This document shows positions 1 to 64,000 of a stretch of 64,000 bases of DNA, piece after piece. The notes beneath the pieces are model-generated. The model worked only from the letters and a program-made list of their open reading frames with translations. It did not search any database and was not told the DNA's origin. This stretch comes from Polyangia bacterium. GTDB lineage: Bacteria; Myxococcota_A; Polyangia; JAHFDS01; DATFWX01. Numbering within the stretch: position 1 is the first letter of the stretch; each line of letters starts with the position of its first letter. Made by a program: the position numbers and the translations under genes. Location: NCBI GenBank assembly GCA_035258845.1, contig DATFWX010000130.1, positions 17,497 through 81,496 of the forward strand, written 5' to 3'.

Positions 1-153
1 GCTGATGCGGTCCGAGACCACCATGATCCGCTTGCCGTCGGCGGTGGTGTAGTTGTCACGGACCTTGCCGCGATAGCGCGTCCCGATGGAGCCGAGATCA
101 GCCTCTGCAAGAGTCCTTTCGAGCTGAGCGCGGATGATGTCGTCCGAAACCAT
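1..153 (-). CDS. purC: Phosphoribosylaminoimidazole-succinocarboxamide synthase (SAICAR synthetase), N-terminal fragment; the gene continues beyond the window start
   Basis: Reverse translation gives MVSDDIIRAQLERTLAEADLGSIGTRYRGKVRDNYTTADGKRIMVVSDRIS, a typical PurC N-terminus (GKVRD..Y). The ATG at 153..151 overlaps the purB stop. Confidence 0.7.
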   Translation of the reverse strand, partial: MVSDDIIRAQLERTLAEADLGSIGTRYRGKVRDNYTTADGKRIMVVSDRIS

Positions 154-1458
154 TCAGTCGTGCTCCTCGGCAAAGGCGCGCGCAAAGATTGCGTCCACGT
201 TGCGCAAATGATGATTCAGATCGAACGCCTGATCGAGCTCGGTGGGTGCAAGCAGGCCGGCCACTTCGGGATCTCGAGCCAGAAGGTCGCGGAAGCGGCC
301 GCGACCGGCGTGCGCGGCCAGGGCGTTTTTCTGCACGATCTCGTAGGCGCGCTGGCGCGGCAGTCCCTTTTTCACGAGCAGAAGCAGCACGCCCTCGCTG
401 AACACGAGGCCGCCCGAGCGCTCGAGGTTTTGCAGCATGCGCTCGGGATATAGGACCAGGCCCTCGATCAGACGCTCCAGGCGCACCAGCATGAAATGGG
501 CAAGCGTGGTCGCGTCGGGGAAAATGACGCGCTCGACCGAGCTGTGCGAGATGTCGCGCTCGTGCCACAGCGCCACGTCCTCGAGCGCCGCGCCCGCGTA
601 TGCGCGCAGAAGGCGCGCCAGGCCGGTCAGATTCTCCGACTGAATCGGGTTCTTCTTGTGTGGCATCGCGGACGAGCCTTTCTGGCCCTTGCCGAAAGGC
701 TCCTCGGCCTCGCCCACCTCGGTCCGCTGCCAGTGCCGGATGGTGAGCGCGATCTGCTCGACGGCCGCGCCTAACAGCGCGAGCGCACACGCCAGCTCGG
801 CGTGCCGGTCGCGCCCCACCACCTGCGTCGGCACGGTCTCCGGGCGCAGCCCCAGCTTGGCCAGCGCGCGCTCTTCGATCGCGGGCGCGAGGTGGGCGTA
901 GGTGCCGACCGCGCCCGCGATCTTGCCGACCGCGATGCCGGAGCGGGCCCAGCGCAGTCGGCGGCGGGCGCGCGCAAGCTCGGCGTGCCAGCGCGCGAAC
1001 ACGAGCCCGAGCGTGGTCGGCTCGGCGTGGATGCCGTGCGTGCGGCCGATCATCGGGGTTCGGCGATGCTCCTCGGCGCGGCGGCGCAGCGCCGCCAGCA
1101 GCGCGTCCACCTGCTTGTCGATCAGATCCACGGCCTCGCGCAGCAGGATCGCGAGCGCGGCGTCGAGCACATCCGACGAGGTCATGCCCAGATGGAGCCA
1201 GCGCGCCGGCTCGCCCGCCGACTCCTCGACCTGGGTCAGAAAAGCGATCACGTCGTGCTGCGTACCGGCCTCGATTTCGACAATGCGCGCCGGATCGAGC
1301 CGCACCTGGGCCCGCACCGCGGCCGCGGTTCCGCGCGGCACCTCGCCCAGCTCTTCCATGGCCTCGCAGGCGGCCAGCTCGACCGCGAGCCAGGTCTCGT
1401 AGCGGTGCGCATCCCCCCACAGCTCCTGCATCTCGGGGCGCGCGTAACGACTGATCAT
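154..1458 (-). CDS. purB: Adenylosuccinate lyase
   Basis: 434 aa with the fumarate-lyase signature [11 protein letters not shown]. The ATG at 1458 overlaps the upstream stop as ATGA. Confidence 0.95.
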
Positions 1459-2281
1459 GCGGGCAATGGAAGCGGGAGCTGGTCGCCGGGCAGACCGGTC
1501 GCAATGTCCACTCCACGCTCGTGGACCGTGATGGGCGCCATCACGCGGCTCTGCGACGCCACCAGCACCCGCGTTGGCTGGCGCCCAATCACGCGTCCGA
1601 CCGCAGCCCGCGCCAGCGCCGCGCGATTGTTCATCTGTGACAGGTGCGCCAGCACGATCACACGCGGCAGCGGCCGCCCCATGGCGCGCAGAAACTCGGC
1701 CGCCTCCTCATTCGACAGATGGCCGCGCCGCCCGCCGATACGGCGCTTGAGCGAGGGCGGATAGTTGCCATAGCTCAGCATCCCGGGATCATGATTGGTC
1801 TCGAGCACCATCACGCTGCAGCCCGCATAGGCGGCCACCACGTCGGGCGCCGGGTGCCCGCAATCGGTGAGCACGCCTACCCGGGCCTGCCCGACCGCCA
1901 GAACGAATCCGACCGGCTCCACGGCATCGTGTGGAAGCGCGACCGCGGTTACTTGGATCGCTCCAATTGTGAATGATTTCCGTGACTTAATTCGAACAGT
2001 GCAATCCGCCGGCAGCTCCAGCGCCTCGATCGTGCCGCCGGTGGCGTACACGCGCAGCCCGCGCGCAGCCAGCGCCTGGGCATGGCCACCATGGTCGGTG
2101 TGCTCGTGCGTGACCAGGACACCGTCCAGGCTCTCGGGCGCCGGTGCCCCTGGAACCCGGGCCAGACGGCGACACAGCTCCCGATGCGCGAGCCCAGCGT
2201 CGACCAGGAGGCGCGTGCCTTCGGCCTCCACATAAAGGGAGTTCCCACCGCTCCCGCTGGCCAGAATCGAGAGCTTCACAC
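1455..2281 (-). CDS. MBL-fold metallo-hydrolase (YycJ/PhnP-like)
   Basis: [14 protein letters not shown]...HEHTDHGG (HxHxDH) ... PHD, about 275 aa. GTG start at 2281 preceded by a GGAGG. The 738-aa ORF in this frame is an upstream run-on and was rejected. Confidence 0.8.
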
Positions 2282-2399
2282 GCCTTCTGCCTCCGAGAGG
2301 ATGCCCTCTTTTAGCGGAAACCACCTGCCCTGGCAAGTGTGACCTGGGCCACCTGAAATGCGAGGCCGGGCTCGTGCGTATGGAAGGAGAGGCAGACCC

Positions 2400-3842
2400 A
2401 TGCGCTCCGCGCAAGGCCCGTTCGCCCCGCCGCCGCCCGACATCCGAATGGTCGGTCGCGCGGTCGGGGGCCTGCTGCTGGCGACCGGCGCACCGATGCC
2501 GGCCGACCGCGCGCGCGCCGACGCCGCCCTTGCGCGGCTGGGCCGGCCGCCCCTCGAAGAGCGCGACCTTGTGCTGGCGACGCCCGAGGAGCTGGCGCCC
2601 CGCATTCCGGCCTCTGCGCGGCCGGGTCTGCTCGCGCTGCTCTACGAGCTGGCGGGCGACGAGCCCATCCGACGTCGCCTGGCCGATGCCTACGCGCGGC
2701 TGTTTTCGGCCCGGACCGCCGACGAGCCGCCGCTGTCGGCGGTGCCGCCGCTGCGCGCCTTGAAAACGCCCGCGCGCGCCCTTGTGCGCTGGCTTCTGGG
2801 CCCCCTGCCCCGCCACCATGATCGACTCTGGGAGGTGGAGATGAGCCACGGACCGTATCGCGACGCCAATCTCAACGAGCTTCCGGTCGCACCGTCGAGC
2901 CGCGCGCCCTTGCGCGACCGGGTCGAGCGCATCGCAGCCGAATGCCGGGACGTGCTGGCCGCGGTCGAGCAGGTGATCGTGGGCAAGCGGAGCGTGATCG
3001 AACGAGTCCTGGGGGCGTTGGCCGCGCGTGGTCACGTGCTGCTGGTCGACGTGCCGGGCACCGGCAAGACGCAGCTGGTCAAAGCGATCGGAGCTGCGCT
3101 CGCGGTCGAGTTCGGGCGCGTGCAGTTCACCCCCGACCTCTTGCCCGCGGACATCACGGGCGCAAACCTGTTCGACGTGCGCGATCACGAGTTCCGGTTC
3201 CGCCCCGGACCGGTGTTCACGCATCTTCTGCTGGCCGACGAGATCAACCGGGCCACACCCAAGACGCAATCGGCCCTGCTCGAGGTGATGGAGGAGCGTG
3301 CGGTCACCGTCGACCGGGTCACCCACCTGCTGGAGGAACCCTTCCAGGTACTGGCCACCATGAACCCGTACGATCACCAGGGTACGTTCCCGCTGCCAGC
3401 CGCCCAGATCGATCGCTTCGCGGTCATGCTCGAGCTGGGCTACCCGTCGAGCGCGGACGAGGTGCGCATGCTCGATCGGCACCTTCACGCGGAGCCTGCG
3501 CTCAAGGCGGTGCGGCCCGTGATTGCGCGCGAAGGATTTCTCGAGTGGCAGGCCACGGTGCCACTGATTCACGCAAGCCCCGACATCAAGCGCACGGTGG
3601 TCGACTACGTGCACGGTCTGCGGGCGGCCGAGCCGGGTCGCCCGGGGCCGAGCCCGCGTGCCACGCTTCACTGGGTGCGTCTCGCGCAGGCGCGCGCGCT
3701 GCTATGCGGGCGCGAGTTCGTGACCGTCGAGGACGTGCTGGAGGTCGCGCCCGATGTGCTGCGGCATCGCCTGTGGTCCGACGGGGCCAGCGTGCGCGAG
3801 CGGCTGCGCGGGGTGGCCGTGCGCGTGGCGGGGACGCCATGA
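2400..3842 (+). CDS. MoxR-family AAA+ ATPase with an N-terminal extension. An alternative internal start at 2841 gives a canonical 333-aa MoxR
   Basis: Walker A VDVPGTGKT, DEINRA and the MoxR core. The ATG at 2400 follows GGAAGGAGAGG; an in-frame ATG at 2841 follows GGAGGTGGAG. Confidence 0.85.
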   Translation: MRSAQGPFAPPPPDIRMVGRAVGGLLLATGAPMPADRARADAALARLGRPPLEERDLVLATPEELAPRIPASARPGLLALLYELAGDEPIRRRLADAYARLFSARTADEPPLSAVPPLRALKTPARALVRWLLGPLPRHHDRLWEVEMSHGPYRDANLNELPVAPSSRAPLRDRVERIAAECRDVLAAVEQVIVGKRSVIERVLGALAARGHVLLVDVPGTGKTQLVKAIGAALAVEFGRVQFTPDLLPADITGANLFDVRDHEFRFRPGPVFTHLLLADEINRATPKTQSALLEVMEERAVTVDRVTHLLEEPFQVLATMNPYDHQGTFPLPAAQIDRFAVMLELGYPSSADEVRMLDRHLHAEPALKAVRPVIAREGFLEWQATVPLIHASPDIKRTVVDYVHGLRAAEPGRPGPSPRATLHWVRLAQARALLCGREFVTVEDVLEVAPDVLRHRLWSDGASVRERLRGVAVRVAGTP

Positions 3843-5344
3843 GGGCCCTTTTTCGGCTTTCTCGCATGGCGGCGCTGCCTGTGCCCGCGCTTCTGGTGGT
3901 GTGGGCGGTCGCGGCGAACGACGGCCCGACCAACCTCGTGCTCAAGACCGGCACGCTTGCGATCTGGCCGCTGACCCTGCTGGTTGCGAGCGCGCTCGGG
4001 GTGCGCTGCCTGGAGGCGCGCCGGCTCGATCACTTGGACCTTTTGACCGGGAGCGGCCGCGCGCTGGCCTGGTCGGCGGCCGCCGTGGTCATCGCGTCGG
4101 TCCGCATCGGCTGGGCCAGCCTGGCCGTGGTGGGCCTGCTCGGGCTGGCGGTCGTGCATCTGACCGCCTTGTGGACCTGCCTGTTCGCGGCCGGACCCGA
4201 GCCGCTCGCACGTGCCACCGTCGAGCGCTGCTTCGAGCCGGCGGTGCCGGTCGAGGGCGATCGGGTCTGCGAGCGGATCCGGCTGGAAGGCGCGCGCATC
4301 CCGCCCGGCTGCCGGCTGTTCGTGTGCGCGCAGCTCGAGCGCGGGCCCGAGAGCCGCTACGTGGTGGAGGCCGAGGCCTCGGGCGCCGAGGTGCTGCTCG
4401 GTGGCGACCTGGGCCCGGCCGTGCGCGGCCAGCTGGTCGCGCCGCCGGTCTCGTTGTGGCTGGGCGATGTGCTCGGTCTATGCCGTGCGCCGCGCATCGA
4501 GCGCGGCGAGGCGCGACTTCTGGTGCTGCCGCGGCCCGCGCTGGTGGAGAGCGTGGACCCGCTGGTCGGGCGCTCGGGCCCGGGCGACGACTCGCGCCCC
4601 ACGGATCGGCTGCCCAGCGAGGGCAGCTTTCGGCTGCGTCCGTACGTCGAAGGCGAGGATGCGCGGCGCATCCACTGGCTGCGATCGCTGGCCCAGGGCC
4701 GGTTGATCGTGCGTCTGCCCGATGAGATCCCGGACGGCCGCGCGCGCGTGCGGCTGCTTCTCGATTGCTTCCTCCTGGGAGCCGACGGCCTGACCTGCCG
4801 CGCGCATCAGGAGCTCCTGGACGCGCTGGTGTCGGTGTGGCTGGGCGTGGGACGCGCGCTCGCCGAGCGCGGGTTCGAGGTGACGGTGGGCACGGCCGCG
4901 CCCGATCTGGTCGAGCGTCCGCTGGGCGCGCAGTGGGCGCGCGAGGCGTTGCGGCTGGGCGCGCAGGTGCGCTGGCAAGACTCGCTGCCGGTCGGCGATC
5001 TGGTGGGCAGACCGCGGCCGGGCTGCCGGACCATCGTGGTGTCGTGCCGGCCCCGGCAGCTCGATGACGGCCCGCAGCCCGAGTGGATCCTGGTGCCGGC
5101 GGCGCTGTGGACCCGCCCCGAGGCACCGAGCGCTCGCGTGAGCTGGGGCGTGCTCCCGTTTCCGACCGGCTGCGAGGAGAACCGCTTCACTCGCCGGCGC
5201 CGGCAGCGGCAACGAGTCGCGCGCGCACACGAGCATCGAGCGCTGGTCGAGATGCTGCTCCGGAGCGTGGCCCGGCCGCCGCGCGACCGGGTGCTGCGAG
5301 CCTGCCGGGACCGTGCGGGCGTGCGTCTGGAGGTGGCGCGATGA
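3839..5344 (+). CDS. DUF58 domain protein (MoxR-associated, vWA-like)
   Basis: RPYVEGEDARRIHW DUF58 motif with N-terminal TM helices. ATGA overlap with the MoxR stop. Confidence 0.8.
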   Translation: MRALFRLSRMAALPVPALLVVWAVAANDGPTNLVLKTGTLAIWPLTLLVASALGVRCLEARRLDHLDLLTGSGRALAWSAAAVVIASVRIGWASLAVVGLLGLAVVHLTALWTCLFAAGPEPLARATVERCFEPAVPVEGDRVCERIRLEGARIPPGCRLFVCAQLERGPESRYVVEAEASGAEVLLGGDLGPAVRGQLVAPPVSLWLGDVLGLCRAPRIERGEARLLVLPRPALVESVDPLVGRSGPGDDSRPTDRLPSEGSFRLRPYVEGEDARRIHWLRSLAQGRLIVRLPDEIPDGRARVRLLLDCFLLGADGLTCRAHQELLDALVSVWLGVGRALAERGFEVTVGTAAPDLVERPLGAQWAREALRLGAQVRWQDSLPVGDLVGRPRPGCRTIVVSCRPRQLDDGPQPEWILVPAALWTRPEAPSARVSWGVLPFPTGCEENRFTRRRRQRQRVARAHEHRALVEMLLRSVARPPRDRVLRACRDRAGVRLEVAR

Positions 5345-6837
5345 GCGCGCGTCCGGTCGTCCTCATCTACTGGCTGACGCTCGCGGGCGGCCTGGCTCTG
5401 CTGTCCTTCAGCCGGCCCGAGATGCCGGAGCTGCTGCCTTTGTGGGCGGGAGCGCTGGCCGGCACTGCGCTCGGTCAGGGGCTCGCGCTCGTACGCATGC
5501 GCTTCTGGGTGGGTGCGCTTGCGATTGGTACGCTTGTGATTGCGTTCGCGGGCGTGATCGCAACCGGGGCGCCGGCTCCGCTCTCGTTCCTGGCGGCGTT
5601 CGTCCCGGCTGCTGTGTGCGGCCTGGCCAGCCTGGGCGATGGGCGCGCGCTGGTCGCGTTCTGGTTTCCGGCCGTGCCGTGGATGGTGTGGGTGCTCGAT
5701 CGCGTCGAAGGCGGGGACGCACCCGATCAGATCGACGTGGCCAGTGGGGTCGCCCTGGCGGCGCTGGCGCTCTTATTCGTGCTGCTCCTGCGCGCGACAG
5801 AACGCCGCCGGGTCGCACTCTGGCAGAAGGTCGCGCCGACGCCGCTCACCACGACCGAGCCCCCCAGCGTGCTCCGCGAGTCGCCGGCGCGCCGCGTGGC
5901 GCGGATGGGCGTTTCGGCCGCCCTGGCGGCCGCTGCCGCGGTGGTGGTGGTGGAGCTGGCGCCGCTGCTGTGGCAGCACGAGCAGGTGGCGGCGCCGCCT
6001 GAAGCGCCGCGCGAGCTTGTCACCAGCCAGCCCGTGCTGGCGGTCGACCGCGTGGGCCCGGTGGCCACGCTGCCGTGCTGTCACCAAGTGCTGGTTCCGC
6101 TCCCTCACGCTCGCGTCCGCGAGTATCTCGATGTCGAGGCCGCACACCCGCGACCGGGCCCGACCGAGGTCGCGGGCGTGAATTGCCAGCCGTGCCAGCT
6201 GGCGGCCGCCGCGGCGGCAGCGGTGCCAGCCGGCCCACCGGTCGCGACCGCAGCGGTGCCGCCACCGATGCCGACTCCAGCCCCGCTCGCGCCCGCCCCG
6301 CCCGCCCCGCACGAGCCCGTGTCCACGCCCGTGCCCGCGCCCGTGCCCACGCCTCCGCCGCCCGCCGTCGCGTCCGCTCCGCCGACCACGCAACCGATTT
6401 CAGCAGCGCCCGCTCGATCCGACCCGGCGGCCTGGCTGCGCACGATCCTGGCGGCGGCCTTTCTGCTCGTGCTGGGCGCCCTGGGATTGCGGCCGCTGCG
6501 GCGCGCGCTCATCCTGCGCCACCTGCGTCGTCCCTTCTTTCCCGAGACGGTCGGCCAGCGCGTGTCCAACCTGTGGCAGCTCGCGCGCATCGGGCTGCGG
6601 GACGCCGGCTTTCGCACCTCGACCGGCGAGCCGCCCGGAAAGACCGCCCGCCGCATCCCGGTCCCGGGCCTCGCCACCTGCGCCACCGTGCTCGAGCGCG
6701 CGCGGCATGGCCTCGCGGTCGATCAGCAAGATCTTTCGGCCATGCGCAGCGCGGCCGAATCGGTCTACCGGGCCGCGCGCAGTCGCGTGGGCAGCCTGAT
6801 GCGCGCGCTGTCGTGGCTGCGCTGGCCGCTCGCCTAG
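5341..6837 (+). CDS. Polytopic membrane protein with a Pro-rich linker and a DUF4129-like C-terminal region; third gene of the MoxR operon
   Basis: ATGA overlap with DUF58. Multiple TM segments, PAPLAPAPPAP low complexity, and a C-terminal RRPFFPETVGQR...TARRIP region. Confidence 0.6.
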   Translation: MSARPVVLIYWLTLAGGLALLSFSRPEMPELLPLWAGALAGTALGQGLALVRMRFWVGALAIGTLVIAFAGVIATGAPAPLSFLAAFVPAAVCGLASLGDGRALVAFWFPAVPWMVWVLDRVEGGDAPDQIDVASGVALAALALLFVLLLRATERRRVALWQKVAPTPLTTTEPPSVLRESPARRVARMGVSAALAAAAAVVVVELAPLLWQHEQVAAPPEAPRELVTSQPVLAVDRVGPVATLPCCHQVLVPLPHARVREYLDVEAAHPRPGPTEVAGVNCQPCQLAAAAAAAVPAGPPVATAAVPPPMPTPAPLAPAPPAPHEPVSTPVPAPVPTPPPPAVASAPPTTQPISAAPARSDPAAWLRTILAAAFLLVLGALGLRPLRRALILRHLRRPFFPETVGQRVSNLWQLARIGLRDAGFRTSTGEPPGKTARRIPVPGLATCATVLERARHGLAVDQQDLSAMRSAAESVYRAARSRVGSLMRALSWLRWPLA

Positions 6838-6862
6838 CTTCCTTGCGCTGGACTAGCTTTTC

Positions 6863-9703
6863 CTACTTGGCGTTGGAGCAGCAGCGGAAGCCGACGTCTG
6901 AGTAGCCGGTGGCGGCGTCGACCCTTTGCACGAAGTCGCAGCGCGTGCGTGCCTGCTCACGCTGCGCGGAGCCGCCCACCGCGATCCGCTCGGCCACCCA
7001 CTCGGCGACGTTGCCGATCATGTCATAGGTGCCGACCGGGCTCTTGCAGCGCGGGAAGCTGCCGGCCTCTTTGGGCGCGCCCGACAGGTTGCAGCGCGCG
7101 GCGTCGTGCGTGTTGCCCCACGGATAGCTGGCGCCGTTCGGACCCTGGCAGGTGGCCAGCCATTCGCGGCGCGTGCACAGTCGGGCGCCGCGCAGCTTGC
7201 AGGCGCGCTCGGCGTCGGCCCAGGTGACGTTGGTGCGCGGCACGATGTGGCCGCCCGGGTACTCGTAGGCGTCGATGCAAAAAGCGTGGCCATCGACCTG
7301 GTGGCGCTTTGCGCCCAGCGGGCAGCCGGCGCTGTCCTCGCTGGTCGCCGGCTGTACGATCGGGGCCACCGGTGTGGGTGGAGGCGGGGACGCGGCGGGC
7401 GCGGGCGGTGCGGGCGACAGCACCGCGGGCGCCGGCTGCGCGGGCGCCAACGCGGGCGCGGGTTGCGCCTGCGGCTCCTGCTTGGCCAGAGCCTCGCGCC
7501 GGCGCAGCATCTCGACCTGTTTTTCCTTGGCTGCCCGTTCGGCAGCCGTGTCGCGCGCCTGCCGCCAGCGCAGGACGCCGAGCGCGCTCAGGGTGAGCAC
7601 GAGAAACCCAAGCCCCAGGATCGCCACTCCGAGCGGCGAAAGCGCCCGGCGCGCCATCACATGTGCGCCGAACTCGAGCGGACGCGGGGGCGGCGGGACG
7701 ATCAGGGTCGGGCCCGAGCGCGACGGCGGCATCGGCGCGGGCGGCGCCGCCGGATCGGAGTGAACCTGCGGTCGCGCGAGGCTCACGGGTGCAGCCGAGC
7801 CGTTGCCCCGCTGGACCGGCTGCGGAAGCTGTGGCGCCGGGACCAGCACCGGCCCGCGTGCGGACGGCAGCGCACGCGTGGGCACTGAGATCGGCGTCGG
7901 CGTGGGCTCGACCGGCTCGGGCAGCGGCGTAGGCGAGTCGAGATCGTCGGTCGCCGCCGCGCCCCGGCTCGCGGTCGGCTGCGGCGGCATGGGCGGGCTC
8001 GCGGCCAGCGACGGCGGCGCCGTCGGAGCCGGCGCCGCCGGGGGCGAAGGGGCGGCTGCGGGCGGCGCCAGGGCTCCCGGCTTGGTGCGGTCTCCAGGCG
8101 GCGCCGACACCGGAGGTGCCGACCCAGGCGGGGCGGGCGGGCCGGCGGGACGCCGCAGCGGCAGGCTCGGAATCGAGGTCACCGGCGGCCGTGGCAGCGC
8201 GGCCGAGCGGGCCGGCGCGGGTGCGGGCGGCTTCGCAAGGGGCGATGGCGGCTTCGCAGTCGGCGCTGGCGGCTTCGCATCCGGTGCCGGCGGCTTCGCA
8301 AGGGGCGCCGGCGGCCTCGCGACCAGTGCCCGCTCGGTGGCCACCTCGGGCGGCGGGATGCGCTCGACTGGAACGGTCTTCAGGTCGTCGAACACGCCCT
8401 CCGGCCGCCCGCTCTCCGGCCGCGCGCCCACCGGGGGCGCCAGTCGCAGCTCCTCGCCCGCGGCCTCCTCGCCCGCGGCCTCCTCGCCCGCCGGCAAAAT
8501 ATCCTCCACGCCCAGCTTCATGGTGTCGCCGCTCGAAGCCGCACGCAGCGCCAGCATCTCCTTCTCGCCGACCTGGCGCGTCTTCTCGCGTTCGGCTCCC
8601 AGCGCTACCTGCAGCTCCTCGTCGCTGATGCGCACCGTGCGCTCGGTCAGCAACGGATCGGCGGCCGAAAGCGGGCTGGGCGAAAGGGGTCGCACGGTCG
8701 CGTCCGGCCGTGTGTCATCGCGCGCCACCGGCATGGGCAGCCGCAACGGCCGCTCGCCCGCGCGCGCCGGCCCCTGTCCCTCGGGTGGGCGCACGCTGCG
8801 TGGGGGCGCGGGCGGCACCCGGCGCCCGGTTCGCGCCACTGCCTGCACCTCGGCCGCCAGCTCGACAACTCCCGGCCGTCGGGTCACGTCATCGTCGCGT
8901 GCTTCGGCCAGCACCTCGGCCAGCGCCGGCGGCACCTTGAGCGGGCCCCCCAGCATCTCCTCGATCACAACCGCAAGCGAGTAACTATCGGCGCGGGTAT
9001 CGGGCAGGGCGGCCGCCCGCACCTCGGGCGCCAGGTAGCGATCGGCTTGCGTTTTCGCCAAAATTTCCTGCAGCTGCGCGTGCGGCAGCTCCCGCCAGAC
9101 GGCGGCGTCGGCCACCTTGACCGCATCCGGCAGGATGATGATGTTCTCGGGCCGCAGCGTGCCCGCGAGCAGCCCGCGCTTGTGCAGCGCGAGCAGGCCC
9201 CGCGACACCTGGTGTACGATCGGCTCCAGGTCGGCCAGTGAAAACGTCTCCGCCTTGTCGCGCCGCAGCTCCAGCACCTTGCGCAGCGGCAGACCCTCCC
9301 AGAGCTGGAGCACCATGTAGGCGCGCTCGCCATCGAGCCCCACGTCGAAGCAGCGCACGACGTTGGGGTGCACGACCTGGGTCGCGCGCGCGAGCGTGTG
9401 CACGAACCGACCCCGCGCCTCCCAGTCGGGCAGCCGCTCCCGATCGAGGATCTTGAGCGCGACCTCGATCTCGACATCGTGATCGAGCGCGCGATAGACC
9501 GTGGCGGTGGGGCCCTCGCCCAGCCGATGCTTGATCTCGTAGCGGTCCGCCACCAGCTGGCCGGTCGCACCTTCGCGCGCACGCGGCGCCGGCTGCTCGA
9601 CCGGTGGCGGCCCCGCCAGCGGCGGCCCGCTCAGAGGCTGCGCGCAGGTGGGACACTGCGCGGTAGCCTCTGCGACCGGCGAACCGCAGCGGAAGCAGAT
9701 CAT
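6863..9703 (-). CDS. Predicted pseudokinase (degenerate Ser/Thr kinase domain) with an N-terminal zinc ribbon, one TM helix and a C-terminal FGE-sulfatase (SUMF1-type) domain
   Basis: MICFRCGSP...CPTC ribbon. Kinase subdomains GEGPTATVY and ALK are present, but HRD is AGT (LAGTLRPEN) and DFG is DAA. Pro-rich linker, TM (LSPLGVAILGLGFLVLTL). FGE motifs YPWGN...DMIGNVAEWV. The ATG at 9703 was confirmed in the sequence. Confidence 0.85.
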   Translation of the reverse strand: MICFRCGSPVAEATAQCPTCAQPLSGPPLAGPPPVEQPAPRAREGATGQLVADRYEIKHRLGEGPTATVYRALDHDVEIEVALKILDRERLPDWEARGRFVHTLARATQVVHPNVVRCFDVGLDGERAYMVLQLWEGLPLRKVLELRRDKAETFSLADLEPIVHQVSRGLLALHKRGLLAGTLRPENIIILPDAVKVADAAVWRELPHAQLQEILAKTQADRYLAPEVRAAALPDTRADSYSLAVVIEEMLGGPLKVPPALAEVLAEARDDDVTRRPGVVELAAEVQAVARTGRRVPPAPPRSVRPPEGQGPARAGERPLRLPMPVARDDTRPDATVRPLSPSPLSAADPLLTERTVRISDEELQVALGAEREKTRQVGEKEMLALRAASSGDTMKLGVEDILPAGEEAAGEEAAGEELRLAPPVGARPESGRPEGVFDDLKTVPVERIPPPEVATERALVARPPAPLAKPPAPDAKPPAPTAKPPSPLAKPPAPAPARSAALPRPPVTSIPSLPLRRPAGPPAPPGSAPPVSAPPGDRTKPGALAPPAAAPSPPAAPAPTAPPSLAASPPMPPQPTASRGAAATDDLDSPTPLPEPVEPTPTPISVPTRALPSARGPVLVPAPQLPQPVQRGNGSAAPVSLARPQVHSDPAAPPAPMPPSRSGPTLIVPPPPRPLEFGAHVMARRALSPLGVAILGLGFLVLTLSALGVLRWRQARDTAAERAAKEKQVEMLRRREALAKQEPQAQPAPALAPAQPAPAVLSPAPPAPAASPPPPTPVAPIVQPATSEDSAGCPLGAKRHQVDGHAFCIDAYEYPGGHIVPRTNVTWADAERACKLRGARLCTRREWLATCQGPNGASYPWGNTHDAARCNLSGAPKEAGSFPRCKSPVGTYDMIGNVAEWVAERIAVGGSAQREQARTRCDFVQRVDAATGYSDVGFRCCSNAK

Positions 9704-9704
9704 C

Positions 9705-12259
<2,555 letters not shown>

Positions 12260-12306
12260 TGTGCGGACTCCTTTCGTCGGAGCCCGCGGGCGCTTGATCC
12301 TTCGCG

Positions 12307-12334
12307 CCTGCACCCCGCGCTGCCGAGGTGCAGG
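12307..12334 (-). promoter_or_regulatory. Perfect 8-bp stem-loop in the pnp 5' leader (candidate RNase III / PNPase autoregulatory hairpin)
   Basis: CCTGCACC-ccgcgctgccga-GGTGCAGG, about 50 nt upstream of the pnp ATG in the rpsO-pnp intergenic region. Confidence 0.45.
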
Positions 12335-12363
12335 AGTCAAGAACCAACTCGCCGCGAGGCTCC

Positions 12364-12400
12364 AAAAACGGGCCGAACGCGCCCTCGCGCGCCCGCCCCG
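12364..12400 (-). terminator. Putative rpsO intrinsic terminator or attenuator
   Basis: A GC-rich imperfect hairpin (CGGGCGCGCGAGGGCGCGTTCGGCCCG) followed by TTTTT on the minus strand, directly after the rpsO stop. Confidence 0.4.
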
Positions 12401-12406
12401 GCTTCG

Positions 12407-12676
12407 CTACTTGCGGATGCCCAGCTCGCCGATGAGCTTGCGATACCGCTCGATATTTTTGACCCGCAGGTAGTCCAGAAGCCGGCGCCGCTGACCGACC
12501 AGCTTGAGCAGCCCGCGACGCGAGTGATGATCCTTGGCGTGCACCTTGAAGTGCTCGGTCAGGTAAGCGATGCGCTCGGTCAATAGGGCTATCTGGACCT
12601 CGGGCGACCCGGTGTCGCCCTGGTGGGTCGCAAACTTCTTGATAAGCTCCTGCTTGCGTGTCGATGCCAGACTCAT
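12407..12676 (-). CDS. rpsO: 30S ribosomal protein S15
   Basis: 89 aa, [19 protein letters not shown] signature. Confidence 0.95.
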
Positions 12677-12697
12677 TGTCTGCTTTTTTCCTCTCTT

Positions 12698-13609
12698 CTA
12701 ATTGGTCGGAAGAATTGCCGAAAGTGGCTCGTCTGTCAACCCGTAATTGAACCCGCGCAAGACCCGAACCTGGCCGCCTGCACGCACCTCGGCCAGCGCG
12801 GCCAGGTCGCCCCGCACGGTCAAAAGGCGCAGGCGCGTGCCCGGGGGCGCTTCCGGGCAGCCCAGCTCGGCCGCCGACAAGGCGCGGCCATGGCGAACTC
12901 GGTCCAGCAAGCCCGACGAGAGCCTGGCCTCCGGCCAATCCGGCAACGCGGCTGCCAGCGCGAGCGGCTGCGCACGTGCGACGTTGGCCAGGGCGACCGC
13001 CTGCGCGAGCGTGAAGGGCCCCGAGCGCGTGCGCCGCAGCGCCGAAAGATGCGCGCCCGTGCCCAGCGCACGGCCCAGATCTGCGGCCAGCACGCGCACG
13101 TAGGTGCCCTTGCTGCATGCGATGCGAACCCGCGCGATGGCATTCGAAAACGCGAGCAGCTCGAGCGCGAAAATCTCGATCGGGCGGGGCGCGCGCTCGA
13201 CCTCGAGCCCGGCCCGCGCCAGCTTGTACAGGCGCCGGCCCTTGCTGCGCAGCGCCGAGTACATGGGCGGGGTCTGCGCCTGCGGGCCCTGAAGGCCCGC
13301 CAGCGCGGCCCGCACAGTTGCCGCCTCGAGGTGGCTGGCGTCCTGGCGCGCGGTCACCCGCCCCTCTCCATCCAGCGTGTCGGTCTCCACGCCAAAAACG
13401 ATCTCGGCCTCGTACTCCTTGTCGCCGTGAAGGAGGAAGGCGGCCAGCTTGGTGGCCTCGCCCAGGCACACCGGCAGAACGCCGCTGGCGCGCGGATCGA
13501 GCGTGCCGCCGTGGCCGACCCGGCGCTCGCCGAGCGCGCGCGCAACCTTTTGCGCGGCGGCAAGCGAGCTCATGCCGAGCGGCTTATCGAGCACGACGAT
13601 GGCGTTCAC
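12698..13609 (-). CDS. truB: tRNA pseudouridine(55) synthase
   Basis: LDKPLGMSS...GHGGTLDP catalytic motif. GTG start overlaps the DHH gene stop as GTGA. Confidence 0.9.
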   Translation of the reverse strand: MNAIVVLDKPLGMSSLAAAQKVARALGERRVGHGGTLDPRASGVLPVCLGEATKLAAFLLHGDKEYEAEIVFGVETDTLDGEGRVTARQDASHLEAATVRAALAGLQGPQAQTPPMYSALRSKGRRLYKLARAGLEVERAPRPIEIFALELLAFSNAIARVRIACSKGTYVRVLAADLGRALGTGAHLSALRRTRSGPFTLAQAVALANVARAQPLALAAALPDWPEARLSSGLLDRVRHGRALSAAELGCPEAPPGTRLRLLTVRGDLAALAEVRAGGQVRVLRGFNYGLTDEPLSAILPTN

Positions 13610-14577
13610 GGTGGCGTCGCCCCAGAAAGTGCCCGCCCGACCGCCTGCTCGATGGCAGCCCGCGCGGCCGCAAGGTCGGGCGCGGGGATCTCGCAACCGG
13701 CCGCGTCGTGATGGCCGCCGCCACCGAAGCCAGCCGCGATTCCGGCCACGTCGACCGCGCCCCGGCCGCGCAGGCTGGCCCTCACGTTGGACCCCTTCTT
13801 GGACAGAAGAACGCCCACCTCGACCCCGCGGATCCCGCGCGCGTAGCTGACGAAGCCCTCGACCATTTCGGCGGTGGCGCCGGTTTCCTTGATCATCTCG
13901 TCCGAGACCTCGAGCGTGGCCAGCTTGCCGCCGAGCGAGATCTTGAGCGTCTCCAGCACCCGGCGCAAAAGGGCCAGCCGCTCGGGCGGCTGCGACTCGG
14001 TCATGACCTGGGTCGTGCGCCAGGGATCGGCGCCCCGCGTGCACAGCTCGGCTGCGATGCGGAATACCTCGGCCGAGGTGTTGGCGTAGCGGAACCAGCC
14101 GGTGTCGGCGACGATGGAGACATAGAGCGCCCCCGCGGCCGCGCGCGTGATGGGCGCGCCCAGCCTTTCGGCCAGCCGGAAGATGAGCACGCCGACCGCG
14201 GCCGCGTCCGGATCGCGCCAGCACACGTCGCCGAATTCGACCGCGACCCGATGGTGATCCAGAACCACCACGGTGCCGCTTATCTCCTTGGCCGGCAGGG
14301 TGCCCGCGAGCAGTCGCGGATCGCCGCAGTCGAACACCAGGGTGGCGTCGAAGCGGGCGCGGCTGTCGAGCTTGCGGGGCGCCTCCCGGACCCCTGAAAG
14401 GTCGCGCAGCGGCTCGGGGGCGCCGTCGGGGAGCAGCATCACCGGCTGCTTGCCGAGCGACCGCAGGACCTCGGCGCAGCCGACCATCGAGCCCAGCCCA
14501 TCGCCGTCGGGCCCACGATGCGTGAGCAGCAAGAAGCGCTGGCCCGCACGCACGATCTCGGCCACGCGCTCGATCAT
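13606..14577 (-). CDS. nrnA: DHH-family phosphoesterase (NrnA-like oligoribonuclease / pAp phosphatase)
   Basis: LLLTHRGPDGDGLGS and DHH motifs, 323 aa. ATGA overlap with the rbfA stop. Confidence 0.8.
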   Translation of the reverse strand: MIERVAEIVRAGQRFLLLTHRGPDGDGLGSMVGCAEVLRSLGKQPVMLLPDGAPEPLRDLSGVREAPRKLDSRARFDATLVFDCGDPRLLAGTLPAKEISGTVVVLDHHRVAVEFGDVCWRDPDAAAVGVLIFRLAERLGAPITRAAAGALYVSIVADTGWFRYANTSAEVFRIAAELCTRGADPWRTTQVMTESQPPERLALLRRVLETLKISLGGKLATLEVSDEMIKETGATAEMVEGFVSYARGIRGVEVGVLLSKKGSNVRASLRGRGAVDVAGIAAGFGGGGHHDAAGCEIPAPDLAAARAAIEQAVGRALSGATPP

Positions 14578-14933
14578 TCTTTCTTCTCCACCGCCACCTC
14601 AGCCAGCAGCCGTTCGATATTCTGCGCGCGGTCGAAGCCCTCATCGGCATAGAAGCGCAGCTCGGGCACCGCCCGCGCGCGCAGGCGCTCGGCCACCTGA
14701 CGGCGCAGAAAGCCGGCCGCCGAGCCCAGCCCGTTGACCGCCGACGCCACGTCGCCATCGTGCACCACCACGTACACCTTGGCGTGGCGCAGATCGCCCG
14801 ATACCAGGACGTGCGTGACCGTGATGAGGCCATTTTGCGCCACGCGCGGATCCTTGACCGCGCCGTAGGCGAGCGCCTCGGTCACCGCTTCGCGCACCAC
14901 CTGCGCCACCCGCTCGGTCCGCGCCCCCTGCAT
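14574..14933 (-). CDS. rbfA: Ribosome-binding factor A
   Basis: 119 aa, RVAQVVREAVTEAL...KVYVVV. ATGA overlap with the DUF503 stop. Confidence 0.9.
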   Translation of the reverse strand: MQGARTERVAQVVREAVTEALAYGAVKDPRVAQNGLITVTHVLVSGDLRHAKVYVVVHDGDVASAVNGLGSAAGFLRRQVAERLRARAVPELRFYADEGFDRAQNIERLLAEVAVEKKE

Positions 14934-15355
14934 CACTCGTCCTCTCCCTTTTCCCAGGGAAAGGGCTCCTCGTCCTCGAGCTTGGGCGGACGGGGCTTTT
15001 TGCTGTGCGCGGGCGGCGGGGCGTCCTGATCGGGCTCCCAGTGCTGGTAGTCCTCGGACGAAAGCTGCTCGTCGCCGTACACCACGAAATCGCGCTCGTC
15101 GTCGCTGATCTTGGCCAGCGTGTCGATGTAACGGATCACCTTCTCCACCATCGCTTCCACGAACGGACGCTGGTTGGCCACCACCACGAACCCGAGCACC
15201 GCGCTCTGCCAGTAGTCGGCGTCGCCGACCTCGGCGATGGCCAGGTTGAACTTCTGGCGTGCCTTGTCCTTGATGCGGCGCAGGACCACTCGCTTCTCCT
15301 TGAGCGACTGGCTCTCGGGCAGCATCAAGTGCAAACGGCACACTCCGACAACCAT
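14933..15355 (-). CDS. DUF503 (YlxP-like) protein
   Basis: MVVGVCRLHLMLPESQSLKEKR is a typical DUF503 N-terminus, conserved between infB and rbfA as in Firmicutes. Confidence 0.75.
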   Translation of the reverse strand: MVVGVCRLHLMLPESQSLKEKRVVLRRIKDKARQKFNLAIAEVGDADYWQSAVLGFVVVANQRPFVEAMVEKVIRYIDTLAKISDDERDFVVYGDEQLSSEDYQHWEPDQDAPPPAHSKKPRPPKLEDEEPFPWEKGEDE

Positions 15356-15366
15356 GGGGCAAGGCC

Positions 15367-18039
15367 TTACAACGTGGGCGCGATCTGCTCGATCTCGAAC
15401 GCCTCGATCACATCGCCCACCTTCACGTCATTGTAGTTCTCGATCGAGAGCCCGCACTCGTAGCCCTGGGTGACCTCGCGCGCGTCGTCTTTGAACCGCT
15501 TGAGCGAGCCCAGCCGGCCCTCGAAGATTTTGACGCTATCGCGGATCAGGCGCACCTGCGCGTTGCGCCGGATGAGGCCATCGGTGACGCCGCAGCCGGC
15601 CACGGTGCCCACCTTCGGGATGTTGAAGATCTTGCGCACCTCGGCCCGGCCCAGCACCTTCTCGCGCAAAACCGGCGCCAGCATGCCGGCCATCGCCTTC
15701 TTCACGTCGTCGAGCGCCTCGTAGATGATGTCGTACAGCTTGATGTCGACACCCTCCTGCTCGGCCAGCTGGGTGGCCTTGCCGGCCGGCCGCACGTGGA
15801 AGCCGATGATGATGGCGCCGCCCGCCTTGGCCAGGTTGACGTCGGTCTCGGTGATGCCGCCGACGCCGGCCTGCAGCACGTTGACCTTGATTTCGCTCGT
15901 GGCCAGGCGGGTGAGCGCATCGCGCAGCGCCTCGGCCGAGCCCTGGACGTCGGCCTTGAGCACGATCTTGAGCTCCTTGGCCTCGCCCTCCTGGATCTTC
16001 TCCAAAATGTTCTCGAGCGAGACCTTGGTGGCGGCGCCCATCTCCTTGCTGCGCCGCTGCTGGCGGCGGTGCTCGACCAGCACCTTGGCCGCCTTCTCGT
16101 CCTCGACCGCGTTGATGTTCTCGCCGGCCTCGGGCACGCCGTCGATGCCGAGGATCTCGACCGGCATGGACGGCCGAGCCTCGCTGACCTGGCGGCCTTT
16201 GTCGTCGAGCATCGCGCGCACCTTGCCGGCATGCTCGCCGGTCACCACCAGATCGCCCAGCTTGAGCGTACCCTCCTGCACCAGAACCGTCGCCATGGGG
16301 CCCCGGTTACGATCCAGCTTGGCCTCGATCACGATGCCCTTGGCGGGTTTATTCGGATTGGCCTTGAGCTCGAGCACCTCGGCCTGCAGCGCCAGCATCT
16401 CGAGCAGGTGGTCGATGCCCTGTTTCTTGAGCGCCGACACCTCGCAGTAGATGGTCTCGCCGCCCCACACCTCCGGGTTCAGCCCTTTGTCGGCCAGCTG
16501 GCGCTTGACCAGATCGGGATTGGCGCCCGGCTTGTCGATCTTGTTGACCGCGACCATGATGGGCACGCCGGCGTCCTTGGCGTGCGTGATGGCCTCGACC
16601 GTCTGCGGCATCACGCCGTCGTCGGCCGCCACCACCAGCACCACCACGTCGGTGGCGTGCGCGCCGCGCGCCCGCATGGCCGTGAAGGCCTCATGGCCGG
16701 GCGTGTCCAAGAACGTGATGTCGCCATGCGGCGTCGATACCCGGTAGGCACCGATGTGCTGCGTGATGCCGCCCGCCTCGCCGGCCGCCACGTTGGTCGA
16801 GCGGATGGCGTCGAGCAGCGAGGTCTTGCCGTGGTCGACGTGGCCCATGACCGTGACCACGGGCGCGCGCGGCGCCAGGTCCTCGGGCTTGTCCTCGGTC
16901 TCGGCCAGCACCGCCTCCTCGCGGAACGCGCGCGACTCGACCTCGAAGCCGAAGTCGGTCGCCAGAAGAGTGGCGGTGTCGTGATCGATCGACTGGTTGA
17001 TGTTGACCCCGACCATGCCCATCGACCACAGCCTCTTGAGCACCTCGGGCGCCTTGACGCCCATCTGGTGGGCCAGCTCGCTGACCGCGATGGTCTCGTC
17101 CATCTTGATGATGCGCTTGTGCTGGGCCGGCGTGGTGATCTGGGTCTGCTTGGCCTTCTTGCCGGCCGGCATCTTCTTTTTCTGGGCCATGCCGCCGCGC
17201 TGCTGCTGCTTGGCGAAGCGGTCACGCGCGTCCTGTTGCCGGCGCATGACCAGATCCTGGCGGCCCCGCGCATCGCGGTCCTCGATCTGGATGCGCGGCG
17301 GCAGCGTGATACGCCGCGCCGGCTCCACCGCGCTGGGCGCGGCTTTGGCCTCGACCTTGATCTCGGTTGCACCCGGAACCGGCGGCCGGCCCGGAAGCTG
17401 GATGAACCGGCGCTCGGGCTTGGGCGTGGCGGCCGCGGGCGCCTCTTCCGAGCTCGCTCCCGCCGGGGCCGGGGCGGCGCCGTCGGGGGCAGGTGCGAAT
17501 GCGGGTATCGGCTCGACCTCGGCCGCCGAGGCGTCCAGCGCGGGCGGTGCCTCGGTGGACGCAGCCGGAACGACTGTCTCCAGAACCGGCTTCGGCTCGA
17601 GCGCGGCGGGCGCGATCTCGACCTCCGGGAGCGGGGCGAGCGGCGGCGTCGCCTGGCGTGGGGGCGTGACCTCTTGTGAAGCTACCTCGCGCACCTTGGG
17701 CTCGGGCCGCGCGGCCGGGGCGGCGGCGGGGGCCGGCGGAGCCGCCGGGGCGGTACGCGAGCGACGCCGGATTACGGTCGAAGCGACCCGCTCCTCGATC
17801 AGGCTGTCCTGGCGCTCCTTGTCGAAGGCGCGCTTGATGCGCACGACGTCGTCCGCGGACAGAAGCGACATGTGGTTCTTGGCGTCGATGCCGAGGGCGC
17901 GCGCCTTGGCCAAGAATCCCTTGTTTTCGACCGCGAGCTCGCGCGCCACCTCGTAGGCGCGCTGGGGCCGGCCGGGCGCTGCCGCCGCCGCTTGCGTCTT
18001 CTCGATCTGCCCTAACACGCGCTCGCCGCTATTCATCAT
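15367..18039 (-). CDS. infB: Translation initiation factor IF-2
   Basis: N-terminal domain ([10 protein letters not shown]...), Pro/Ala-rich linker, GTPase G-domain ([21 protein letters not shown]) and the C-terminal domain. Tandem ATG ATG at 18039/18036. Confidence 0.95.
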
Positions 18040-18308
18040 ACGTTCCTGCTTTCGGAAGAAGTCGACAGTCGAAAGTCGACAGTCGAAAGCGCCGCCTTGG
18101 AAAGCTTGCCCCGGAAGGATCGGGCAAGCCCACCGTGAAGGGCTGCCTCGAGGCATGAAAGGCGCGGATGCACATAGGCGCCCCGGCCGGGCTCTCTACC
18201 CTCGGGATCGGGCACCAGCGCGCCACCGCGCAGCACGAGCCGGGTCAGATCGGCCTTGGTGGCCGTCTTCCGGCATCCGACGCAGGTGCGCACGGGGATC
18301 CGCTTCAT
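18036..18308 (-). CDS. ylxR: YlxR / DUF448 family protein
   Basis: RTCVGCR motif, 90 aa, between nusA and infB. Confidence 0.8.
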
Positions 18309-19982
<1,674 letters not shown>

Positions 19983-19986
19983 GCTT

Positions 19987-20460
19987 CTATCCCCTTCCTA
20001 AGGCAGGCTCAACCTCGAGGTGGGCCTTGGCCACCGCCGAAAGCGGCAGCTCGTAGAGTCGGTTTTCACATTCGATCGAAATCAGGCCCCCCCGAAAGCC
20101 ACGCAAGGTGCCGGAGAAGTTGCGGCGCCCCTCGAGCGGCTCGCGCAAACGCAGGTGCGCCCGCCGGCCTGCAAAGCGCTCGAAATCACGCTCCTGGGTG
20201 AGCGGGCGCTCGAGGCCCGGCGAGCTGACCTCGAGCGTGTAGTGCTGGTCAATCGGATCGGCCACGTCGAGCGCAGCCGAAAGGTCGCGCGAGGCGCGCG
20301 CGCAGTCGTCGAGCGTGACCGCGCCCGTATGCGGGTTGTCAATCAGCACCCGCAGCACCCAGCCGGGGGCTCCGCGCACGAGCTCCACCTGCACGAGCTC
20401 GTAGCCCGCCGCCGCGAGAGTGCGCTCGCAGATGTTATTTAATACCGCCTGCTCAGCCAT
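19987..20460 (-). CDS. rimP: Ribosome maturation factor RimP
   Basis: 157 aa, typical RimP. GGAG sits 3 nt before the ATG. Confidence 0.9.
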
Positions 20461-20487
20461 CTGCTCCGAACCCCAAAAACTAAAAAA

Positions 20488-20510
20488 GTGGGCGGAAAGC
20501 CCACTTTTAG
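20488..20510 (-). terminator. Intrinsic terminator/attenuator hairpin in the rimP-nusA-infB leader
   Basis: On the minus strand, GTGGGC-TTTCC-GCCCAC followed by TTTTTTAGTTTTT, ending 27 nt before the rimP ATG. It is embedded in an AT-rich island (20471..20590) that is unusual for this genome. Confidence 0.6.
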
Positions 20511-20766
20511 TAGGTTTGCTGCTACTAAAAATGACCGGGTTTACTTAGCTGAAATGGACCAATCTGGCAAGTAAAAATTGGCGCCTCGGCGGGTGGGCGT
20601 GCGCTGGAATCGGCGCATGTGGGTGCATCGGCGCAAGATTTGGCAGGTGCCCACCCGCGCGCTGACCCGAGGGCCCATCTACTGGAATCGGCGGGAGTTT
20701 CTCCAAGGGGCGGTCCCGGGCTTGCGAGGCCCGCAACCCGATGCTAGCGTGCCGCGAAGGAAGAAA

Positions 20767-21585
<819 letters not shown>

Positions 21586-21591
<6 letters not shown>

Positions 21592-22566
21592 GATGCCGCA
21601 GGTGTGGCTGACCGCCCCGCACAGGAGGCCCTCGTAGCATACGTTGCCCGGGCAGCAGATCTGGTTCATCAGTCCGCACGGATCGCAGCGCGTGCCGTTG
21701 TTGCAGTAGAGGTGCCCGGGGCCCGGGCAGGCGCCGCCGGCGCAGCAGGGCTGGCCCGACATCCCGCAGGGCGTACACGTGATGGTCCCGCTCGCGCAGA
21801 TCAGATTGGGCCCGCAGCCTTGGTTCGAGCAGCAGGCCTGGTTGGCGCCGCCGCAGGCCACGCACATCACGCTGCCAGTGCAGATCGCGTTGGGCGCGCA
21901 GGCGCCGCCGGTGCAGCACTGCTGGCCCACCAATCCGCAGCCGCCACAGCTGCCAATCATGCAAGTCAGCCCTGCGTTGCAGCTGGTCCCGTTGCAGCAG
22001 GGCTCAGCGGCCGCGCCGCACTCGCACCGGGGCGGCCCGCCGTCGGCGCCGCCCACGCAAACGCCGTTCAAGCAGTTTCCAACGAACATGTCATGGGCGC
22101 ATGCACCCATGGTGCAGCGGTCGCGCGTGCACTCGTTTCCATCGTTGCAGCCCGCGCACGCCCCGCCGCCCAGGCCGCAGAAGTCGAGCTCGCTGCCGTC
22201 GTGACACTGCGACTGCGTGCTGTCCCAGCAGCCGCGGCAGCAGGCGTCCCCGTAGCACGTCCCACCGGTGCAGCTGGCGGCCGTGCAGCCGGGGCCGTCG
22301 GCCGGCCGGTCGACGCCGCCATCCACGATTGGCGCATCGGACCTGCCATCGGGCGCGCCGTCGGCTGCCGCGTCCGGGGCCGGCGAGCAGGTCTGCCCGG
22401 GTCGCAAACAGAACCCCGTCGCCTGGTTGCACGAAAGCTCCTCGGGGCACGCGCCGCCCGAGCCGCACCGGATCGTGCACGGTGCGAGCGCGGGATCGTA
22501 GCATCCGAGCCCCATCGCGAGGCAAAGCCAGAGCGCCGCCAGGCCCAGCCGCGTCAGAACCGGCAC
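21586..22566 (-). CDS. Secreted cysteine-rich repeat protein with 5 tandem myxobacterial-type Cys-rich modules
   Basis: Signal peptide (PVLTRLGLAALWLCLAMGLGC). Five repeats of approximately QxCCxGxxCx5CxGx3CxxCG and 64 Cys overall. GTG start at 22566 immediately after the upstream TPR gene stop. Confidence 0.6.
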
Positions 22567-23351
22567 GCCCACCCCACGCTGAGCCCGGCCGGCTGCGGCG
22601 TCACGGTGACGTGCGGCTCGGCGTCGCGCCAGCCCAGATAGTACAAGATGCCGCCGCCGGCGAGGGCGGCCCCGCCGAGCACATACAGCACGGTCGCAGT
22701 CGTGGCCGCGCTGCGTCCGTCCGCGTCGATCGGTGCGACCGGCGCCTGCCAGGCGCACGGCATCGCGCTCGTGCACATGCGGTTGACATCATCGGCCGAC
22801 GACGACGCGCTGACGCCGAACGCAATCGCCGTGACCAGAAGCGCCACCCCGGCGCCGCCCGTGACCAGACCCGCGATGCGCTTGCTCTTGCCGGTGTCCT
22901 CGGAAATCTCGGCGGGCGCGTTGGGCCCTCCCAGCGCGCGCAACGGCTGCGTGCTGGGTGCGAGCTGGGGCGGTGGGCGCGGCGAGTCCACGCATTTCTG
23001 CATGTCCGCAATCAGGTCCTCGACATGCGCGCGGTCGGGTGGGTCGGGCTCCTCGCGCAGATAGTTTTTGTAAAACTGCAGCGCCTGCGCGCAGTCTCCT
23101 TTGAGCCGATACGCTTGCCCGAGGTTGAACAGGAAGCCGGGCGCCTGCACCAGCTGATAGGCCTGCTTGAACAGGTCGATCGCCTGATCGTACTCGGCCA
23201 GGTTGTAATGAGTCTGCGCTTGCCGAAACAAGCGCTGGGCCTCGTGCTGGCGGCGCTCGAGATCCGGATCGTGTGGTGCGCTCTGCGCCCACGCGGCTCG
23301 TGCCGCCGTCAAGACCACCCACACGGCGCCGAGCCTTCCTAAGCCAAGCAT
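22554..23351 (-). CDS. Secreted TPR-repeat protein with C-terminal hydrophobic segments
   Basis: Signal peptide MLGLGRLGAVWVVLTAARAAWA; TPR motifs (YNLAEYDQAIDLFKQAY, FLFNLGQAYRLKGDCAQALQFYKNYL). AAAGAG RBS. Confidence 0.7.
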   Translation of the reverse strand: MLGLGRLGAVWVVLTAARAAWAQSAPHDPDLERRQHEAQRLFRQAQTHYNLAEYDQAIDLFKQAYQLVQAPGFLFNLGQAYRLKGDCAQALQFYKNYLREEPDPPDRAHVEDLIADMQKCVDSPRPPPQLAPSTQPLRALGGPNAPAEISEDTGKSKRIAGLVTGGAGVALLVTAIAFGVSASSSADDVNRMCTSAMPCAWQAPVAPIDADGRSAATTATVLYVLGGAALAGGGILYYLGWRDAEPHVTVTPQPAGLSVGWACRF

Positions 23352-23365
23352 CACGCTCTTTCAAC

Positions 23366-25090
<1,725 letters not shown>

Positions 25091-25150
25091 TTTAGCTCGA
25101 ATGGCCGCGCCGCGGTAGCCAGCCGCCTCGGGAGACTCTACACTGCGCTC

Positions 25151-25444
25151 ATGACTCGCTCGCTCGCATTGCTGTTCAGCTTTCTTCTCGGCGGCGCGCT
25201 CGCGACCCTTTGTGTGCGCGCGCCCGCCCACGCGGCCGCACAACTGCCCGCAAGCGCGCCTGGCTCGCACCGGTGGGAGCAGTTCTGCAGCTACCGCACG
25301 CAGAGCGGCGCCGGCAGCCCGCAGGCCATGCTCAAGCAGACCAACGATGACCTGATGAACTATGGCAAGCAGGGCTGGGAGCTGGTCACCGGCGCCGGCA
25401 GCGGATCGGTGTTCGTGTACTGCTTCCGGCGCTCGGTGGAATGA
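25151..25444 (+). CDS. Small secreted protein, DUF4177-like (GWELV motif)
   Basis: 97 aa with signal peptide MTRSLALLFSFLLGGALATL. The C-terminal WEQF..GKQGWELVTG..YCFRR recalls DUF4177. Confidence 0.4.
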   Translation: MTRSLALLFSFLLGGALATLCVRAPAHAAAQLPASAPGSHRWEQFCSYRTQSGAGSPQAMLKQTNDDLMNYGKQGWELVTGAGSGSVFVYCFRRSVE

Positions 25445-25445
25445 G

Positions 25446-26513
25446 TTACGCCGGTTCCTGCTGCGTCATGCAGTGGAGCGTGCCCAGTCCCCACAGAAGA
25501 TCCACCGCGTGGATGCCGATCACCTCGCGATCCGGGAACAGCTCGCTGAACAGGCCCAGCGCGTCGCGGTCGTGCGGATCGTTGAAGGTCGGCACCAGGA
25601 GGAGGTCGTTGGCCAGATAGAAGTTGGCGTAGCTGGCCGGCAAGCGGCGCCGGTCGAAATCGATCGGGCGCGGCAGCGGCAGCGGGATCACCTCGAGGCG
25701 CCGGCCGGCGGCATCGGTGGCGCCGCCCAGTCGCTCGCGGTTTTCCTCGAGCAGCGCATAGTTGGCGTCGCGCGGATCGCGGGCGCGGCACAGCACCACG
25801 CGCCCGGGCTCGACGAAGCGCGCGACATCGTCGACGTGGCCATGCGTATCATCGCCGAAAAGGCCCCGGCTCAGCCAGATCAGCTTGCGCGCGCCCAGGG
25901 TCTCGTAGAGCACCTGCTCGGTGCCGGCCCGGCCCAGGCCCGGGTTGCGCGCCTGCACAGGATCGAGCAGGCACTCCTCGGTCGCCAGAAGAGTGCCCGC
26001 GCCGTCGCCGTCGATGGCGCCACCCTCGAGCACCACGCGCTCCGCGCCCGCCCGGGCCTGAAACTGGGGCACCCCGGCCAGCTCGGCCACGCGAGCGGCC
26101 ACCTTCTGATCGCGCTTCCAGTCGGAATACTTGGCCCAGGCATTGAACCGCCAGCACACGGCTGCACGCGTGCCGTCGGGCCGGCGCACGAAGGTGGGAC
26201 CGGAGTCGCGCATCCAGGCGCGGTCGGTCGGCACCCGAAAAAACCCGACGCGGGCAAGCTCGATACCCGCACGCACGAGCACGCGCCGCGCGCGCCGCTC
26301 CCCACGCGCGTCCGGGACCAGGATCTGCACCCGCTCGTGCTGGTGCAGGTGGCGCACCACCTCGGCAAACACCCACGGGATGGCCGCGAACTTGCCCGGC
26401 CAGTCGGCCTGATTGTGCGGCCAGGCCAGCCAGGTTGCGCGATGAGGCGCCCACTCGGCCGGCATGGCGTAGCCGAGCGCAGCCGGTGCCGCGTCGAGCC
26501 GCCGCGGCCTCAT
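25446..26513 (-). CDS. aguA: Agmatine deiminase
   Basis: MPAEWAPH...WLAWPH N-terminus of the Porphyromonas-type PAD family. ATGA overlap with the aguB stop. Confidence 0.85.
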   Translation of the reverse strand: MRPRRLDAAPAALGYAMPAEWAPHRATWLAWPHNQADWPGKFAAIPWVFAEVVRHLHQHERVQILVPDARGERRARRVLVRAGIELARVGFFRVPTDRAWMRDSGPTFVRRPDGTRAAVCWRFNAWAKYSDWKRDQKVAARVAELAGVPQFQARAGAERVVLEGGAIDGDGAGTLLATEECLLDPVQARNPGLGRAGTEQVLYETLGARKLIWLSRGLFGDDTHGHVDDVARFVEPGRVVLCRARDPRDANYALLEENRERLGGATDAAGRRLEVIPLPLPRPIDFDRRRLPASYANFYLANDLLLVPTFNDPHDRDALGLFSELFPDREVIGIHAVDLLWGLGTLHCMTQQEPA

Positions 26514-27430
26514 CGGCGATCGATCAGGCGCTGTGTGATGGCGCCGTAGGCGTCGATGCGGCGGTCGCGCAGAAAGGGCCAGTTGCGCCGCACCTCTTCC
26601 TGGCGGGCCGGGTCGCAGGGTACGACCAGCACCTGGGGCTTATCGCGGGCGGCTTCGGCCAGCACGACCCCGAACGGATCGCACACGAAGGAGCCGCCCC
26701 AGAACTCGAGCCCGCCGCCGGGCGGCCCCTCGTGTCCCACTCGATTGACTGCGGCCACGTAGACGCCATTGGCAATGGCATGGCTGCGTTGGATGGTCTG
26801 CCAGGCGTCGGCCTGCGCGGCTCCGAATTCGGCCTTTTCGCGCGGGTGCCAGCCGATCGCGGTCGGGTACACCAAAAGCTGTGCGCCCTGGAGCGCGGTC
26901 AGGCGCGCGCCTTCCGGGAACCACTGATCCCAGCACACCAGCGCCCCCACGCGCGCAAAGCGGGTCTCGAAGCACTGAAAGCCGAGGTCGCCCGGGGTGA
27001 AGTAAAACTTTTCATAGTAGAGCGGATCATCCGGAATGTGCATCTTTCTATACAGGCCCCGGACGGATCCGTCCGCATCGATCACGACCGCGGTGTTGTG
27101 ATAGACGCCCGAGGCGCGCCGCTCGAACAGCGAGCCCACCACGGCCACGCCCAACGTATGCGCGAGCCTCGAGAGGGCTTCGCTGGTGGGGCCCGGCACC
27201 GGCTCGGCCAGGTCGAACTGGGCGGCATCCTCGCTCTGGCAGAAATAGAGCGAGCGAAACAGCTCGGGCAGACAGATAAGCTGAGCGCCCCGGCCGGCCG
27301 CCTCGCGAATGCCCTGACAGGCGGCGGCAAGATTGGCGTCGCGATCGGCCGTGCAGCGCATCTGCACGAGCCCGAGCTGGAACGGTTGTGCGGGCGAGGC
27401 AGGCGAGGCGGCGGCCATGCCGTGATTCAT
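26510..27430 (-). CDS. aguB: N-carbamoylputrescine amidase (CN-hydrolase)
   Basis: LGLVQMRCT..., ICLPELF, and a catalytic Cys in GALVCWDQWFPE. Start uncertain among 27418, 27430 and 27493. Confidence 0.8.
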   Translation of the reverse strand: MNHGMAAASPASPAQPFQLGLVQMRCTADRDANLAAACQGIREAAGRGAQLICLPELFRSLYFCQSEDAAQFDLAEPVPGPTSEALSRLAHTLGVAVVGSLFERRASGVYHNTAVVIDADGSVRGLYRKMHIPDDPLYYEKFYFTPGDLGFQCFETRFARVGALVCWDQWFPEGARLTALQGAQLLVYPTAIGWHPREKAEFGAAQADAWQTIQRSHAIANGVYVAAVNRVGHEGPPGGGLEFWGGSFVCDPFGVVLAEAARDKPQVLVVPCDPARQEEVRRNWPFLRDRRIDAYGAITQRLIDRR

Positions 27431-27474
27431 GCACGTGCCGGGCGCGCCAGACAAGGGGGAAGTATAATCAGGCG

Positions 27475-27936
27475 GTGCTGCCCTCGTTTGCATGGCTGCT
27501 GCCGGGTGTGGTCGCGGGCGGGCCGCATCCGGATCGGCTGGGCGGCCTTCAGGCCCTGCTGGGGTATTTGCGCCGCGCGCGCATCGGCGCCATCCTGTCG
27601 GTGTTCGAGGAGCCGCTCGACACCGGCGAGCTCGAGCGGCTGCGCATCCGGTATCTGTGGCAGCCGACGCCCAACTTCACGCCCCCGCCCGATCTCGGGG
27701 CCGCCTGCGCGTTTATCGACCAGGCACGCGAAGCTGGCGCGGCCACGCTCGTGCACTGCTGGATGGGCTGGGGCCGCACCGGGACCGTGCTGGCGGCTTA
27801 CCTTCTGCACCGCGGGCTGTGCGAGACCGCGCTGGAGGCGGTGACGCGCGTGCGCGAGGATTACAATCCGAACGCGGTCGAGTCGCCCAGCCAGATGGCC
27901 GCCTTGCGCCATTTTGCCGAGCGCGCGGCTACCTAG
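27475..27936 (+). CDS. Cys-based protein tyrosine / dual-specificity phosphatase
   Basis: CX5R P-loop VHCWMGWGRTGT. GTG start at 27475; the alternative ATG at 27388 adds an Arg-rich 29 aa. Confidence 0.7.
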   Translation: MLPSFAWLLPGVVAGGPHPDRLGGLQALLGYLRRARIGAILSVFEEPLDTGELERLRIRYLWQPTPNFTPPPDLGAACAFIDQAREAGAATLVHCWMGWGRTGTVLAAYLLHRGLCETALEAVTRVREDYNPNAVESPSQMAALRHFAERAAT

Positions 27937-27952
27937 CTGCGGGCTGCCCGAC

Positions 27953-28297
27953 CTAGCCGCGGGGCTCGCGGCGGCGGCGGAGCTGCTCCTCGATGCGCAG
28001 ATTGAGCCGCTCGACGCGCATGCGCAGAGCCGCAATCTCGCTCTGCAGCGGGGAGCGCAGGCGCTCGGCCGCCGTCTTGACGCTTTCCTCGACTCGGCGT
28101 TCGAACAGCGCTCGATTCCTGCGCACGCGGTTTTGCAGCTCCTGCGCCAGGTTCTGCGCCTCCTCGGCGGGCCGCCCCAAGATCTCGACCAGCCGCGAGG
28201 TGACACGCTGGAGCTCGCTCTCGGCGCTCGAGAGCACGCCGAGCGCGCTCATCCAGGTCTCTCGCAAGACATCCTGCAGCGGCTTCTTGTCTTTCAT
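27953..28297 (-). CDS. Phasin-family (PHA granule-associated-like) small coiled-coil protein
   Basis: 114 aa; LRETWMSALGVLSSAESE resembles the TIGR01837 phasin N-terminus. ATG at 28297. Confidence 0.45.
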   Translation of the reverse strand: MKDKKPLQDVLRETWMSALGVLSSAESELQRVTSRLVEILGRPAEEAQNLAQELQNRVRRNRALFERRVEESVKTAAERLRSPLQSEIAALRMRVERLNLRIEEQLRRRREPRG

Positions 28298-28366
28298 GTC
28301 GGGGCGCCCTCATCGATTGAAGGGGCATGTGACGCCGCGTGTCAAGGGGTCCTGACCGGGGGCCGG

Positions 28367-28537
28367 CTAATCTCGTGCACGCGCGGCCGCGTCCACCGCC
28401 GCCTGATCGAAGGCACGGAAGAAGTCGGCCGCCAGGGGGCCGCAGTGGCGCATCATCCACAGCACCATCACCAGCGCCGCGCCCAGAAGCAGGATGCGCA
28501 AGAGGTCGCGCTGCGCCGACTTGCTAGGCCACCGCAT
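28367..28537 (-). CDS. Hypothetical small single-TM protein overlapping the recJ 3' end
   Basis: 56 aa, MRWPSKSAQRDLLRILLLGAALVMVLWMM. Weak evidence. Confidence 0.2.
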   Translation of the reverse strand: MRWPSKSAQRDLLRILLLGAALVMVLWMMRHCGPLAADFFRAFDQAAVDAAARARD

Positions 28538-30221
28538 GCAGGTCTCGCACGCGCAGCCGCAGGCGGCGCTGGCCGCGAAACTGGTCGATCTCGGGCACGA
28601 ACGCGACCCGCACGGCGGCGCCCTGCCCCGGGTCCCGCTCGGCCAACCGGAATGCAATGGCGTCGTGGCAGGCGCTGCGGCCGCACAAGGTGAGCTGGAG
28701 GTGGTCCTGGCCCACCACGCGCGTGCGCACGGCGGCCGCGTGCGCGGCCAGGAGCGGCTCCGGGTTGCCCCGGCCAAACGGGCCCAGGCGCGCCAGCTCG
28801 GCCGCCAGCCGCTCGTCCACCTCGTCGAGCGCCACCTCGGCGTCGACGGCCAGCTGGCGTGCGGGCGCGCCCTCTGCCAGCGCCTGCCGCGCTTCGCGAT
28901 CGAAGGCCTGGCGGAACGGCTCCAGCCGCTCGGCCAGAACGGTCAGGCCGGCTGCGCCCTCGTGGCCCCCGAATTTTTCCAGAAGCTGGCTGCACGCGGC
29001 CAGTGCGCGCTGCGCGTGAAAGCCGGGCACCGAGCGCACGGAGCCGCGAAAGCGCGCGCCCTCGCCGGCCAGCACGGCGGCCGGCAGGCCGTACCGATCG
29101 ACCAGCTTGGCGGCCACGATGCCGACCACGCCCGGGTGCCAGCCCTGCCCGGCCACCAGCAGCGCGGCCGGGCTGTCCGCGCATCCGCGCTCGACCTCGG
29201 CCAGCGCTTCGCGCAAGACCTGATCCTGGATTTCCTGGCGCTTGAGGTTGGCCGCCTCGCAGGCGTCGGCGGCCGCGTGTGCTTGCGCAAGGTCGTCGGC
29301 CAGAAGCAGCGCGAGCGCAGGCTCGGCGTCGCCCAGGCGGCCGGGCGCGTTGAGCCGGGGCGCGATCCGGAAGCCGACGTCGAATGCGGACGGCACCCGA
29401 TCAATCTGGGCGCGCTCGATGAGAAGCGCCAGCCCGGGCCGGCGGCGCTCGGCCAGGAGCCGGAGCCCGGCTGCCACTAGGATGCGGTTCTCGTCCTCGA
29501 GCGGCGCCAGGTCGGCGATCGTCCCCACCGCCACCAGATCCAGCCACGCCCGCGGATCGGGCTCGGGGCCGGAAAAATGTCCGTCGGCGCGCAGCCGCGT
29601 GCGCAGCGCGGCCGACAGGTAGAACGCGACGCCGGCCGAGCACAGGCCCTTGAACGGAAACCCGCAGGCGCTCTGGTGCGGGTTGATGAGCGCGTAGGCG
29701 GCCGACTCACGCTCGGGCACCTGATGATGATCCACGATGATGACATCGATGCCCCGTGCGCGCGCGGCCGCGATCGCCTCGTGGTCGCTGGTGCCGCAGT
29801 CGCCCGTGATGACCAGCGAGCAGCCGCGATCGGCCAGCTCGGTTGCGTCGGCGGCCCCGAAGCCGTAACCGGCGTCGCGGCGCGCCAGGCGCACGTGGCA
29901 GACCGCCCGGCAGGCGCGCAGGAACGAGGCCAGGAGCGCGGCGGTGGTCACCCCGTCGACGTCGTAGTCGCCGAACACGCCGATGGTCTCGCCTGACTTG
30001 ACCGCGCGCGCCAGCCGCTCGACCGCGCGCGGAAAGCCGGCCATGGCGTCGGGCAGGCGCAGCTCGCCCAGGCGGGGCGCCAGGAAGCGCCGCGCACGAT
30101 CCGGATCCTCGAGCCCCCGCCCGACCAGAACCAGCGCCGTCGGCTGCGCGATGCCCAGCTCACCGGCCAGCGTGCGCGCGCGCTCGGCGTCTGGTCGCGC
30201 GATCAGCCAATTGGGGTCCAT
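28524..30221 (-). CDS. recJ: Single-stranded-DNA-specific exonuclease RecJ
   Basis: DHH (GDYDVDGVT, ITGDCGTS, VDHH) and DHHA1 domains, 565 aa. Confidence 0.9.
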   Translation of the reverse strand: MDPNWLIARPDAERARTLAGELGIAQPTALVLVGRGLEDPDRARRFLAPRLGELRLPDAMAGFPRAVERLARAVKSGETIGVFGDYDVDGVTTAALLASFLRACRAVCHVRLARRDAGYGFGAADATELADRGCSLVITGDCGTSDHEAIAAARARGIDVIIVDHHQVPERESAAYALINPHQSACGFPFKGLCSAGVAFYLSAALRTRLRADGHFSGPEPDPRAWLDLVAVGTIADLAPLEDENRILVAAGLRLLAERRRPGLALLIERAQIDRVPSAFDVGFRIAPRLNAPGRLGDAEPALALLLADDLAQAHAAADACEAANLKRQEIQDQVLREALAEVERGCADSPAALLVAGQGWHPGVVGIVAAKLVDRYGLPAAVLAGEGARFRGSVRSVPGFHAQRALAACSQLLEKFGGHEGAAGLTVLAERLEPFRQAFDREARQALAEGAPARQLAVDAEVALDEVDERLAAELARLGPFGRGNPEPLLAAHAAAVRTRVVGQDHLQLTLCGRSACHDAIAFRLAERDPGQGAAVRVAFVPEIDQFRGQRRLRLRVRDLHAVA

Positions 30222-30257
30222 GACCCCTTATAGCAGGGGGGTCTGACAGCGCTTGCG

Positions 30258-30593
30258 CTACGGGCACGGACCGGGCGGCGGCACGCAGCCCAGAGTGCAG
30301 CACACGTAACCGACCGGGCACGTCGATCCATTGGGACAGGTCTGGATGGGCGCATCGATCGGCAGCGCGTCGATCGACATGGCGTCGGTCCGCGCGTCGG
30401 TCGGCGCCGCGTCGGCCGCCTTGGCGTCACCGGCTCCCCCCGAACCGCCGCTGCCGGCCCCGCCCCCACCCCCGCCCCCCGAGCCGCCGCTGCCTACGAA
30501 GCCACCGCCGCCCGGCGGCGGCAGCGGCCGCGGTCGCTCCGCTTCGTTGCAGCCGAGCGCGAGCCCGACCAGCGCGACCAAAAGGGTGCGCAT
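30258..30593 (-). CDS. Small putative lipoprotein with a poly-Gly linker and a Cys-rich C-terminus
   Basis: MRTLLVALVGLALGC..., a G/S-rich tract of about 28 aa, and a CPNGSTCPVGYVCCTLGCVPPPGPCP tail. Confidence 0.55.
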   Translation of the reverse strand: MRTLLVALVGLALGCNEAERPRPLPPPGGGGFVGSGGSGGGGGGGAGSGGSGGAGDAKAADAAPTDARTDAMSIDALPIDAPIQTCPNGSTCPVGYVCCTLGCVPPPGPCP

Positions 30594-30612
30594 GCTTCTA
30601 GTGTAGTCGGTC

Positions 30613-31860
30613 TTAGGGCGAAGGCTCGGTTTCCTGCGCGGTGGCGCGGGCGCGGCGCGATGCGCGCGGATTTTTCTCGATCTTCTTGGCCTGCGCCGCG
30701 ATTCGGTTGTGCAGCCAGATCAAGACCGGCGACGCGATGAAGATGGATGAATAAGTGCCCACGATGACGCCCACGTTCATGGCGAACGCGAAGTCGCGAA
30801 TGAGCCCGGTGCCCCAGATGTTCATGGCCAGGGTCACGAAGAACACGGTGGCCGAGGTCAGGATGGTCCGCGACAGGGTCTGGTTGATGGCCTCGTTGAC
30901 CACCCGGTCGAACTTGCGATCGCGCTGGCGCGCCGCGTCCTCGCGAATGCGGTCGAACACCACGATGGTGTCGTTCATCGAGTAGCCGATGATGGTCAGC
31001 ACGGCCGCCACCGTGGTCAGCGAGAACTCCTTGTAGGTGACCGCGAACGCGCCCACCGTGATGAGGGCGTCGTGGAGCAGCGCAATCACCGTGCCCGGGC
31101 CATAGGTAATGTCGAACCGGATCGCGATGTACACCATGATGAACAAGATGGCGTACAAGAGCGACCGGATGCCGTCGTTGCGCAGCTCGGCGCCCGCCTT
31201 GGGGCCGATCGAGTCGACCCGCGGGATGGCCTTGACCACACCTGCACCCAGGACGCGCTCGAGCCCCGAGCGCGCCGCCTGGTCGAGGCCCGACAGCACG
31301 ATTTCGAAGCCGTGATCATCGGGCCGGCCGAAGCGCTGCACCTGCTGGGTCTGGACGCCGATGGCAGTGAGCGCCTTTTCGATCGCCTCGGGCTCGACCG
31401 TTTTGTCGTAGCGCACGTAGAACTTGTCGCCGCCCTCGGGGAACTCGAACTTCCTGACGCTGGCGCCGCCGACGTTCTGCAGGGCCTGCCGGGCTGACAG
31501 CTCCTTCTCGGGCGACATGACGGTCACGGCCGCCAGGCGCAAAAGGTACTCCACCTTGCCGGCTTCATTGATCTTGACCACGTCGGAGTTGGCAAAACCG
31601 GCCTTGTCGAGCGCGCTGCGGAGCTGCCCCGGATCGACCTCGCGGTTGAAGTCGACCGTCATCTCGGTGCCGCCGCGGAAGTCGACGCCCCAGTTCAGAA
31701 TCGCGCCGCGGCTCTTGATGAGATAGCGGTTGATCGGCAGCATCGCGAACGTGATGATGAGGAACAGGATCGACGAGCCGATCCAGAACCACATGTGACC
31801 GATGAACTCGATCTTGGTGCCGGGCCGGATGAACTCGACGAATTTCTGCCGCTCGTTCAT
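30613..31860 (-). CDS. secF: Protein translocase subunit SecF
   Basis: 415 aa SecF. The ATG at 31860 follows AGGGGG. The 713-aa ORF extension upstream was rejected. Confidence 0.9.
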   Translation of the reverse strand: MNERQKFVEFIRPGTKIEFIGHMWFWIGSSILFLIITFAMLPINRYLIKSRGAILNWGVDFRGGTEMTVDFNREVDPGQLRSALDKAGFANSDVVKINEAGKVEYLLRLAAVTVMSPEKELSARQALQNVGGASVRKFEFPEGGDKFYVRYDKTVEPEAIEKALTAIGVQTQQVQRFGRPDDHGFEIVLSGLDQAARSGLERVLGAGVVKAIPRVDSIGPKAGAELRNDGIRSLLYAILFIMVYIAIRFDITYGPGTVIALLHDALITVGAFAVTYKEFSLTTVAAVLTIIGYSMNDTIVVFDRIREDAARQRDRKFDRVVNEAINQTLSRTILTSATVFFVTLAMNIWGTGLIRDFAFAMNVGVIVGTYSSIFIASPVLIWLHNRIAAQAKKIEKNPRASRRARATAQETEPSP

Positions 31861-31868
31861 GGCGCCCC

Positions 31869-33716
31869 CTAGATCGATAGCACCTGCGCGGGCTTTCTGC
31901 GGTCGACCAGCAGCGAGAACATGCCGCGCGAGAGCCAGACCGAGGTGTACAGGTTGGTCACGATGCCAACCAGGAGCGTGACCGCGAAGCCGCGAATGGG
32001 CCCGGAACCGTACGAGAGCAGGACCACGCCCGCGATGAAGTTGGTCACGTGGGCATCGAAAACGGTCCAGAAAGCGCGCTTGAAGCCGGCGTCGACGGCT
32101 GCGCGCGGCGACTTGCCGGCGCGCAGCTCCTCGCGGATGCGCTCGTAGATGATGATGTTGGCGTCGACCGCCATGCCGACTGTGAGCACCAGGCCCGCGA
32201 TGCCGGGCAGCGTGAGCGTGGCCTCCAGGCCCGCCATGATGGCCACCATATAAAGGATATTGAGCGCCATCGCGACGTCTGCGATAAAGCCGGCCTTGCG
32301 GTAGTAGAGCAGCATGAACAGGATGACGGCCAGCGAGCCCACCGTCATCGAAAACTTGGCCTTGCTGACCGCGTCCCGCCCCAGGGTCGGGCCGACCTTG
32401 GTCTCGAAGGTCTTGTGCAGCGGGGCTGGCAGTGCCCCCGTGCGCAGAACCGCCACCAGATCTTTGGCTTCCTTGACCAACTGCTCGGGCGCCCCGAAGC
32501 TGCCCAGCGTGATGCGGATGCGCTGGCCCAGGCGCGACTCGATGATGGGCGCCGACGTGATGCGCTCGTCGAGAATGATGGCCATCTTGCGGCCGATGTT
32601 CTCGGTCGACAGGCGTTCGATGATGCTCGCGCCCTCGCGGTCGAAGACGACGTTGACCTCGGGCCGGCCGGTCTGCTGGTCCCAGCCTACGTCGGCGTCG
32701 GTCAAGTACTCGCCGGTCAGCTCGGCGCGCCGCTTGAGCAGCATGCCCTGCCACACCACCTCGCCCGCCTTGATCTTGCTCTTCCCCTTCTGCTTCTGGT
32801 CTGCGCCCTCGTCACCCTCGTCTTCCTCGGCGGCGCGATCGCGCGGCTGGATCTCCTCGTAGCCGATCTCATTGCCTGAGGGGGGCTGCTTGTCCGCGGG
32901 CAGGCCCTGGAAAAACTTTTCGAGGGCGTCGCGCGATTTGGCCTCGAGCACGATGTTCATGTGCTCGCGGGTCGAGTCTTTTTCGGTCCACGATGGGGAC
33001 CGCACGACGATTCCTGAGTCCTTGGGGACGAGCGCGGCCACCGATTTCATATAGTTGTTGGCCGGGTCGGCGTCGTCGACGATCTTGAACTCGAGCTGCG
33101 CGGTCCGGCCGATGATGTTCTTGATGCGCTCGAAGTCGGCTTCCTTGAGGCCGGGCAGCTCGATCACGATGTCGTCGCCCTTGCGCACGATCGAGGGCTC
33201 GGCCACGCCGAACTTGTCGACTCGGCCGCGGATGGTCTCGATGGCCTGACGGATCGCGCCATCCTTGATGTTGTCGATGTAGTCGCGCGCGATGGTGTAG
33301 CGCACCAGCCCTTTTTGCGGATCCTTGGTCACCTCGTCGAGCTGGGTGCGGTACTCCATGAAAAACTGCTTGTCGAGCTTGGCCACGTCGTCGGGGTGCT
33401 TGAAGCTGATGACGATGTCTTTGTCACCGTCGCGGTCGACCTTGAATTCCTTGAGCTTCTTGTCCTTGTGGAGCTTGTCCTCGAGATCGGTGGCCACCCG
33501 ATCGGCCTTGTCCGAGACCGCCTTTCCAACCGCGACCACGTAGACCAGATGCAGGCCGCCCTGCAGGTCGAGCCCCAGCTGGATCTTCTTGGTGAAGTGC
33601 TTCTTGAAAAAAACCGGCTGCCGGGCGTCCGGCACCAGCGTGGGCACCAGGTACACGCCGCTGACCAGCGTGATGACGAGAAAGAAGGCGGCCTTCCACC
33701 ACCAGGACCGCTCCAT
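31869..33716 (-). CDS. secD: Protein translocase subunit SecD
   Basis: 615 aa with a periplasmic domain and a C-terminal 6-TM SecDF core. Confidence 0.95.
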   Translation of the reverse strand: MERSWWWKAAFFLVITLVSGVYLVPTLVPDARQPVFFKKHFTKKIQLGLDLQGGLHLVYVVAVGKAVSDKADRVATDLEDKLHKDKKLKEFKVDRDGDKDIVISFKHPDDVAKLDKQFFMEYRTQLDEVTKDPQKGLVRYTIARDYIDNIKDGAIRQAIETIRGRVDKFGVAEPSIVRKGDDIVIELPGLKEADFERIKNIIGRTAQLEFKIVDDADPANNYMKSVAALVPKDSGIVVRSPSWTEKDSTREHMNIVLEAKSRDALEKFFQGLPADKQPPSGNEIGYEEIQPRDRAAEEDEGDEGADQKQKGKSKIKAGEVVWQGMLLKRRAELTGEYLTDADVGWDQQTGRPEVNVVFDREGASIIERLSTENIGRKMAIILDERITSAPIIESRLGQRIRITLGSFGAPEQLVKEAKDLVAVLRTGALPAPLHKTFETKVGPTLGRDAVSKAKFSMTVGSLAVILFMLLYYRKAGFIADVAMALNILYMVAIMAGLEATLTLPGIAGLVLTVGMAVDANIIIYERIREELRAGKSPRAAVDAGFKRAFWTVFDAHVTNFIAGVVLLSYGSGPIRGFAVTLLVGIVTNLYTSVWLSRGMFSLLVDRRKPAQVLSI

Positions 33717-33717
33717 G

Positions 33718-34134
33718 CTACTTCTTCTCCTCGGCCGGCTTTTCCTCGGAGGCGCTGCTGGCCTGCGCCTTCTTGGACTCGGGCGGCTTGCCCTGGATCG
33801 AGCTGCGCAAGACCCGCATCCGCACCTTCTCCTGGACCTCGAGCGTGACGATGGTGTCGCTCAGCCCGGTGATGCGGCCGATGATGCCGCCCTGCGTGAC
33901 CACCTCGTCACCCTTTTTGAGATCCTTGAGCCATTGCTGATGCTCTTTGGCCTTCTTCTGCTGGGGGCGGATCATCATGAACCAGACCACCCCGAACATG
34001 AGCAGCATCATCCAGATGAACGAAAACGGGCTGCTGCCGCCTCCTTGCTGGCCGCCTTTGTCGCTCTGCTGGGCGAGTATGAGGAGCGAAAGCACGGAAA
34101 TTCCTCCCTGAAATAGGACGACAGGGTTTATCAC
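33718..34134 (-). CDS. yajC: Preprotein translocase subunit YajC
   Basis: FGVVWFMMIRPQQKKAKEHQQWLKDLKKGDEVVTQGGIIGRI. ATGA overlap with the tgt stop. Confidence 0.85.
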   Translation of the reverse strand: MINPVVLFQGGISVLSLLILAQQSDKGGQQGGGSSPFSFIWMMLLMFGVVWFMMIRPQQKKAKEHQQWLKDLKKGDEVVTQGGIIGRITGLSDTIVTLEVQEKVRMRVLRSSIQGKPPESKKAQASSASEEKPAEEKK

Positions 34135-35450
34135 CCACCTTGGGGGTCGTCAAGGATTGTTTGCCGGAAAGCACTGTAGCGGCCCGCCTGGATGGCCCGG
34201 CGGGCCTCGCGCATCAGGCTCAAATAATAATGAAGGTTGTGCAGGGTCGCGAGGCGGCTGTAGAGGATCTCGCGGGACATCAGGAGGTGCCGCAGGTAGG
34301 CGCGGCTGTAGGTGCGGCAGGTTTCGCAGTCGCAGCGCTCATCCACCGGGGCGGTCGAAAACCGATGCTCGGCGTTCGAGATGGTGATGCGGCCCTGTGA
34401 CGTGAAGAGCTGGCCGTTGCGGGCGTTCCGGGTCGGGAGCACGCAGTCGAACATGTCGATGCCGTAGCCAATCGCGGTCACCAGATCGGCCGGTGTGCCG
34501 ACGCCCATCAGGTAGCGCGGGCGGTCGCACGGGAGCTCGTCGGCGGTGGCGTCGAGCACCGCATACATGGCCGGGCCGGGCTCGCCCACCGAGAGCCCGC
34601 CCAGCGCGAAGCCGTCGAAGTCGAGCGCGCAGATCTCGGTGAGGTGGCGGCGGCGCAGAGCAATGTCAGACCCGCCCTGTACGATGCCAAACATGGCCTG
34701 GCTGGGCGCGCGGGGAGCGGCGATGCTGCGGACGGCCCAGCGCGTGGTGCGCTCCATCGCCTCCTGGATCAGGGCCGGCGGCGCGTCGCCAGGCGGGCAG
34801 TGGTCGAAGGCCATCGCGATGTCGGAGCCCAGCGCGGTCTGGATGGCAACCGAGCGCTCGGGGGTGAGAAGATGGCGTGAGCCGTCTAGGTGCGACTGGA
34901 AGGTGACGCCCTGGTCGGAGACGGCCGAGATGGCGCGCAGCGAGAACACCTGGAAGCCGCCCGAGTCGGTGAGCAGAGGCCGCGACCAGCCCATGAAGCG
35001 GTGTAGGCCGCCGGCGGCCGCGATCACATCGATGCCGGGGCGCAGGTACAGATGGTACGTGTTGCCCAGGATCATCTGGGTGCCGAGGTCGGAAAGCTCG
35101 CCGGGCGTCATGGCCTTGACCGCGCCGGCGGTTCCGACCGGCATGAAGACCGGGGTCTCGACCGTGCCGTGGGGGGTCGAGATGCGGCCCGCGCGCGCGC
35201 GGCCACAGGTGGCCTCGAGCGTGAATCGGAGCAGCGAGGTGGCTGCCTGCCCCCGTGGAGCGGTCGCGGGACTTGCCTCCCCACGTGGGGCGTTCGCCGC
35301 CTCGGTCTGCCCGCGTGGGGCAGTCGCGGGACCAGCTTCCCCACGTGGGGCAGTCGCGGGACCAGGCGCCCCACGTGGGGCGATTACGGCGCCGGCCCGC
35401 CCACGTGGGCGCGTCTTCGGCGGCTGCTTCTTGCCTCGCTTGAGGGTCAT
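34131..35450 (-). CDS. tgt: Queuine tRNA-ribosyltransferase with about 80 aa of N-terminal tandem-repeat extension
   Basis: Tgt core (LRFTLEATCGRARAGRISTPHGTVETPVFMPVGT...). The ATG at 35450 overlaps the queA stop as ATGA. N-terminal (P)ATAPRG[EQ]A decapeptide repeats. Confidence 0.85.
   Translation of the reverse strand: MTLKRGKKQPPKTRPRGRAGAVIAPRGAPGPATAPRGEAGPATAPRGQTEAANAPRGEASPATAPRGQAATSLLRFTLEATCGRARAGRISTPHGTVETPVFMPVGTAGAVKAMTPGELSDLGTQMILGNTYHLYLRPGIDVIAAAGGLHRFMGWSRPLLTDSGGFQVFSLRAISAVSDQGVTFQSHLDGSRHLLTPERSVAIQTALGSDIAMAFDHCPPGDAPPALIQEAMERTTRWAVRSIAAPRAPSQAMFGIVQGGSDIALRRRHLTEICALDFDGFALGGLSVGEPGPAMYAVLDATADELPCDRPRYLMGVGTPADLVTAIGYGIDMFDCVLPTRNARNGQLFTSQGRITISNAEHRFSTAPVDERCDCETCRTYSRAYLRHLLMSREILYSRLATLHNLHYYLSLMREARRAIQAGRYSAFRQTILDDPQGG
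35250..35412. repeat. Tandem 30-bp repeats (5-6 copies), each carrying the palindrome CCCCACGTGGGG, inside the 5' end of tgt
   Basis: Direct reading: ccccacgtgggg(c) units spaced by 16-18 nt, in frame (10 codons per unit), encoding ATAPRGEA repeats. Confidence 0.8.
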
Positions 35451-36517
35451 CGGATCAACATCGCATCGCCGTAGGAGTAGAACCGGTAGCCCGCGCGGAC
35501 CGCCTGCGCGTAGAGAGCGAGCAACCGCTCGCGGCCGACCAGCGCTGCGACCAGCATGAGCAGGGTCGAGCGCGGGAGGTGAAAATTTGTAGTCAGCGCG
35601 TCGACCACGCGGAACTGGTATCCGGGGTATATGAAGAGTTGTGTCTGCGTTGGCGCAGTCACCGCCGGCACGACCACCGGCCCGGAGCCGGCTGCCGATT
35701 CGAGTGCCCGCACGACCGTTGTGCCCACCGCCAGCACGGGTCGACCCTCGCGTTTGGCTCGGTTGACTGCTGCCGCGGTGGCGGCGGGGATGGTGTACCG
35801 TTCGGGGTGTATCGTGTGCGCGCGGGGGTCGCCGACCCGCACGGGCGCGAACGTGCCAGGGCCTATGTGTAACGTGAGCGCGACAACCTCGTGTCCCCGC
35901 GCGCGCAGGGCTTCCAGCAGTTCGGCGGTAAAGTGAAGGCCTGCGGTCGGAGCGGCCACCGCACCCGGCTCACGCGCGTACACGGTCTGGTAGCGTTCTG
36001 CGTCCTCGGGCCCAGGTGCCTGCTCCCGGACGATGTACGGCGGCAGGGGGACCTCGCCGAGCGTGGCCAGCGCCTCGAGCAGCCCGCTTTCACCGAGCCC
36101 GTGAAAGCGGACCAGGAATTGATTTGCCTCGCGGCTGAGCACCTCGGCCTCGACGCCGCTGGGCTTGCCTCCGGGCGCCAGCACCTTCAGGCGCGCTCCG
36201 GCGCGTAGAGGTTTGGCCGAACGGGCCAGGCAGGCCGCCTGTGCCCCGGGTCGCGCCGCGGCCGCGTCGAGCACCAGGAGCTCGACCGCGCCGCCCGTGG
36301 TCTTGTGCGCGCGCAGGCGTGCCGGAATGACCCGGGTGTCGTTGAGGACCACCACTGTGTGGGGCGGCAGCAGCGCCGGCAGGTCGCCAAAGCTCCGCTG
36401 CTCGATTGCGCCCGAGGCTCGCGTATAAACGAGCAAGCGGGCAGCATCGCGCCGCGCGGCGGGTGTCTGCGCGATGTGCCCGGGTGGGAGCGGGTAGTCG
36501 AAATCCTCGATTCGCAT
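35447..36517 (-). CDS. queA: S-adenosylmethionine:tRNA ribosyltransferase-isomerase
   Basis: 356 aa, typical QueA (MRIEDFDYPLP...). Confidence 0.9.
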   Translation of the reverse strand: MRIEDFDYPLPPGHIAQTPAARRDAARLLVYTRASGAIEQRSFGDLPALLPPHTVVVLNDTRVIPARLRAHKTTGGAVELLVLDAAAARPGAQAACLARSAKPLRAGARLKVLAPGGKPSGVEAEVLSREANQFLVRFHGLGESGLLEALATLGEVPLPPYIVREQAPGPEDAERYQTVYAREPGAVAAPTAGLHFTAELLEALRARGHEVVALTLHIGPGTFAPVRVGDPRAHTIHPERYTIPAATAAAVNRAKREGRPVLAVGTTVVRALESAAGSGPVVVPAVTAPTQTQLFIYPGYQFRVVDALTTNFHLPRSTLLMLVAALVGRERLLALYAQAVRAGYRFYSYGDAMLIR

Positions 36518-36578
36518 CCGACCCGGCGAGTCTGCAAACCCTCGGCGCCCCTGTCAAATCGAAGCTCCCGCAGCCGAT

Positions 36579-39149
36579 GTGCGCTCGTGTTACAGTGATC
36601 CAGTGAGCGTGCTTCTGCTGGCCGCCGTGCTGGCGCAGACAACTGCTGATCTGGACGGTGATGGGCGGCCGGACACGGTGCGCGTGCTCGCTGACGGTCG
36701 GGTGCAGGCGGTCTCGGCCACCGACAGCCCGCTCGGCGAGCTCACGCTCGAGACGCAAGGCCACCGGCTTGTCAGCGCTCGGGTCGCGGTGCACCAGATC
36801 CAGGAGCACGCGGTGATCGAGGCGCGCGCCGCCCTGCGCGGCCGGGCCACCGACACTGCGCTGGTGGCCGAGGCGCGGGGGGATGCGCTCTATCTGATCT
36901 GGTCGGGCATTCTGGGCTCACAGGGGCGTGATCGGGAGTGGAGCCGCCATCTGGAGGTCACGACCGAGGCCATCCTGGTATACGAACGCTCCACGCGCAT
37001 CGCGCGCTGCGACGGCCAGCCAACCCGGCTGTTGCCGCGGGCCTGGGACTTCACGACCTACCGCATGCGGCCGGTGGAGCTGCCCCCCGACACGACCGGC
37101 CTGCCGCGACTGGCGCCGCGCCGCCCGGGCGAGCCCGAGCGCCCGGTCGAAGCCAGGCGACCCCTGCGCGTGTTCCGCCCCGCCGCCGGCTCGCGCGATG
37201 AGACCGCACGGACCGCCGGCGAGCTGACCGTACCCGTCGCCATCGGCGACGGCGACCCGCGCACGGCCTGGCGTGGCATCCCGGGCGATTTCGTGACCCT
37301 GCGGGCGGAAGCCCAGACCGAGGTGCGCGGCGTGGCGCTGACCGGCAAGCTCGGAAGGAGCGTGCTCGCGCTGGGTCCCGAGAAGCGCTTTCTGATCGAG
37401 GGCACGGGCTGGTTCGCGCTGCCCGAGTCGGTGCGCACCGACTGCGTCCAGCTCACGGTGGTCGAGGGCGCCAGCGAAATTGCAGACTTGGCCGTGCAGA
37501 CCGAAACCGACCCGCAGAAGCTGGCGGTCGAGGCCGCCGCCGGCTCCGGCATGGCAGCCCGACTGCTTCTGGCCGAAGGCGCGGCCGCGGTGGAGCGTCT
37601 GCGCGCATCCTTCGCGCAGGCGCGGGGCGAGGGCCGTCTGACCGCGCTCGAGGCCCTGGCTGCGGTCGGCTCGCCAGCCGCCCTGCCCGAGCTTGCGGAC
37701 GCGCTGCGGGCCGGCGACGCGCGCGAGCGCGAGATCGCAGCCCGCGGCCTCATCAAGATCGGAGCGCCCGCGGCTCCCGCCACGGCCCAGCTACTTCTGG
37801 ATGCGACCGCACCCGCGGCCGCGCGCGAGCGTGCGGCGGCCGTGCTGGGTGCGCTGCCGAGCCCGGATGCGCTTGCAGCGCTGCTGACGGCGGCGGGAAG
37901 CGGCGATCGCTCGCTGCGCAAAGCGGTGGTCGTGGCAGCCGGGGCGGCGGCCACGCCGAACGGTTACGACGCGCTGGTCGCATTCACGAGCGCGCAGTCG
38001 ACCGGCGCCCAGTCGACCGGCGCGCAGCCGACCGGCGGCCAGTCGACCGGCGCGCAGCCGACCGGCGCCCAATCGACCGGCACACAGTCGACCAGCGCCC
38101 AGCCGACCGGCGCCCAGCCAAGCAACTCGTCGAGCGCGCCCGACATCGCTCGTGCGGCCGACCTGGCACGCATCGTGGGCCTGCTGGCGCGGCGCGATGT
38201 CGCGCTACGCCCGGATGCGGTGCGCGTGCTCGCGGACCGCTTGCCCAAGGCCCAGGTCTTCGAGCTGCGGGTGCGCATCATCCAGGCGCTCGGCGCGACC
38301 GGCGATCCGCAAGCTGCGCGAGCGCTCGCGCAGAGTGCGCATGGCGATTCTGACGAGATCATCCGGTTCGAGGCCGTGCGTGCGCTGGCCGAGCTGCCGG
38401 GCCGGGAGGCGCTGTCGGCGCTCTTCGCTGCCCTCGGAGATGCGGCGCCGCGGGTGCGCGACGCCGCCGCGCTCGGATTGGGCGCGCGCAAGGAACCCTT
38501 TCCACCGGCCTCGCTGGCCCACACACTGCTCAGCGATCGCTGGATGTTCGTGCGGCGCGACGCGGCCGAGGCTCTGGGCGCGCACTGCGGCTCCGAGGCC
38601 ACCCCAGCCCTGCGCACGGCGGCGCGCGCCTCGGACGAGGACGACGACGTACGTCGCGCAGCCCTGGCCGCGCTGGTGCGATGCAAGGACGGGGTTGCGC
38701 CGCGCCTGGCCCTGCAGGTGGCCGCCGGCCCGGCCGAGGACGTGCACTTGCGCGCGGAGGCGTGCGGGCTCGCCAGCGCCACCGGCGACCCGGCCATCCT
38801 GGGCGATCTGACCGGCCTGGTGCGGCGCCTGCGCACGCAGGCAGCCAGCGACGATCGCGCCAGCGGAATTGCGACCGCATGTCTGCGCGCCCTGGGCGGG
38901 CTGGCGGCGGCCCCGCACGCGGGGGGCGCCCGCGCAACCGCGGAAAAGCTCCTGGTCGAGGTGGTGCAGGACGGCGCACATCCGCCGCTGCAGATTGCGG
39001 CTGTCGAGGGGCTCGCGCACTCGTGCGGCGACGCGGCCAAGGCAGCTTTGACCAAGGCGGCGACAACCGAGGCCCCGCTCCTTAGGCGGGCGGCCCGAAG
39101 CGCGCTCGATCGGTGTACGGTCGGCCACGGCTCGCCACCGTCGCACTGA
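36579..39149 (+). CDS. Secreted HEAT-repeat (PBS-lyase-type) protein with an internal (STGAQ)n low-complexity repeat
   Basis: GTG start with a putative signal peptide (VSVLLLAAVLAQTTA). Many HEAT-like repeats (VRRAALAAL, VRFEAVRALAEL...). 856 aa. Confidence 0.7.
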   Translation: MRSCYSDPVSVLLLAAVLAQTTADLDGDGRPDTVRVLADGRVQAVSATDSPLGELTLETQGHRLVSARVAVHQIQEHAVIEARAALRGRATDTALVAEARGDALYLIWSGILGSQGRDREWSRHLEVTTEAILVYERSTRIARCDGQPTRLLPRAWDFTTYRMRPVELPPDTTGLPRLAPRRPGEPERPVEARRPLRVFRPAAGSRDETARTAGELTVPVAIGDGDPRTAWRGIPGDFVTLRAEAQTEVRGVALTGKLGRSVLALGPEKRFLIEGTGWFALPESVRTDCVQLTVVEGASEIADLAVQTETDPQKLAVEAAAGSGMAARLLLAEGAAAVERLRASFAQARGEGRLTALEALAAVGSPAALPELADALRAGDAREREIAARGLIKIGAPAAPATAQLLLDATAPAAARERAAAVLGALPSPDALAALLTAAGSGDRSLRKAVVVAAGAAATPNGYDALVAFTSAQSTGAQSTGAQPTGGQSTGAQPTGAQSTGTQSTSAQPTGAQPSNSSSAPDIARAADLARIVGLLARRDVALRPDAVRVLADRLPKAQVFELRVRIIQALGATGDPQAARALAQSAHGDSDEIIRFEAVRALAELPGREALSALFAALGDAAPRVRDAAALGLGARKEPFPPASLAHTLLSDRWMFVRRDAAEALGAHCGSEATPALRTAARASDEDDDVRRAALAALVRCKDGVAPRLALQVAAGPAEDVHLRAEACGLASATGDPAILGDLTGLVRRLRTQAASDDRASGIATACLRALGGLAAAPHAGGARATAEKLLVEVVQDGAHPPLQIAAVEGLAHSCGDAAKAALTKAATTEAPLLRRAARSALDRCTVGHGSPPSH
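37995..38118. repeat. 15-bp tandem repeat CAGTCGACCGGCGCC x ~8 (in-frame VNTR encoding QSTGA pentapeptides)
   Basis: Near-perfect tandem copies are visible at 37995..38118 inside the HEAT-repeat gene. Confidence 0.85.
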
Positions 39150-39155
39150 GGCCGC

Positions 39156-39911
39156 TCACGCCAGCCCGGCCACGAAGATGGGCTGATAGTAGCCGCTGCG
39201 CTCGGGCGGGATCCACTCGAGCGACGTGAACCCAGCCGCCCGCGCCGCCTGCTCCAGCTCGGCGCGCAAGAGGGCGCGGCAGGTGGTGCGTCGAGTGTGC
39301 CCCTGCCACCCGCCCGGCGCTTCTCGCAGCACGATGTGGTCGAGCTGATAGCTCTTGCCGTCCGGCGCCCACGTCCACACCTGGAGCACCAGGCGCCGCG
39401 CGGGCGCGCTGCCGAGCAAGCGCGGCGGATCGAGCGCCGGCCGGTCCGTTACCAGCGCGTCGTAATCGCGCAGCGACGTCAGAAAGCGGCCGCCCGGACG
39501 CAGCGCCTGTCGAGCGGCGCCCAGCGCGGCGCCAAGCTCGCGGTCGGTGAGCAGATGCACGAGCGCGTTGTCGAAGCCGATCACGGTGCCGTAGCGACCG
39601 GCATCGGCCGCCTGCGCCACTCGCATGTCGGCCACCTCGAATGCGACTGCGACGCCGAGCCGCTCGGCCTGACGCCGCCCCCGCTCGACCAATGCCGGGC
39701 TGAGGTCGCGCGCCCGCACCTTTAGGCCGCGCAGCGCGAGCCCGAGCGCCTGCGTGCCCATGCCGGCCGCCACGTCGAGCACCGGATCGGGCGCCGGCCC
39801 GAGCAATCCTGCGATCAGCTCGCCCTGCCAGCGCATCCCCTTGTCCCAGTCCACGAAGATGGCCTCGTACTCGGGGGCCAGGTCGTCGTAAAAGCGCTGC
39901 GCGTCGGACAT
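39156..39911 (-). CDS. Class I SAM-dependent methyltransferase
   Basis: Motif I LDVAAGMGTQA; 252 aa. The ATG at 39911 was confirmed. Confidence 0.75.
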   Translation of the reverse strand: MSDAQRFYDDLAPEYEAIFVDWDKGMRWQGELIAGLLGPAPDPVLDVAAGMGTQALGLALRGLKVRARDLSPALVERGRRQAERLGVAVAFEVADMRVAQAADAGRYGTVIGFDNALVHLLTDRELGAALGAARQALRPGGRFLTSLRDYDALVTDRPALDPPRLLGSAPARRLVLQVWTWAPDGKSYQLDHIVLREAPGGWQGHTRRTTCRALLRAELEQAARAAGFTSLEWIPPERSGYYQPIFVAGLA

Positions 39912-39924
39912 CGCCGCTGGAAGG

Positions 39925-40593
39925 TCAGGGCACCTTCTCGAAGCAGATGGCACCGGGAAAGTCGCGGCAGCTCGAGGGCCCGCCGAGCGCAGCCGGAATG
40001 ACGAGCGCCGCCGTCAGCGCAACCACCACCGCGGCCCCGGTCGCCCACACGTACCAGTGGTCGTACCACTTGGGCGGCGGCGGCGGCGGCGGGCGGAACG
40101 GATTCTCGGACGCTGGCAGCTCGGTCAGGTTGGCGCGCACATCGATGGTCTGCCCCGCCACCGCTTCCACGCTGGTCAAGAAGTCGTGGTAGCCGCCCTT
40201 GACCACCCGCACCGACCGCTTGCCGGCCGCAAGCTCGGCCACCACGGGCTCGTCGGATACCTCACCCACGAACTTTCCGTCCACGAACACGCGCGCGCCC
40301 AGGATAGATGAGCTCAGGCGCATGATCCCGCTCACCGGAAGAAGGTCCACGTCGACCGGCGTGCGCTTGTGCTCGCGCACCGTCACCACATCCAGATAGT
40401 CGGTGAAGCCGCGCTTGGTGATTTTCACGGTGTGCTGCCCGACCGCGAGCGAGATGGGCCGCGCCATCGGGACCTTGCCCATGAGCCTTCCGTCGACGTA
40501 GATCTCGGCGCCCACGGTTCGCGAGTGCACGGCCAGCTCCCCGCGCGGTCCCGCGAGTAGGGGCAGCCATGCCAGCGCCAGAAGTCCTGTCAA
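39925..40593 (-). CDS. Tandem PEGA-domain protein with a C-terminal TM anchor
   Basis: Two PEGA-like beta modules (AEIYVDGRLMGKVP...; ARVFVDGKFVGEV...), a poly-Pro stretch and a TM. TTG start overlapping the stop of the giant TPR gene as TTGA. Confidence 0.6.
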   Translation of the reverse strand: MTGLLALAWLPLLAGPRGELAVHSRTVGAEIYVDGRLMGKVPMARPISLAVGQHTVKITKRGFTDYLDVVTVREHKRTPVDVDLLPVSGIMRLSSSILGARVFVDGKFVGEVSDEPVVAELAAGKRSVRVVKGGYHDFLTSVEAVAGQTIDVRANLTELPASENPFRPPPPPPPKWYDHWYVWATGAAVVVALTAALVIPAALGGPSSCRDFPGAICFEKVP

Positions 40594-43500
40594 CGCAACT
40601 CCGCCAGTGCCTCCTTGAGTGGCCCGTGATCGGGCTCGAGCTCGAGGCCCCGCTCGTACATATTACGCGCCTTGGGGCCTTCTCCCAACCGTGCGTGGAT
40701 CCGACCCAGCTCGAGGTACACGTCAGCCTTGGTCATCTTGCTGTCCGCGTCCAGGTTCTGCAGCAGCATCGATCGGAACACCTTGCGCGCCTTTTCCCAC
40801 TCGGACTGCTTGATGTACAGGCGCCCTAGCGCCGCCATCGTGGCGCCGTGCGTGGGGTCGATCGCAAATGCGGCCTGAAGGTGCTCGAGCGCCTGCGCCT
40901 CCTGGCCCTGCTGCTCCGCGATGGCGCCCAGCCGGAACTGCCAGCGCGCCGCTTCGCGGCTTCGTTTGCCCTTGAGCCGCTCGATCAGATCGGTATAGAG
41001 GCGACCTGCCTCGGCCACCCGTCCGGCCGAAAAATAGGCGTCGGCCAGGGGCTCGACCACCCGCGCGTCCTCGGGCGCCAGCCGGGCCGCCTGCTCCAGG
41101 TACGGCAGCGCCGCCGCCGGCGCGCCCAGCTGGACGCGCAGAAGCCGCCCCAGCTCGACCAGAAGGTCGCGCTTTTTGGCCGGGTCGGGCTCGGCCTGCT
41201 CGCGCAGCTTGAGAAGGTCGACCACCCGCCGCCAATCGGCCCGTTCGCGCGCGCGCTCGGCCAGCCCGTCCAGCGCCTCCGTGTGGGTGGGGTCGTACTG
41301 GATGGCCTGCGCCCAGTGCTCCTCTGCCAGCGCCGGATCACCCGAGCGCTGGGCCTCCACGCGCCCCATGCGGAAGTGGAGCTCGGCCGCCGGCCGACCG
41401 GTCGCGCCCAACGCGGCCGCCTGCTCCAGCGCCTGCGCGCACTTGTCCCACTCGCCCTGCGTCTCGTAGATGCGTGCGAGCTGCGTGATGGCGGCCACGC
41501 TCCGAGGATCCCGCGCCAGCACCTTTTCCAGAATCTCGGCCGCGCTGTCGCTGTTGCCGATGCGCCGCTCCCACAGATCGGCCAGCGCGAGCAGCTTCTC
41601 GATCTCGCCGGCATGGTCACGCCGCCCGGCCAGTAGCTCGGCGTGCTTGGCCAGAACGTCCGCCAGCTCATACCAGCGCTCCCCGGCCGTGAGCAGCCGC
41701 TCCAGCTCGCAGAGCACCGGCTCGCTCTCGGGCTGCGACTCCAGGGCCTGCGTCCAGAAGCCGATCGCCTCGTCGGCGCTCTCGCGCTTTTCCTCGGCCA
41801 AACGCGCCAGCTTGCCGTAGATGGCCAGCTGCTCGCCGGGCCCGCCAGCGGCCTGCAGCTGCTGCGTGAGCACCTCCTGCACGGCCAACCAGTCCCCGCG
41901 CTGCGTATGCACGGCCTCCAGCGCGGCCAGAACCTCCGCATCACCAGGCCGCGCGTCGAGCGCCGCCCGGTACATGTCGGCCGCGCGATCGGCGTCGCTC
42001 AGCCGCTCGCCGAACACCGCGCCCGCGCGCGCAAGCAGAGCGGCCTGCTGGGCCGGGTCGTCGGCCAGCCGAGCGCTCCGCTCGAGCACGGCCGCCAGCT
42101 CGGCCCACTCGCCCGCCGCCTCCAGCAGACGCGCCAGCTCTCGGCACGCATCCGCGTCGGTCTCGTCGGCATCGAGGGCCGCCCGCCACACCTCCACCGC
42201 CGCCTGACGATCGCGCAGCCGGCCCTCGTAAAGCCCGGCCGCCTCCGCCAGCAGGGCCCGCTTCTTTGACAGGTCCAGCTCGCCGTCCGCGCGCTTCTGC
42301 AGCACCTGGGCCAGCGCGCGCTCGTCGCCGCGCATGCGATAGATGCGCTCGAGCGCCTCCAGCGCATCCGAGTTTTCGGGATCGAGCCCCAGCACCTTGC
42401 GGTAGCGCGCCTCCGCACGCGCGGGGTCGCCGGCCTGGTCCAGCCACAGCGCCCCCGCTGAAAGCCCGAGGTCGCGCGCCGCCTCCCGCGAGCGCTCCTG
42501 GGCCGCGTCGGCCACCGCCTCGATGCGCGCGGCCGCGTCGGCGTGCCGGCCCAGGGCCGCCGCCAGCCGCGCCACCTCTTCGGCGTAGCGCAGCTCGCCC
42601 GGATCCTCGGCCAGCGCGCGCGCGTAGGCATCGAGCGCCGCGGCGGGGTCCTGGAGCTGTTTTTCCTGGATCTCGGCAATGCGCTCCAGCTGCCGCGCCC
42701 GCTCCAGCGGCTCATCCTGGAGCTGCAGCTTGACCTCGAGCACGCGCACCACGTTCTTGGCGTCGGCCCGGGTCTCGAACACCGGCTCCAGGACCTCGAT
42801 GGCCTCCTCACGATAGGTCACGTCGTCGAGGTACTTGGCAATCCCGGAAATGGCCTCGTCGTGGCCCGGCTCGCGATCGAGCACCTGCCGCCAGGCCGCG
42901 ATGGCGCCCTCATGATCGACCAGCCGCTCCACCCGCATCAGGCCCAGCCGGTACAGAAACCCGGCCTGCTCGCCCGGATCCAGGCTCGCCTGCGCCTCCC
43001 GCTCGAGCACTTCCGCCAGCTCATCCCAGCGACCCAGGGTCTCCAGCAGCCGATCGAGCGCCCCCAGAGGCCCGCTCTCTTCGCCCGGGAACTCGAGCGC
43101 GGTCCGCAGCTTCTCGACTGCGCGCGCGGCATCGCCCAGCGCGTCCTCGTAGATGGCCGCCAGCTTGAGCGCCAGCGCGCGCCCGATCTCGGCGTCGTAC
43201 TGGCTCTGCAGCCGATCCTCGTACAGCGCCGCCAGGTCGGCGAACGCACCGCGCCCCGCCGCCAGCCGCTCCAGCTCGCGCTGCGCATCGGCGTCGCCGG
43301 CGTCCTCGGCCAGCGTGCGCCCCCAGGCCGCAAACGCCGCCTGCAGATCGCCCCGGCCAGTCTCGTGCAGCGCGGCCAGATCGGCGAGCAGCTGGCGCCG
43401 CCGCGCCGGATCGGTCTCCGCCTCCAGGCGCAGCTCGTACACCTCGGCCAGCCGATCCCATTCCTTGCGGGCGCGCAGATAGGGCTCGAGCGCGGCCGCC

Positions 43501-46500
43501 GCCACCTCGCGCGTGCCTTCCGCGCGCGTGAGCGCAAACAGGGCATCGCGTGCGCCCGCATGCTCGGGCAGCGTCTCCAGCACCTGTTTGTAGCGGGCCA
43601 GGGCCGCATCGACGTCGCCGGTGTCGTCCTCCAGCACCCGCGCAGCCCGGAACCGGAGCTCCTCGCGCTCGGCCGGCCGCGTTGCCACAGCGATGCGCGC
43701 CTCCAGAACCTCGAGCAGGTCGGCCCACATCTTCTCGGCGTCATAGAGCCGGTCGAGCGCCGCCAGCGCCTCCAGGTCCTCCGGATCCAGCTCGCGCGCC
43801 TGCTTGTAGCAACCGATGGCTTCGTAGCGGTCCTCGATCTGGGTCTCGTAAACGCGAGCCAGCTTGTAGAGCAGCGCGCGTTTTGCCGCGGCGTCGACGC
43901 CGAGCTCGACCTTGCGAGCCAGCACCAGCGCCAGCTGGCGCCACTCGCCGGCCGCTTCGTGCAGGCTCGCCAGCGCCTCCAGCGCCCGCGAGTCCTCGTC
44001 ATCGATGCCCAGCACGCGCTGCCAGATCTCGACCGCGCGCGCGGGCCGCGCCAGGGTCTTCTCCTCCAGCTCGGCCACCCGGTACAGCAGCGTCTTGCGC
44101 AGCACCAGATCGTCGCTGAGGTCACTGCGCCGCTCCATCACGTCGATCAGCTCTTCCCAGCGCCGCTCGCTCTCGAGCAGCTTCTCGAGCGCCCCCAGCG
44201 CCCGCACATCGTCGTCCTTGGCCGCCAGCACGCGCCGCCAGGCCTCGATGGCAGCGGGCAGATTGCGCAGCCGCTCGGCGTACAGCTCGGCCGCGCGGCC
44301 ATGCAGCTGCATCGCCAGCTCGGGATCGTAGGTCGCCTCGGCTGCCTTCTCGAGCACGCCGACCAGATCGCCAAACCGATCCAGCTCGGCGGACAGGCGC
44401 TCGAGCTCGGACAGCGTCCCCTCCGCCCCCGGGTCTTCCGCGAACGCGCGCGCCAGCGCGTCCCAGGCCCGTTTGCGATCGCCGCCCCGGGCCTCGTGCA
44501 GGCGCGCGATCTCGCGCAGGATCTCGACCCGCCGCCCCGAGTCCTCGATGAACTCGAGCTGGGCGTCGTACGCGGCCGCCAGCTTGGCCCACTGGTCGCC
44601 GCCCCGGTAGATCGGCTCCAGGATCTGCGCGATGCGAAAGCGGTGATCTTTGTCCGCGCTCAGCCGTTCGAGCGCAGCCAGCGACTCCTTGTGCGCGGGA
44701 TCGCGCTGCAGGCACTCCTCGTAGGCGTCGATGGCCGACGAGATGTCCTCCAGGTTCTGCTCGAAAATCCCGCCCAGCCGCAACTTGAGCGCCAGGTAGG
44801 CCGCGCCCTCGGCGCGGTCGAGCTGCTGCAGGAGCAGCTCCACCAGATCGTGCCACCGGTTCTCGGCCGACAAGAGCCGATCGAGCGCGCTCTGCGCGGC
44901 CGCATCTTCGGGATCCTGCTCCAGGATGCGCCGCCACGCCGAAATGGCCTGCTCGCGGTCGGAAAGCTCGACCTCGTGCACGCGCGCGCTCTTGACCAGG
45001 AGCTCCTTGCGCACGCCGGCTTCGGTTTCCTTGTCGGCCAGCTGCTCGTACAGGTCGAGCAGATCGCGCCAACGCGCCGCCCGCTGCAGCGAGCGCTCGA
45101 GCGCCTGCACGACGGTCGCATCGCCGGGCGATTGCTCGAGCAGCCTCTCGTAGCACTGGCGCGCGCGCTCGACATCGCCCAGCCGCTCGTCGTAAAGCCC
45201 CGCCAGCGTCCAGCACACGGCCGACCAGGCCGGTCCGGGCTCGAGCGTGTCGTCGAGATAGCTTTGATAGGTTTCGGCCAGATCCTTCCAGCGCTCGAGG
45301 ATGCCGGAAAGACGCACCAATTGATCGCGCGCGCCCCGGTCCTCGGGGCTCTCGCGGAACACCTTGCCGTACCAGCGGAAGGCCTGCTCCAGGTCCTCGA
45401 GCTGCTCCTCGTACAGGCGCGCGATGCGCCGCGTGAGCTGCATCCTCAGCTTGGGCTCCTCGGCCGCCAGCAGGCGGATCTCGTAGATGCGGACCAGCTT
45501 GGGCCAGTCCTGGCGCGCCGCGTACACCGGCTCCAGCACCTCGGCGGCGGCCCCCTGTTGCGCCGGATCCTCGAGGTAGCGCTCGAGCGCCGCGATGCCG
45601 CCCGCATGACCAGGCTCGCCGCCCAGGGTGGCCCGATAGTTCTCGACCGCGCGATCGGGATCGCGCAGCACCCGCTCGTACAGCTCGCCGAGCTGGAAGC
45701 GCAGCCGCACCGCTTCCTCGAGATCCTCGGCGAAGCCGAGCCGCCGCTCCAGAAGGTCGGCCAGGTCGGCCCACCGCTTGGCGCCGCGGTACAGGCTTTC
45801 CAGCGCCGCCAGGGCTTCGCGGTCCGAGGTCGCGATCTCCAGAATCTGCTCGTGCAGCGAGATGGCCTCGCCTTCGCGTTCCAGCTTTTCCTGACAGAGC
45901 GCGGCCGCGCGCGCGAGGTAGTCGCGTTTCTCGTCGAGATCGCGCGAGAGGTCGGCTCGCTTCTGATAAACCTCGAGCAGCGGTTCCCAGTCCTGCGCTT
46001 CCAGATACAGGGCCTCCAGGGCCGCCAGCGCGCGCGGATGATCGGGTGCCGCGTTGAGCACGCGCTGGTAGTACTCGCGCGCCAGCTCCACGTCGCCGAG
46101 CTTTCCGCGGGCCTGATCCGCCACCGCCAGATAGATGCGCTGCTGGGCCTCCGGATCCAGAACGTCACTTCCGACCTCGCGATACAGCTCGACCAGCTCG
46201 GCCTGCCGCCTCCGATCGGCCGCGATGCGCTCGAGCGCATCCAGAATGACCGGCAGATCGCCGCCCGCCAGCGCGCCCTTGGCCGCGCGCGCGTAGGTGT
46301 CGAACGCGCCGTCCGAGTCGCCGAGCTTCTCCTTCAGCTCGGCGGCCGCGCGCAGCCGCTGCACCTTGACCTCCTGGTCCGACACGGTTTCGGCCAGTAG
46401 CTCGTGCAGGGCCACCTGCTTGGCCAGGTCGCCGCGCGCGTGATAGATGGGCTCCAGCACCTCGGCCGCCTTGAGCTTGAGCGCCTCGTCGGCCAGTGCC

Positions 46501-49500
46501 CGCTCCATGCCCGCGATGGCCTTGCCGTCGGCAGGCTCGATCGCCAGGATGTCCTGCCACCTTTCGACCGCCACCTCGAGCCGCCCCAGCTTGTCCTCGG
46601 CCAGCGTGGCCAGCCGATGCATGAGCGCGAGCCGCGCCGGCTGGTCCTCGCAAAGGGTCAGCTCGCGGATCAGCACCTCTCGCAGATCGGCCCAGCGGCC
46701 GGCCGCCTCGTACAGGCGCCCCAGAGCATGCAGGGCCTGCAGGTCGTCGGGCAGCTCGTCCAGGATGGCCAGATAGCTGTCGATGGCCTCGGCGGCCACA
46801 CCCAGCTCGCGCTCCTGGATCTCGGCCATGCGCCAGTACAGGTCGCGCCGTTCGCGCGCCTCGTGCGACAGGTCGACACGCCGCTTGAGGATGCCGAGCT
46901 GGTCACGCCACGAGGAGCCGGACGCATAGAGCCGCTCGAGCGCATCGAGCGCGCTCGCGTCGTCGGCCTCCTGCTCCAGAACCTCGCGGTAGGTCGCCAC
47001 CGCGCCCGCAGCGTCGCCCAGCTTCTGCTCGCGGATCTGCGCCACCCGGAGCAGCAGGTCCTTGCGCGCGGCCGCATCGTCAGCCCAGCCCGCCTGCAGG
47101 AGCAAGATGTCGGTCAGATCGGTCCACGCCTCGGCGCGCTCGTACAGGGCCGCCAGCGCGGCCGCCGCCGGCTGCGCGGTCGTATGGTTTTTTGGATCCA
47201 GATCGAGCAGCCGCCGCCAGGCGCCCTGAGCCCGCGCCGGGTCGTACAGCTTTTCGTCGTAAATCCGGGCGGCGCGCTCCAGGTACTCGGCGCGCAGGGC
47301 CAGGTCGCCGGGCGGCGCCAGCCCGATGGATTCCTCCCACGCCTGCGCGACGTCGTTCCATTTCTCGAGCAGCTTACCCAGCCGCTGCACGTTGTCGCGT
47401 GCGCGCTCGTCGGCCGGATCCATGCGCAGGCCCTCGCGCCAGGTCAGAAACGCGGCCTGACGGGCGGCCAGCTTGTCTTCCTGCAGCTCCGCGATGCGCG
47501 CGGTCAGCTCGCGCGCCTGCACCGGGTTGGCAGCTTCGCGCCGCACCTGCAGAACCACGGCCAGCTTGGCCCACGCTTCGTCGTGCTCGAACAGGGGCTC
47601 CAGGACGCCGGCCACGCGCTGGCGCAGCTCGGCGCGGCCCATCAGCCGCTCGAGCACCTTGCGCGCGCCCTCGTGCCCGGGCGAGGCCGCCAGCACCTCC
47701 TCGAGCAGATCGACCGCACCCGGGAGGTCCTGCAGCTTGGTCGCGTGCAGCTCAGCGCGCTTGAAGCGGAGGGCGGCCGCTTCCTCGGGCGCGCGCGCAT
47801 AAGGCAGCTCGTTCTGCAAGAGCTCATCCAGCTGGCCCCATTTCTCGCCCAGCGCGAGCACGCGCTCGAGCGCCTTGAACGAGCGCGCGTTGCCCGGATC
47901 GAGCTCCAGGACGTGCCGATACATCTCGACCGCGTGCTCCTGGTCCTCGAGCACGCCCTCGTCGAGGTCGCAGATGTCGAACAGGAGCTGCCGGCGCTGG
48001 CCCGGGTCGGCCTCGCGCTGCTGGCGCTCGAACAGCAGGGCCCGCAGATCCTGCCACTTCTCTTCCTGGCGGTAGATGCGGGCCAGCGACTGGAACGCAC
48101 GCTCGCCCGCCTCGCCGGTCGCCGTGCCCGCCACCTTGGCGTAGAACTCGGCCGCCTTGTCGCTGCGGCTGAGGCGGCTGTCGTAGATGTCCGCGATCTC
48201 GGTGAAGATCTCGCGGGCCGTGTCGGGGTCGACCGCGCCCGCCGCCTGCTCGAGGCGTGCGGCCAGATCGTCCCAGCGATCGAGCGCCTCGGCCAGCTGA
48301 CTGAGCATCCGGCGCAGGTCGGCCTCGCCGGGCTGCTTCTCGAGCACCCGCGCTGCGTGGTCATAGGCCTTGGCTCCATCGCCCAGCTTGCGGTAGATAG
48401 AAGCCAGGCGGCGCGACAGCGCCAGTCGCTCGCCGTCCTCGGGCGCGGCCGCGTACAGGATCTCGAGCGCCCGCGCGAGCTTCTGCGGATCGGCCTCGCG
48501 CTCGTAGAGCGGCAGAAGCAGTCGGGCGGCTTCGGCGCGATGCACCTTGTCGTCGAGCAGCCGTTCGATCGCGAGCGCCGAGCTGCGATGCCCCGGCAGC
48601 ACCTGCAGCGCCTGCTTGTAGGCAGCCAGCGCGCGCGCGCGGTCGCCGAGCTGCTGCTCCAGGATCTTGCCCTGATCGGCCCACAGCGCCGCCTTGGTGT
48701 CGTCGGCGTCGGCGAGCGCGAGCTTGTCCTCGAGCACCCCGATGACCTCGGGCCATTCCTGGCGCGCGGTGTGAATGCGCTCGAGCGAGGACAGGATCTT
48801 GCTGGTCTCGCGGGCCGCGCCGGCGGAGCGCGCGGCCAGAAGCGCCTTGCGGTAGGTGGCCGCGGCGGCGGCCAGATCGCCCAGCCGCTCCTCCTCGATG
48901 AACGCGATGCGCGTGAGCAGCTCGAGCTGCTTCTGCGGCTCGCGCTCGGCGTCCGCACGGCGCCTGTAGATCTCACACAGCTCGGGCCACGCCGACTGCT
49001 GCGTGAAGATCTGCTCGAGCGCCGCCGACGCCTCGGGGTCGCTGCCGTCGCGCGCGATGACCTCTTCCCAGTACCTGCGGGCATCGACCGGGCGACCAGT
49101 CTTTTCGCGCGCGATCCGCGCGAGCCGCCGAAACACGACCACCTGCTCGGCCGGGTCGGACATGCCCTCGGCGCGCCGGGCGTACAGCGCCGACAGGTCG
49201 TCCCACGCGCCCGCTTCCTCGGCCAGCCGCTCGAGGTCCTTGACCACGACCGGGTCGTCGGAAGCCAGCTCGTAGGCCTTGGAGCACCATTGGAAGGCCA
49301 GACCCTTGGAGCCCAGCTTCTGCTCGCACAGGAGGCGGATGTCGCGCAGAAGCTCCAGCCGCTCGGGACGCCCTTTTTCGTGGCCCAGCAGGATCTCGTA
49401 GGTGGCCAAAAGGCGCGCCCACTTTTCGGTCGATTGATAGATGGGCACCAGAGCGCGCGCGGCCGAAAGGTTGCCGGGCTCGAGGGCCAGGATGCGCTCG

Positions 49501-51806
49501 TAGGATTTGACCGCGCGCTCGGGCCGGCCCAGCTTGTCGATGTAGATCTCGGCGATGCGGCCGAGCAGCCGGATGCGGCCCGGCGTGTCGGTCGAACGGT
49601 CGACCACTGCCAAAAGCGCCTCGGCCAGCTCCTCCCACTGCCCGGTTTCCGCGTACAGTCGCTCGAGCTGGGAGAAATCGCCCTGCTGCGCGAACAGCTC
49701 GCGCAGCGTGCGCTGGGCTTTGGCGTGCCCGGGCTGGAGCTGCAGGATCTCGCGATACACGTCGGCGGCCCGCGCCTGCGCGCCCAGCCGCTCGACCAGG
49801 AGAACGCCCGCGCGCTCGAGCATGGCAACCCGCGCCGCCGGCTCGCGCGCCGCCGCCGCCTGCCGCCTGAGCACCTCGCACAAGGCGGGCCAGCGCTTGT
49901 CGCGCTCGTAGAGCTGGGTCAGCGCAGCCAGGGCTTCCGGATCATGCTCGTCCAGCTCCAGGACCTGGTTCCACAGCCCCACCGCCTCGCGCGCGTCGCC
50001 CAGCCGCTCGGCGGCCAGGCGCGCCATCTGGGCCAGCCGCGCGCGCCGCTCGCTGCCGGCCAGACGCGGCAGCTCGCGCCGGTCCAGATCCAGGAGCGCC
50101 TTCCAGGAGCGCCGGCGCGCATAGATGTCGCGCAGGGACGTGATGGTTTGCGCGTCCTCGGGCTCGAGCACCAGGATCTCCTCGAGCGGCCGGACGGCCT
50201 GGTTGGCATTGGCGAACTTTTCCAGCCACAGCTGGGCCACCCGCCGCAGGAGCGCGACCTTGTGCGCGCGATCGCCGGCCGCGTCGGCGCGCTTCTGCAA
50301 AACCGCGATGAGATCGTTCCAGCGCCCGAGCGCCTCGTACTTGTCGGCCAGCGCGCCCAGCGCGCCCTCGTGATCGGGCCGCAGCGCCAGGATGTTCTGG
50401 TAGGTGCCGACCACCATCGCGTCCAGGCCCAGCTTGTCCCGGTAGATCTCGGCCACCTCGAGGTGCAGCGTGATCTTGGCGTCGACCTGGGCGGCCGGCA
50501 GGGCCTCGATCTCGTCCTTGAGCAGCTCGAGCAGCGCGTTCCACTTCTCGGTTTTGCGATAGAGCCGCCGCAGCGCCGCCGCCGCCTCCTCGTGCTTCGG
50601 ATCCATCCGCAGCACGACTTTCCATAGATCGATGGCTTTCTCGGTCGCGCCCGCCTCGTTTTCGGCCGCCCGCGCCATCTCCATGGCCAGCGCCAGGCGC
50701 CGCCCGGGATCCGATTCCACCTTGGCCGCCGCCTGCAGCACGGCCAAAAGCTTCTGCGCCTCGCCCCGCGCCCCAAAGAAGGCCCGGAAGAACTCGAGCG
50801 CGCTCTTGTGGGCCGGATCGGCTTTGCGCACGCGCCGGAAAAACGGCTCGGCGCTCTCCATATCCTGCAGCTTCCTCCAGTACAGCATGCCGATCTGCAG
50901 ATACAGGGCCAGCTCGTGCTCGCCGCGCGGACGCGCCTTGAGCGCGGTCTCGTACACCTTGACCAGAGCCGCCCAGTCGCCGGCCTCGGTGAGCTGGTCG
51001 ACCAGCACCCGCAGCGCGCGCGGGTTGGCCGGGTCGACGGTCAGAACCTTCTTCCAGGCCTCCAGCGTGCGCGCCTGCTCGACGCCGCGCCGCTCCGAGA
51101 GCTCGGCCAGCGCGACCAGGACCTGCGCCCGTTCATCCTTGGTCTGCGCCGACTCGGCGCGTGACTTGAGCAGCGCCTCCAGCTCGTCCCAGGCCGCGCG
51201 CGCGCGCAGCCGCCGCTCCAGGTGCGCGCTCGCCTTGCGGTTGCGCGCATCCAGCTCCAGGGCCTTGCGCAGAAGGCCCTCCCCTTCCAGGGCCTGGGGC
51301 GCATATTTCAGGTACAGCTCGGCCGCCGACAGATAGAGAGTGGTGGCGAGCTGGCGGTCCTGCGCGCCCTTGGCCTCGCCCAGGTACCGGGCCGCAATGG
51401 CCTCCCAGTTTTCGCGCAAAAGAGACAGATGCGACAGCACCTCCTGGGCGGCCGCGTCATCGGGCCGCAGCTCGAGCACCTTCTGGAAGCATCCGATGGC
51501 CTCCTGCTCGCGCAAAAGCTCGTCCGACAGCACCCGCCCCTTTTCGTAGAGAAGGTCGGCCCGCCGGGCCGTTTCGCCGGTCCAGCCCAGCTCCAGATCG
51601 AGCAGGCGCGCCACCAGCTCCCAGTCGGAGCGCTCGCGATGGACCCGCCGGGCGTTGCTCAAGGCCCGTCCTGCGGCCTCCAGAGAAAGCCCATTGTCTT
51701 CCTTGACCTTGGGGGCCAGCGCCTCCAGTGCCGCCAGGGCCCGCTCGTTATCCGGCTCGGTTTCCAGGATTGCTAGATAGCTCTGGAGCTCAGCCTTCAT
51801 GGCCAT
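40590..51806 (-). CDS. Giant TPR-like repeat protein (3738 aa, about 90 tandem 36-40-aa helical repeats; no signal peptide, no catalytic domain recognised)
   Basis: A continuous 11.2-kb ORF with a strongly periodic pattern (W..DL..LLE..A.L..D.....LL.R.A.I.E..LGD...A...Y..VLE.DP.H..AL.ALE.LY). The antisense ORFs of 1285 and 1407 aa were rejected. Confidence 0.85.
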   Translation of the reverse strand: MAMKAELQSYLAILETEPDNERALAALEALAPKVKEDNGLSLEAAGRALSNARRVHRERSDWELVARLLDLELGWTGETARRADLLYEKGRVLSDELLREQEAIGCFQKVLELRPDDAAAQEVLSHLSLLRENWEAIAARYLGEAKGAQDRQLATTLYLSAAELYLKYAPQALEGEGLLRKALELDARNRKASAHLERRLRARAAWDELEALLKSRAESAQTKDERAQVLVALAELSERRGVEQARTLEAWKKVLTVDPANPRALRVLVDQLTEAGDWAALVKVYETALKARPRGEHELALYLQIGMLYWRKLQDMESAEPFFRRVRKADPAHKSALEFFRAFFGARGEAQKLLAVLQAAAKVESDPGRRLALAMEMARAAENEAGATEKAIDLWKVVLRMDPKHEEAAAALRRLYRKTEKWNALLELLKDEIEALPAAQVDAKITLHLEVAEIYRDKLGLDAMVVGTYQNILALRPDHEGALGALADKYEALGRWNDLIAVLQKRADAAGDRAHKVALLRRVAQLWLEKFANANQAVRPLEEILVLEPEDAQTITSLRDIYARRRSWKALLDLDRRELPRLAGSERRARLAQMARLAAERLGDAREAVGLWNQVLELDEHDPEALAALTQLYERDKRWPALCEVLRRQAAAAREPAARVAMLERAGVLLVERLGAQARAADVYREILQLQPGHAKAQRTLRELFAQQGDFSQLERLYAETGQWEELAEALLAVVDRSTDTPGRIRLLGRIAEIYIDKLGRPERAVKSYERILALEPGNLSAARALVPIYQSTEKWARLLATYEILLGHEKGRPERLELLRDIRLLCEQKLGSKGLAFQWCSKAYELASDDPVVVKDLERLAEEAGAWDDLSALYARRAEGMSDPAEQVVVFRRLARIAREKTGRPVDARRYWEEVIARDGSDPEASAALEQIFTQQSAWPELCEIYRRRADAEREPQKQLELLTRIAFIEEERLGDLAAAAATYRKALLAARSAGAARETSKILSSLERIHTARQEWPEVIGVLEDKLALADADDTKAALWADQGKILEQQLGDRARALAAYKQALQVLPGHRSSALAIERLLDDKVHRAEAARLLLPLYEREADPQKLARALEILYAAAPEDGERLALSRRLASIYRKLGDGAKAYDHAARVLEKQPGEADLRRMLSQLAEALDRWDDLAARLEQAAGAVDPDTAREIFTEIADIYDSRLSRSDKAAEFYAKVAGTATGEAGERAFQSLARIYRQEEKWQDLRALLFERQQREADPGQRRQLLFDICDLDEGVLEDQEHAVEMYRHVLELDPGNARSFKALERVLALGEKWGQLDELLQNELPYARAPEEAAALRFKRAELHATKLQDLPGAVDLLEEVLAASPGHEGARKVLERLMGRAELRQRVAGVLEPLFEHDEAWAKLAVVLQVRREAANPVQARELTARIAELQEDKLAARQAAFLTWREGLRMDPADERARDNVQRLGKLLEKWNDVAQAWEESIGLAPPGDLALRAEYLERAARIYDEKLYDPARAQGAWRRLLDLDPKNHTTAQPAAAALAALYERAEAWTDLTDILLLQAGWADDAAARKDLLLRVAQIREQKLGDAAGAVATYREVLEQEADDASALDALERLYASGSSWRDQLGILKRRVDLSHEARERRDLYWRMAEIQERELGVAAEAIDSYLAILDELPDDLQALHALGRLYEAAGRWADLREVLIRELTLCEDQPARLALMHRLATLAEDKLGRLEVAVERWQDILAIEPADGKAIAGMERALADEALKLKAAEVLEPIYHARGDLAKQVALHELLAETVSDQEVKVQRLRAAAELKEKLGDSDGAFDTYARAAKGALAGGDLPVILDALERIAADRRRQAELVELYREVGSDVLDPEAQQRIYLAVADQARGKLGDVELAREYYQRVLNAAPDHPRALAALEALYLEAQDWEPLLEVYQKRADLSRDLDEKRDYLARAAALCQEKLEREGEAISLHEQILEIATSDREALAALESLYRGAKRWADLADLLERRLGFAEDLEEAVRLRFQLGELYERVLRDPDRAVENYRATLGGEPGHAGGIAALERYLEDPAQQGAAAEVLEPVYAARQDWPKLVRIYEIRLLAAEEPKLRMQLTRRIARLYEEQLEDLEQAFRWYGKVFRESPEDRGARDQLVRLSGILERWKDLAETYQSYLDDTLEPGPAWSAVCWTLAGLYDERLGDVERARQCYERLLEQSPGDATVVQALERSLQRAARWRDLLDLYEQLADKETEAGVRKELLVKSARVHEVELSDREQAISAWRRILEQDPEDAAAQSALDRLLSAENRWHDLVELLLQQLDRAEGAAYLALKLRLGGIFEQNLEDISSAIDAYEECLQRDPAHKESLAALERLSADKDHRFRIAQILEPIYRGGDQWAKLAAAYDAQLEFIEDSGRRVEILREIARLHEARGGDRKRAWDALARAFAEDPGAEGTLSELERLSAELDRFGDLVGVLEKAAEATYDPELAMQLHGRAAELYAERLRNLPAAIEAWRRVLAAKDDDVRALGALEKLLESERRWEELIDVMERRSDLSDDLVLRKTLLYRVAELEEKTLARPARAVEIWQRVLGIDDEDSRALEALASLHEAAGEWRQLALVLARKVELGVDAAAKRALLYKLARVYETQIEDRYEAIGCYKQARELDPEDLEALAALDRLYDAEKMWADLLEVLEARIAVATRPAEREELRFRAARVLEDDTGDVDAALARYKQVLETLPEHAGARDALFALTRAEGTREVAAAALEPYLRARKEWDRLAEVYELRLEAETDPARRRQLLADLAALHETGRGDLQAAFAAWGRTLAEDAGDADAQRELERLAAGRGAFADLAALYEDRLQSQYDAEIGRALALKLAAIYEDALGDAARAVEKLRTALEFPGEESGPLGALDRLLETLGRWDELAEVLEREAQASLDPGEQAGFLYRLGLMRVERLVDHEGAIAAWRQVLDREPGHDEAISGIAKYLDDVTYREEAIEVLEPVFETRADAKNVVRVLEVKLQLQDEPLERARQLERIAEIQEKQLQDPAAALDAYARALAEDPGELRYAEEVARLAAALGRHADAAARIEAVADAAQERSREAARDLGLSAGALWLDQAGDPARAEARYRKVLGLDPENSDALEALERIYRMRGDERALAQVLQKRADGELDLSKKRALLAEAAGLYEGRLRDRQAAVEVWRAALDADETDADACRELARLLEAAGEWAELAAVLERSARLADDPAQQAALLARAGAVFGERLSDADRAADMYRAALDARPGDAEVLAALEAVHTQRGDWLAVQEVLTQQLQAAGGPGEQLAIYGKLARLAEEKRESADEAIGFWTQALESQPESEPVLCELERLLTAGERWYELADVLAKHAELLAGRRDHAGEIEKLLALADLWERRIGNSDSAAEILEKVLARDPRSVAAITQLARIYETQGEWDKCAQALEQAAALGATGRPAAELHFRMGRVEAQRSGDPALAEEHWAQAIQYDPTHTEALDGLAERARERADWRRVVDLLKLREQAEPDPAKKRDLLVELGRLLRVQLGAPAAALPYLEQAARLAPEDARVVEPLADAYFSAGRVAEAGRLYTDLIERLKGKRSREAARWQFRLGAIAEQQGQEAQALEHLQAAFAIDPTHGATMAALGRLYIKQSEWEKARKVFRSMLLQNLDADSKMTKADVYLELGRIHARLGEGPKARNMYERGLELEPDHGPLKEALAELR

Positions 51807-51930
51807 CCCCTGTCAGGGTTTCTCAAGTGGCGAGACCCCTGATGATAGCTGAAGCGCTGCGCCGAGTTCAACGGCGGATTGACCCAAGACGCGCGGCGTG
51901 GCATCCAAAGACGGAGTGCCCGCCTCGCCC

Positions 51931-53688
51931 ATGCCCCGGATCGGCGCGTACCTTCGCCCGTACAAGCTGCTGCTGGCAGGCGGAACCGCGTGCCTGCTCC
52001 TGACCAACCTGGCCGCGGTCGGCGTGCCCTGGGCGCTCCAGCGCGGGATCGACGCGCTGCGCCAACCCAACGCGCTTGCGGACGCACGCACGGCCGCCCT
52101 CCTCATCGCCGCCTTTGCGCTCGCCCAGGCGGTCATTCGCATTGTTTCGCGCGTCACCGTGTTCAACGCCGGCCGCAACGTCGAGTACGACCTGCGCGGC
52201 CAGCTGCTCGACAAGCTGCTTTCCCTGCCCCCCTCGTACTACCGCACGCACCCGACCGGCGACCTCATGTCGCGCCTGACCAACGATCTGGCGGCGGTGC
52301 GCGTAATGTTCGGCTTCGGCATCCTCAACGTGGTCAATACGCTGTTCATCTACAGCCTGGTCCTGTGGCGGATGGTCGCGCTCGACGGGCGGCTCACGCT
52401 GCTTTCGCTTCTGCCCTATCCCACCTTGATTCTGGCCGGGCGCGCGTTCGGGCGCGTGATGTTTGCGCAGAGTCGCGCGGTCATGGAGCACCTGGGCACG
52501 ATGTCGACCGCGGCCCAGGAGGACTTTTCGGGCATCGCGATGATCAAGCACTACGCGCTCGAGGACGTGCGCGGCAAGAACTTCGAGCGCCTGTGCGCCC
52601 AGTTCGTGGCCAAGAACATGAAGCTCGTGCGCACGCGCGGCGTGATGTGGCCGATCATGGGCCTTTTGTCCGCGCTGGGCACGCTCATCGTGCTGTGGGC
52701 GGGCGGTCGCGCGGTCATTGTGGGCCGGCTGACCCTGGGCCAGTTCGCGGCCTTCAACATGTACCTGGTGCAGCTGGCCTGGCCGACCCTGGCCTTCGGC
52801 TTCATCATCACGGTGCTGCAGCGCGGTCTGGCGTCCTGGGAGCGGCTGCGCGAGATCCTGACTGCCGAGGTCACCCTGCACGACGGCACCGGCGACGGGA
52901 TTGCGCATGCAGACGTGCGCGGCGCCATGGAGACGCGCAACCTGACCCTCGAGCTGGGCGGCACCAAGGTTTTGGATGGGGTGTCGATCAAGGTGCCGGC
53001 CGGCTCCACGCTCGCCATCGTGGGCCGCACCGGTTGCGGTAAATCGACGCTGGCCGAGGCCCTGGCGCGTCTTACCGAGGTTCCCGACGGCACCGTGTTC
53101 CTGGACGGCCGCGACGTCAACACGCTGCCGCTCGACGCGGTGCGCGGGGCGGTCGGCTATGCGCCCCAGGAAGCCTTCCTGTTTTCGACCACCATTCGCG
53201 AGAACATCGAGCTCGGGCAGCGCTCGGCCGATGGGCAGCGCTGGGAGCTGGCGCAGCTCATCGGGGCGGCCGGCCTGACGCGCGACATCGCGGGCTTTCC
53301 GGCCGGAGTCGAGACCGTGGTGGGCGAGCGCGGCATCACGCTTTCGGGCGGACAGCGGCAGCGGGTCGCGCTGGCGCGCGCGCTCGCCACGGCCCCGCGC
53401 GTGCTCATCCTGGACGATTCGCTGTCCTCGGTCGATGCGGAGACCGAGCGGGAGATTCTGACCGGCCTGCGCCGCATGCTGGCCGGCCGCACGGCGGTCA
53501 TCATCTCGCACCGGGTGGCGGCGGTGCAGCACGCCGATCAGATCCTGGTGCTGGAAGAGGGCCGGATCGCCGAGCAGGGCCGCCACGCCGAGCTGGTGGC
53601 GCGTGGCGGCATCTACGCCGAGCTGTACCAGCGCCAGCTTCTGGCTGAAGAAATCGAGCAGGCCCCGGCGGTGGCGGTGCAACAGTGA
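51931..53688 (+). CDS. ABC exporter, fused permease/ATPase (heterodimer partner 1, MsbA/ABCB type)
   Basis: 6-TM domain plus NBD (Walker A GRTGCGKST, signature LSGGQRQR, Walker B LILDD). The alternative GTG start at 51898 adds 11 aa. Confidence 0.85.
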   Translation: MPRIGAYLRPYKLLLAGGTACLLLTNLAAVGVPWALQRGIDALRQPNALADARTAALLIAAFALAQAVIRIVSRVTVFNAGRNVEYDLRGQLLDKLLSLPPSYYRTHPTGDLMSRLTNDLAAVRVMFGFGILNVVNTLFIYSLVLWRMVALDGRLTLLSLLPYPTLILAGRAFGRVMFAQSRAVMEHLGTMSTAAQEDFSGIAMIKHYALEDVRGKNFERLCAQFVAKNMKLVRTRGVMWPIMGLLSALGTLIVLWAGGRAVIVGRLTLGQFAAFNMYLVQLAWPTLAFGFIITVLQRGLASWERLREILTAEVTLHDGTGDGIAHADVRGAMETRNLTLELGGTKVLDGVSIKVPAGSTLAIVGRTGCGKSTLAEALARLTEVPDGTVFLDGRDVNTLPLDAVRGAVGYAPQEAFLFSTTIRENIELGQRSADGQRWELAQLIGAAGLTRDIAGFPAGVETVVGERGITLSGGQRQRVALARALATAPRVLILDDSLSSVDAETEREILTGLRRMLAGRTAVIISHRVAAVQHADQILVLEEGRIAEQGRHAELVARGGIYAELYQRQLLAEEIEQAPAVAVQQ

Positions 53689-55487
53689 GCGAGCAAGAGG
53701 AAATCCTCGGCAAAGCCTACGACGCCCGCCTCCTGCGTCGGATCTGGGGCTACGTCAAGCGTTACCCGGGACTGTTCCTGGGCAGCCTGCTCCTTCTGCC
53801 CATCGTGATGGTGTTCGACCTCCTGCAGCCCAAGATCCTGCAGCTTGCGATCGACCGCGCGATTGCGACCGGCGACCTTCACAAGCTGCCGCTCCTGGCG
53901 CTGGCCTTCCTGGGCGCGCTCCTGGGCCAGCACACGGCCGGCTTCTTCCAGCTGTACTGCCTGCAGCTTCTGGGTCAGCAGACTACGAACGATCTGCGGC
54001 GCGACCTGTACCGGCACCTGCTGTCGCTGCGCATGGCTTTTTTCGATCACACCCCGGTGGGCCGGCTCATGACGCGGGTGTCGTCGGACGTCGAGGCCAT
54101 CAACGAGGCCTTCTCGGCCGGCCTGGTCACCATCGTGGCCGACTTCGTGCGCCTGGCCGCCATTCTGGTCATCCTGTTCCGCATCGACTTCAAGCTGACG
54201 CTGGTCGCGCTGGCCGCAGCGCCCGTGCTGCTGGCGGTGGCTGCCCTCGCGCGCCACTACGTGCGCGATGCGTTTCGGGAGCTGCGGGCCCGCCTGGCCG
54301 CGCTCAACACGTTTCTGCAAGAGCATGTGACCGGCATGAAGATCGTTCAGATGCTGGGCCGACAGCGCGACGTGGCGGCCCGCTTCGACGAGCGCAACCG
54401 CGGCTTCCGCGACGCCAACCTGCGCGCCATCAAGGCCGACTCGGTCTTGTTTGCGGTGGTCGAGATGGTGGGCTCGTTCGCGGTGGCGGCGCTGCTGCTG
54501 GGCGCGGCCGGTCGGATTGCCAGCGGCACCCTGACCGTGGGCGTTCTGGTCGCGTTCATCCAATACATCGACCGCTTCTTCATGCCGATCCGCGATCTGT
54601 CGACCAAGTACACCATCATGCAGTCGGCGATGGCAGCGGCCGAGCGCATCTTCGGTCTGCTCGACGTGAAGGAGCTGGACGCCCGGCGCGTGGAAGGCAT
54701 CGCGCCGGCGCCGGTGGCGCAGCCGGTCGCGGCGGTCGAGCTCGAGCACGTCCGCTTCGGCTACAAGCCCGACGAGCCCGTGCTGGTCGACGCCTCCATG
54801 CGGGTTGCAACCGGCGAAACCGTGGCCGTCATCGGCTCGACCGGAGCCGGCAAGTCGACCCTCATCAAGCTTCTGGCGCGCCTGTACGAGATCGACGGCG
54901 GGCGCATCCTGGTCGGGGGCGTGGACGTGCGCGCGCTCGAGCCCAACGATCTCCGGCGGCGCATCGTGGTAATCCCGCAGGATGTGTTCCTGTTTCAAGG
55001 CACGCTGGAGGAGAACCTTTCGCTGGGCCTGCCCGCGCAGGCGCGGCCGCGGCTCGAGGACGCGGTCCGGCGCATGGGCGCCGAGCGGCTGCTTCACCGC
55101 GCGGGCGGCTGGGCGCACAAGCTGTCCGAGCGCGGCGCCAACTTCTCGTCGGGCGAAAAGCAGTTGCTCGCGCTGGCGCGCGCGCTGGCGCGCGACCCCG
55201 AGATCCTGATCCTCGACGAGGCCACCGCCAGCGTGGATCCCGACACCGAGCGCCTGGTCGAGCGTGGCATCGAGGAGCTCTCGCGCGGCCGCACCAGCAT
55301 CGTGATTGCGCACCGGCTGTCGACCCTGACCCGGGCCGATCGGATCGTTGTGCTACACAAGGGTCGCGTGGCCGAGCAGGGCACGCACGCCGAGCTGATG
55401 TCACACCAGGGCCTGTACGCCAAGCTCTACAAGCTCCACGTGACGGCCGCTTCCGCCGCGGCGCCGGCCGCCCCCGCCCCCGCGTAA
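53685..55487 (+). CDS. ABC exporter, fused permease/ATPase (heterodimer partner 2)
   Basis: GTGA overlap with partner 1. Walker A GSTGAGKST, signature FSSGEKQL, Walker B ILILDE. Confidence 0.85.
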   Translation: MSEQEEILGKAYDARLLRRIWGYVKRYPGLFLGSLLLLPIVMVFDLLQPKILQLAIDRAIATGDLHKLPLLALAFLGALLGQHTAGFFQLYCLQLLGQQTTNDLRRDLYRHLLSLRMAFFDHTPVGRLMTRVSSDVEAINEAFSAGLVTIVADFVRLAAILVILFRIDFKLTLVALAAAPVLLAVAALARHYVRDAFRELRARLAALNTFLQEHVTGMKIVQMLGRQRDVAARFDERNRGFRDANLRAIKADSVLFAVVEMVGSFAVAALLLGAAGRIASGTLTVGVLVAFIQYIDRFFMPIRDLSTKYTIMQSAMAAAERIFGLLDVKELDARRVEGIAPAPVAQPVAAVELEHVRFGYKPDEPVLVDASMRVATGETVAVIGSTGAGKSTLIKLLARLYEIDGGRILVGGVDVRALEPNDLRRRIVVIPQDVFLFQGTLEENLSLGLPAQARPRLEDAVRRMGAERLLHRAGGWAHKLSERGANFSSGEKQLLALARALARDPEILILDEATASVDPDTERLVERGIEELSRGRTSIVIAHRLSTLTRADRIVVLHKGRVAEQGTHAELMSHQGLYAKLYKLHVTAASAAAPAAPAPA

Positions 55488-55540
55488 CCCAACTCGGGCG
55501 CGGCTCTGGCGCGGCCTCTCGCGTGCGCTAGACTGCTTGC

Positions 55541-56425
55541 GTGGCTCGGCTCTCCGAGAGGCTCCCGGTCAACGTGGACGGCGAATTCTTTGTCGACCAG
55601 AGCTGCATCGACTGCGAGACCTGCCGGCAGCTCGCACCGGCCTCGTTCGCGCGCTCGCCCGCGCACGGCCAGTCGTTCGTGTTCAGACAGCCGACCGGCG
55701 AAGCCGAGCACACCCTCGCGCTGGCGGCCCTGGTGGCCTGCCCGACCAGCTCCATCGGCACCGTGCACAAGCTCGACGTGACGCCGGGCGTGCGCGCCTT
55801 CCCGCAACCGATCGCCGACGGCGTCTACTACTGCGGGTTCGCGGCCGAGGCTTCCTTCGGCGCCTCCTGCTATCTCATCCGCCGGCCGGGCGGCAACGTG
55901 CTGGTCGACTCGCCGCGGGCCGCGCGCCCGCTCATGCGGCGGCTCGAGGAGCTGGGCGGCGTTTTAACCATGTTCCTCACCCACCGCGACGACGTGGCCG
56001 ATCACGCCGAGTTTCATAAGCGATTCGGCTGCGCGCGCATGCTGCATGAGGACGATGTCAGCGCGGCCACGCGCGGCCTCGAGCGGACCCCGGGCGGCAG
56101 CGAGCCGATCGCACTGGCCGATGATCTGCTGGTCATCCCGGTGCCCGGCCACACCCGCGGCTCCTGCGCCCTCCTGTATCGCGAGCGCTTTCTGTTCAGC
56201 GGCGACCATCTGTGGGGCGACGAGGATGACGGCCACCTGGCCGCCTCGCGCTCGGTGTGCTGGTACTCGTGGCGCGAGCAGGTGCGCTCGGTCGAAAAGC
56301 TGCTGGCGCATCGATTCGAGTGGGTGCTGCCCGGTCATGGGCGGCCCTTCAAGGCCGCCTCGCCGGCCGCCATGCGCGCCGAGCTTTCGCGGCTGCTCGA
56401 TCGGATGCGCGCCCGCTCATCCTGA
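55541..56425 (+). CDS. Ferredoxin (single [4Fe-4S]-type CxxCxxC...CP) fused to an MBL-fold hydrolase domain
   Basis: FVDQSCIDCETC...VACPTSSI ferredoxin module. MBL motifs LTHRDDVADH, PVPGHTRGS, FSGDHLW. The start may be GTG at 55541 or 55574. Confidence 0.7.
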   Translation: MARLSERLPVNVDGEFFVDQSCIDCETCRQLAPASFARSPAHGQSFVFRQPTGEAEHTLALAALVACPTSSIGTVHKLDVTPGVRAFPQPIADGVYYCGFAAEASFGASCYLIRRPGGNVLVDSPRAARPLMRRLEELGGVLTMFLTHRDDVADHAEFHKRFGCARMLHEDDVSAATRGLERTPGGSEPIALADDLLVIPVPGHTRGSCALLYRERFLFSGDHLWGDEDDGHLAASRSVCWYSWREQVRSVEKLLAHRFEWVLPGHGRPFKAASPAAMRAELSRLLDRMRARSS

Positions 56426-56499
56426 CGTGTGCGATAACTCCCACACACGACTTCGTTTGCTCGCTTACCAGTACGCGCGTTAAACTATGGACGGCGCCA

Positions 56500-59847
<3,348 letters not shown>

Positions 59848-59901
59848 GCGGCCGCCGCGCCCGGCGCTGACCGCCAGCTTGAATCGGGGCGCTGGCCGGC
59901 G

Positions 59902-60519
59902 CTACCGTGGCGGCAGGGTTTTCCGGGTCCCCCGCGGCAACAGAGTCTGCTGCACCTCGACCAGAAACGAGCACTCGGCGTCGCCGCGCCGCATGCAGGT
60001 TTCTTCGATGTGCCGCACCGGCGTCTGGTAGTGGGTGCCGGTGCCGTCGAGCAGACCGGCCAGCAGCGGACACAGGTTGCGCTGCGATCGATACGAGATG
60101 CGCAGCCGGCCCGCGCCCAGATCCTTGACCTTGAGCTGGGGCGGCGCCGCGCCCGGCATCATCTCGCGCACGCGCGAGTGGACCGTTTCCTCGAGCTGCA
60201 TCAGGAACCGGCGCGCGCCCTCGGGCGGGAAATAGGTCGGATGCAGCTCGTAGAAGGTCTGCAGCGCGTGCGCGCCAAACTCACGCAGGAGCTGCTCGGC
60301 CGGCTTGCGCGTCCGCGCAACGCCACCCTCGATCAGCTCGAAGAGGATCGGATCCGGATAGACCTGGCGCGCCTGGATGCGCTGGTGCTTTGCAAACACC
60401 TCGTCAGCTAGACTCTCGCCGAAGCGATCCGCCAGAAAGCGCCGGTATGCGACCAAAAGCAGCCCGTGCAAACCCACCCCCGACCAGAGCGCATCGTAGC
60501 ACAGCCGGACGCGATTCAC
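59902..60519 (-). CDS. H-NOX (haem nitric oxide/oxygen binding) domain protein
   Basis: Proximal His (ETVHSRV) lies 29 residues before the Y-x-S-x-R haem-propionate motif (ISYRSQR). YPD motif. C-terminal ETCMRRGDAECSFLVEV. GTG start 14 nt after the pfkA stop. The long Arg/Gly-rich upstream ORF extension was rejected. Confidence 0.7.
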   Translation of the reverse strand: MNRVRLCYDALWSGVGLHGLLLVAYRRFLADRFGESLADEVFAKHQRIQARQVYPDPILFELIEGGVARTRKPAEQLLREFGAHALQTFYELHPTYFPPEGARRFLMQLEETVHSRVREMMPGAAPPQLKVKDLGAGRLRISYRSQRNLCPLLAGLLDGTGTHYQTPVRHIEETCMRRGDAECSFLVEVQQTLLPRGTRKTLPPR

Positions 60520-60533
60520 CGAGCCGAAAAATG

Positions 60534-61646
60534 TCAGGTCAGGACGCGGCGTTTCACATGATACCGCTCGGTGTCGTAGAAGCGTGACACGTCGACCAGG
60601 TTGAGCGCGCGCACCGCGTCGGCCAGCGCAACCAGCGAGATCTCGCACGCGGGCGCGATGCCGCGCGCTGACACCATGGTGCCGAATGCTCCCCTGAGCG
60701 CCGCCTCCACGGCGGCGGTGCCGAACAGATGACCCATCAGGCGATCGGTGGTCGAGGGCGGCCCGCCCCGCTGCGGGTGACCCAGCGCAACCGCACGCGC
60801 GTCCCAGTGCGTGTCGCGCCGGATGCGCTCGGCCAGCCAGGCGCCCACGCCGCCCAGGCGCGCGTGGCCGAAGTCGTCGATCTTGGTCTCGACCGTGATG
60901 AGGTCGCTGCCGGCCGGCGTGGCGCCCTCGGCCACCACCACCACCGCGTAGCGCGGGTGGCGCCGATCCTTCTGGCCTTGCGACAGCCTTTCGTCGATGA
61001 GCCGGTACAGGTGTGCGAGCGAGAACGGATGCTCGGGGATCAGGATGGCATACGCGCCCCCGGCCAGGCCCGACCAGAGCGCGAGATGGCCCGCGTGCCG
61101 GCCCATCACCTCCACGATCTGCACCCAGTGATGCGAGCCCGCGGGCGTGCGCGAGCGCTCGATGATGTCGGCGCACGTGCGCAGCGAGGTATCGAACCCG
61201 AGCGTGTAGTCGGTCGCGCCCAGATCCTTGTCAATGGTCTTGGGGATGCCGATGAGGGGCGCGCCCAGCGCCGCCAGCTTGGCGGCCACGCCCAAGGTAT
61301 CCTCGCCCCCAATCGGAACCAGCGCGTCGAGCTGCAGCCGCTCGCGCAGGTTGCGAAGCACCTCGGCCGAGCGATCCACGGGCGCCCCCGGGCTGGCGCC
61401 GCTGGCCTTGAATGGGTTGGTGCGCGAGCTGCCCAGGTTGGTCCCGCCGTCGCGGTCCCAGGTCCGCACCACGAACGGATCGAGCGGGCACACCTCGTGC
61501 ACGCATTCGTCGAGCAGGCCCTGCCAGCCGTCGTAGATGCCGACTGCTTCGAGGCCGGCCTCGGCCGCCCGCAGCACGACCGCGCGGATGGCCGGGTTCA
61601 GCCCGGGCGCGTCGCCGCCTCCCGTCAGCACACCGATTCGCTTCAT
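60534..61646 (-). CDS. pfkA: 6-phosphofructokinase
   Basis: MKRIGVLTGGGDAPGLN, GGEDT, MGR motifs. AAGGAGAG RBS. Confidence 0.9.
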   Translation of the reverse strand: MKRIGVLTGGGDAPGLNPAIRAVVLRAAEAGLEAVGIYDGWQGLLDECVHEVCPLDPFVVRTWDRDGGTNLGSSRTNPFKASGASPGAPVDRSAEVLRNLRERLQLDALVPIGGEDTLGVAAKLAALGAPLIGIPKTIDKDLGATDYTLGFDTSLRTCADIIERSRTPAGSHHWVQIVEVMGRHAGHLALWSGLAGGAYAILIPEHPFSLAHLYRLIDERLSQGQKDRRHPRYAVVVVAEGATPAGSDLITVETKIDDFGHARLGGVGAWLAERIRRDTHWDARAVALGHPQRGGPPSTTDRLMGHLFGTAAVEAALRGAFGTMVSARGIAPACEISLVALADAVRALNLVDVSRFYDTERYHVKRRVLT

Positions 61647-61667
61647 GCGGCTTCTCTCCTTGGATGA

Positions 61668-62750
61668 TCAGCCGAGATAGCCCTGCTTGGCCAGATACTC
61701 GCCCACCAGGATCGCGCCCCGGGCAGCGCCCATCTTGGTGTTGTGCGAGACCAGGACGTACTTCAGGCCATGCTCGAGCGCCGGATCGAGACGCAGTCGG
61801 CCCACCGAGGTCGCCATGCCCTGCTCGGCGTCCCGATCGAGCCGCGGCTGGGGGCGGAACGGGTCGTCGTGCACCACGATCAGGCGGCGCGGCGCCGAGG
61901 GCAGCCCGAGCGCAAGGAACTCGGCGCCCCACTCGCGCAGACTGGCTTTCACCTGGTCGATCGAGGCCGCGCGCGCAAGGCTCACGAACACGGCTTCGGT
62001 GTGCCCCTCGAGCACCGGCACCCGGGTGCAGGTGGCCGAGATCGGAAAGGCGGCCGGCTCGATGGCGTGGCCGTGAAGGCGCCCCAGGATCTTCTGGGTT
62101 TCGCGCTGCACCTTGTCCTCTTCCTTGGCGATGTAGGGCACGACGTTGTCGATGATGTCGAGCCCCATCACGCCCGGTGAGCGGCCCGCGCCCGAAACCG
62201 ATTGCAGCGAGGTCATGAGCACGCTGCGCACACCGTAGGCCTGGTGGAGCGGGGCCAGCGACATGGCGAGGCCCGTGGTCGTGCAGTTGGGGCCCGGCGT
62301 GATGAAGCCCTTCCAGCCCCGCCGCTTGCGCTGTACGTCGATGAGCGGTGCATGCGCCATGTTCACGCCCGGGATGAAAACCGGCACGTCGTCGTCGTAC
62401 CGGAACGCGCTCGCGGTCGACAGGACCGGCACTTTTTCGGCCAGTCGCGGCTCGATCTCACGCGCGGCGTCGCTTTCGACCGCGCAGAAAGCCGCGCCCA
62501 GGCCCTCGGGATCCAGCTGGGCGGCGTCCTCGACGGGCAGCTCCGCGAACGCGCGCGGCAAAGGCTCCGACACATACCAGCGCGAGGCCCCCGACGAATC
62601 GCGAATGGCGTCGCCGTAGCGTTTGCCTGCCGAGCGCTCGGAGGCCGCCAGGCGAGCCACCTGGAACAGCGGGTGGTCGGCGAGCGCGGCCAGAAACTGC
62701 TGCCCGGCCAGCCCGGTGGCCCCGACGACGCAAACAGGGATGCGACTCAT
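61668..62750 (-). CDS. asd: Aspartate-semialdehyde dehydrogenase
   Basis: VVGATGLAGQ NAD-binding motif and catalytic GPNCTTTG; 360 aa. Confidence 0.9.
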   Translation of the reverse strand: MSRIPVCVVGATGLAGQQFLAALADHPLFQVARLAASERSAGKRYGDAIRDSSGASRWYVSEPLPRAFAELPVEDAAQLDPEGLGAAFCAVESDAAREIEPRLAEKVPVLSTASAFRYDDDVPVFIPGVNMAHAPLIDVQRKRRGWKGFITPGPNCTTTGLAMSLAPLHQAYGVRSVLMTSLQSVSGAGRSPGVMGLDIIDNVVPYIAKEEDKVQRETQKILGRLHGHAIEPAAFPISATCTRVPVLEGHTEAVFVSLARAASIDQVKASLREWGAEFLALGLPSAPRRLIVVHDDPFRPQPRLDRDAEQGMATSVGRLRLDPALEHGLKYVLVSHNTKMGAARGAILVGEYLAKQGYLG

Positions 62751-62782
62751 CAGCGGTTACATACCCGAGCCCTTGGGGGGCG

Positions 62783-63337
62783 TCAAATCTGGGTCGGCAG
62801 CGCGCGCGCCGCTTCGGCGTAGGCATCGAAGGTTTTCTGATCAAACAGGACGAATCGGACCGTGCGAACGTGCTGCCCCCGCGCGAGCGCCTGCCGAACC
62901 GTCTCCAGCGCAATCCGCGCGGCCTCGGCCACCGGATAGCCGTAGATGCCGGTCGAGATGGACGGGAAGGAAACGCTTTCCAATTTCAGCTCCTGGGCCC
63001 GCTGCATCGACTCCTGATAAGCGCTGGCGAGCGTGGCCGGCTCGTCGTGCTGGCCGTCGCGATAGCGTGGTCCGACCGCGTGAATCACGTAGCGGACCGC
63101 CAGCTTGCCGCCGCCCGTGACCATGGCGCCGCCGGAGGGCAGCCGGCCGTGCGCCGCCACCCAATCTTCGCAGTCGCGAAGGATGCCGGGGCCGCCCGCT
63201 CGGTGAATCGCGCCGTCCACGCCGCCGCCGCCCATGAGCGACGAGTTGGCCGCATTGACGATGGCATCGGTGCGCTCGCGCGTGATGTCGCCCTGCGCGA
63301 GCTCGATGTGCTTGCCACTTCTGACCTCGATTTTCAT
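62783..63337 (-). CDS. Macro-domain protein (O-acetyl-ADP-ribose deacetylase, YmdB-like)
   Basis: [47 protein letters not shown] overlap with the upstream stop. Confidence 0.85.
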
Positions 63338-64000
63338 GGGGAAGCCTCCTTGCGCTGCCGGGCCGCCTCGTACAGCAGCACCGCACCCGCCGCCGCCGCG
63401 CTGAGTGATCCCACCTGGCCCAGCGTCGGGATGCGCACCGAAAGGTCACAGATTTTTCGCACCAGGCGGCGCAGGCCGGTGCTCTCGGAACCGATCACGA
63501 GCGCGGTGGGTGTGCGGAAATCGACCTGCCAGGGCAGCGGTGCCTCGGCGCCGCCGGCTACCGCACCCACGATCCAGAGCCCGCGCTCCTTGAGCTCCTC
63601 GAGCGTGCGCGCCAGATTGGTCACGCTTGCGATTTTCGTGTGCTCGCTGGCGCCCGCCGATGCGCGCACCACGGCCGGCGTCACCTGGGCGGCCCGATCC
63701 TTGGGCACAATCACACCGCCGGCACCCAGCATGTGCGCCGAGCGCACGAGCGCCCCCAGGTTCTGCGGATCGGTCACACTGTCAAGCGCCAGCACCAGCG
63801 GCGGCGTCACCGCAGCCACCACGGCTTCGACGGTGGCATAGGGATACTCGCCCACCACCGCGATCGCGCCCTGGTGGCGCACGCCGGGACCGGCCAGAGC
63901 ATCGAGCTCGGGCCGCGTGCGCCGCTCGCACGGGACGCCCAGCGTGCGCGCCTGCTTCTCGACCGCGTCCTCGCTGGTGTACACGGCCGAAACCTCGCGC
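63334..64000 (-). CDS. rlmB: SpoU/TrmH-family RNA 2'-O-methyltransferase (RlmB-like), 3' part; the N-terminus lies beyond the window end
   Basis: SPOUT motifs [21 protein letters not shown] ... [10 protein letters not shown] ... [22 protein letters not shown]. Confidence 0.75.

Follow-up and report, generated by a model that had tools for sequence, protein, structure and literature searches.

Bacterial Hanks-type Ser/Thr kinases with a C-terminal FGE-sulfatase domain (formerly DUF323/NirV) are already known, for example from chlamydiae (Krupa & Srinivasan 2005, PMC1262709); a further example is 'Proteo1', a family of the bSTK atlas (bioRxiv 10.1101/2025.01.12.632604). The same atlas lists seven pseudokinase families (CP1, DYD, DLHK, GLW and ActPs1-3), in all of which the VAIK Lys is changed, and places MviN (Rv3910) of M. 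tuberculosis, whose structure is mentioned there, in ActPs3 (bioRxiv 10.1101/2025.01.12.632604). As for the FGE-like fold, the Tsi3 type VI immunity proteins are non-enzymatic and bind proteins, which sets a precedent for such a fold working without catalysis (bioRxiv 10.1101/2021.05.21.445229).

The window analyzed here, a stretch of 64,000 nucleotides from a Polyangia bacterium, carries a gene of 946 codons plus stop (6863..9703, ATG at 9703 and end at 6863, on the minus strand as are all features described below). Its 946-aa product, encoded in a Polyangia MAG and matching the database entry P0001 ('protein kinase [Polyangia bacterium]') at every residue, consists from N- to C-terminus of a CxxCG..CxxC zinc ribbon, a kinase-like domain, a Pro-rich linker of ~400 aa, one TM helix, and a Cys-rich domain of 156 aa. 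We consider it fairly probable that this protein is a single-pass, membrane receptor-like pseudokinase, which would hold a nucleotide-binding scaffold inside and an FGE-like sensor outside and relay to partners. The ATG at 9703 is supported by the homologues, which begin at the same MxCxRCG. One frame carries both the Pfam Pkinase match (residues 55-253, 3.5e-23) and the FGE-sulfatase match (residues 819-933, 4.1e-15), and the GC3 over the ORF is 0.87, so the ORF is no chance product of 75% GC.

The gene stands at the tail of nusA-infB-rbfA-truB-rpsO-pnp-dut. The dut gene (dUTPase, 9705..10151) is located directly upstream in the same orientation, preceded by pnp (PNPase, 10148..12340), and a single base separates the dut TGA (9705-9707) from the pseudokinase ATG (GGT TGA G ATG), exactly as the first-pass annotation had described the junction. 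A promoter/terminator scan detected neither a terminator-like nor a sigma-70-like site between pnp, dut and the pseudokinase gene, which fits co-transcription of the three genes, although as weak evidence in a 70% GC myxobacterium. Of 14 informative loci, 10 have dut immediately in front of the family gene, the cultured Corallococcus being among them, and purB usually lies downstream. The first-pass annotation had proposed a translational link to dut within an odd housekeeping context. The tight link was seen in the window and the adjacency is a real, ancient feature across Myxococcota, whereas the gap between dut and the family gene amounts to 68-258 nt in distant members, so it is the adjacency, and not the translational coupling, that is conserved. 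The dut/purB adjacency may reflect a frozen gene order in a core locus rather than function. No FHA-domain gene or other obvious partner gene was found in the window by a Pfam scan of its annotated genes.

The kinase-like domain (8834..9541, residues 55-290, supported by the Pfam Pkinase match and alignments to StkP and PknB) scores 82.8 bits with Pfam Pkinase (PF00069, cut-off 31.7), and only profile positions 1-193 of 263 are matched. In the alignment to StkP and PknB, the VALK Lys (K84), N187, D199 and APE are kept. The Gly loop reads GEGPTA, and its third Gly is replaced by Ala, a change seen in the window protein only among 126 family members; the first-pass annotation, which had regarded the Lys, APE and the Gly loop as preserved, was right about the first two and mostly right about the third. 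The catalytic loop and the Mg-binding loop (9101..9166, AGTLRPENIIILPDAVKVADAA) are degenerate, with A180-G181-T182 in place of HRD and D199-A-A in place of DFG, as had been read before from the replaced HRD Asp and the DAA. In addition, T103 stands at the alphaC Glu position of StkP and PknB, and the alphaF-alphaH region is ~27 residues shorter than in PknB, with the alphaG (substrate-docking) region deleted and the C-lobe shortened. The loss of the alphaC Glu, the change of the HRD His and DFG Phe to Ala, and the alphaF-alphaH shortening had been missed earlier.

The HRD His and DFG Phe positions, both Ala in the window protein, belong to the regulatory spine. Together with the change of the third Gly, a spine broken in this way means that even ATP binding could be weak, and nucleotide binding by the window pseudokinase is predicted from its conserved residues. 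Three orthologues from independent metagenomes (P0002-P0004) share the degenerate motifs, with AGA or AGS as their HRD equivalent, which rules out the sequencing error that the first-pass annotation had named as a possible source of a false HRD and DFG loss. With Thr at the HRD Asp position (Ala or Ser in P0002-P0004), the protein falls within the pseudokinases as defined in the atlas, i.e., at least one of the VAIK-Lys, HRD-Asp and DFG-Asp is missing (bioRxiv 10.1101/2025.01.12.632604). Judged from its residues, it is almost certainly an inactive kinase look-alike, and the earlier call of a catalytically dead pseudokinase is strengthened, as the Asp, the alphaC Glu, the HRD His and Arg, and the DFG Phe and Gly are all replaced and alphaG is deleted.

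An exhaustive HMM search showed that the window protein belongs to a large family in Myxococcota, which at 50% identity comprises no fewer than 126 clusters; a tiny family of ~20 sequences, as suggested by word-index searches, was thereby recognized as an artefact. In the 126 representatives, the beta3 Lys is invariant (126/126), the Gly-loop glycines are kept in 119, 122 and 125, the catalytic-loop Asn in 121 (Asp in the remaining five), and the DFG Asp in 124. By contrast with this nucleotide pocket, the HRD Arg is present in none, the alphaC Glu in 26, and the catalytic Asp in 60. On a neighbour-joining tree the position of this Asp changes state at least 25 times, and members without the Asp have Asn, Gly, Ala, Cys, Tyr, Ser or Thr there. 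This pattern indicates that the catalytic base is evolutionarily dispensable while the nucleotide pocket is conserved, and suggests nucleotide binding without phosphotransfer. The family is apparently ancient, vertically inherited in Myxococcota and confined to them, and no biochemical work on any of its members was found in the literature.

All five canonical residues occur together in 11 of the 126, and the family may accordingly descend from an active kinase. This count, along with the 60 members retaining the catalytic Asp, also bears on the idea that the window protein is an active but atypical protein kinase, in which another residue, for example E186 or T182, or a substrate-assisted mechanism replaces the catalytic Asp, as happens in other kinases that had been declared dead. 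Such an enzyme could draw on K84, N187, D199 and APE, and on a Gly loop that is largely intact, and some eukaryotic 'pseudokinases' keep weak activity. Weak activity of this kind is also discussed in the atlas (bioRxiv 10.1101/2025.01.12.632604). However, in the window clade the Asp and the alphaC Glu are gone at the same time as the HRD His, both the Phe and the Gly of DFG, and alphaG, and a catalytic position that has changed at least 25 times, to seven other residues, is unexpected for an enzyme, so we regard residual kinase activity as unlikely.

The strict conservation of nucleotide- and metal-binding residues beside a freely varying phosphotransfer base could also be read as a kinase fold repurposed for another nucleotide-dependent reaction, such as AMPylation, ATPase activity or hydrolysis of nucleotides, for which pseudokinases of the SelO or SidJ type set the example. 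The family-specific invariant residues, i.e., R54, R141, R147, Q165, P192-D193 and K196, could form a new site in such an enzyme. Nevertheless, no similarity to SelO or SidJ was found in Pfam or NCBIfam, no alternative catalytic residue was found, and the proposal is speculative; we hold a new chemistry to be improbable and keep to the non-catalytic, nucleotide-binding scaffold as the preferred reading.

In front of the kinase fold, and separated from it by a linker of ~30 residues, lies a four-Cys zinc ribbon of ~22 residues (9638..9703, MICFRCGSPVAEATAQCPTCAQ), with the CxxCG...CxxC pattern of rubredoxin-type knuckles and a weak Pfam DZR match. A CxxC-x(6-20)-CxxC pattern is present in 109 of 111 complete family N-termini, and in 101 of these 111 both knuckles are CxxCG. 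Behind the kinase fold follows a Pro/Ala-rich, low-complexity linker (7628..8833, residues 291-692) with 22% Pro, which is predicted to be cytoplasmic, is poorly conserved in the homologue alignment, and contains a 21-bp repeat in 4.5 copies (AKPPAPx, 8226-8320) and a perfect 15-bp repeat in 2.8 copies (8450-8491). One linker segment (8489..8647, residues 353-405, TERTVRISDEEL...SGDTMKLGVEDILPA) is kept only in P0001-P0004, and its TxxI/TxxL motifs are possible phospho-Thr docking sites. A family-wide linker motif was considered and rejected, because jackhmmer finds this segment only in the four closest orthologues.

The sole hydrophobic segment of the protein is a predicted TM helix (7571..7627, residues 693-711, VAILGLGFLVLTLSALGVL), followed by a charged, helix-like stretch (RWRQARDTAAERAAKEKQVEMLRRRE) and then a Pro/Ala spacer (together 7334..7570, residues 712-790). 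The zinc ribbon, the Pro-rich linker and the single TM segment named in the first-pass annotation were thus all confirmed, and each homologue examined likewise has one TM-type hydrophobic segment. A topology with the kinase-like part inside and the Cys-rich domain outside is plausible, given this one segment and the ten invariant Cys of the C-terminal domain, which include four at the positions of the two structural disulfides in human FGE. On the other hand, the sequence past the TM helix is more basic than that before it, which by the positive-inside rule counts against an N-in/C-out orientation.

Conservation is confined to the two folded domains and does not extend to the linker; members of the window clade are 57-63% identical to the window protein in the kinase-like part and 65-66% in the C-terminal domain. 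Such conservation around a variable linker argues for a functional, non-decaying protein, and it weighs against the suggestion that a former receptor kinase is becoming a pseudogene here. The window clade is indeed the most degenerate of the family, with HRD His changed to Ala in 4 of 126 members, the third Gly changed to Ala in 1 of 126, and extra deletions. Yet the 946-codon frame is intact with a GC3 of 0.87, four orthologues share 57-66% identity in the folded domains, the ten Cys, the zinc ribbon, K84 and D199 are kept, and the operon position is conserved, all of which makes gene decay very unlikely.

The C-terminal Cys-rich 'mini-FGE' domain (6866..7333, residues 791-946, 156 residues) has the FGE-sulfatase/C-type-lectin-like fold and is closest to pFGE. 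The first-pass annotation had taken it for a complete domain and for a sulfatase-maturase-like or ligand-binding module. The Pfam FGE-sulfatase match (PF03781, 4.1e-15) spans only profile positions 89-245 of 255, i.e., the C-terminal 60%, within 115 residues, and positions 1-88 are unmatched, so the domain is truncated. From 'YEV(S/T)N' to 'PV.HVSW', the whole family lacks ~65 residues that the FGE fold has there, and the window clade is also without the N-terminal 'GxFxMG' strand. The window domain is ~90 residues short of the fold, and the profile-to-PDB alignment skips FGE residues ~73-140 (chain numbering). The best PDB match is pFGE/SUMF2 (1y4j), with 6.5e-28 by profile and a Foldseek TM of 0.73 at an rmsd of 2.3, and Foldseek matched FGE and pFGE with probability 1.0. 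An AF2 model of the domain reached a pLDDT of 91.3 with 121 sequences and 66.8 with 8 sequences.

The segment that holds the catalytic, Cu(I)-binding Cys336 and Cys341 in human FGE is devoid of Cys in all of ~95 family domains, and the window protein has no Cys between GGS (910-912) and C922. The latter aligns with the structural C346 of human FGE, and residue counting on the human FGE sequence gives the same register. Ten Cys are kept in ~93 of the 95 family domains, among which C835/C941 and C852/C922 align with human FGE C218/C365 and C235/C346, predicting two structural disulfides here. The D-x-x-G-N-x-x-E-W motif aligns with the FGE 'N-I-V-G-N-A-W-E-W', which we take to be the Ca2+ site with its ligands, and the window DMIGNVAEW with YDLLGNVWEW.

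An outer domain working as a formylglycine-generating or related oxidase, tethered to the membrane by an inactive kinase, would agree with the Pfam FGE-sulfatase match and with NCBI records that call relatives 'SUMF1/EgtB/PvdO family nonheme iron enzyme'. But the copper-binding active-site Cys pair, when checked as the first-pass annotation had proposed, is absent across the family domains, ~90 residues of the fold are missing, and the closest match is the inactive pFGE. Moreover, the window protein has no Pfam match to DinB_2, the domain that makes up the iron site jointly with the FGE domain in EgtB, OvsA and SenA and is needed for EgtB/OvsA chemistry, and it scores 13.9 bits with the SenA profile against a cut-off of 420. 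A Pfam scan of the annotated window genes gave no sulfatase, the Cys type (CxPxR) being the candidate FGE substrate. An enzymatic outer domain is therefore exceedingly improbable and effectively refuted; an active FGE or sulfatase maturase is ruled out by the absent Cys pair. By its sequence, and by the loss of the catalytic Cys that the first-pass annotation had itself named as refuting an enzymatic domain, the mini-FGE domain is a non-enzymatic structural or binding module, so that the sulfatase-maturase side of the first-pass annotation falls and its alternative, a ligand-binding module, is left.

Many family members bear the NCBI name mentioned above, which is misleading given the missing catalytic residues. 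We also considered a separate, widespread family of standalone mini-FGE proteins of ~180 aa, and rejected it; several of these matches have no signal peptide and begin within the linker, with the TM helix, or precisely where the domain does, indicating that many are truncated gene calls or contig fragments of the family described here.

For the favoured receptor-like pseudokinase, the following course can be proposed. The kinase-like domain would serve as a scaffold or conformational switch that binds a nucleotide, be it ATP or a different one, with no transfer of phosphate. The C-terminal domain, periplasmic and held by disulfides (probably together with Ca2+), would be a sensor that binds a ligand or a protein. 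Its occupied state might be relayed across the membrane via oligomerisation or a conformation change, and the signal might then pass to partners that dock either on the pseudokinase itself or on its long, disordered linker. Candidates for these partners are one of the organism's many active Ser/Thr kinases or phospho-Thr readers. Expression would be tied to the growth-related pnp-dut operon. A wider proposal, which we put forward only tentatively and consider doubtful, is that these proteins make up a core signalling family, hitherto undescribed and spread through the whole phylum Myxococcota, of nucleotide-binding receptor pseudokinases that repeatedly lost the catalytic base. Their place near dut/purB would then be kept because they link nucleotide metabolism or growth to a cue from the envelope or from outside the cell, and in Gram-negative bacteria they would correspond to the growth-control modules PknB/PASTA or MviN/FhaA. 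The family includes cultured, genetically tractable relatives in Corallococcus and probably Myxococcus, and a true receptor scaffold would offer a testable entry into the use of non-catalytic kinase folds in signalling by myxobacteria, which possess hundreds of kinases.

Compared with known systems, the order of kinase fold, TM and FGE-sulfatase-type domain is shared with the chlamydial kinases and Proteo1, for which no outer-domain function has been reported, and this kind of architecture is thus already known; the family is a useful lead rather than a new kind of system. The chlamydial and Proteo1 proteins are treated as canonical kinases with a full-length FGE domain, whereas the myxobacterial family is non-RD with a dispensable or absent catalytic Asp, and it differs further in its CxxCG zinc ribbon, its ten-Cys FGE domain of ~155 residues, and its fixed dut/purB locus. 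Bacterial pseudokinases are few and poorly understood, and the Myxococcota family combines a strictly conserved pocket with a catalytic Asp in about half of its members. With the Lys present in 126 of 126, it appears, judging by their description in the atlas, not to be one of the seven atlas families.

Like MviN, the window protein is a membrane protein with an intracellular pseudokinase and, as predicted, an extracytoplasmic binding-type domain. MviN is a scaffold; Gee et al. reportedly found in 2012 that PknB phosphorylates its juxtamembrane Thr, which then recruits FhaA. In MviN the pseudokinase is joined to a MurJ flippase, the outer fold is different, and the family is without VAIK Lys, HRD Asp and DFG Asp, while in the window protein the Lys and the DFG Asp are retained, with a single TM and no MurJ domain. 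The window protein also resembles PknG in having two CxxCG knuckles N-terminal to the kinase fold, those of PknG being of the same knuckle type. PknG, however, is a soluble, active kinase with a TPR domain, in contrast to a membrane pseudokinase with a short ribbon and linker.

On the outer side, pFGE/SUMF2, the inactive paralogue of human FGE, shares with the window domain the lack of the catalytic Cys pair, the structural-disulfide positions, and the Ca2+-site motif. It is soluble, full-length (~270 aa) and located in the ER lumen, whereas the window domain lacks ~90 residues of the fold, is predicted to form three additional disulfides, and forms one protein with a pseudokinase. The PorK/GldK ring lipoproteins and Tsi3 are periplasmic FGE folds without the catalytic Cys that serve protein-protein binding, and PorK structures are among the fold matches of the C-terminal domain; they differ from the myxobacterial family in belonging to other subfamilies, in having no kinase fusion, and in their T6SS or T9SS contexts.

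The pseudokinase gene occupies positions 6863-9703 of the minus strand and comprises 946 codons. A single base separates its ATG at 9703 from the stop codon of dut (GGT TGA G ATG), and comparison with homologues, which open with the same MxCxRCG, confirms this ATG as the predicted start, in preference to the TTG that lies upstream in the raw ORF. With a GC content of ~70-75%, the window is rich in long chance ORFs; the present ORF is not one of them, having a GC3 of 0.87 and significant Pfam matches at both ends in the same frame (Pkinase, residues 55-253, 3.5e-23; FGE-sulfatase, residues 819-933, 4.1e-15). The product is identical to the database entry 'protein kinase [Polyangia bacterium]', which is encoded on a 106-kb MAG contig.

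The protein begins with a four-Cys zinc ribbon (residues 1-22, CFRCG...CPTCA), followed by a kinase-like domain (residues 55-290) and a Pro/Ala-rich low-complexity linker (residues 291-692), which contains 22% Pro with 7-aa and 5-aa tandem repeats. The sole hydrophobic segment, a predicted TM helix at residues 693-711, leads into a charged stretch with a Pro spacer behind it, and the Cys-rich C-terminal domain spans residues 791-946. As well, the linker carries a clade-specific segment with TxxI/TxxL motifs (residues 353-405). Its repeats, at 8226-8320 (21 bp x4.5, AKPPAPx heptads, 82% matches) and 8450-8491 (15 bp x2.8, EEAAG, perfect), are both in frame and are probably sites of length variation among strains.

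In alignments to StkP and PknB, HRD corresponds to A180-G181-T182 and DFG to D199-A-A, T103 takes the place of the alphaC Glu, and the VAIK Lys is retained as K84. The catalytic-loop Asn (N187) and the APE motif (225-227) are also present. The alphaG region is missing, because the stretch from alphaF to alphaH is ~27 residues shorter than that of PknB, and the Pfam Pkinase match ends at profile position 193 of 263. The closest orthologues (P0002-P0004), which share ~50% overall identity with the window protein, carry AGA or AGS in place of HRD and DPA or DAG in place of DFG. Since they come from independent metagenomes, the changes are inherited, and a sequencing error behind the lost motifs is ruled out. 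The first-pass annotation, which had called a pseudokinase from HRD and DFG, was thus borne out on broader grounds, with the alphaC Glu changed, alphaG gone and the orthologues alike.

Word-index searches recovered few relatives, while exhaustive searching with an HMM of the zinc-ribbon and kinase-like region gave 303 bits or more for at least 150 representatives; generic kinases reached at most 189 bits, although in a separate word-index search of a different database. Among 126 sequences with a single N-terminal domain, the beta3 Lys is invariant (126/126), and the Gly-loop glycines (119, 122 and 125 of 126), the catalytic-loop Asn (121, with Asp in the other 5) and the DFG Asp (124) are nearly so. 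The HRD Arg occurs in none, being Gly in 105; the alphaC Glu is kept in 26, and the catalytic Asp in 60, with Asn in 34, Gly in 14, Ala in 6, Cys in 4, Tyr in 3 and other residues in the rest. On a crude neighbour-joining tree the presence of this Asp changes at least 25 times, against ~41 with randomised labels. A kept nucleotide pocket with a dispensable catalytic base reads as the signature of a nucleotide-binding pseudokinase. Residual atypical kinase activity, for which Asp-bearing members such as P0007 and the 11/126 sequences with all five canonical residues might speak, is improbable; a fold repurposed for other nucleotide chemistry would suit the kept pocket and leave the lost base unneeded, and we consider it similarly doubtful.

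The zinc ribbon is found in 109/111 complete N-termini and the shortened FGE-like domain (mini-FGE) in 93/126 sequences, the remainder being mostly fragments. All named members belong to Myxococcota or 'Deltaproteobacteria'; one of them is the cultured Corallococcus praedator (WP_120584250.1), and others come from Bradymonadia, Myxococcales and Polyangia MAGs. Within the family, degeneration has gone furthest in the window clade: its HRD His to Ala change occurs in 4/126 sequences only, and at the third glycine of the Gly loop the window protein alone has Ala. Gene decay could account for such losses, and is very unlikely for an intact ORF whose orthologues conserve both folded domains.

[quoted passage not shown] A 121-sequence profile searched against PDB chains matched FGE in two separate stretches, leaving ~65 FGE residues between 'YEVSN' and 'PVLHVSW' unmatched, and the N-terminal 'GxFxMG' strand, kept by most relatives, is absent from the window clade. 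The catalytic Cys pair, a check proposed with the initial description, is missing: the profile-to-PDB alignment gives the window domain no counterpart of the FGE stretch bearing C336/C341, and the equivalent columns are never Cys in ~95 family domains. The single Cys of the 'GGS...RC' region, C922, aligns to human FGE C346, a structural disulfide partner. By residue counting on the human FGE sequence, anchored by the profile-to-PDB alignment, we take C835/C941 to correspond to the disulfide C218-C365 and C852/C922 to C235-C346; six further cysteines are invariant. Moreover, D894-M-I-G-N-V-A-E-W aligns to 'N-I-V-G-N-A-W-E-W', the Ca2+ site of FGE.

The inactive paralogue pFGE/SUMF2 is the top PDB match by sequence (1.7e-8), by profile (6.5e-28) and by structure (AF2 model of the domain, pLDDT 91.3; Foldseek TM 0.73, rmsd 2.3). 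Pfam finds no DinB domain, needed for EgtB-type chemistry, in the window protein. Since the catalytic Cys are lacking, the fold is truncated, pFGE is the best match and DinB is absent, the domain is predicted to be a non-enzymatic FGE-fold module. An active FGE or oxidase, which the Pfam family name would suggest, is scarcely credible with these residues. Many short entries named 'formylglycine-generating enzyme family' or 'SUMF1/EgtB/PvdO family nonheme iron enzyme' (P0123, P0143, P0171 and many others, as well as P0373 and its relatives) resemble pieces of the kinase-like family. Their starts fall within the linker, at the TM helix or on the domain border, and they look like fragments or truncated gene calls; the residues present do not bear out the name 'nonheme iron enzyme'. 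FGE-fold modules that act by binding have a precedent in the Tsi3 immunity proteins (bioRxiv 10.1101/2021.05.21.445229), and PorK offers a second.

We consider the window protein to be, on balance, probably a receptor-like pseudokinase. In the periplasm, a pFGE-like domain stabilised by disulfides would bind a putative ligand or protein, the signal would then pass through the single TM helix, and the cytoplasmic zinc ribbon, nucleotide-binding kinase fold and long disordered linker may provide partner proteins with a switch or scaffold. This resembles MviN/FhaA of mycobacteria in logic, not in sequence family. Against this reading, the C-terminal flank of the TM helix is basic, no partner gene lies near the pseudokinase gene, and a minority of family members appear catalytically competent. 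A canonical Ser/Thr kinase is encoded ~14 kb away (23366-25465, minus strand), flanked by genes for a TPR protein and agmatine deiminase; its motifs are all intact (GQGAMG, VAIK, QEAR, HRD, DFG, APE), it has a TM segment and a Pro-rich tail, and it would be a candidate partner.

The position of the gene had been regarded as an odd housekeeping context with translational linkage to dut. In the window, dut (9705-10151, minus) and the further same-strand neighbours pnp, rpsO, truB, a DHH protein gene, DUF503, infB and nusA accompany it. Directly upstream dut on the same strand recurs at L086 (locus of P0002; 4-nt ATGA overlap), the P0004 contig, L003 (P0007; gap 68 nt), L088 (P0009), L089 (P0005; 83 nt), L007 (Bradymonadia; 258 nt), L009 (116 nt), the Corallococcus loci L090/L091 and L092 (P0397), and is absent at L001, L087, L012 and L020; in most loci purB lies downstream at a distance of zero to four genes. 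The placement in a core locus is therefore real, ancient and conserved, while the translational link is not general, tight coupling to dut being, as the gene spacings indicate, limited to the window clade. The dut/purB linkage may be functional or merely frozen gene order. A scan of the window found no terminator-like site between pnp, dut and the pseudokinase gene. At L001 (P0006), the one well-sampled relative without upstream dut, a second Pkinase gene and a gene for a 169-aa protein without Pfam match (5212-7167) precede the family member, and purB-purC-purS-purQ-purL still lie downstream. Between rpsO and pnp, a GC-rich hairpin with a T-run (12374-12395, minus) takes the position of the classical rpsO terminator/pnp leader.

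Past the 3' end of the pseudokinase gene, the window has a plus-strand MoxR cassette (2358-6837), then a metallo-beta-lactamase-fold (MBL) gene and purB. The cassette consists of a MoxR-type AAA_3 ATPase gene (2358-3842) and two ORFs without Pfam match, one with a DUF58-like 'RIHWLRS' motif (3836-5341) and one membrane- and Pro-rich (5338-6834). It looks like an insertion, because MBL and/or purB come directly after the kinase-like gene where the loci of relatives are syntenic. Elsewhere in the window, one open frame of 3,740 codons (40590-51812, minus; GC3 0.89), nearly all TPR-type repeats, adjoins genes for a PEGA-domain protein (39925-40662) and a methyltransferase. A ferredoxin gene and two ABC exporter genes lie upstream of the gene for a large hybrid sensor (56230-59847, plus), which has the order GAF-PAS-HisKA-HATPase, two receiver domains and GGDEF.

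The window protein matches no curated NCBIfam model at threshold, and the literature searched held no paper on the zinc-ribbon/kinase-like/mini-FGE family. Fusions of kinase and DUF323/FGE-sulfatase domains have been known since 2005 (PMC1262709), and the bSTK atlas of bacterial kinases gives FGE-sulfatase fusions for its canonical 'Proteo1' family (bioRxiv 10.1101/2025.01.12.632604). As such fusions and bacterial pseudokinases are both already known, the present family is not categorically new. However, the seven bacterial pseudokinase families of the same atlas all carry VAIK-Lys substitutions, in 34-100% of their members (bioRxiv 10.1101/2025.01.12.632604), whereas the zinc-ribbon/mini-FGE family keeps this Lys without exception.

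Follow-up and report, generated by a model that had tools for sequence, protein, structure and literature searches.

A giant TPR-like solenoid protein from a Polyangia bacterium that appears to be a distant relative of GltI/AgmK

The window, that is, the whole 64-kb stretch of Polyangia DNA analyzed here, carries on its minus strand a single ORF that spans 11.2 kb (40590..51806, (-)), starts with ATG, and encodes a TPR-like protein of 3738 aa with a mass of ~411 kDa and a net charge of -154, as the initial annotation of this DNA had proposed. The ORF is a real gene, identified by coding statistics, by the repeats it encodes, and by orthologues in ~30 loci. Upstream and in divergent orientation lies a half-ABC exporter pair (51898..55487, (+)) of 596 and 600 aa whose genes overlap by 4 nt, and the 91-bp gap between this pair and the giant gene, from which divergent transcription had been suggested, holds a sigma70-like match (TTGAAC-18-TATCAT; 51842..51871, (-)) 5' of the giant gene's ATG. 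The match is to the consensus only; no other was found in 38900..52200 (~13 kb), where 0.4 were expected. The ABC pair is also divergent upstream in L002, L032, L037, L043, L049, L052, L065, L066, L068, and L091, but among loci whose sequence extends far enough upstream only about half have it. At the other end, a convergent gene for a HEAT-repeat protein of 856 aa (36579..39149, (+)) is the most frequently conserved neighbor of the giant gene, lying convergently downstream of it in 43 related loci, and queA is also among the most frequent neighbors. The neighborhood in the window is of a housekeeping kind (the HEAT-repeat protein, queA-tgt-yajC-secD, and the ABC pair) and is conserved, but it is not a glt cluster. 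A HEAT-repeat gene adjoining gltI of M. xanthus (MXAN_4864/65) was considered as well and set aside, the published description there being one of probable false ORFs.

Immediately downstream of the giant gene and on the same strand lies a gene for a PEGA protein of 222 aa (39925..40593, (-)), whose TTG start overlaps the TGA stop of the giant gene as TTGA. Read directly in the sequence, the junction is ...GAG TTG CGT TGA for the giant gene and TTG ACA GGA... for the PEGA gene, which supports the translational coupling that had been suggested for the two genes. The protein begins with a short signal-like segment at its N-terminus, continues through two PEGA domains and a Pro-rich linker, and ends in a C-terminal transmembrane segment (aa 186–204) and a 19-aa cytoplasmic tail (GGPSSCRDFPGAICFEKVP). 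PF08308 matches it in two stretches with 88 bits (cut-off 20.8), placing it in the PEGA family, and its orthologues carry clear signal peptides; the earlier description as a two-PEGA-domain membrane protein stands. A class I SAM methyltransferase of 251 aa (39156..39911, (-); Methyltransf_25, 48.9 bits) adjoins the PEGA gene as described before, although the gap from the PEGA stop to its ATG at 39911 is 13 nt rather than 14.

The dominant period of the giant protein, given by the peak of its autocorrelation, is 72 aa. The repeat is a 72-residue four-helix unit composed of two non-equivalent TPR-like hairpins, and 50 such units, or ~100 hairpins in all, extend over the whole protein; the earlier estimate of ~90 repeats of 36–40 residues correctly recognized a near-uninterrupted series of helical repeats but not their period or number. 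Only TPR-type Pfam families match, well above their cut-offs (TPR_2 with 127 bits and TPR_7 with 125 bits against cut-offs of ~27), and with tandem hairpins that match TPR profiles, in which a hairpin has ~34 aa, and a solenoid fold the protein belongs to the TPR superfamily. Matches to the generic TPR equivalogs of NCBIfam (PrsT, MamA, and LapB) were below threshold and were disregarded. Units, inserts, and short linkers take up essentially all residues and so leave no space for an enzymatic domain, and no hydrophobic segment was found in the protein, the highest Kyte–Doolittle mean over 19 residues being 1.05. Judged from its sequence, the protein is cytoplasmic, and its description in the initial annotation as a giant, domain-free TPR-like solenoid with no signal peptide, transmembrane segment, or enzymatic domain is borne out.

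Two kinds of insert interrupt the array, a single one of 17 aa and seven of 21 aa that each consist of one helix. The former lies between units at aa 705–721 (49644..49694, (-)), and it recurs at the corresponding position in relatives of two kinds, which we refer to as class A (the clade of the window protein) and class B (its nearest non-orthologous relatives). The 21-aa inserts share the motif ALExL..D....A..(I/V)LEP(I/V)Y....W.kL, hence LEP inserts, and are spaced ~305, 377, or 233 aa apart. From the N-terminus they occupy aa 1084–1104 (LLLPLY; 48495..48557, (-)), aa 1389–1409 (VLEPLF; 47580..47642, (-)), aa 1770–1790 (VLEPIY; 46437..46499, (-)), aa 2077–2097 (VLEPVY; 45516..45578, (-)), aa 2383–2403 (ILEPIY; 44598..44660, (-)), aa 2760–2780 (ALEPYL; 43467..43529, (-)), and aa 2990–3010 (VLEPVF; 42777..42839, (-)). 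An AF2 model of a 307-aa segment, computed from an alignment of non-overlapping super-repeats of the protein itself, is all-helical with 17 helices and a pLDDT of 94.9, and in it the fourth 21-aa insert adds a single helix between one four-helix unit and the next. The top Foldseek matches of this model are TPR superhelices (for example, OGT, SPY, and IFT-A). The helix-turn-helix solenoid is indeed common to the window protein, to eukaryotic TPR scaffolds (the OGT TPR domain, SPINDLY, Naa15, and IFT-A TTC21B/IFT139), and to designed CTPR arrays, and the Pfam model ARM_TT21_5th matches the window protein as well. However, TM-scores are only ~0.3, so the superhelical geometry differs, sequence identity is only 12–20%, the repeat of the window protein pairs two non-equivalent hairpins in 72 aa, and its array is 5–10 times longer.

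A relative of the window protein is encoded in at least 195 Myxococcota species genomes. The ~30 complete orthologues are 3746–4060 aa long and are 40–50% identical to the window protein across ~3700 aligned positions, with conservation even throughout; one of the most conserved stretches includes the fifth 21-aa insert. When units are compared individually, the best matches between orthologues fall on the diagonal with a mean score of 125–150, versus 101 for paralogous units inside the window protein. Purifying selection acts along the full length of the gene. Among 1.8 billion representative sequences the best 150 matches are almost all 3000–4200 aa long, and 2344 GltI-like representatives (50% clustering) have scores under 1e-30. 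Searches with 512-aa and 520-aa pieces of the protein returned only fragments shorter than 910 aa. In a phylogeny of class A and class B proteins, 87 of the 89 class A members form one group that contains no class B member. Class A is common in MAGs of Haliangiales and Kofleriaceae, and its divergent representatives P0125 and P0207 sit on short contigs. Like the GltI/AgmK family, the window family has so far been found only in Myxococcota.

These comparisons bear on two readings of the locus that we regard as improbable to different degrees. Long spurious ORFs arise in high-GC genomes, and opposite the giant ORF two antisense ORFs longer than 1200 aa had been pointed out and are indeed present, one of 1285 aa (42543..46400, (+)) and one of 1407 aa (46404..50627, (+)). 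It might accordingly be supposed that the giant ORF is an assembly-expanded array or a non-coding high-GC frame and that the genuine genes are the two antisense ORFs. However, GC3 exceeds GC1 in the sense frame of the giant ORF (0.89 vs. 0.80) and is uniform from end to end (0.86–0.92), whereas in the antisense frames GC1 exceeds GC3 (0.886 vs. 0.813 and 0.907 vs. 0.787, respectively), the mirror of the sense frame; the antisense ORFs are therefore shadow ORFs and not genes. Repeat copies in the DNA of the giant gene are only 60–80% identical and no more than 89 nt long, no TRF array was found in it, and the AF2 model is of high confidence. Because length and unit-by-unit correspondence are preserved in the ~30 complete orthologues, which come from independent assemblies, we exclude an assembly artefact, and with it the earlier concern that the array had been collapsed or expanded. 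Coding, repeat, and conservation results together already refute this reading, to which we attach practically no probability. The second reading joins the giant gene, the PEGA gene, and the methyltransferase gene into one functional three-gene unit, in which the methyltransferase might, for example, modify the scaffold or its cargo. The three genes share a strand, the TTGA overlap and the 13-nt gap hold them closely together with no terminator-like site between them, and the PEGA-methyltransferase arrangement recurs in two further samples of this organism. Nevertheless, when the 10 kb downstream were searched in 78 related loci, none contained a counterpart of the methyltransferase even at a threshold of E < 0.01, and the enzyme matches only the generic models Methyltransf_25/11/12 and no curated NCBIfam equivalog. 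Of the 64 related loci that extend 2.5 kb or more downstream, 10 have the PEGA gene, and all 10 belong to closer relatives of the window; the gene is on the other strand in two of these and follows the giant gene on the same strand within ~60–250 nt in seven. The trio is thus not syntenic across Myxococcota as the initial annotation had anticipated. For the family as a whole a three-gene unit is contradicted, the methyltransferase is in all likelihood a chance neighbor, and we consider a functional unit of all three genes very unlikely.

GltI was identified genetically as a gliding-motility protein and, of all components of the bacterial focal-adhesion motor, is the one least understood. Its size makes genetic and structural work difficult, and that it acts as a multivalent organizer is so far a prediction only. 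It is a cytoplasmic protein of 3822 aa that has been modeled at a length of ~1100 Å, is recruited to bacterial focal adhesions, and has six predicted, superimposable sites for the FHA domain of GltG (PMC11761067). Class B proteins are 3800–4200 aa long and combine the same insert architecture with an extra C-terminal domain: ~48 of the best 150 representatives have a C-terminal extension of 565–600 aa, whereas the window protein ends 0 residues past the shared C-terminal TPR region. Its last unit runs to the stop codon, whereas in class B ~350 more residues follow the last unit. No Pfam family matched the extension, and its use as a query returned a single match, the frameshifted end of a gltI-type gene adjoining a gltJ-like gene. 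Directly downstream of the gene for the class B protein P0191 (4076 aa), and likewise in the frameshifted locus L088, lies a gene with Zn_ribbon_4 and GYF_2 domains, which is the domain make-up of GltJ (PMC11761067), and we take such neighbors for the gltI-gltJ pair of the Agl-Glt gliding machinery known from Myxococcus. The P0191 pair matches the arrangement of Adeh_3310 and Adeh_3311 (4074 aa), given as homologues of MXAN_4862 and MXAN_4863 (PMC3169522 Table S3). We equate class B with GltI from the pairing of the genes, the protein length, and published descriptions rather than from comparison with the M. xanthus GltI sequence.

Full-length homology links the window protein to these gltJ-linked proteins of GltI type. 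Its C-terminal 1200 aa match P0191 with E = 8.8e-253, and the best HSP is collinear end to end (aa 3–3679 vs. 1–3602) at 24% identity. An HMM built from the units of the window protein finds 44–50 copies of the 72-aa four-helix unit in class B proteins, and the 17-aa and 21-aa LEP inserts recur there at matching spacings of ~305 aa, with six 21-aa inserts in P0191 versus seven in the window protein. Orthology of individual units between class A and class B was not detectable. On these comparisons the window protein is a distant, shortened relative (3738 aa) of GltI/AgmK (MXAN_4863), Adeh_3311, A2cp1_3455, STAUR_5650, and Sorangium sce2920+sce2921 (3822–4104 aa), which are also cytoplasmic with a repeat region free of other domains. 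Being such a relative, it belongs to a kind of protein already known, and the earlier statement that nothing is known of what such a protein scaffolds no longer applies. It differs from the GltI-type proteins in that identity is only ~24–27%, that it belongs to a separate clade, and that it lacks the non-TPR helical C-terminal domain, which in class B covers ~570 residues past the shared TPR region. Neither an adjoining gltJ (Zn-ribbon, GYF, and TM) nor a nearby glt cluster accompanies it: tblastn with two GltJ-like queries found no gltJ-like gene in the window or in 78 class A loci, and none of the genes in the 64-kb window is a glt, agl, or FHA gene. GltD/AgmU, GltE/AglT, GltC/AgnA, and Tgl are likewise TPR proteins of myxobacterial motility, but they are exported to the periplasm or outer membrane and are only 250–1200 aa long; the NCBIfam matches of the window protein to GltE and Tgl reach 21.7 and 30.4 bits, respectively, against a cut-off of 225.

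On balance, we lean toward the view that the giant gene encodes a cytoplasmic alpha-solenoid scaffold of the GltI/AgmK family, ~0.1 µm long and with periodic docking sites. The length of ~0.5 µm suggested earlier for the extended solenoid is about five-fold too long, given the modeled length of the homologous GltI. As proposed for GltI, a class A protein would serve as a multivalent platform beneath the inner membrane, on which the seven regularly spaced inserts, ~9–11 nm from one another, would probably be docking sites where membrane proteins attach through their cytoplasmic domains or tails, and one giant molecule would bring several envelope complexes into line. For Myxococcus, the FHA domain of GltG is the predicted partner of such sites, and by analogy we infer that the LEP inserts correspond to the FHA sites, an equation made independently of the published site coordinates. 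The LEP inserts and the C-terminal domain of GltI are candidates for the docking sites and for the module that couples to GltJ, respectively; of the binding and recruitment features of the GltI family (GltG FHA, GltJ GYF, and focal adhesions), only the candidate docking inserts have been mapped in the window protein. Because class A has neither a GltI-type C-terminal domain nor an adjoining gltJ, its link to the membrane must differ, and in the sub-clade of the window the coupled PEGA protein, with its periplasmic domains, single transmembrane segment, and short cytoplasmic tail, may be the anchor.

Several results speak against this view: class A forms a clade of its own with no detected unit-level orthology to class B, it lacks the C-terminal domain, no gltJ-like gene accompanies it in 78 loci, and the window is a housekeeping region devoid of glt, agl, and FHA genes. 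Class A could instead be a paralogue of GltI of ancient origin whose scaffolding role lies outside the gliding motor, for example in an envelope, secretion, or cell-shape complex, with the PEGA protein as its tether in this lineage. That class B is also present in a Polyangiaceae MAG fits a coexistence of both types, and class A may accordingly be a long-standing paralogue that does something else. No MXAN_4863 homologue was listed for Haliangium ochraceum by Luciano et al., although class A is common in related MAGs. We found nothing specific in the literature on the distribution of GltI in Polyangia. The conserved housekeeping neighborhood and the tight PEGA coupling in the seven same-strand loci are also consistent with a paralogue. 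However, there is no positive evidence for an alternative partner, the PEGA gene and the ABC pair are present in only a minority and about half of the respective loci, and gene neighborhood is a weak guide, since gltJ adjacency or a position in a glt cluster is not universal even in class B, whose genes often lie away from glt genes. We therefore treat a paralogue of different function, which would share with GltI no more than the design of a long solenoid bearing docking sites at regular intervals, as a possibility of lesser weight than the GltI-family scaffold. A similarly tentative suggestion is that class A, rather than serving gliding, represents a second, Polyangia-wide giant cytoplasmic ruler of fixed length (~3750–3850 aa), whose seven evenly spaced docking helices would place envelope complexes of another set at ~10-nm intervals along the inner membrane; if so, it would be a bacterial scaffold with no characterized counterpart beyond its distant cousin GltI.

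GltI-like proteins thus constitute a very large Myxococcota family of strictly conserved length with a super-repeat of ~305 aa that is marked by the conserved one-helix LEP insert, and the family includes a whole clade without the C-terminal domain and gltJ adjacency. Genes of this kind also present an annotation hazard, as the initial annotation had foreseen, because shadow ORFs antisense to them are called as genes in at least one public record, that of locus L091. The orthologue there is frameshifted, and across its N-terminal half the record annotates two ORFs of 608 and 1037 aa on the opposite strand.

The giant gene at 40590..51806 (−) starts with ATG and encodes 3,738 aa without internal interruption, confirming the single ORF of the initial annotation. 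GC3 is 0.86–0.92 across all of its 300-codon blocks, which is the coding signature of the host genome (~70% GC). In the two antisense ORFs on the plus strand (42543..46400 and 46404..50627) GC1 exceeds GC3, mirroring the sense pattern, and both are therefore shadow frames. The concern that such ORFs could mislead gene callers has a real case in an orthologue at locus L091:4569-16360 (ENA ERZ28573533, scaffold_2941), where the public annotation contains only the C-terminal 2,119 aa of the giant gene and two antisense ORFs (608 and 1,037 aa; no Pfam match) over the N-terminal half. This orthologue is broken by one frameshift (open frames 4569-10337 and 9596-16360) and has window-like upstream synteny (HK-GGDEF, then the ABC pair). 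An assembly artefact had also been considered. However, Tandem Repeats Finder gives no 216-nt array in the giant gene, DNA copies of the repeat unit have only 60–80% identity over at most 89 nt, and ORF length is kept in ~30 related loci; the gene is not an artefact.

Pfam matches in the protein are confined to TPR-type families, every one far over the cut-off, and the tandem TPR-like repeats described initially thus stand, but with a period of 72 residues rather than 36–40. This period is the single dominant peak of the BLOSUM autocorrelation (+0.07 vs. a background of −0.75 ± 0.11), with minor peaks at 144, 89, 305–307, and 377–379 residues. Using an HMM iteratively built from the protein, we identified 50 units of ~68–72 aa each between residues 8 and 3737, with the consensus ERWADLAEVLERRLEAAEDPAERAALLLRLAELYEEKLGDAARAVEAYRRVLELDPGDAEALAALERL. 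The array is interrupted by one 17-aa insert after residue 704 and by seven 21-aa inserts after residues 1083, 1388, 1769, 2076, 2382, 2759, and 2989, successive spacings being 305, 381, 307, 306, 377, and 230 aa. All seven share the motif ...ALERxLxD....AAxVLEP(I/V)Y....W.KL, and we refer to them as LEP inserts. An AlphaFold2 model of one super-repeat (aa 2010–2316; alignment of six paralogous segments; mean pLDDT 94.9) has 17 helices: each unit has four, arranged as two TPR-like hairpins that are not equivalent, and one helix is additional. The top Foldseek matches of this model are the TPR superhelices of consensus CTPR, OGT, SPINDLY, Naa15, and IFT-A; because TM-scores are only ~0.3, the model shares their hairpin topology but differs in long-range geometry. 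Overall, ~100 hairpins and eight odd helices leave no residues to spare for a further domain, and no 19-residue stretch is sufficiently hydrophobic for a membrane segment, in agreement with the initial reading that transmembrane and enzymatic domains are lacking. At ~411 kDa and with a net charge of −154, this cytoplasmic protein forms a strongly acidic, all-helical solenoid of conserved length, interrupted at regular spacings by seven single helices.

Although nothing had been thought known about what such a protein scaffolds, it has a precedent in GltI (AgmK, MXAN_4863), a cytoplasmic giant of 3,822 residues with many TPRs; it was hit when transposon mutants were screened for gliding defects, and bacterial focal adhesions recruit it (PMC11761067, PMC3169522). 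GltI has six predicted superimposable sites for the GltG FHA domain and two for the GltJ GYF domain (PMC11761067). Its homologues have 4,074–4,104 aa in Anaeromyxobacter, where they adjoin a zinc-finger protein (GltJ), and 4,089 aa in Stigmatella; the Sorangium homologue is split (sce2920 and sce2921, 1,774 and 2,081 aa) beside the glt cluster, and none is listed for Haliangium (Table S3 of PMC3169522). An exhaustive HMMER search with the C-terminal 1,200 aa of the window protein against 1.84 billion representatives yielded 2,344 proteins below 1e-30. The best 150 of these are nearly all 3,000–4,200 aa long and have two architectures: 89 class A representatives (~3,720–3,850 aa) stop, as does the window protein, at the conserved C-terminal TPR region, and 48 class B representatives (~3,800–4,200 aa) have 565–600 residues more, the final ~350 of which are not of TPR type and have no Pfam match. 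In the class B protein P0191 (4,076 aa), and likewise at the frameshifted locus L088, the gene directly after encodes a Zn_ribbon_4 and GYF_2 membrane protein; these are gltI-gltJ pairs and point to class B as the GltI type. The best HSP between the window protein and P0191 is collinear end to end (24% identity), the unit HMM finds 44–50 units in class B proteins, and these also share the order of the inserts (17 aa first, then the 21-aa LEP type) and their spacings (six LEP inserts in P0191, at ~305-aa intervals). The window protein is therefore a full-length homologue of the GltI type, sharing its solenoid fold, conserved length, and spaced single-helix interruptions, and it belongs to a distinct clade of this known kind.

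The C-terminal extension separates the two classes, and tblastn found a gltJ-like gene at no class A locus (window and 78 loci). In a neighbor-joining tree built on the C-terminal 330 aa that both classes share, 87 of the 89 class A members group in a single clade from which class B is absent, and unit-by-unit orthology between the classes is not detectable; judged by sequence, class A is distinct from class B. Named class B members include one from Bradymonadia (Lujinxingia litoralis WP_111729458.1) and one from a Polyangiaceae MAG; the split is therefore not simply one of Polyangia versus the rest, and the classes may be old paralogues. Some class B proteins from Bradymonadia and other lineages have long, highly acidic, EE/DE-rich, partly tandem ('SEESDVSDAEEVLEEL') low-complexity inserts between N-terminal units (P0165, aa ~243–405 and ~1196–1300; P0154, aa ~349–457), unlike class A, which has none. 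At two class B loci of different lineages, the giant gene is directly preceded on its own strand by the gene of a small, ~300-aa TPR protein (L084:9041-9916 and L092:1004-1933). At L092 it is also followed by an FHA-sigma54 activator. Where class B proteins lack a gltJ link, such neighbors may be conserved partners. In a low-GC Myxococcales MAG (L086:3801-9639), a chemosensory module (CheY-like receiver, CheW, MCP, and CheA-CheW-receiver hybrid) lies upstream of the gltI-gltJ pair on the same strand.

With a profile built from the last 520 aa, we scanned one genome per species and found relatives in at least 195 genomes. The 80 retained loci are all from Myxococcota MAGs labeled Polyangia, Kofleriaceae, Haliangiales, or Nannocystineae; ORF length is 3,746–4,060 aa in the ~30 loci with a complete giant gene, and a few orthologues are split by frameshifts (e.g., L002, L024, L043, and L091). 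Thirty-two full-length orthologues are 40–50% identical to the window protein over ~3,700 positions, with even conservation that includes both ends. Each unit has its best match at the corresponding ordinal position of the orthologue; mean scores are 125–150 for these matches and 101 for the best paralogous unit of the window protein itself. The array is therefore old, has a fixed length, and is selected over its whole extent. Putative oversized members from metagenomes include P0163 (7,720 aa, twice the usual length, 35 matched stretches), P0211 (5,284 aa), P0245 (5,223 aa), and P0254 (4,623 aa).

The stop codon of the giant gene overlaps the start of the downstream ORF as TTGA, read directly from the sequence; the product of this ORF has a pair of PEGA stretches and, at its C-terminus, a transmembrane helix. 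After 13 nt comes a generic class I SAM methyltransferase gene, whose start at ATG 39911 is also the one in public gene calls on Logan contigs of the same organism. Divergently, across a 91-bp gap, lies a half-ABC exporter pair, and the gap holds the sole sigma70-like hexamer pair within 13 kb. The arrangement of these genes had been noted correctly, but the three-gene unit proposed from it does not hold: by tblastn against 78 related loci, the methyltransferase is found in none, even at E < 0.01, and the PEGA gene in 10 of the 64 with at least 2.5 kb downstream (directly downstream on the same strand in seven, on the opposite strand in two), all closer relatives of the window. The trio is thus a lineage-specific juxtaposition in which the methyltransferase association is incidental, and only the giant-PEGA pair has some evolutionary depth. 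The divergent ABC pair occurs in about half of the loci with enough upstream sequence, and also at L002 and L091, and queA occurs in 29 loci. The commonest neighbor is a HEAT-repeat protein gene, convergent downstream in all 43 related loci that have it; the window copy (36579-39149 (+), 856 aa, HEAT_2) has a signal-peptide-like N-terminus (..SVLLLAAVLAQTTA/DLDGDG..) and is convergent with the methyltransferase gene, 6 nt away.

The window protein is very probably a scaffold of the GltI superfamily, and by homology with GltI it would act as a multivalent scaffold beneath the inner membrane. In number, regular spacing, and similarity to one another, the LEP inserts match the six predicted FHA sites of GltI, and the seven inserts are therefore proposed as candidate docking elements. 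At ~0.3 Å per residue (1,100 Å/3,822 aa in modeled GltI; PMC11761067) they would lie 9–11 nm apart, and the whole protein would measure ~0.1 µm instead of the ~0.5 µm first estimated. The chances that it serves an Agl-Glt-type machinery are about even; no glt, agl, or FHA genes occur within the 64-kb window, the rest of which is housekeeping (rimP-nusA-infB, rpsO-pnp, recJ, queA-tgt-yajC-secD, pfk, and asd). The main rival, that class A is a functionally distinct paralogue of GltI, would fit the missing extension and gltJ neighbor, and we regard it as less likely. Taken whole, a GltI-superfamily scaffold with the proposed role is the explanation we slightly favor. Because the C-terminal domain and adjacent gltJ are both present in class B and both absent from class A, this domain is suggested as the GltJ link, in which case class A must have another tether. 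Canonical signal peptides are present in orthologues of the PEGA protein, as is the PPPPKW..W.W-TM ending that it has itself; it is therefore a singly anchored periplasmic protein whose short tail lies in the cytoplasm. Co-translated with the giant gene, it might, speculatively, be the tether in the sub-clade of the window. Two results are of use to gliding-motility specialists: an architecture common to the family (fixed length, 72-aa unit, and LEP inserts in a ~305-aa super-repeat) and the family's division by presence or absence of the C-terminal domain.

Elsewhere in the window are two Ser/Thr protein kinases (6863-9784 (−) and 23366-25270 (−)), one with a fused FGE-sulfatase-like domain and the other adjoining a 266-aa TPR protein (22554-23354). 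The ~3 kb at 3842-6863, where the GC3-based filter picked no gene, contains several overlapping ORFs of 250–800 aa on both strands (e.g., 2942-5344 (+) and 5083-6837 (+)).
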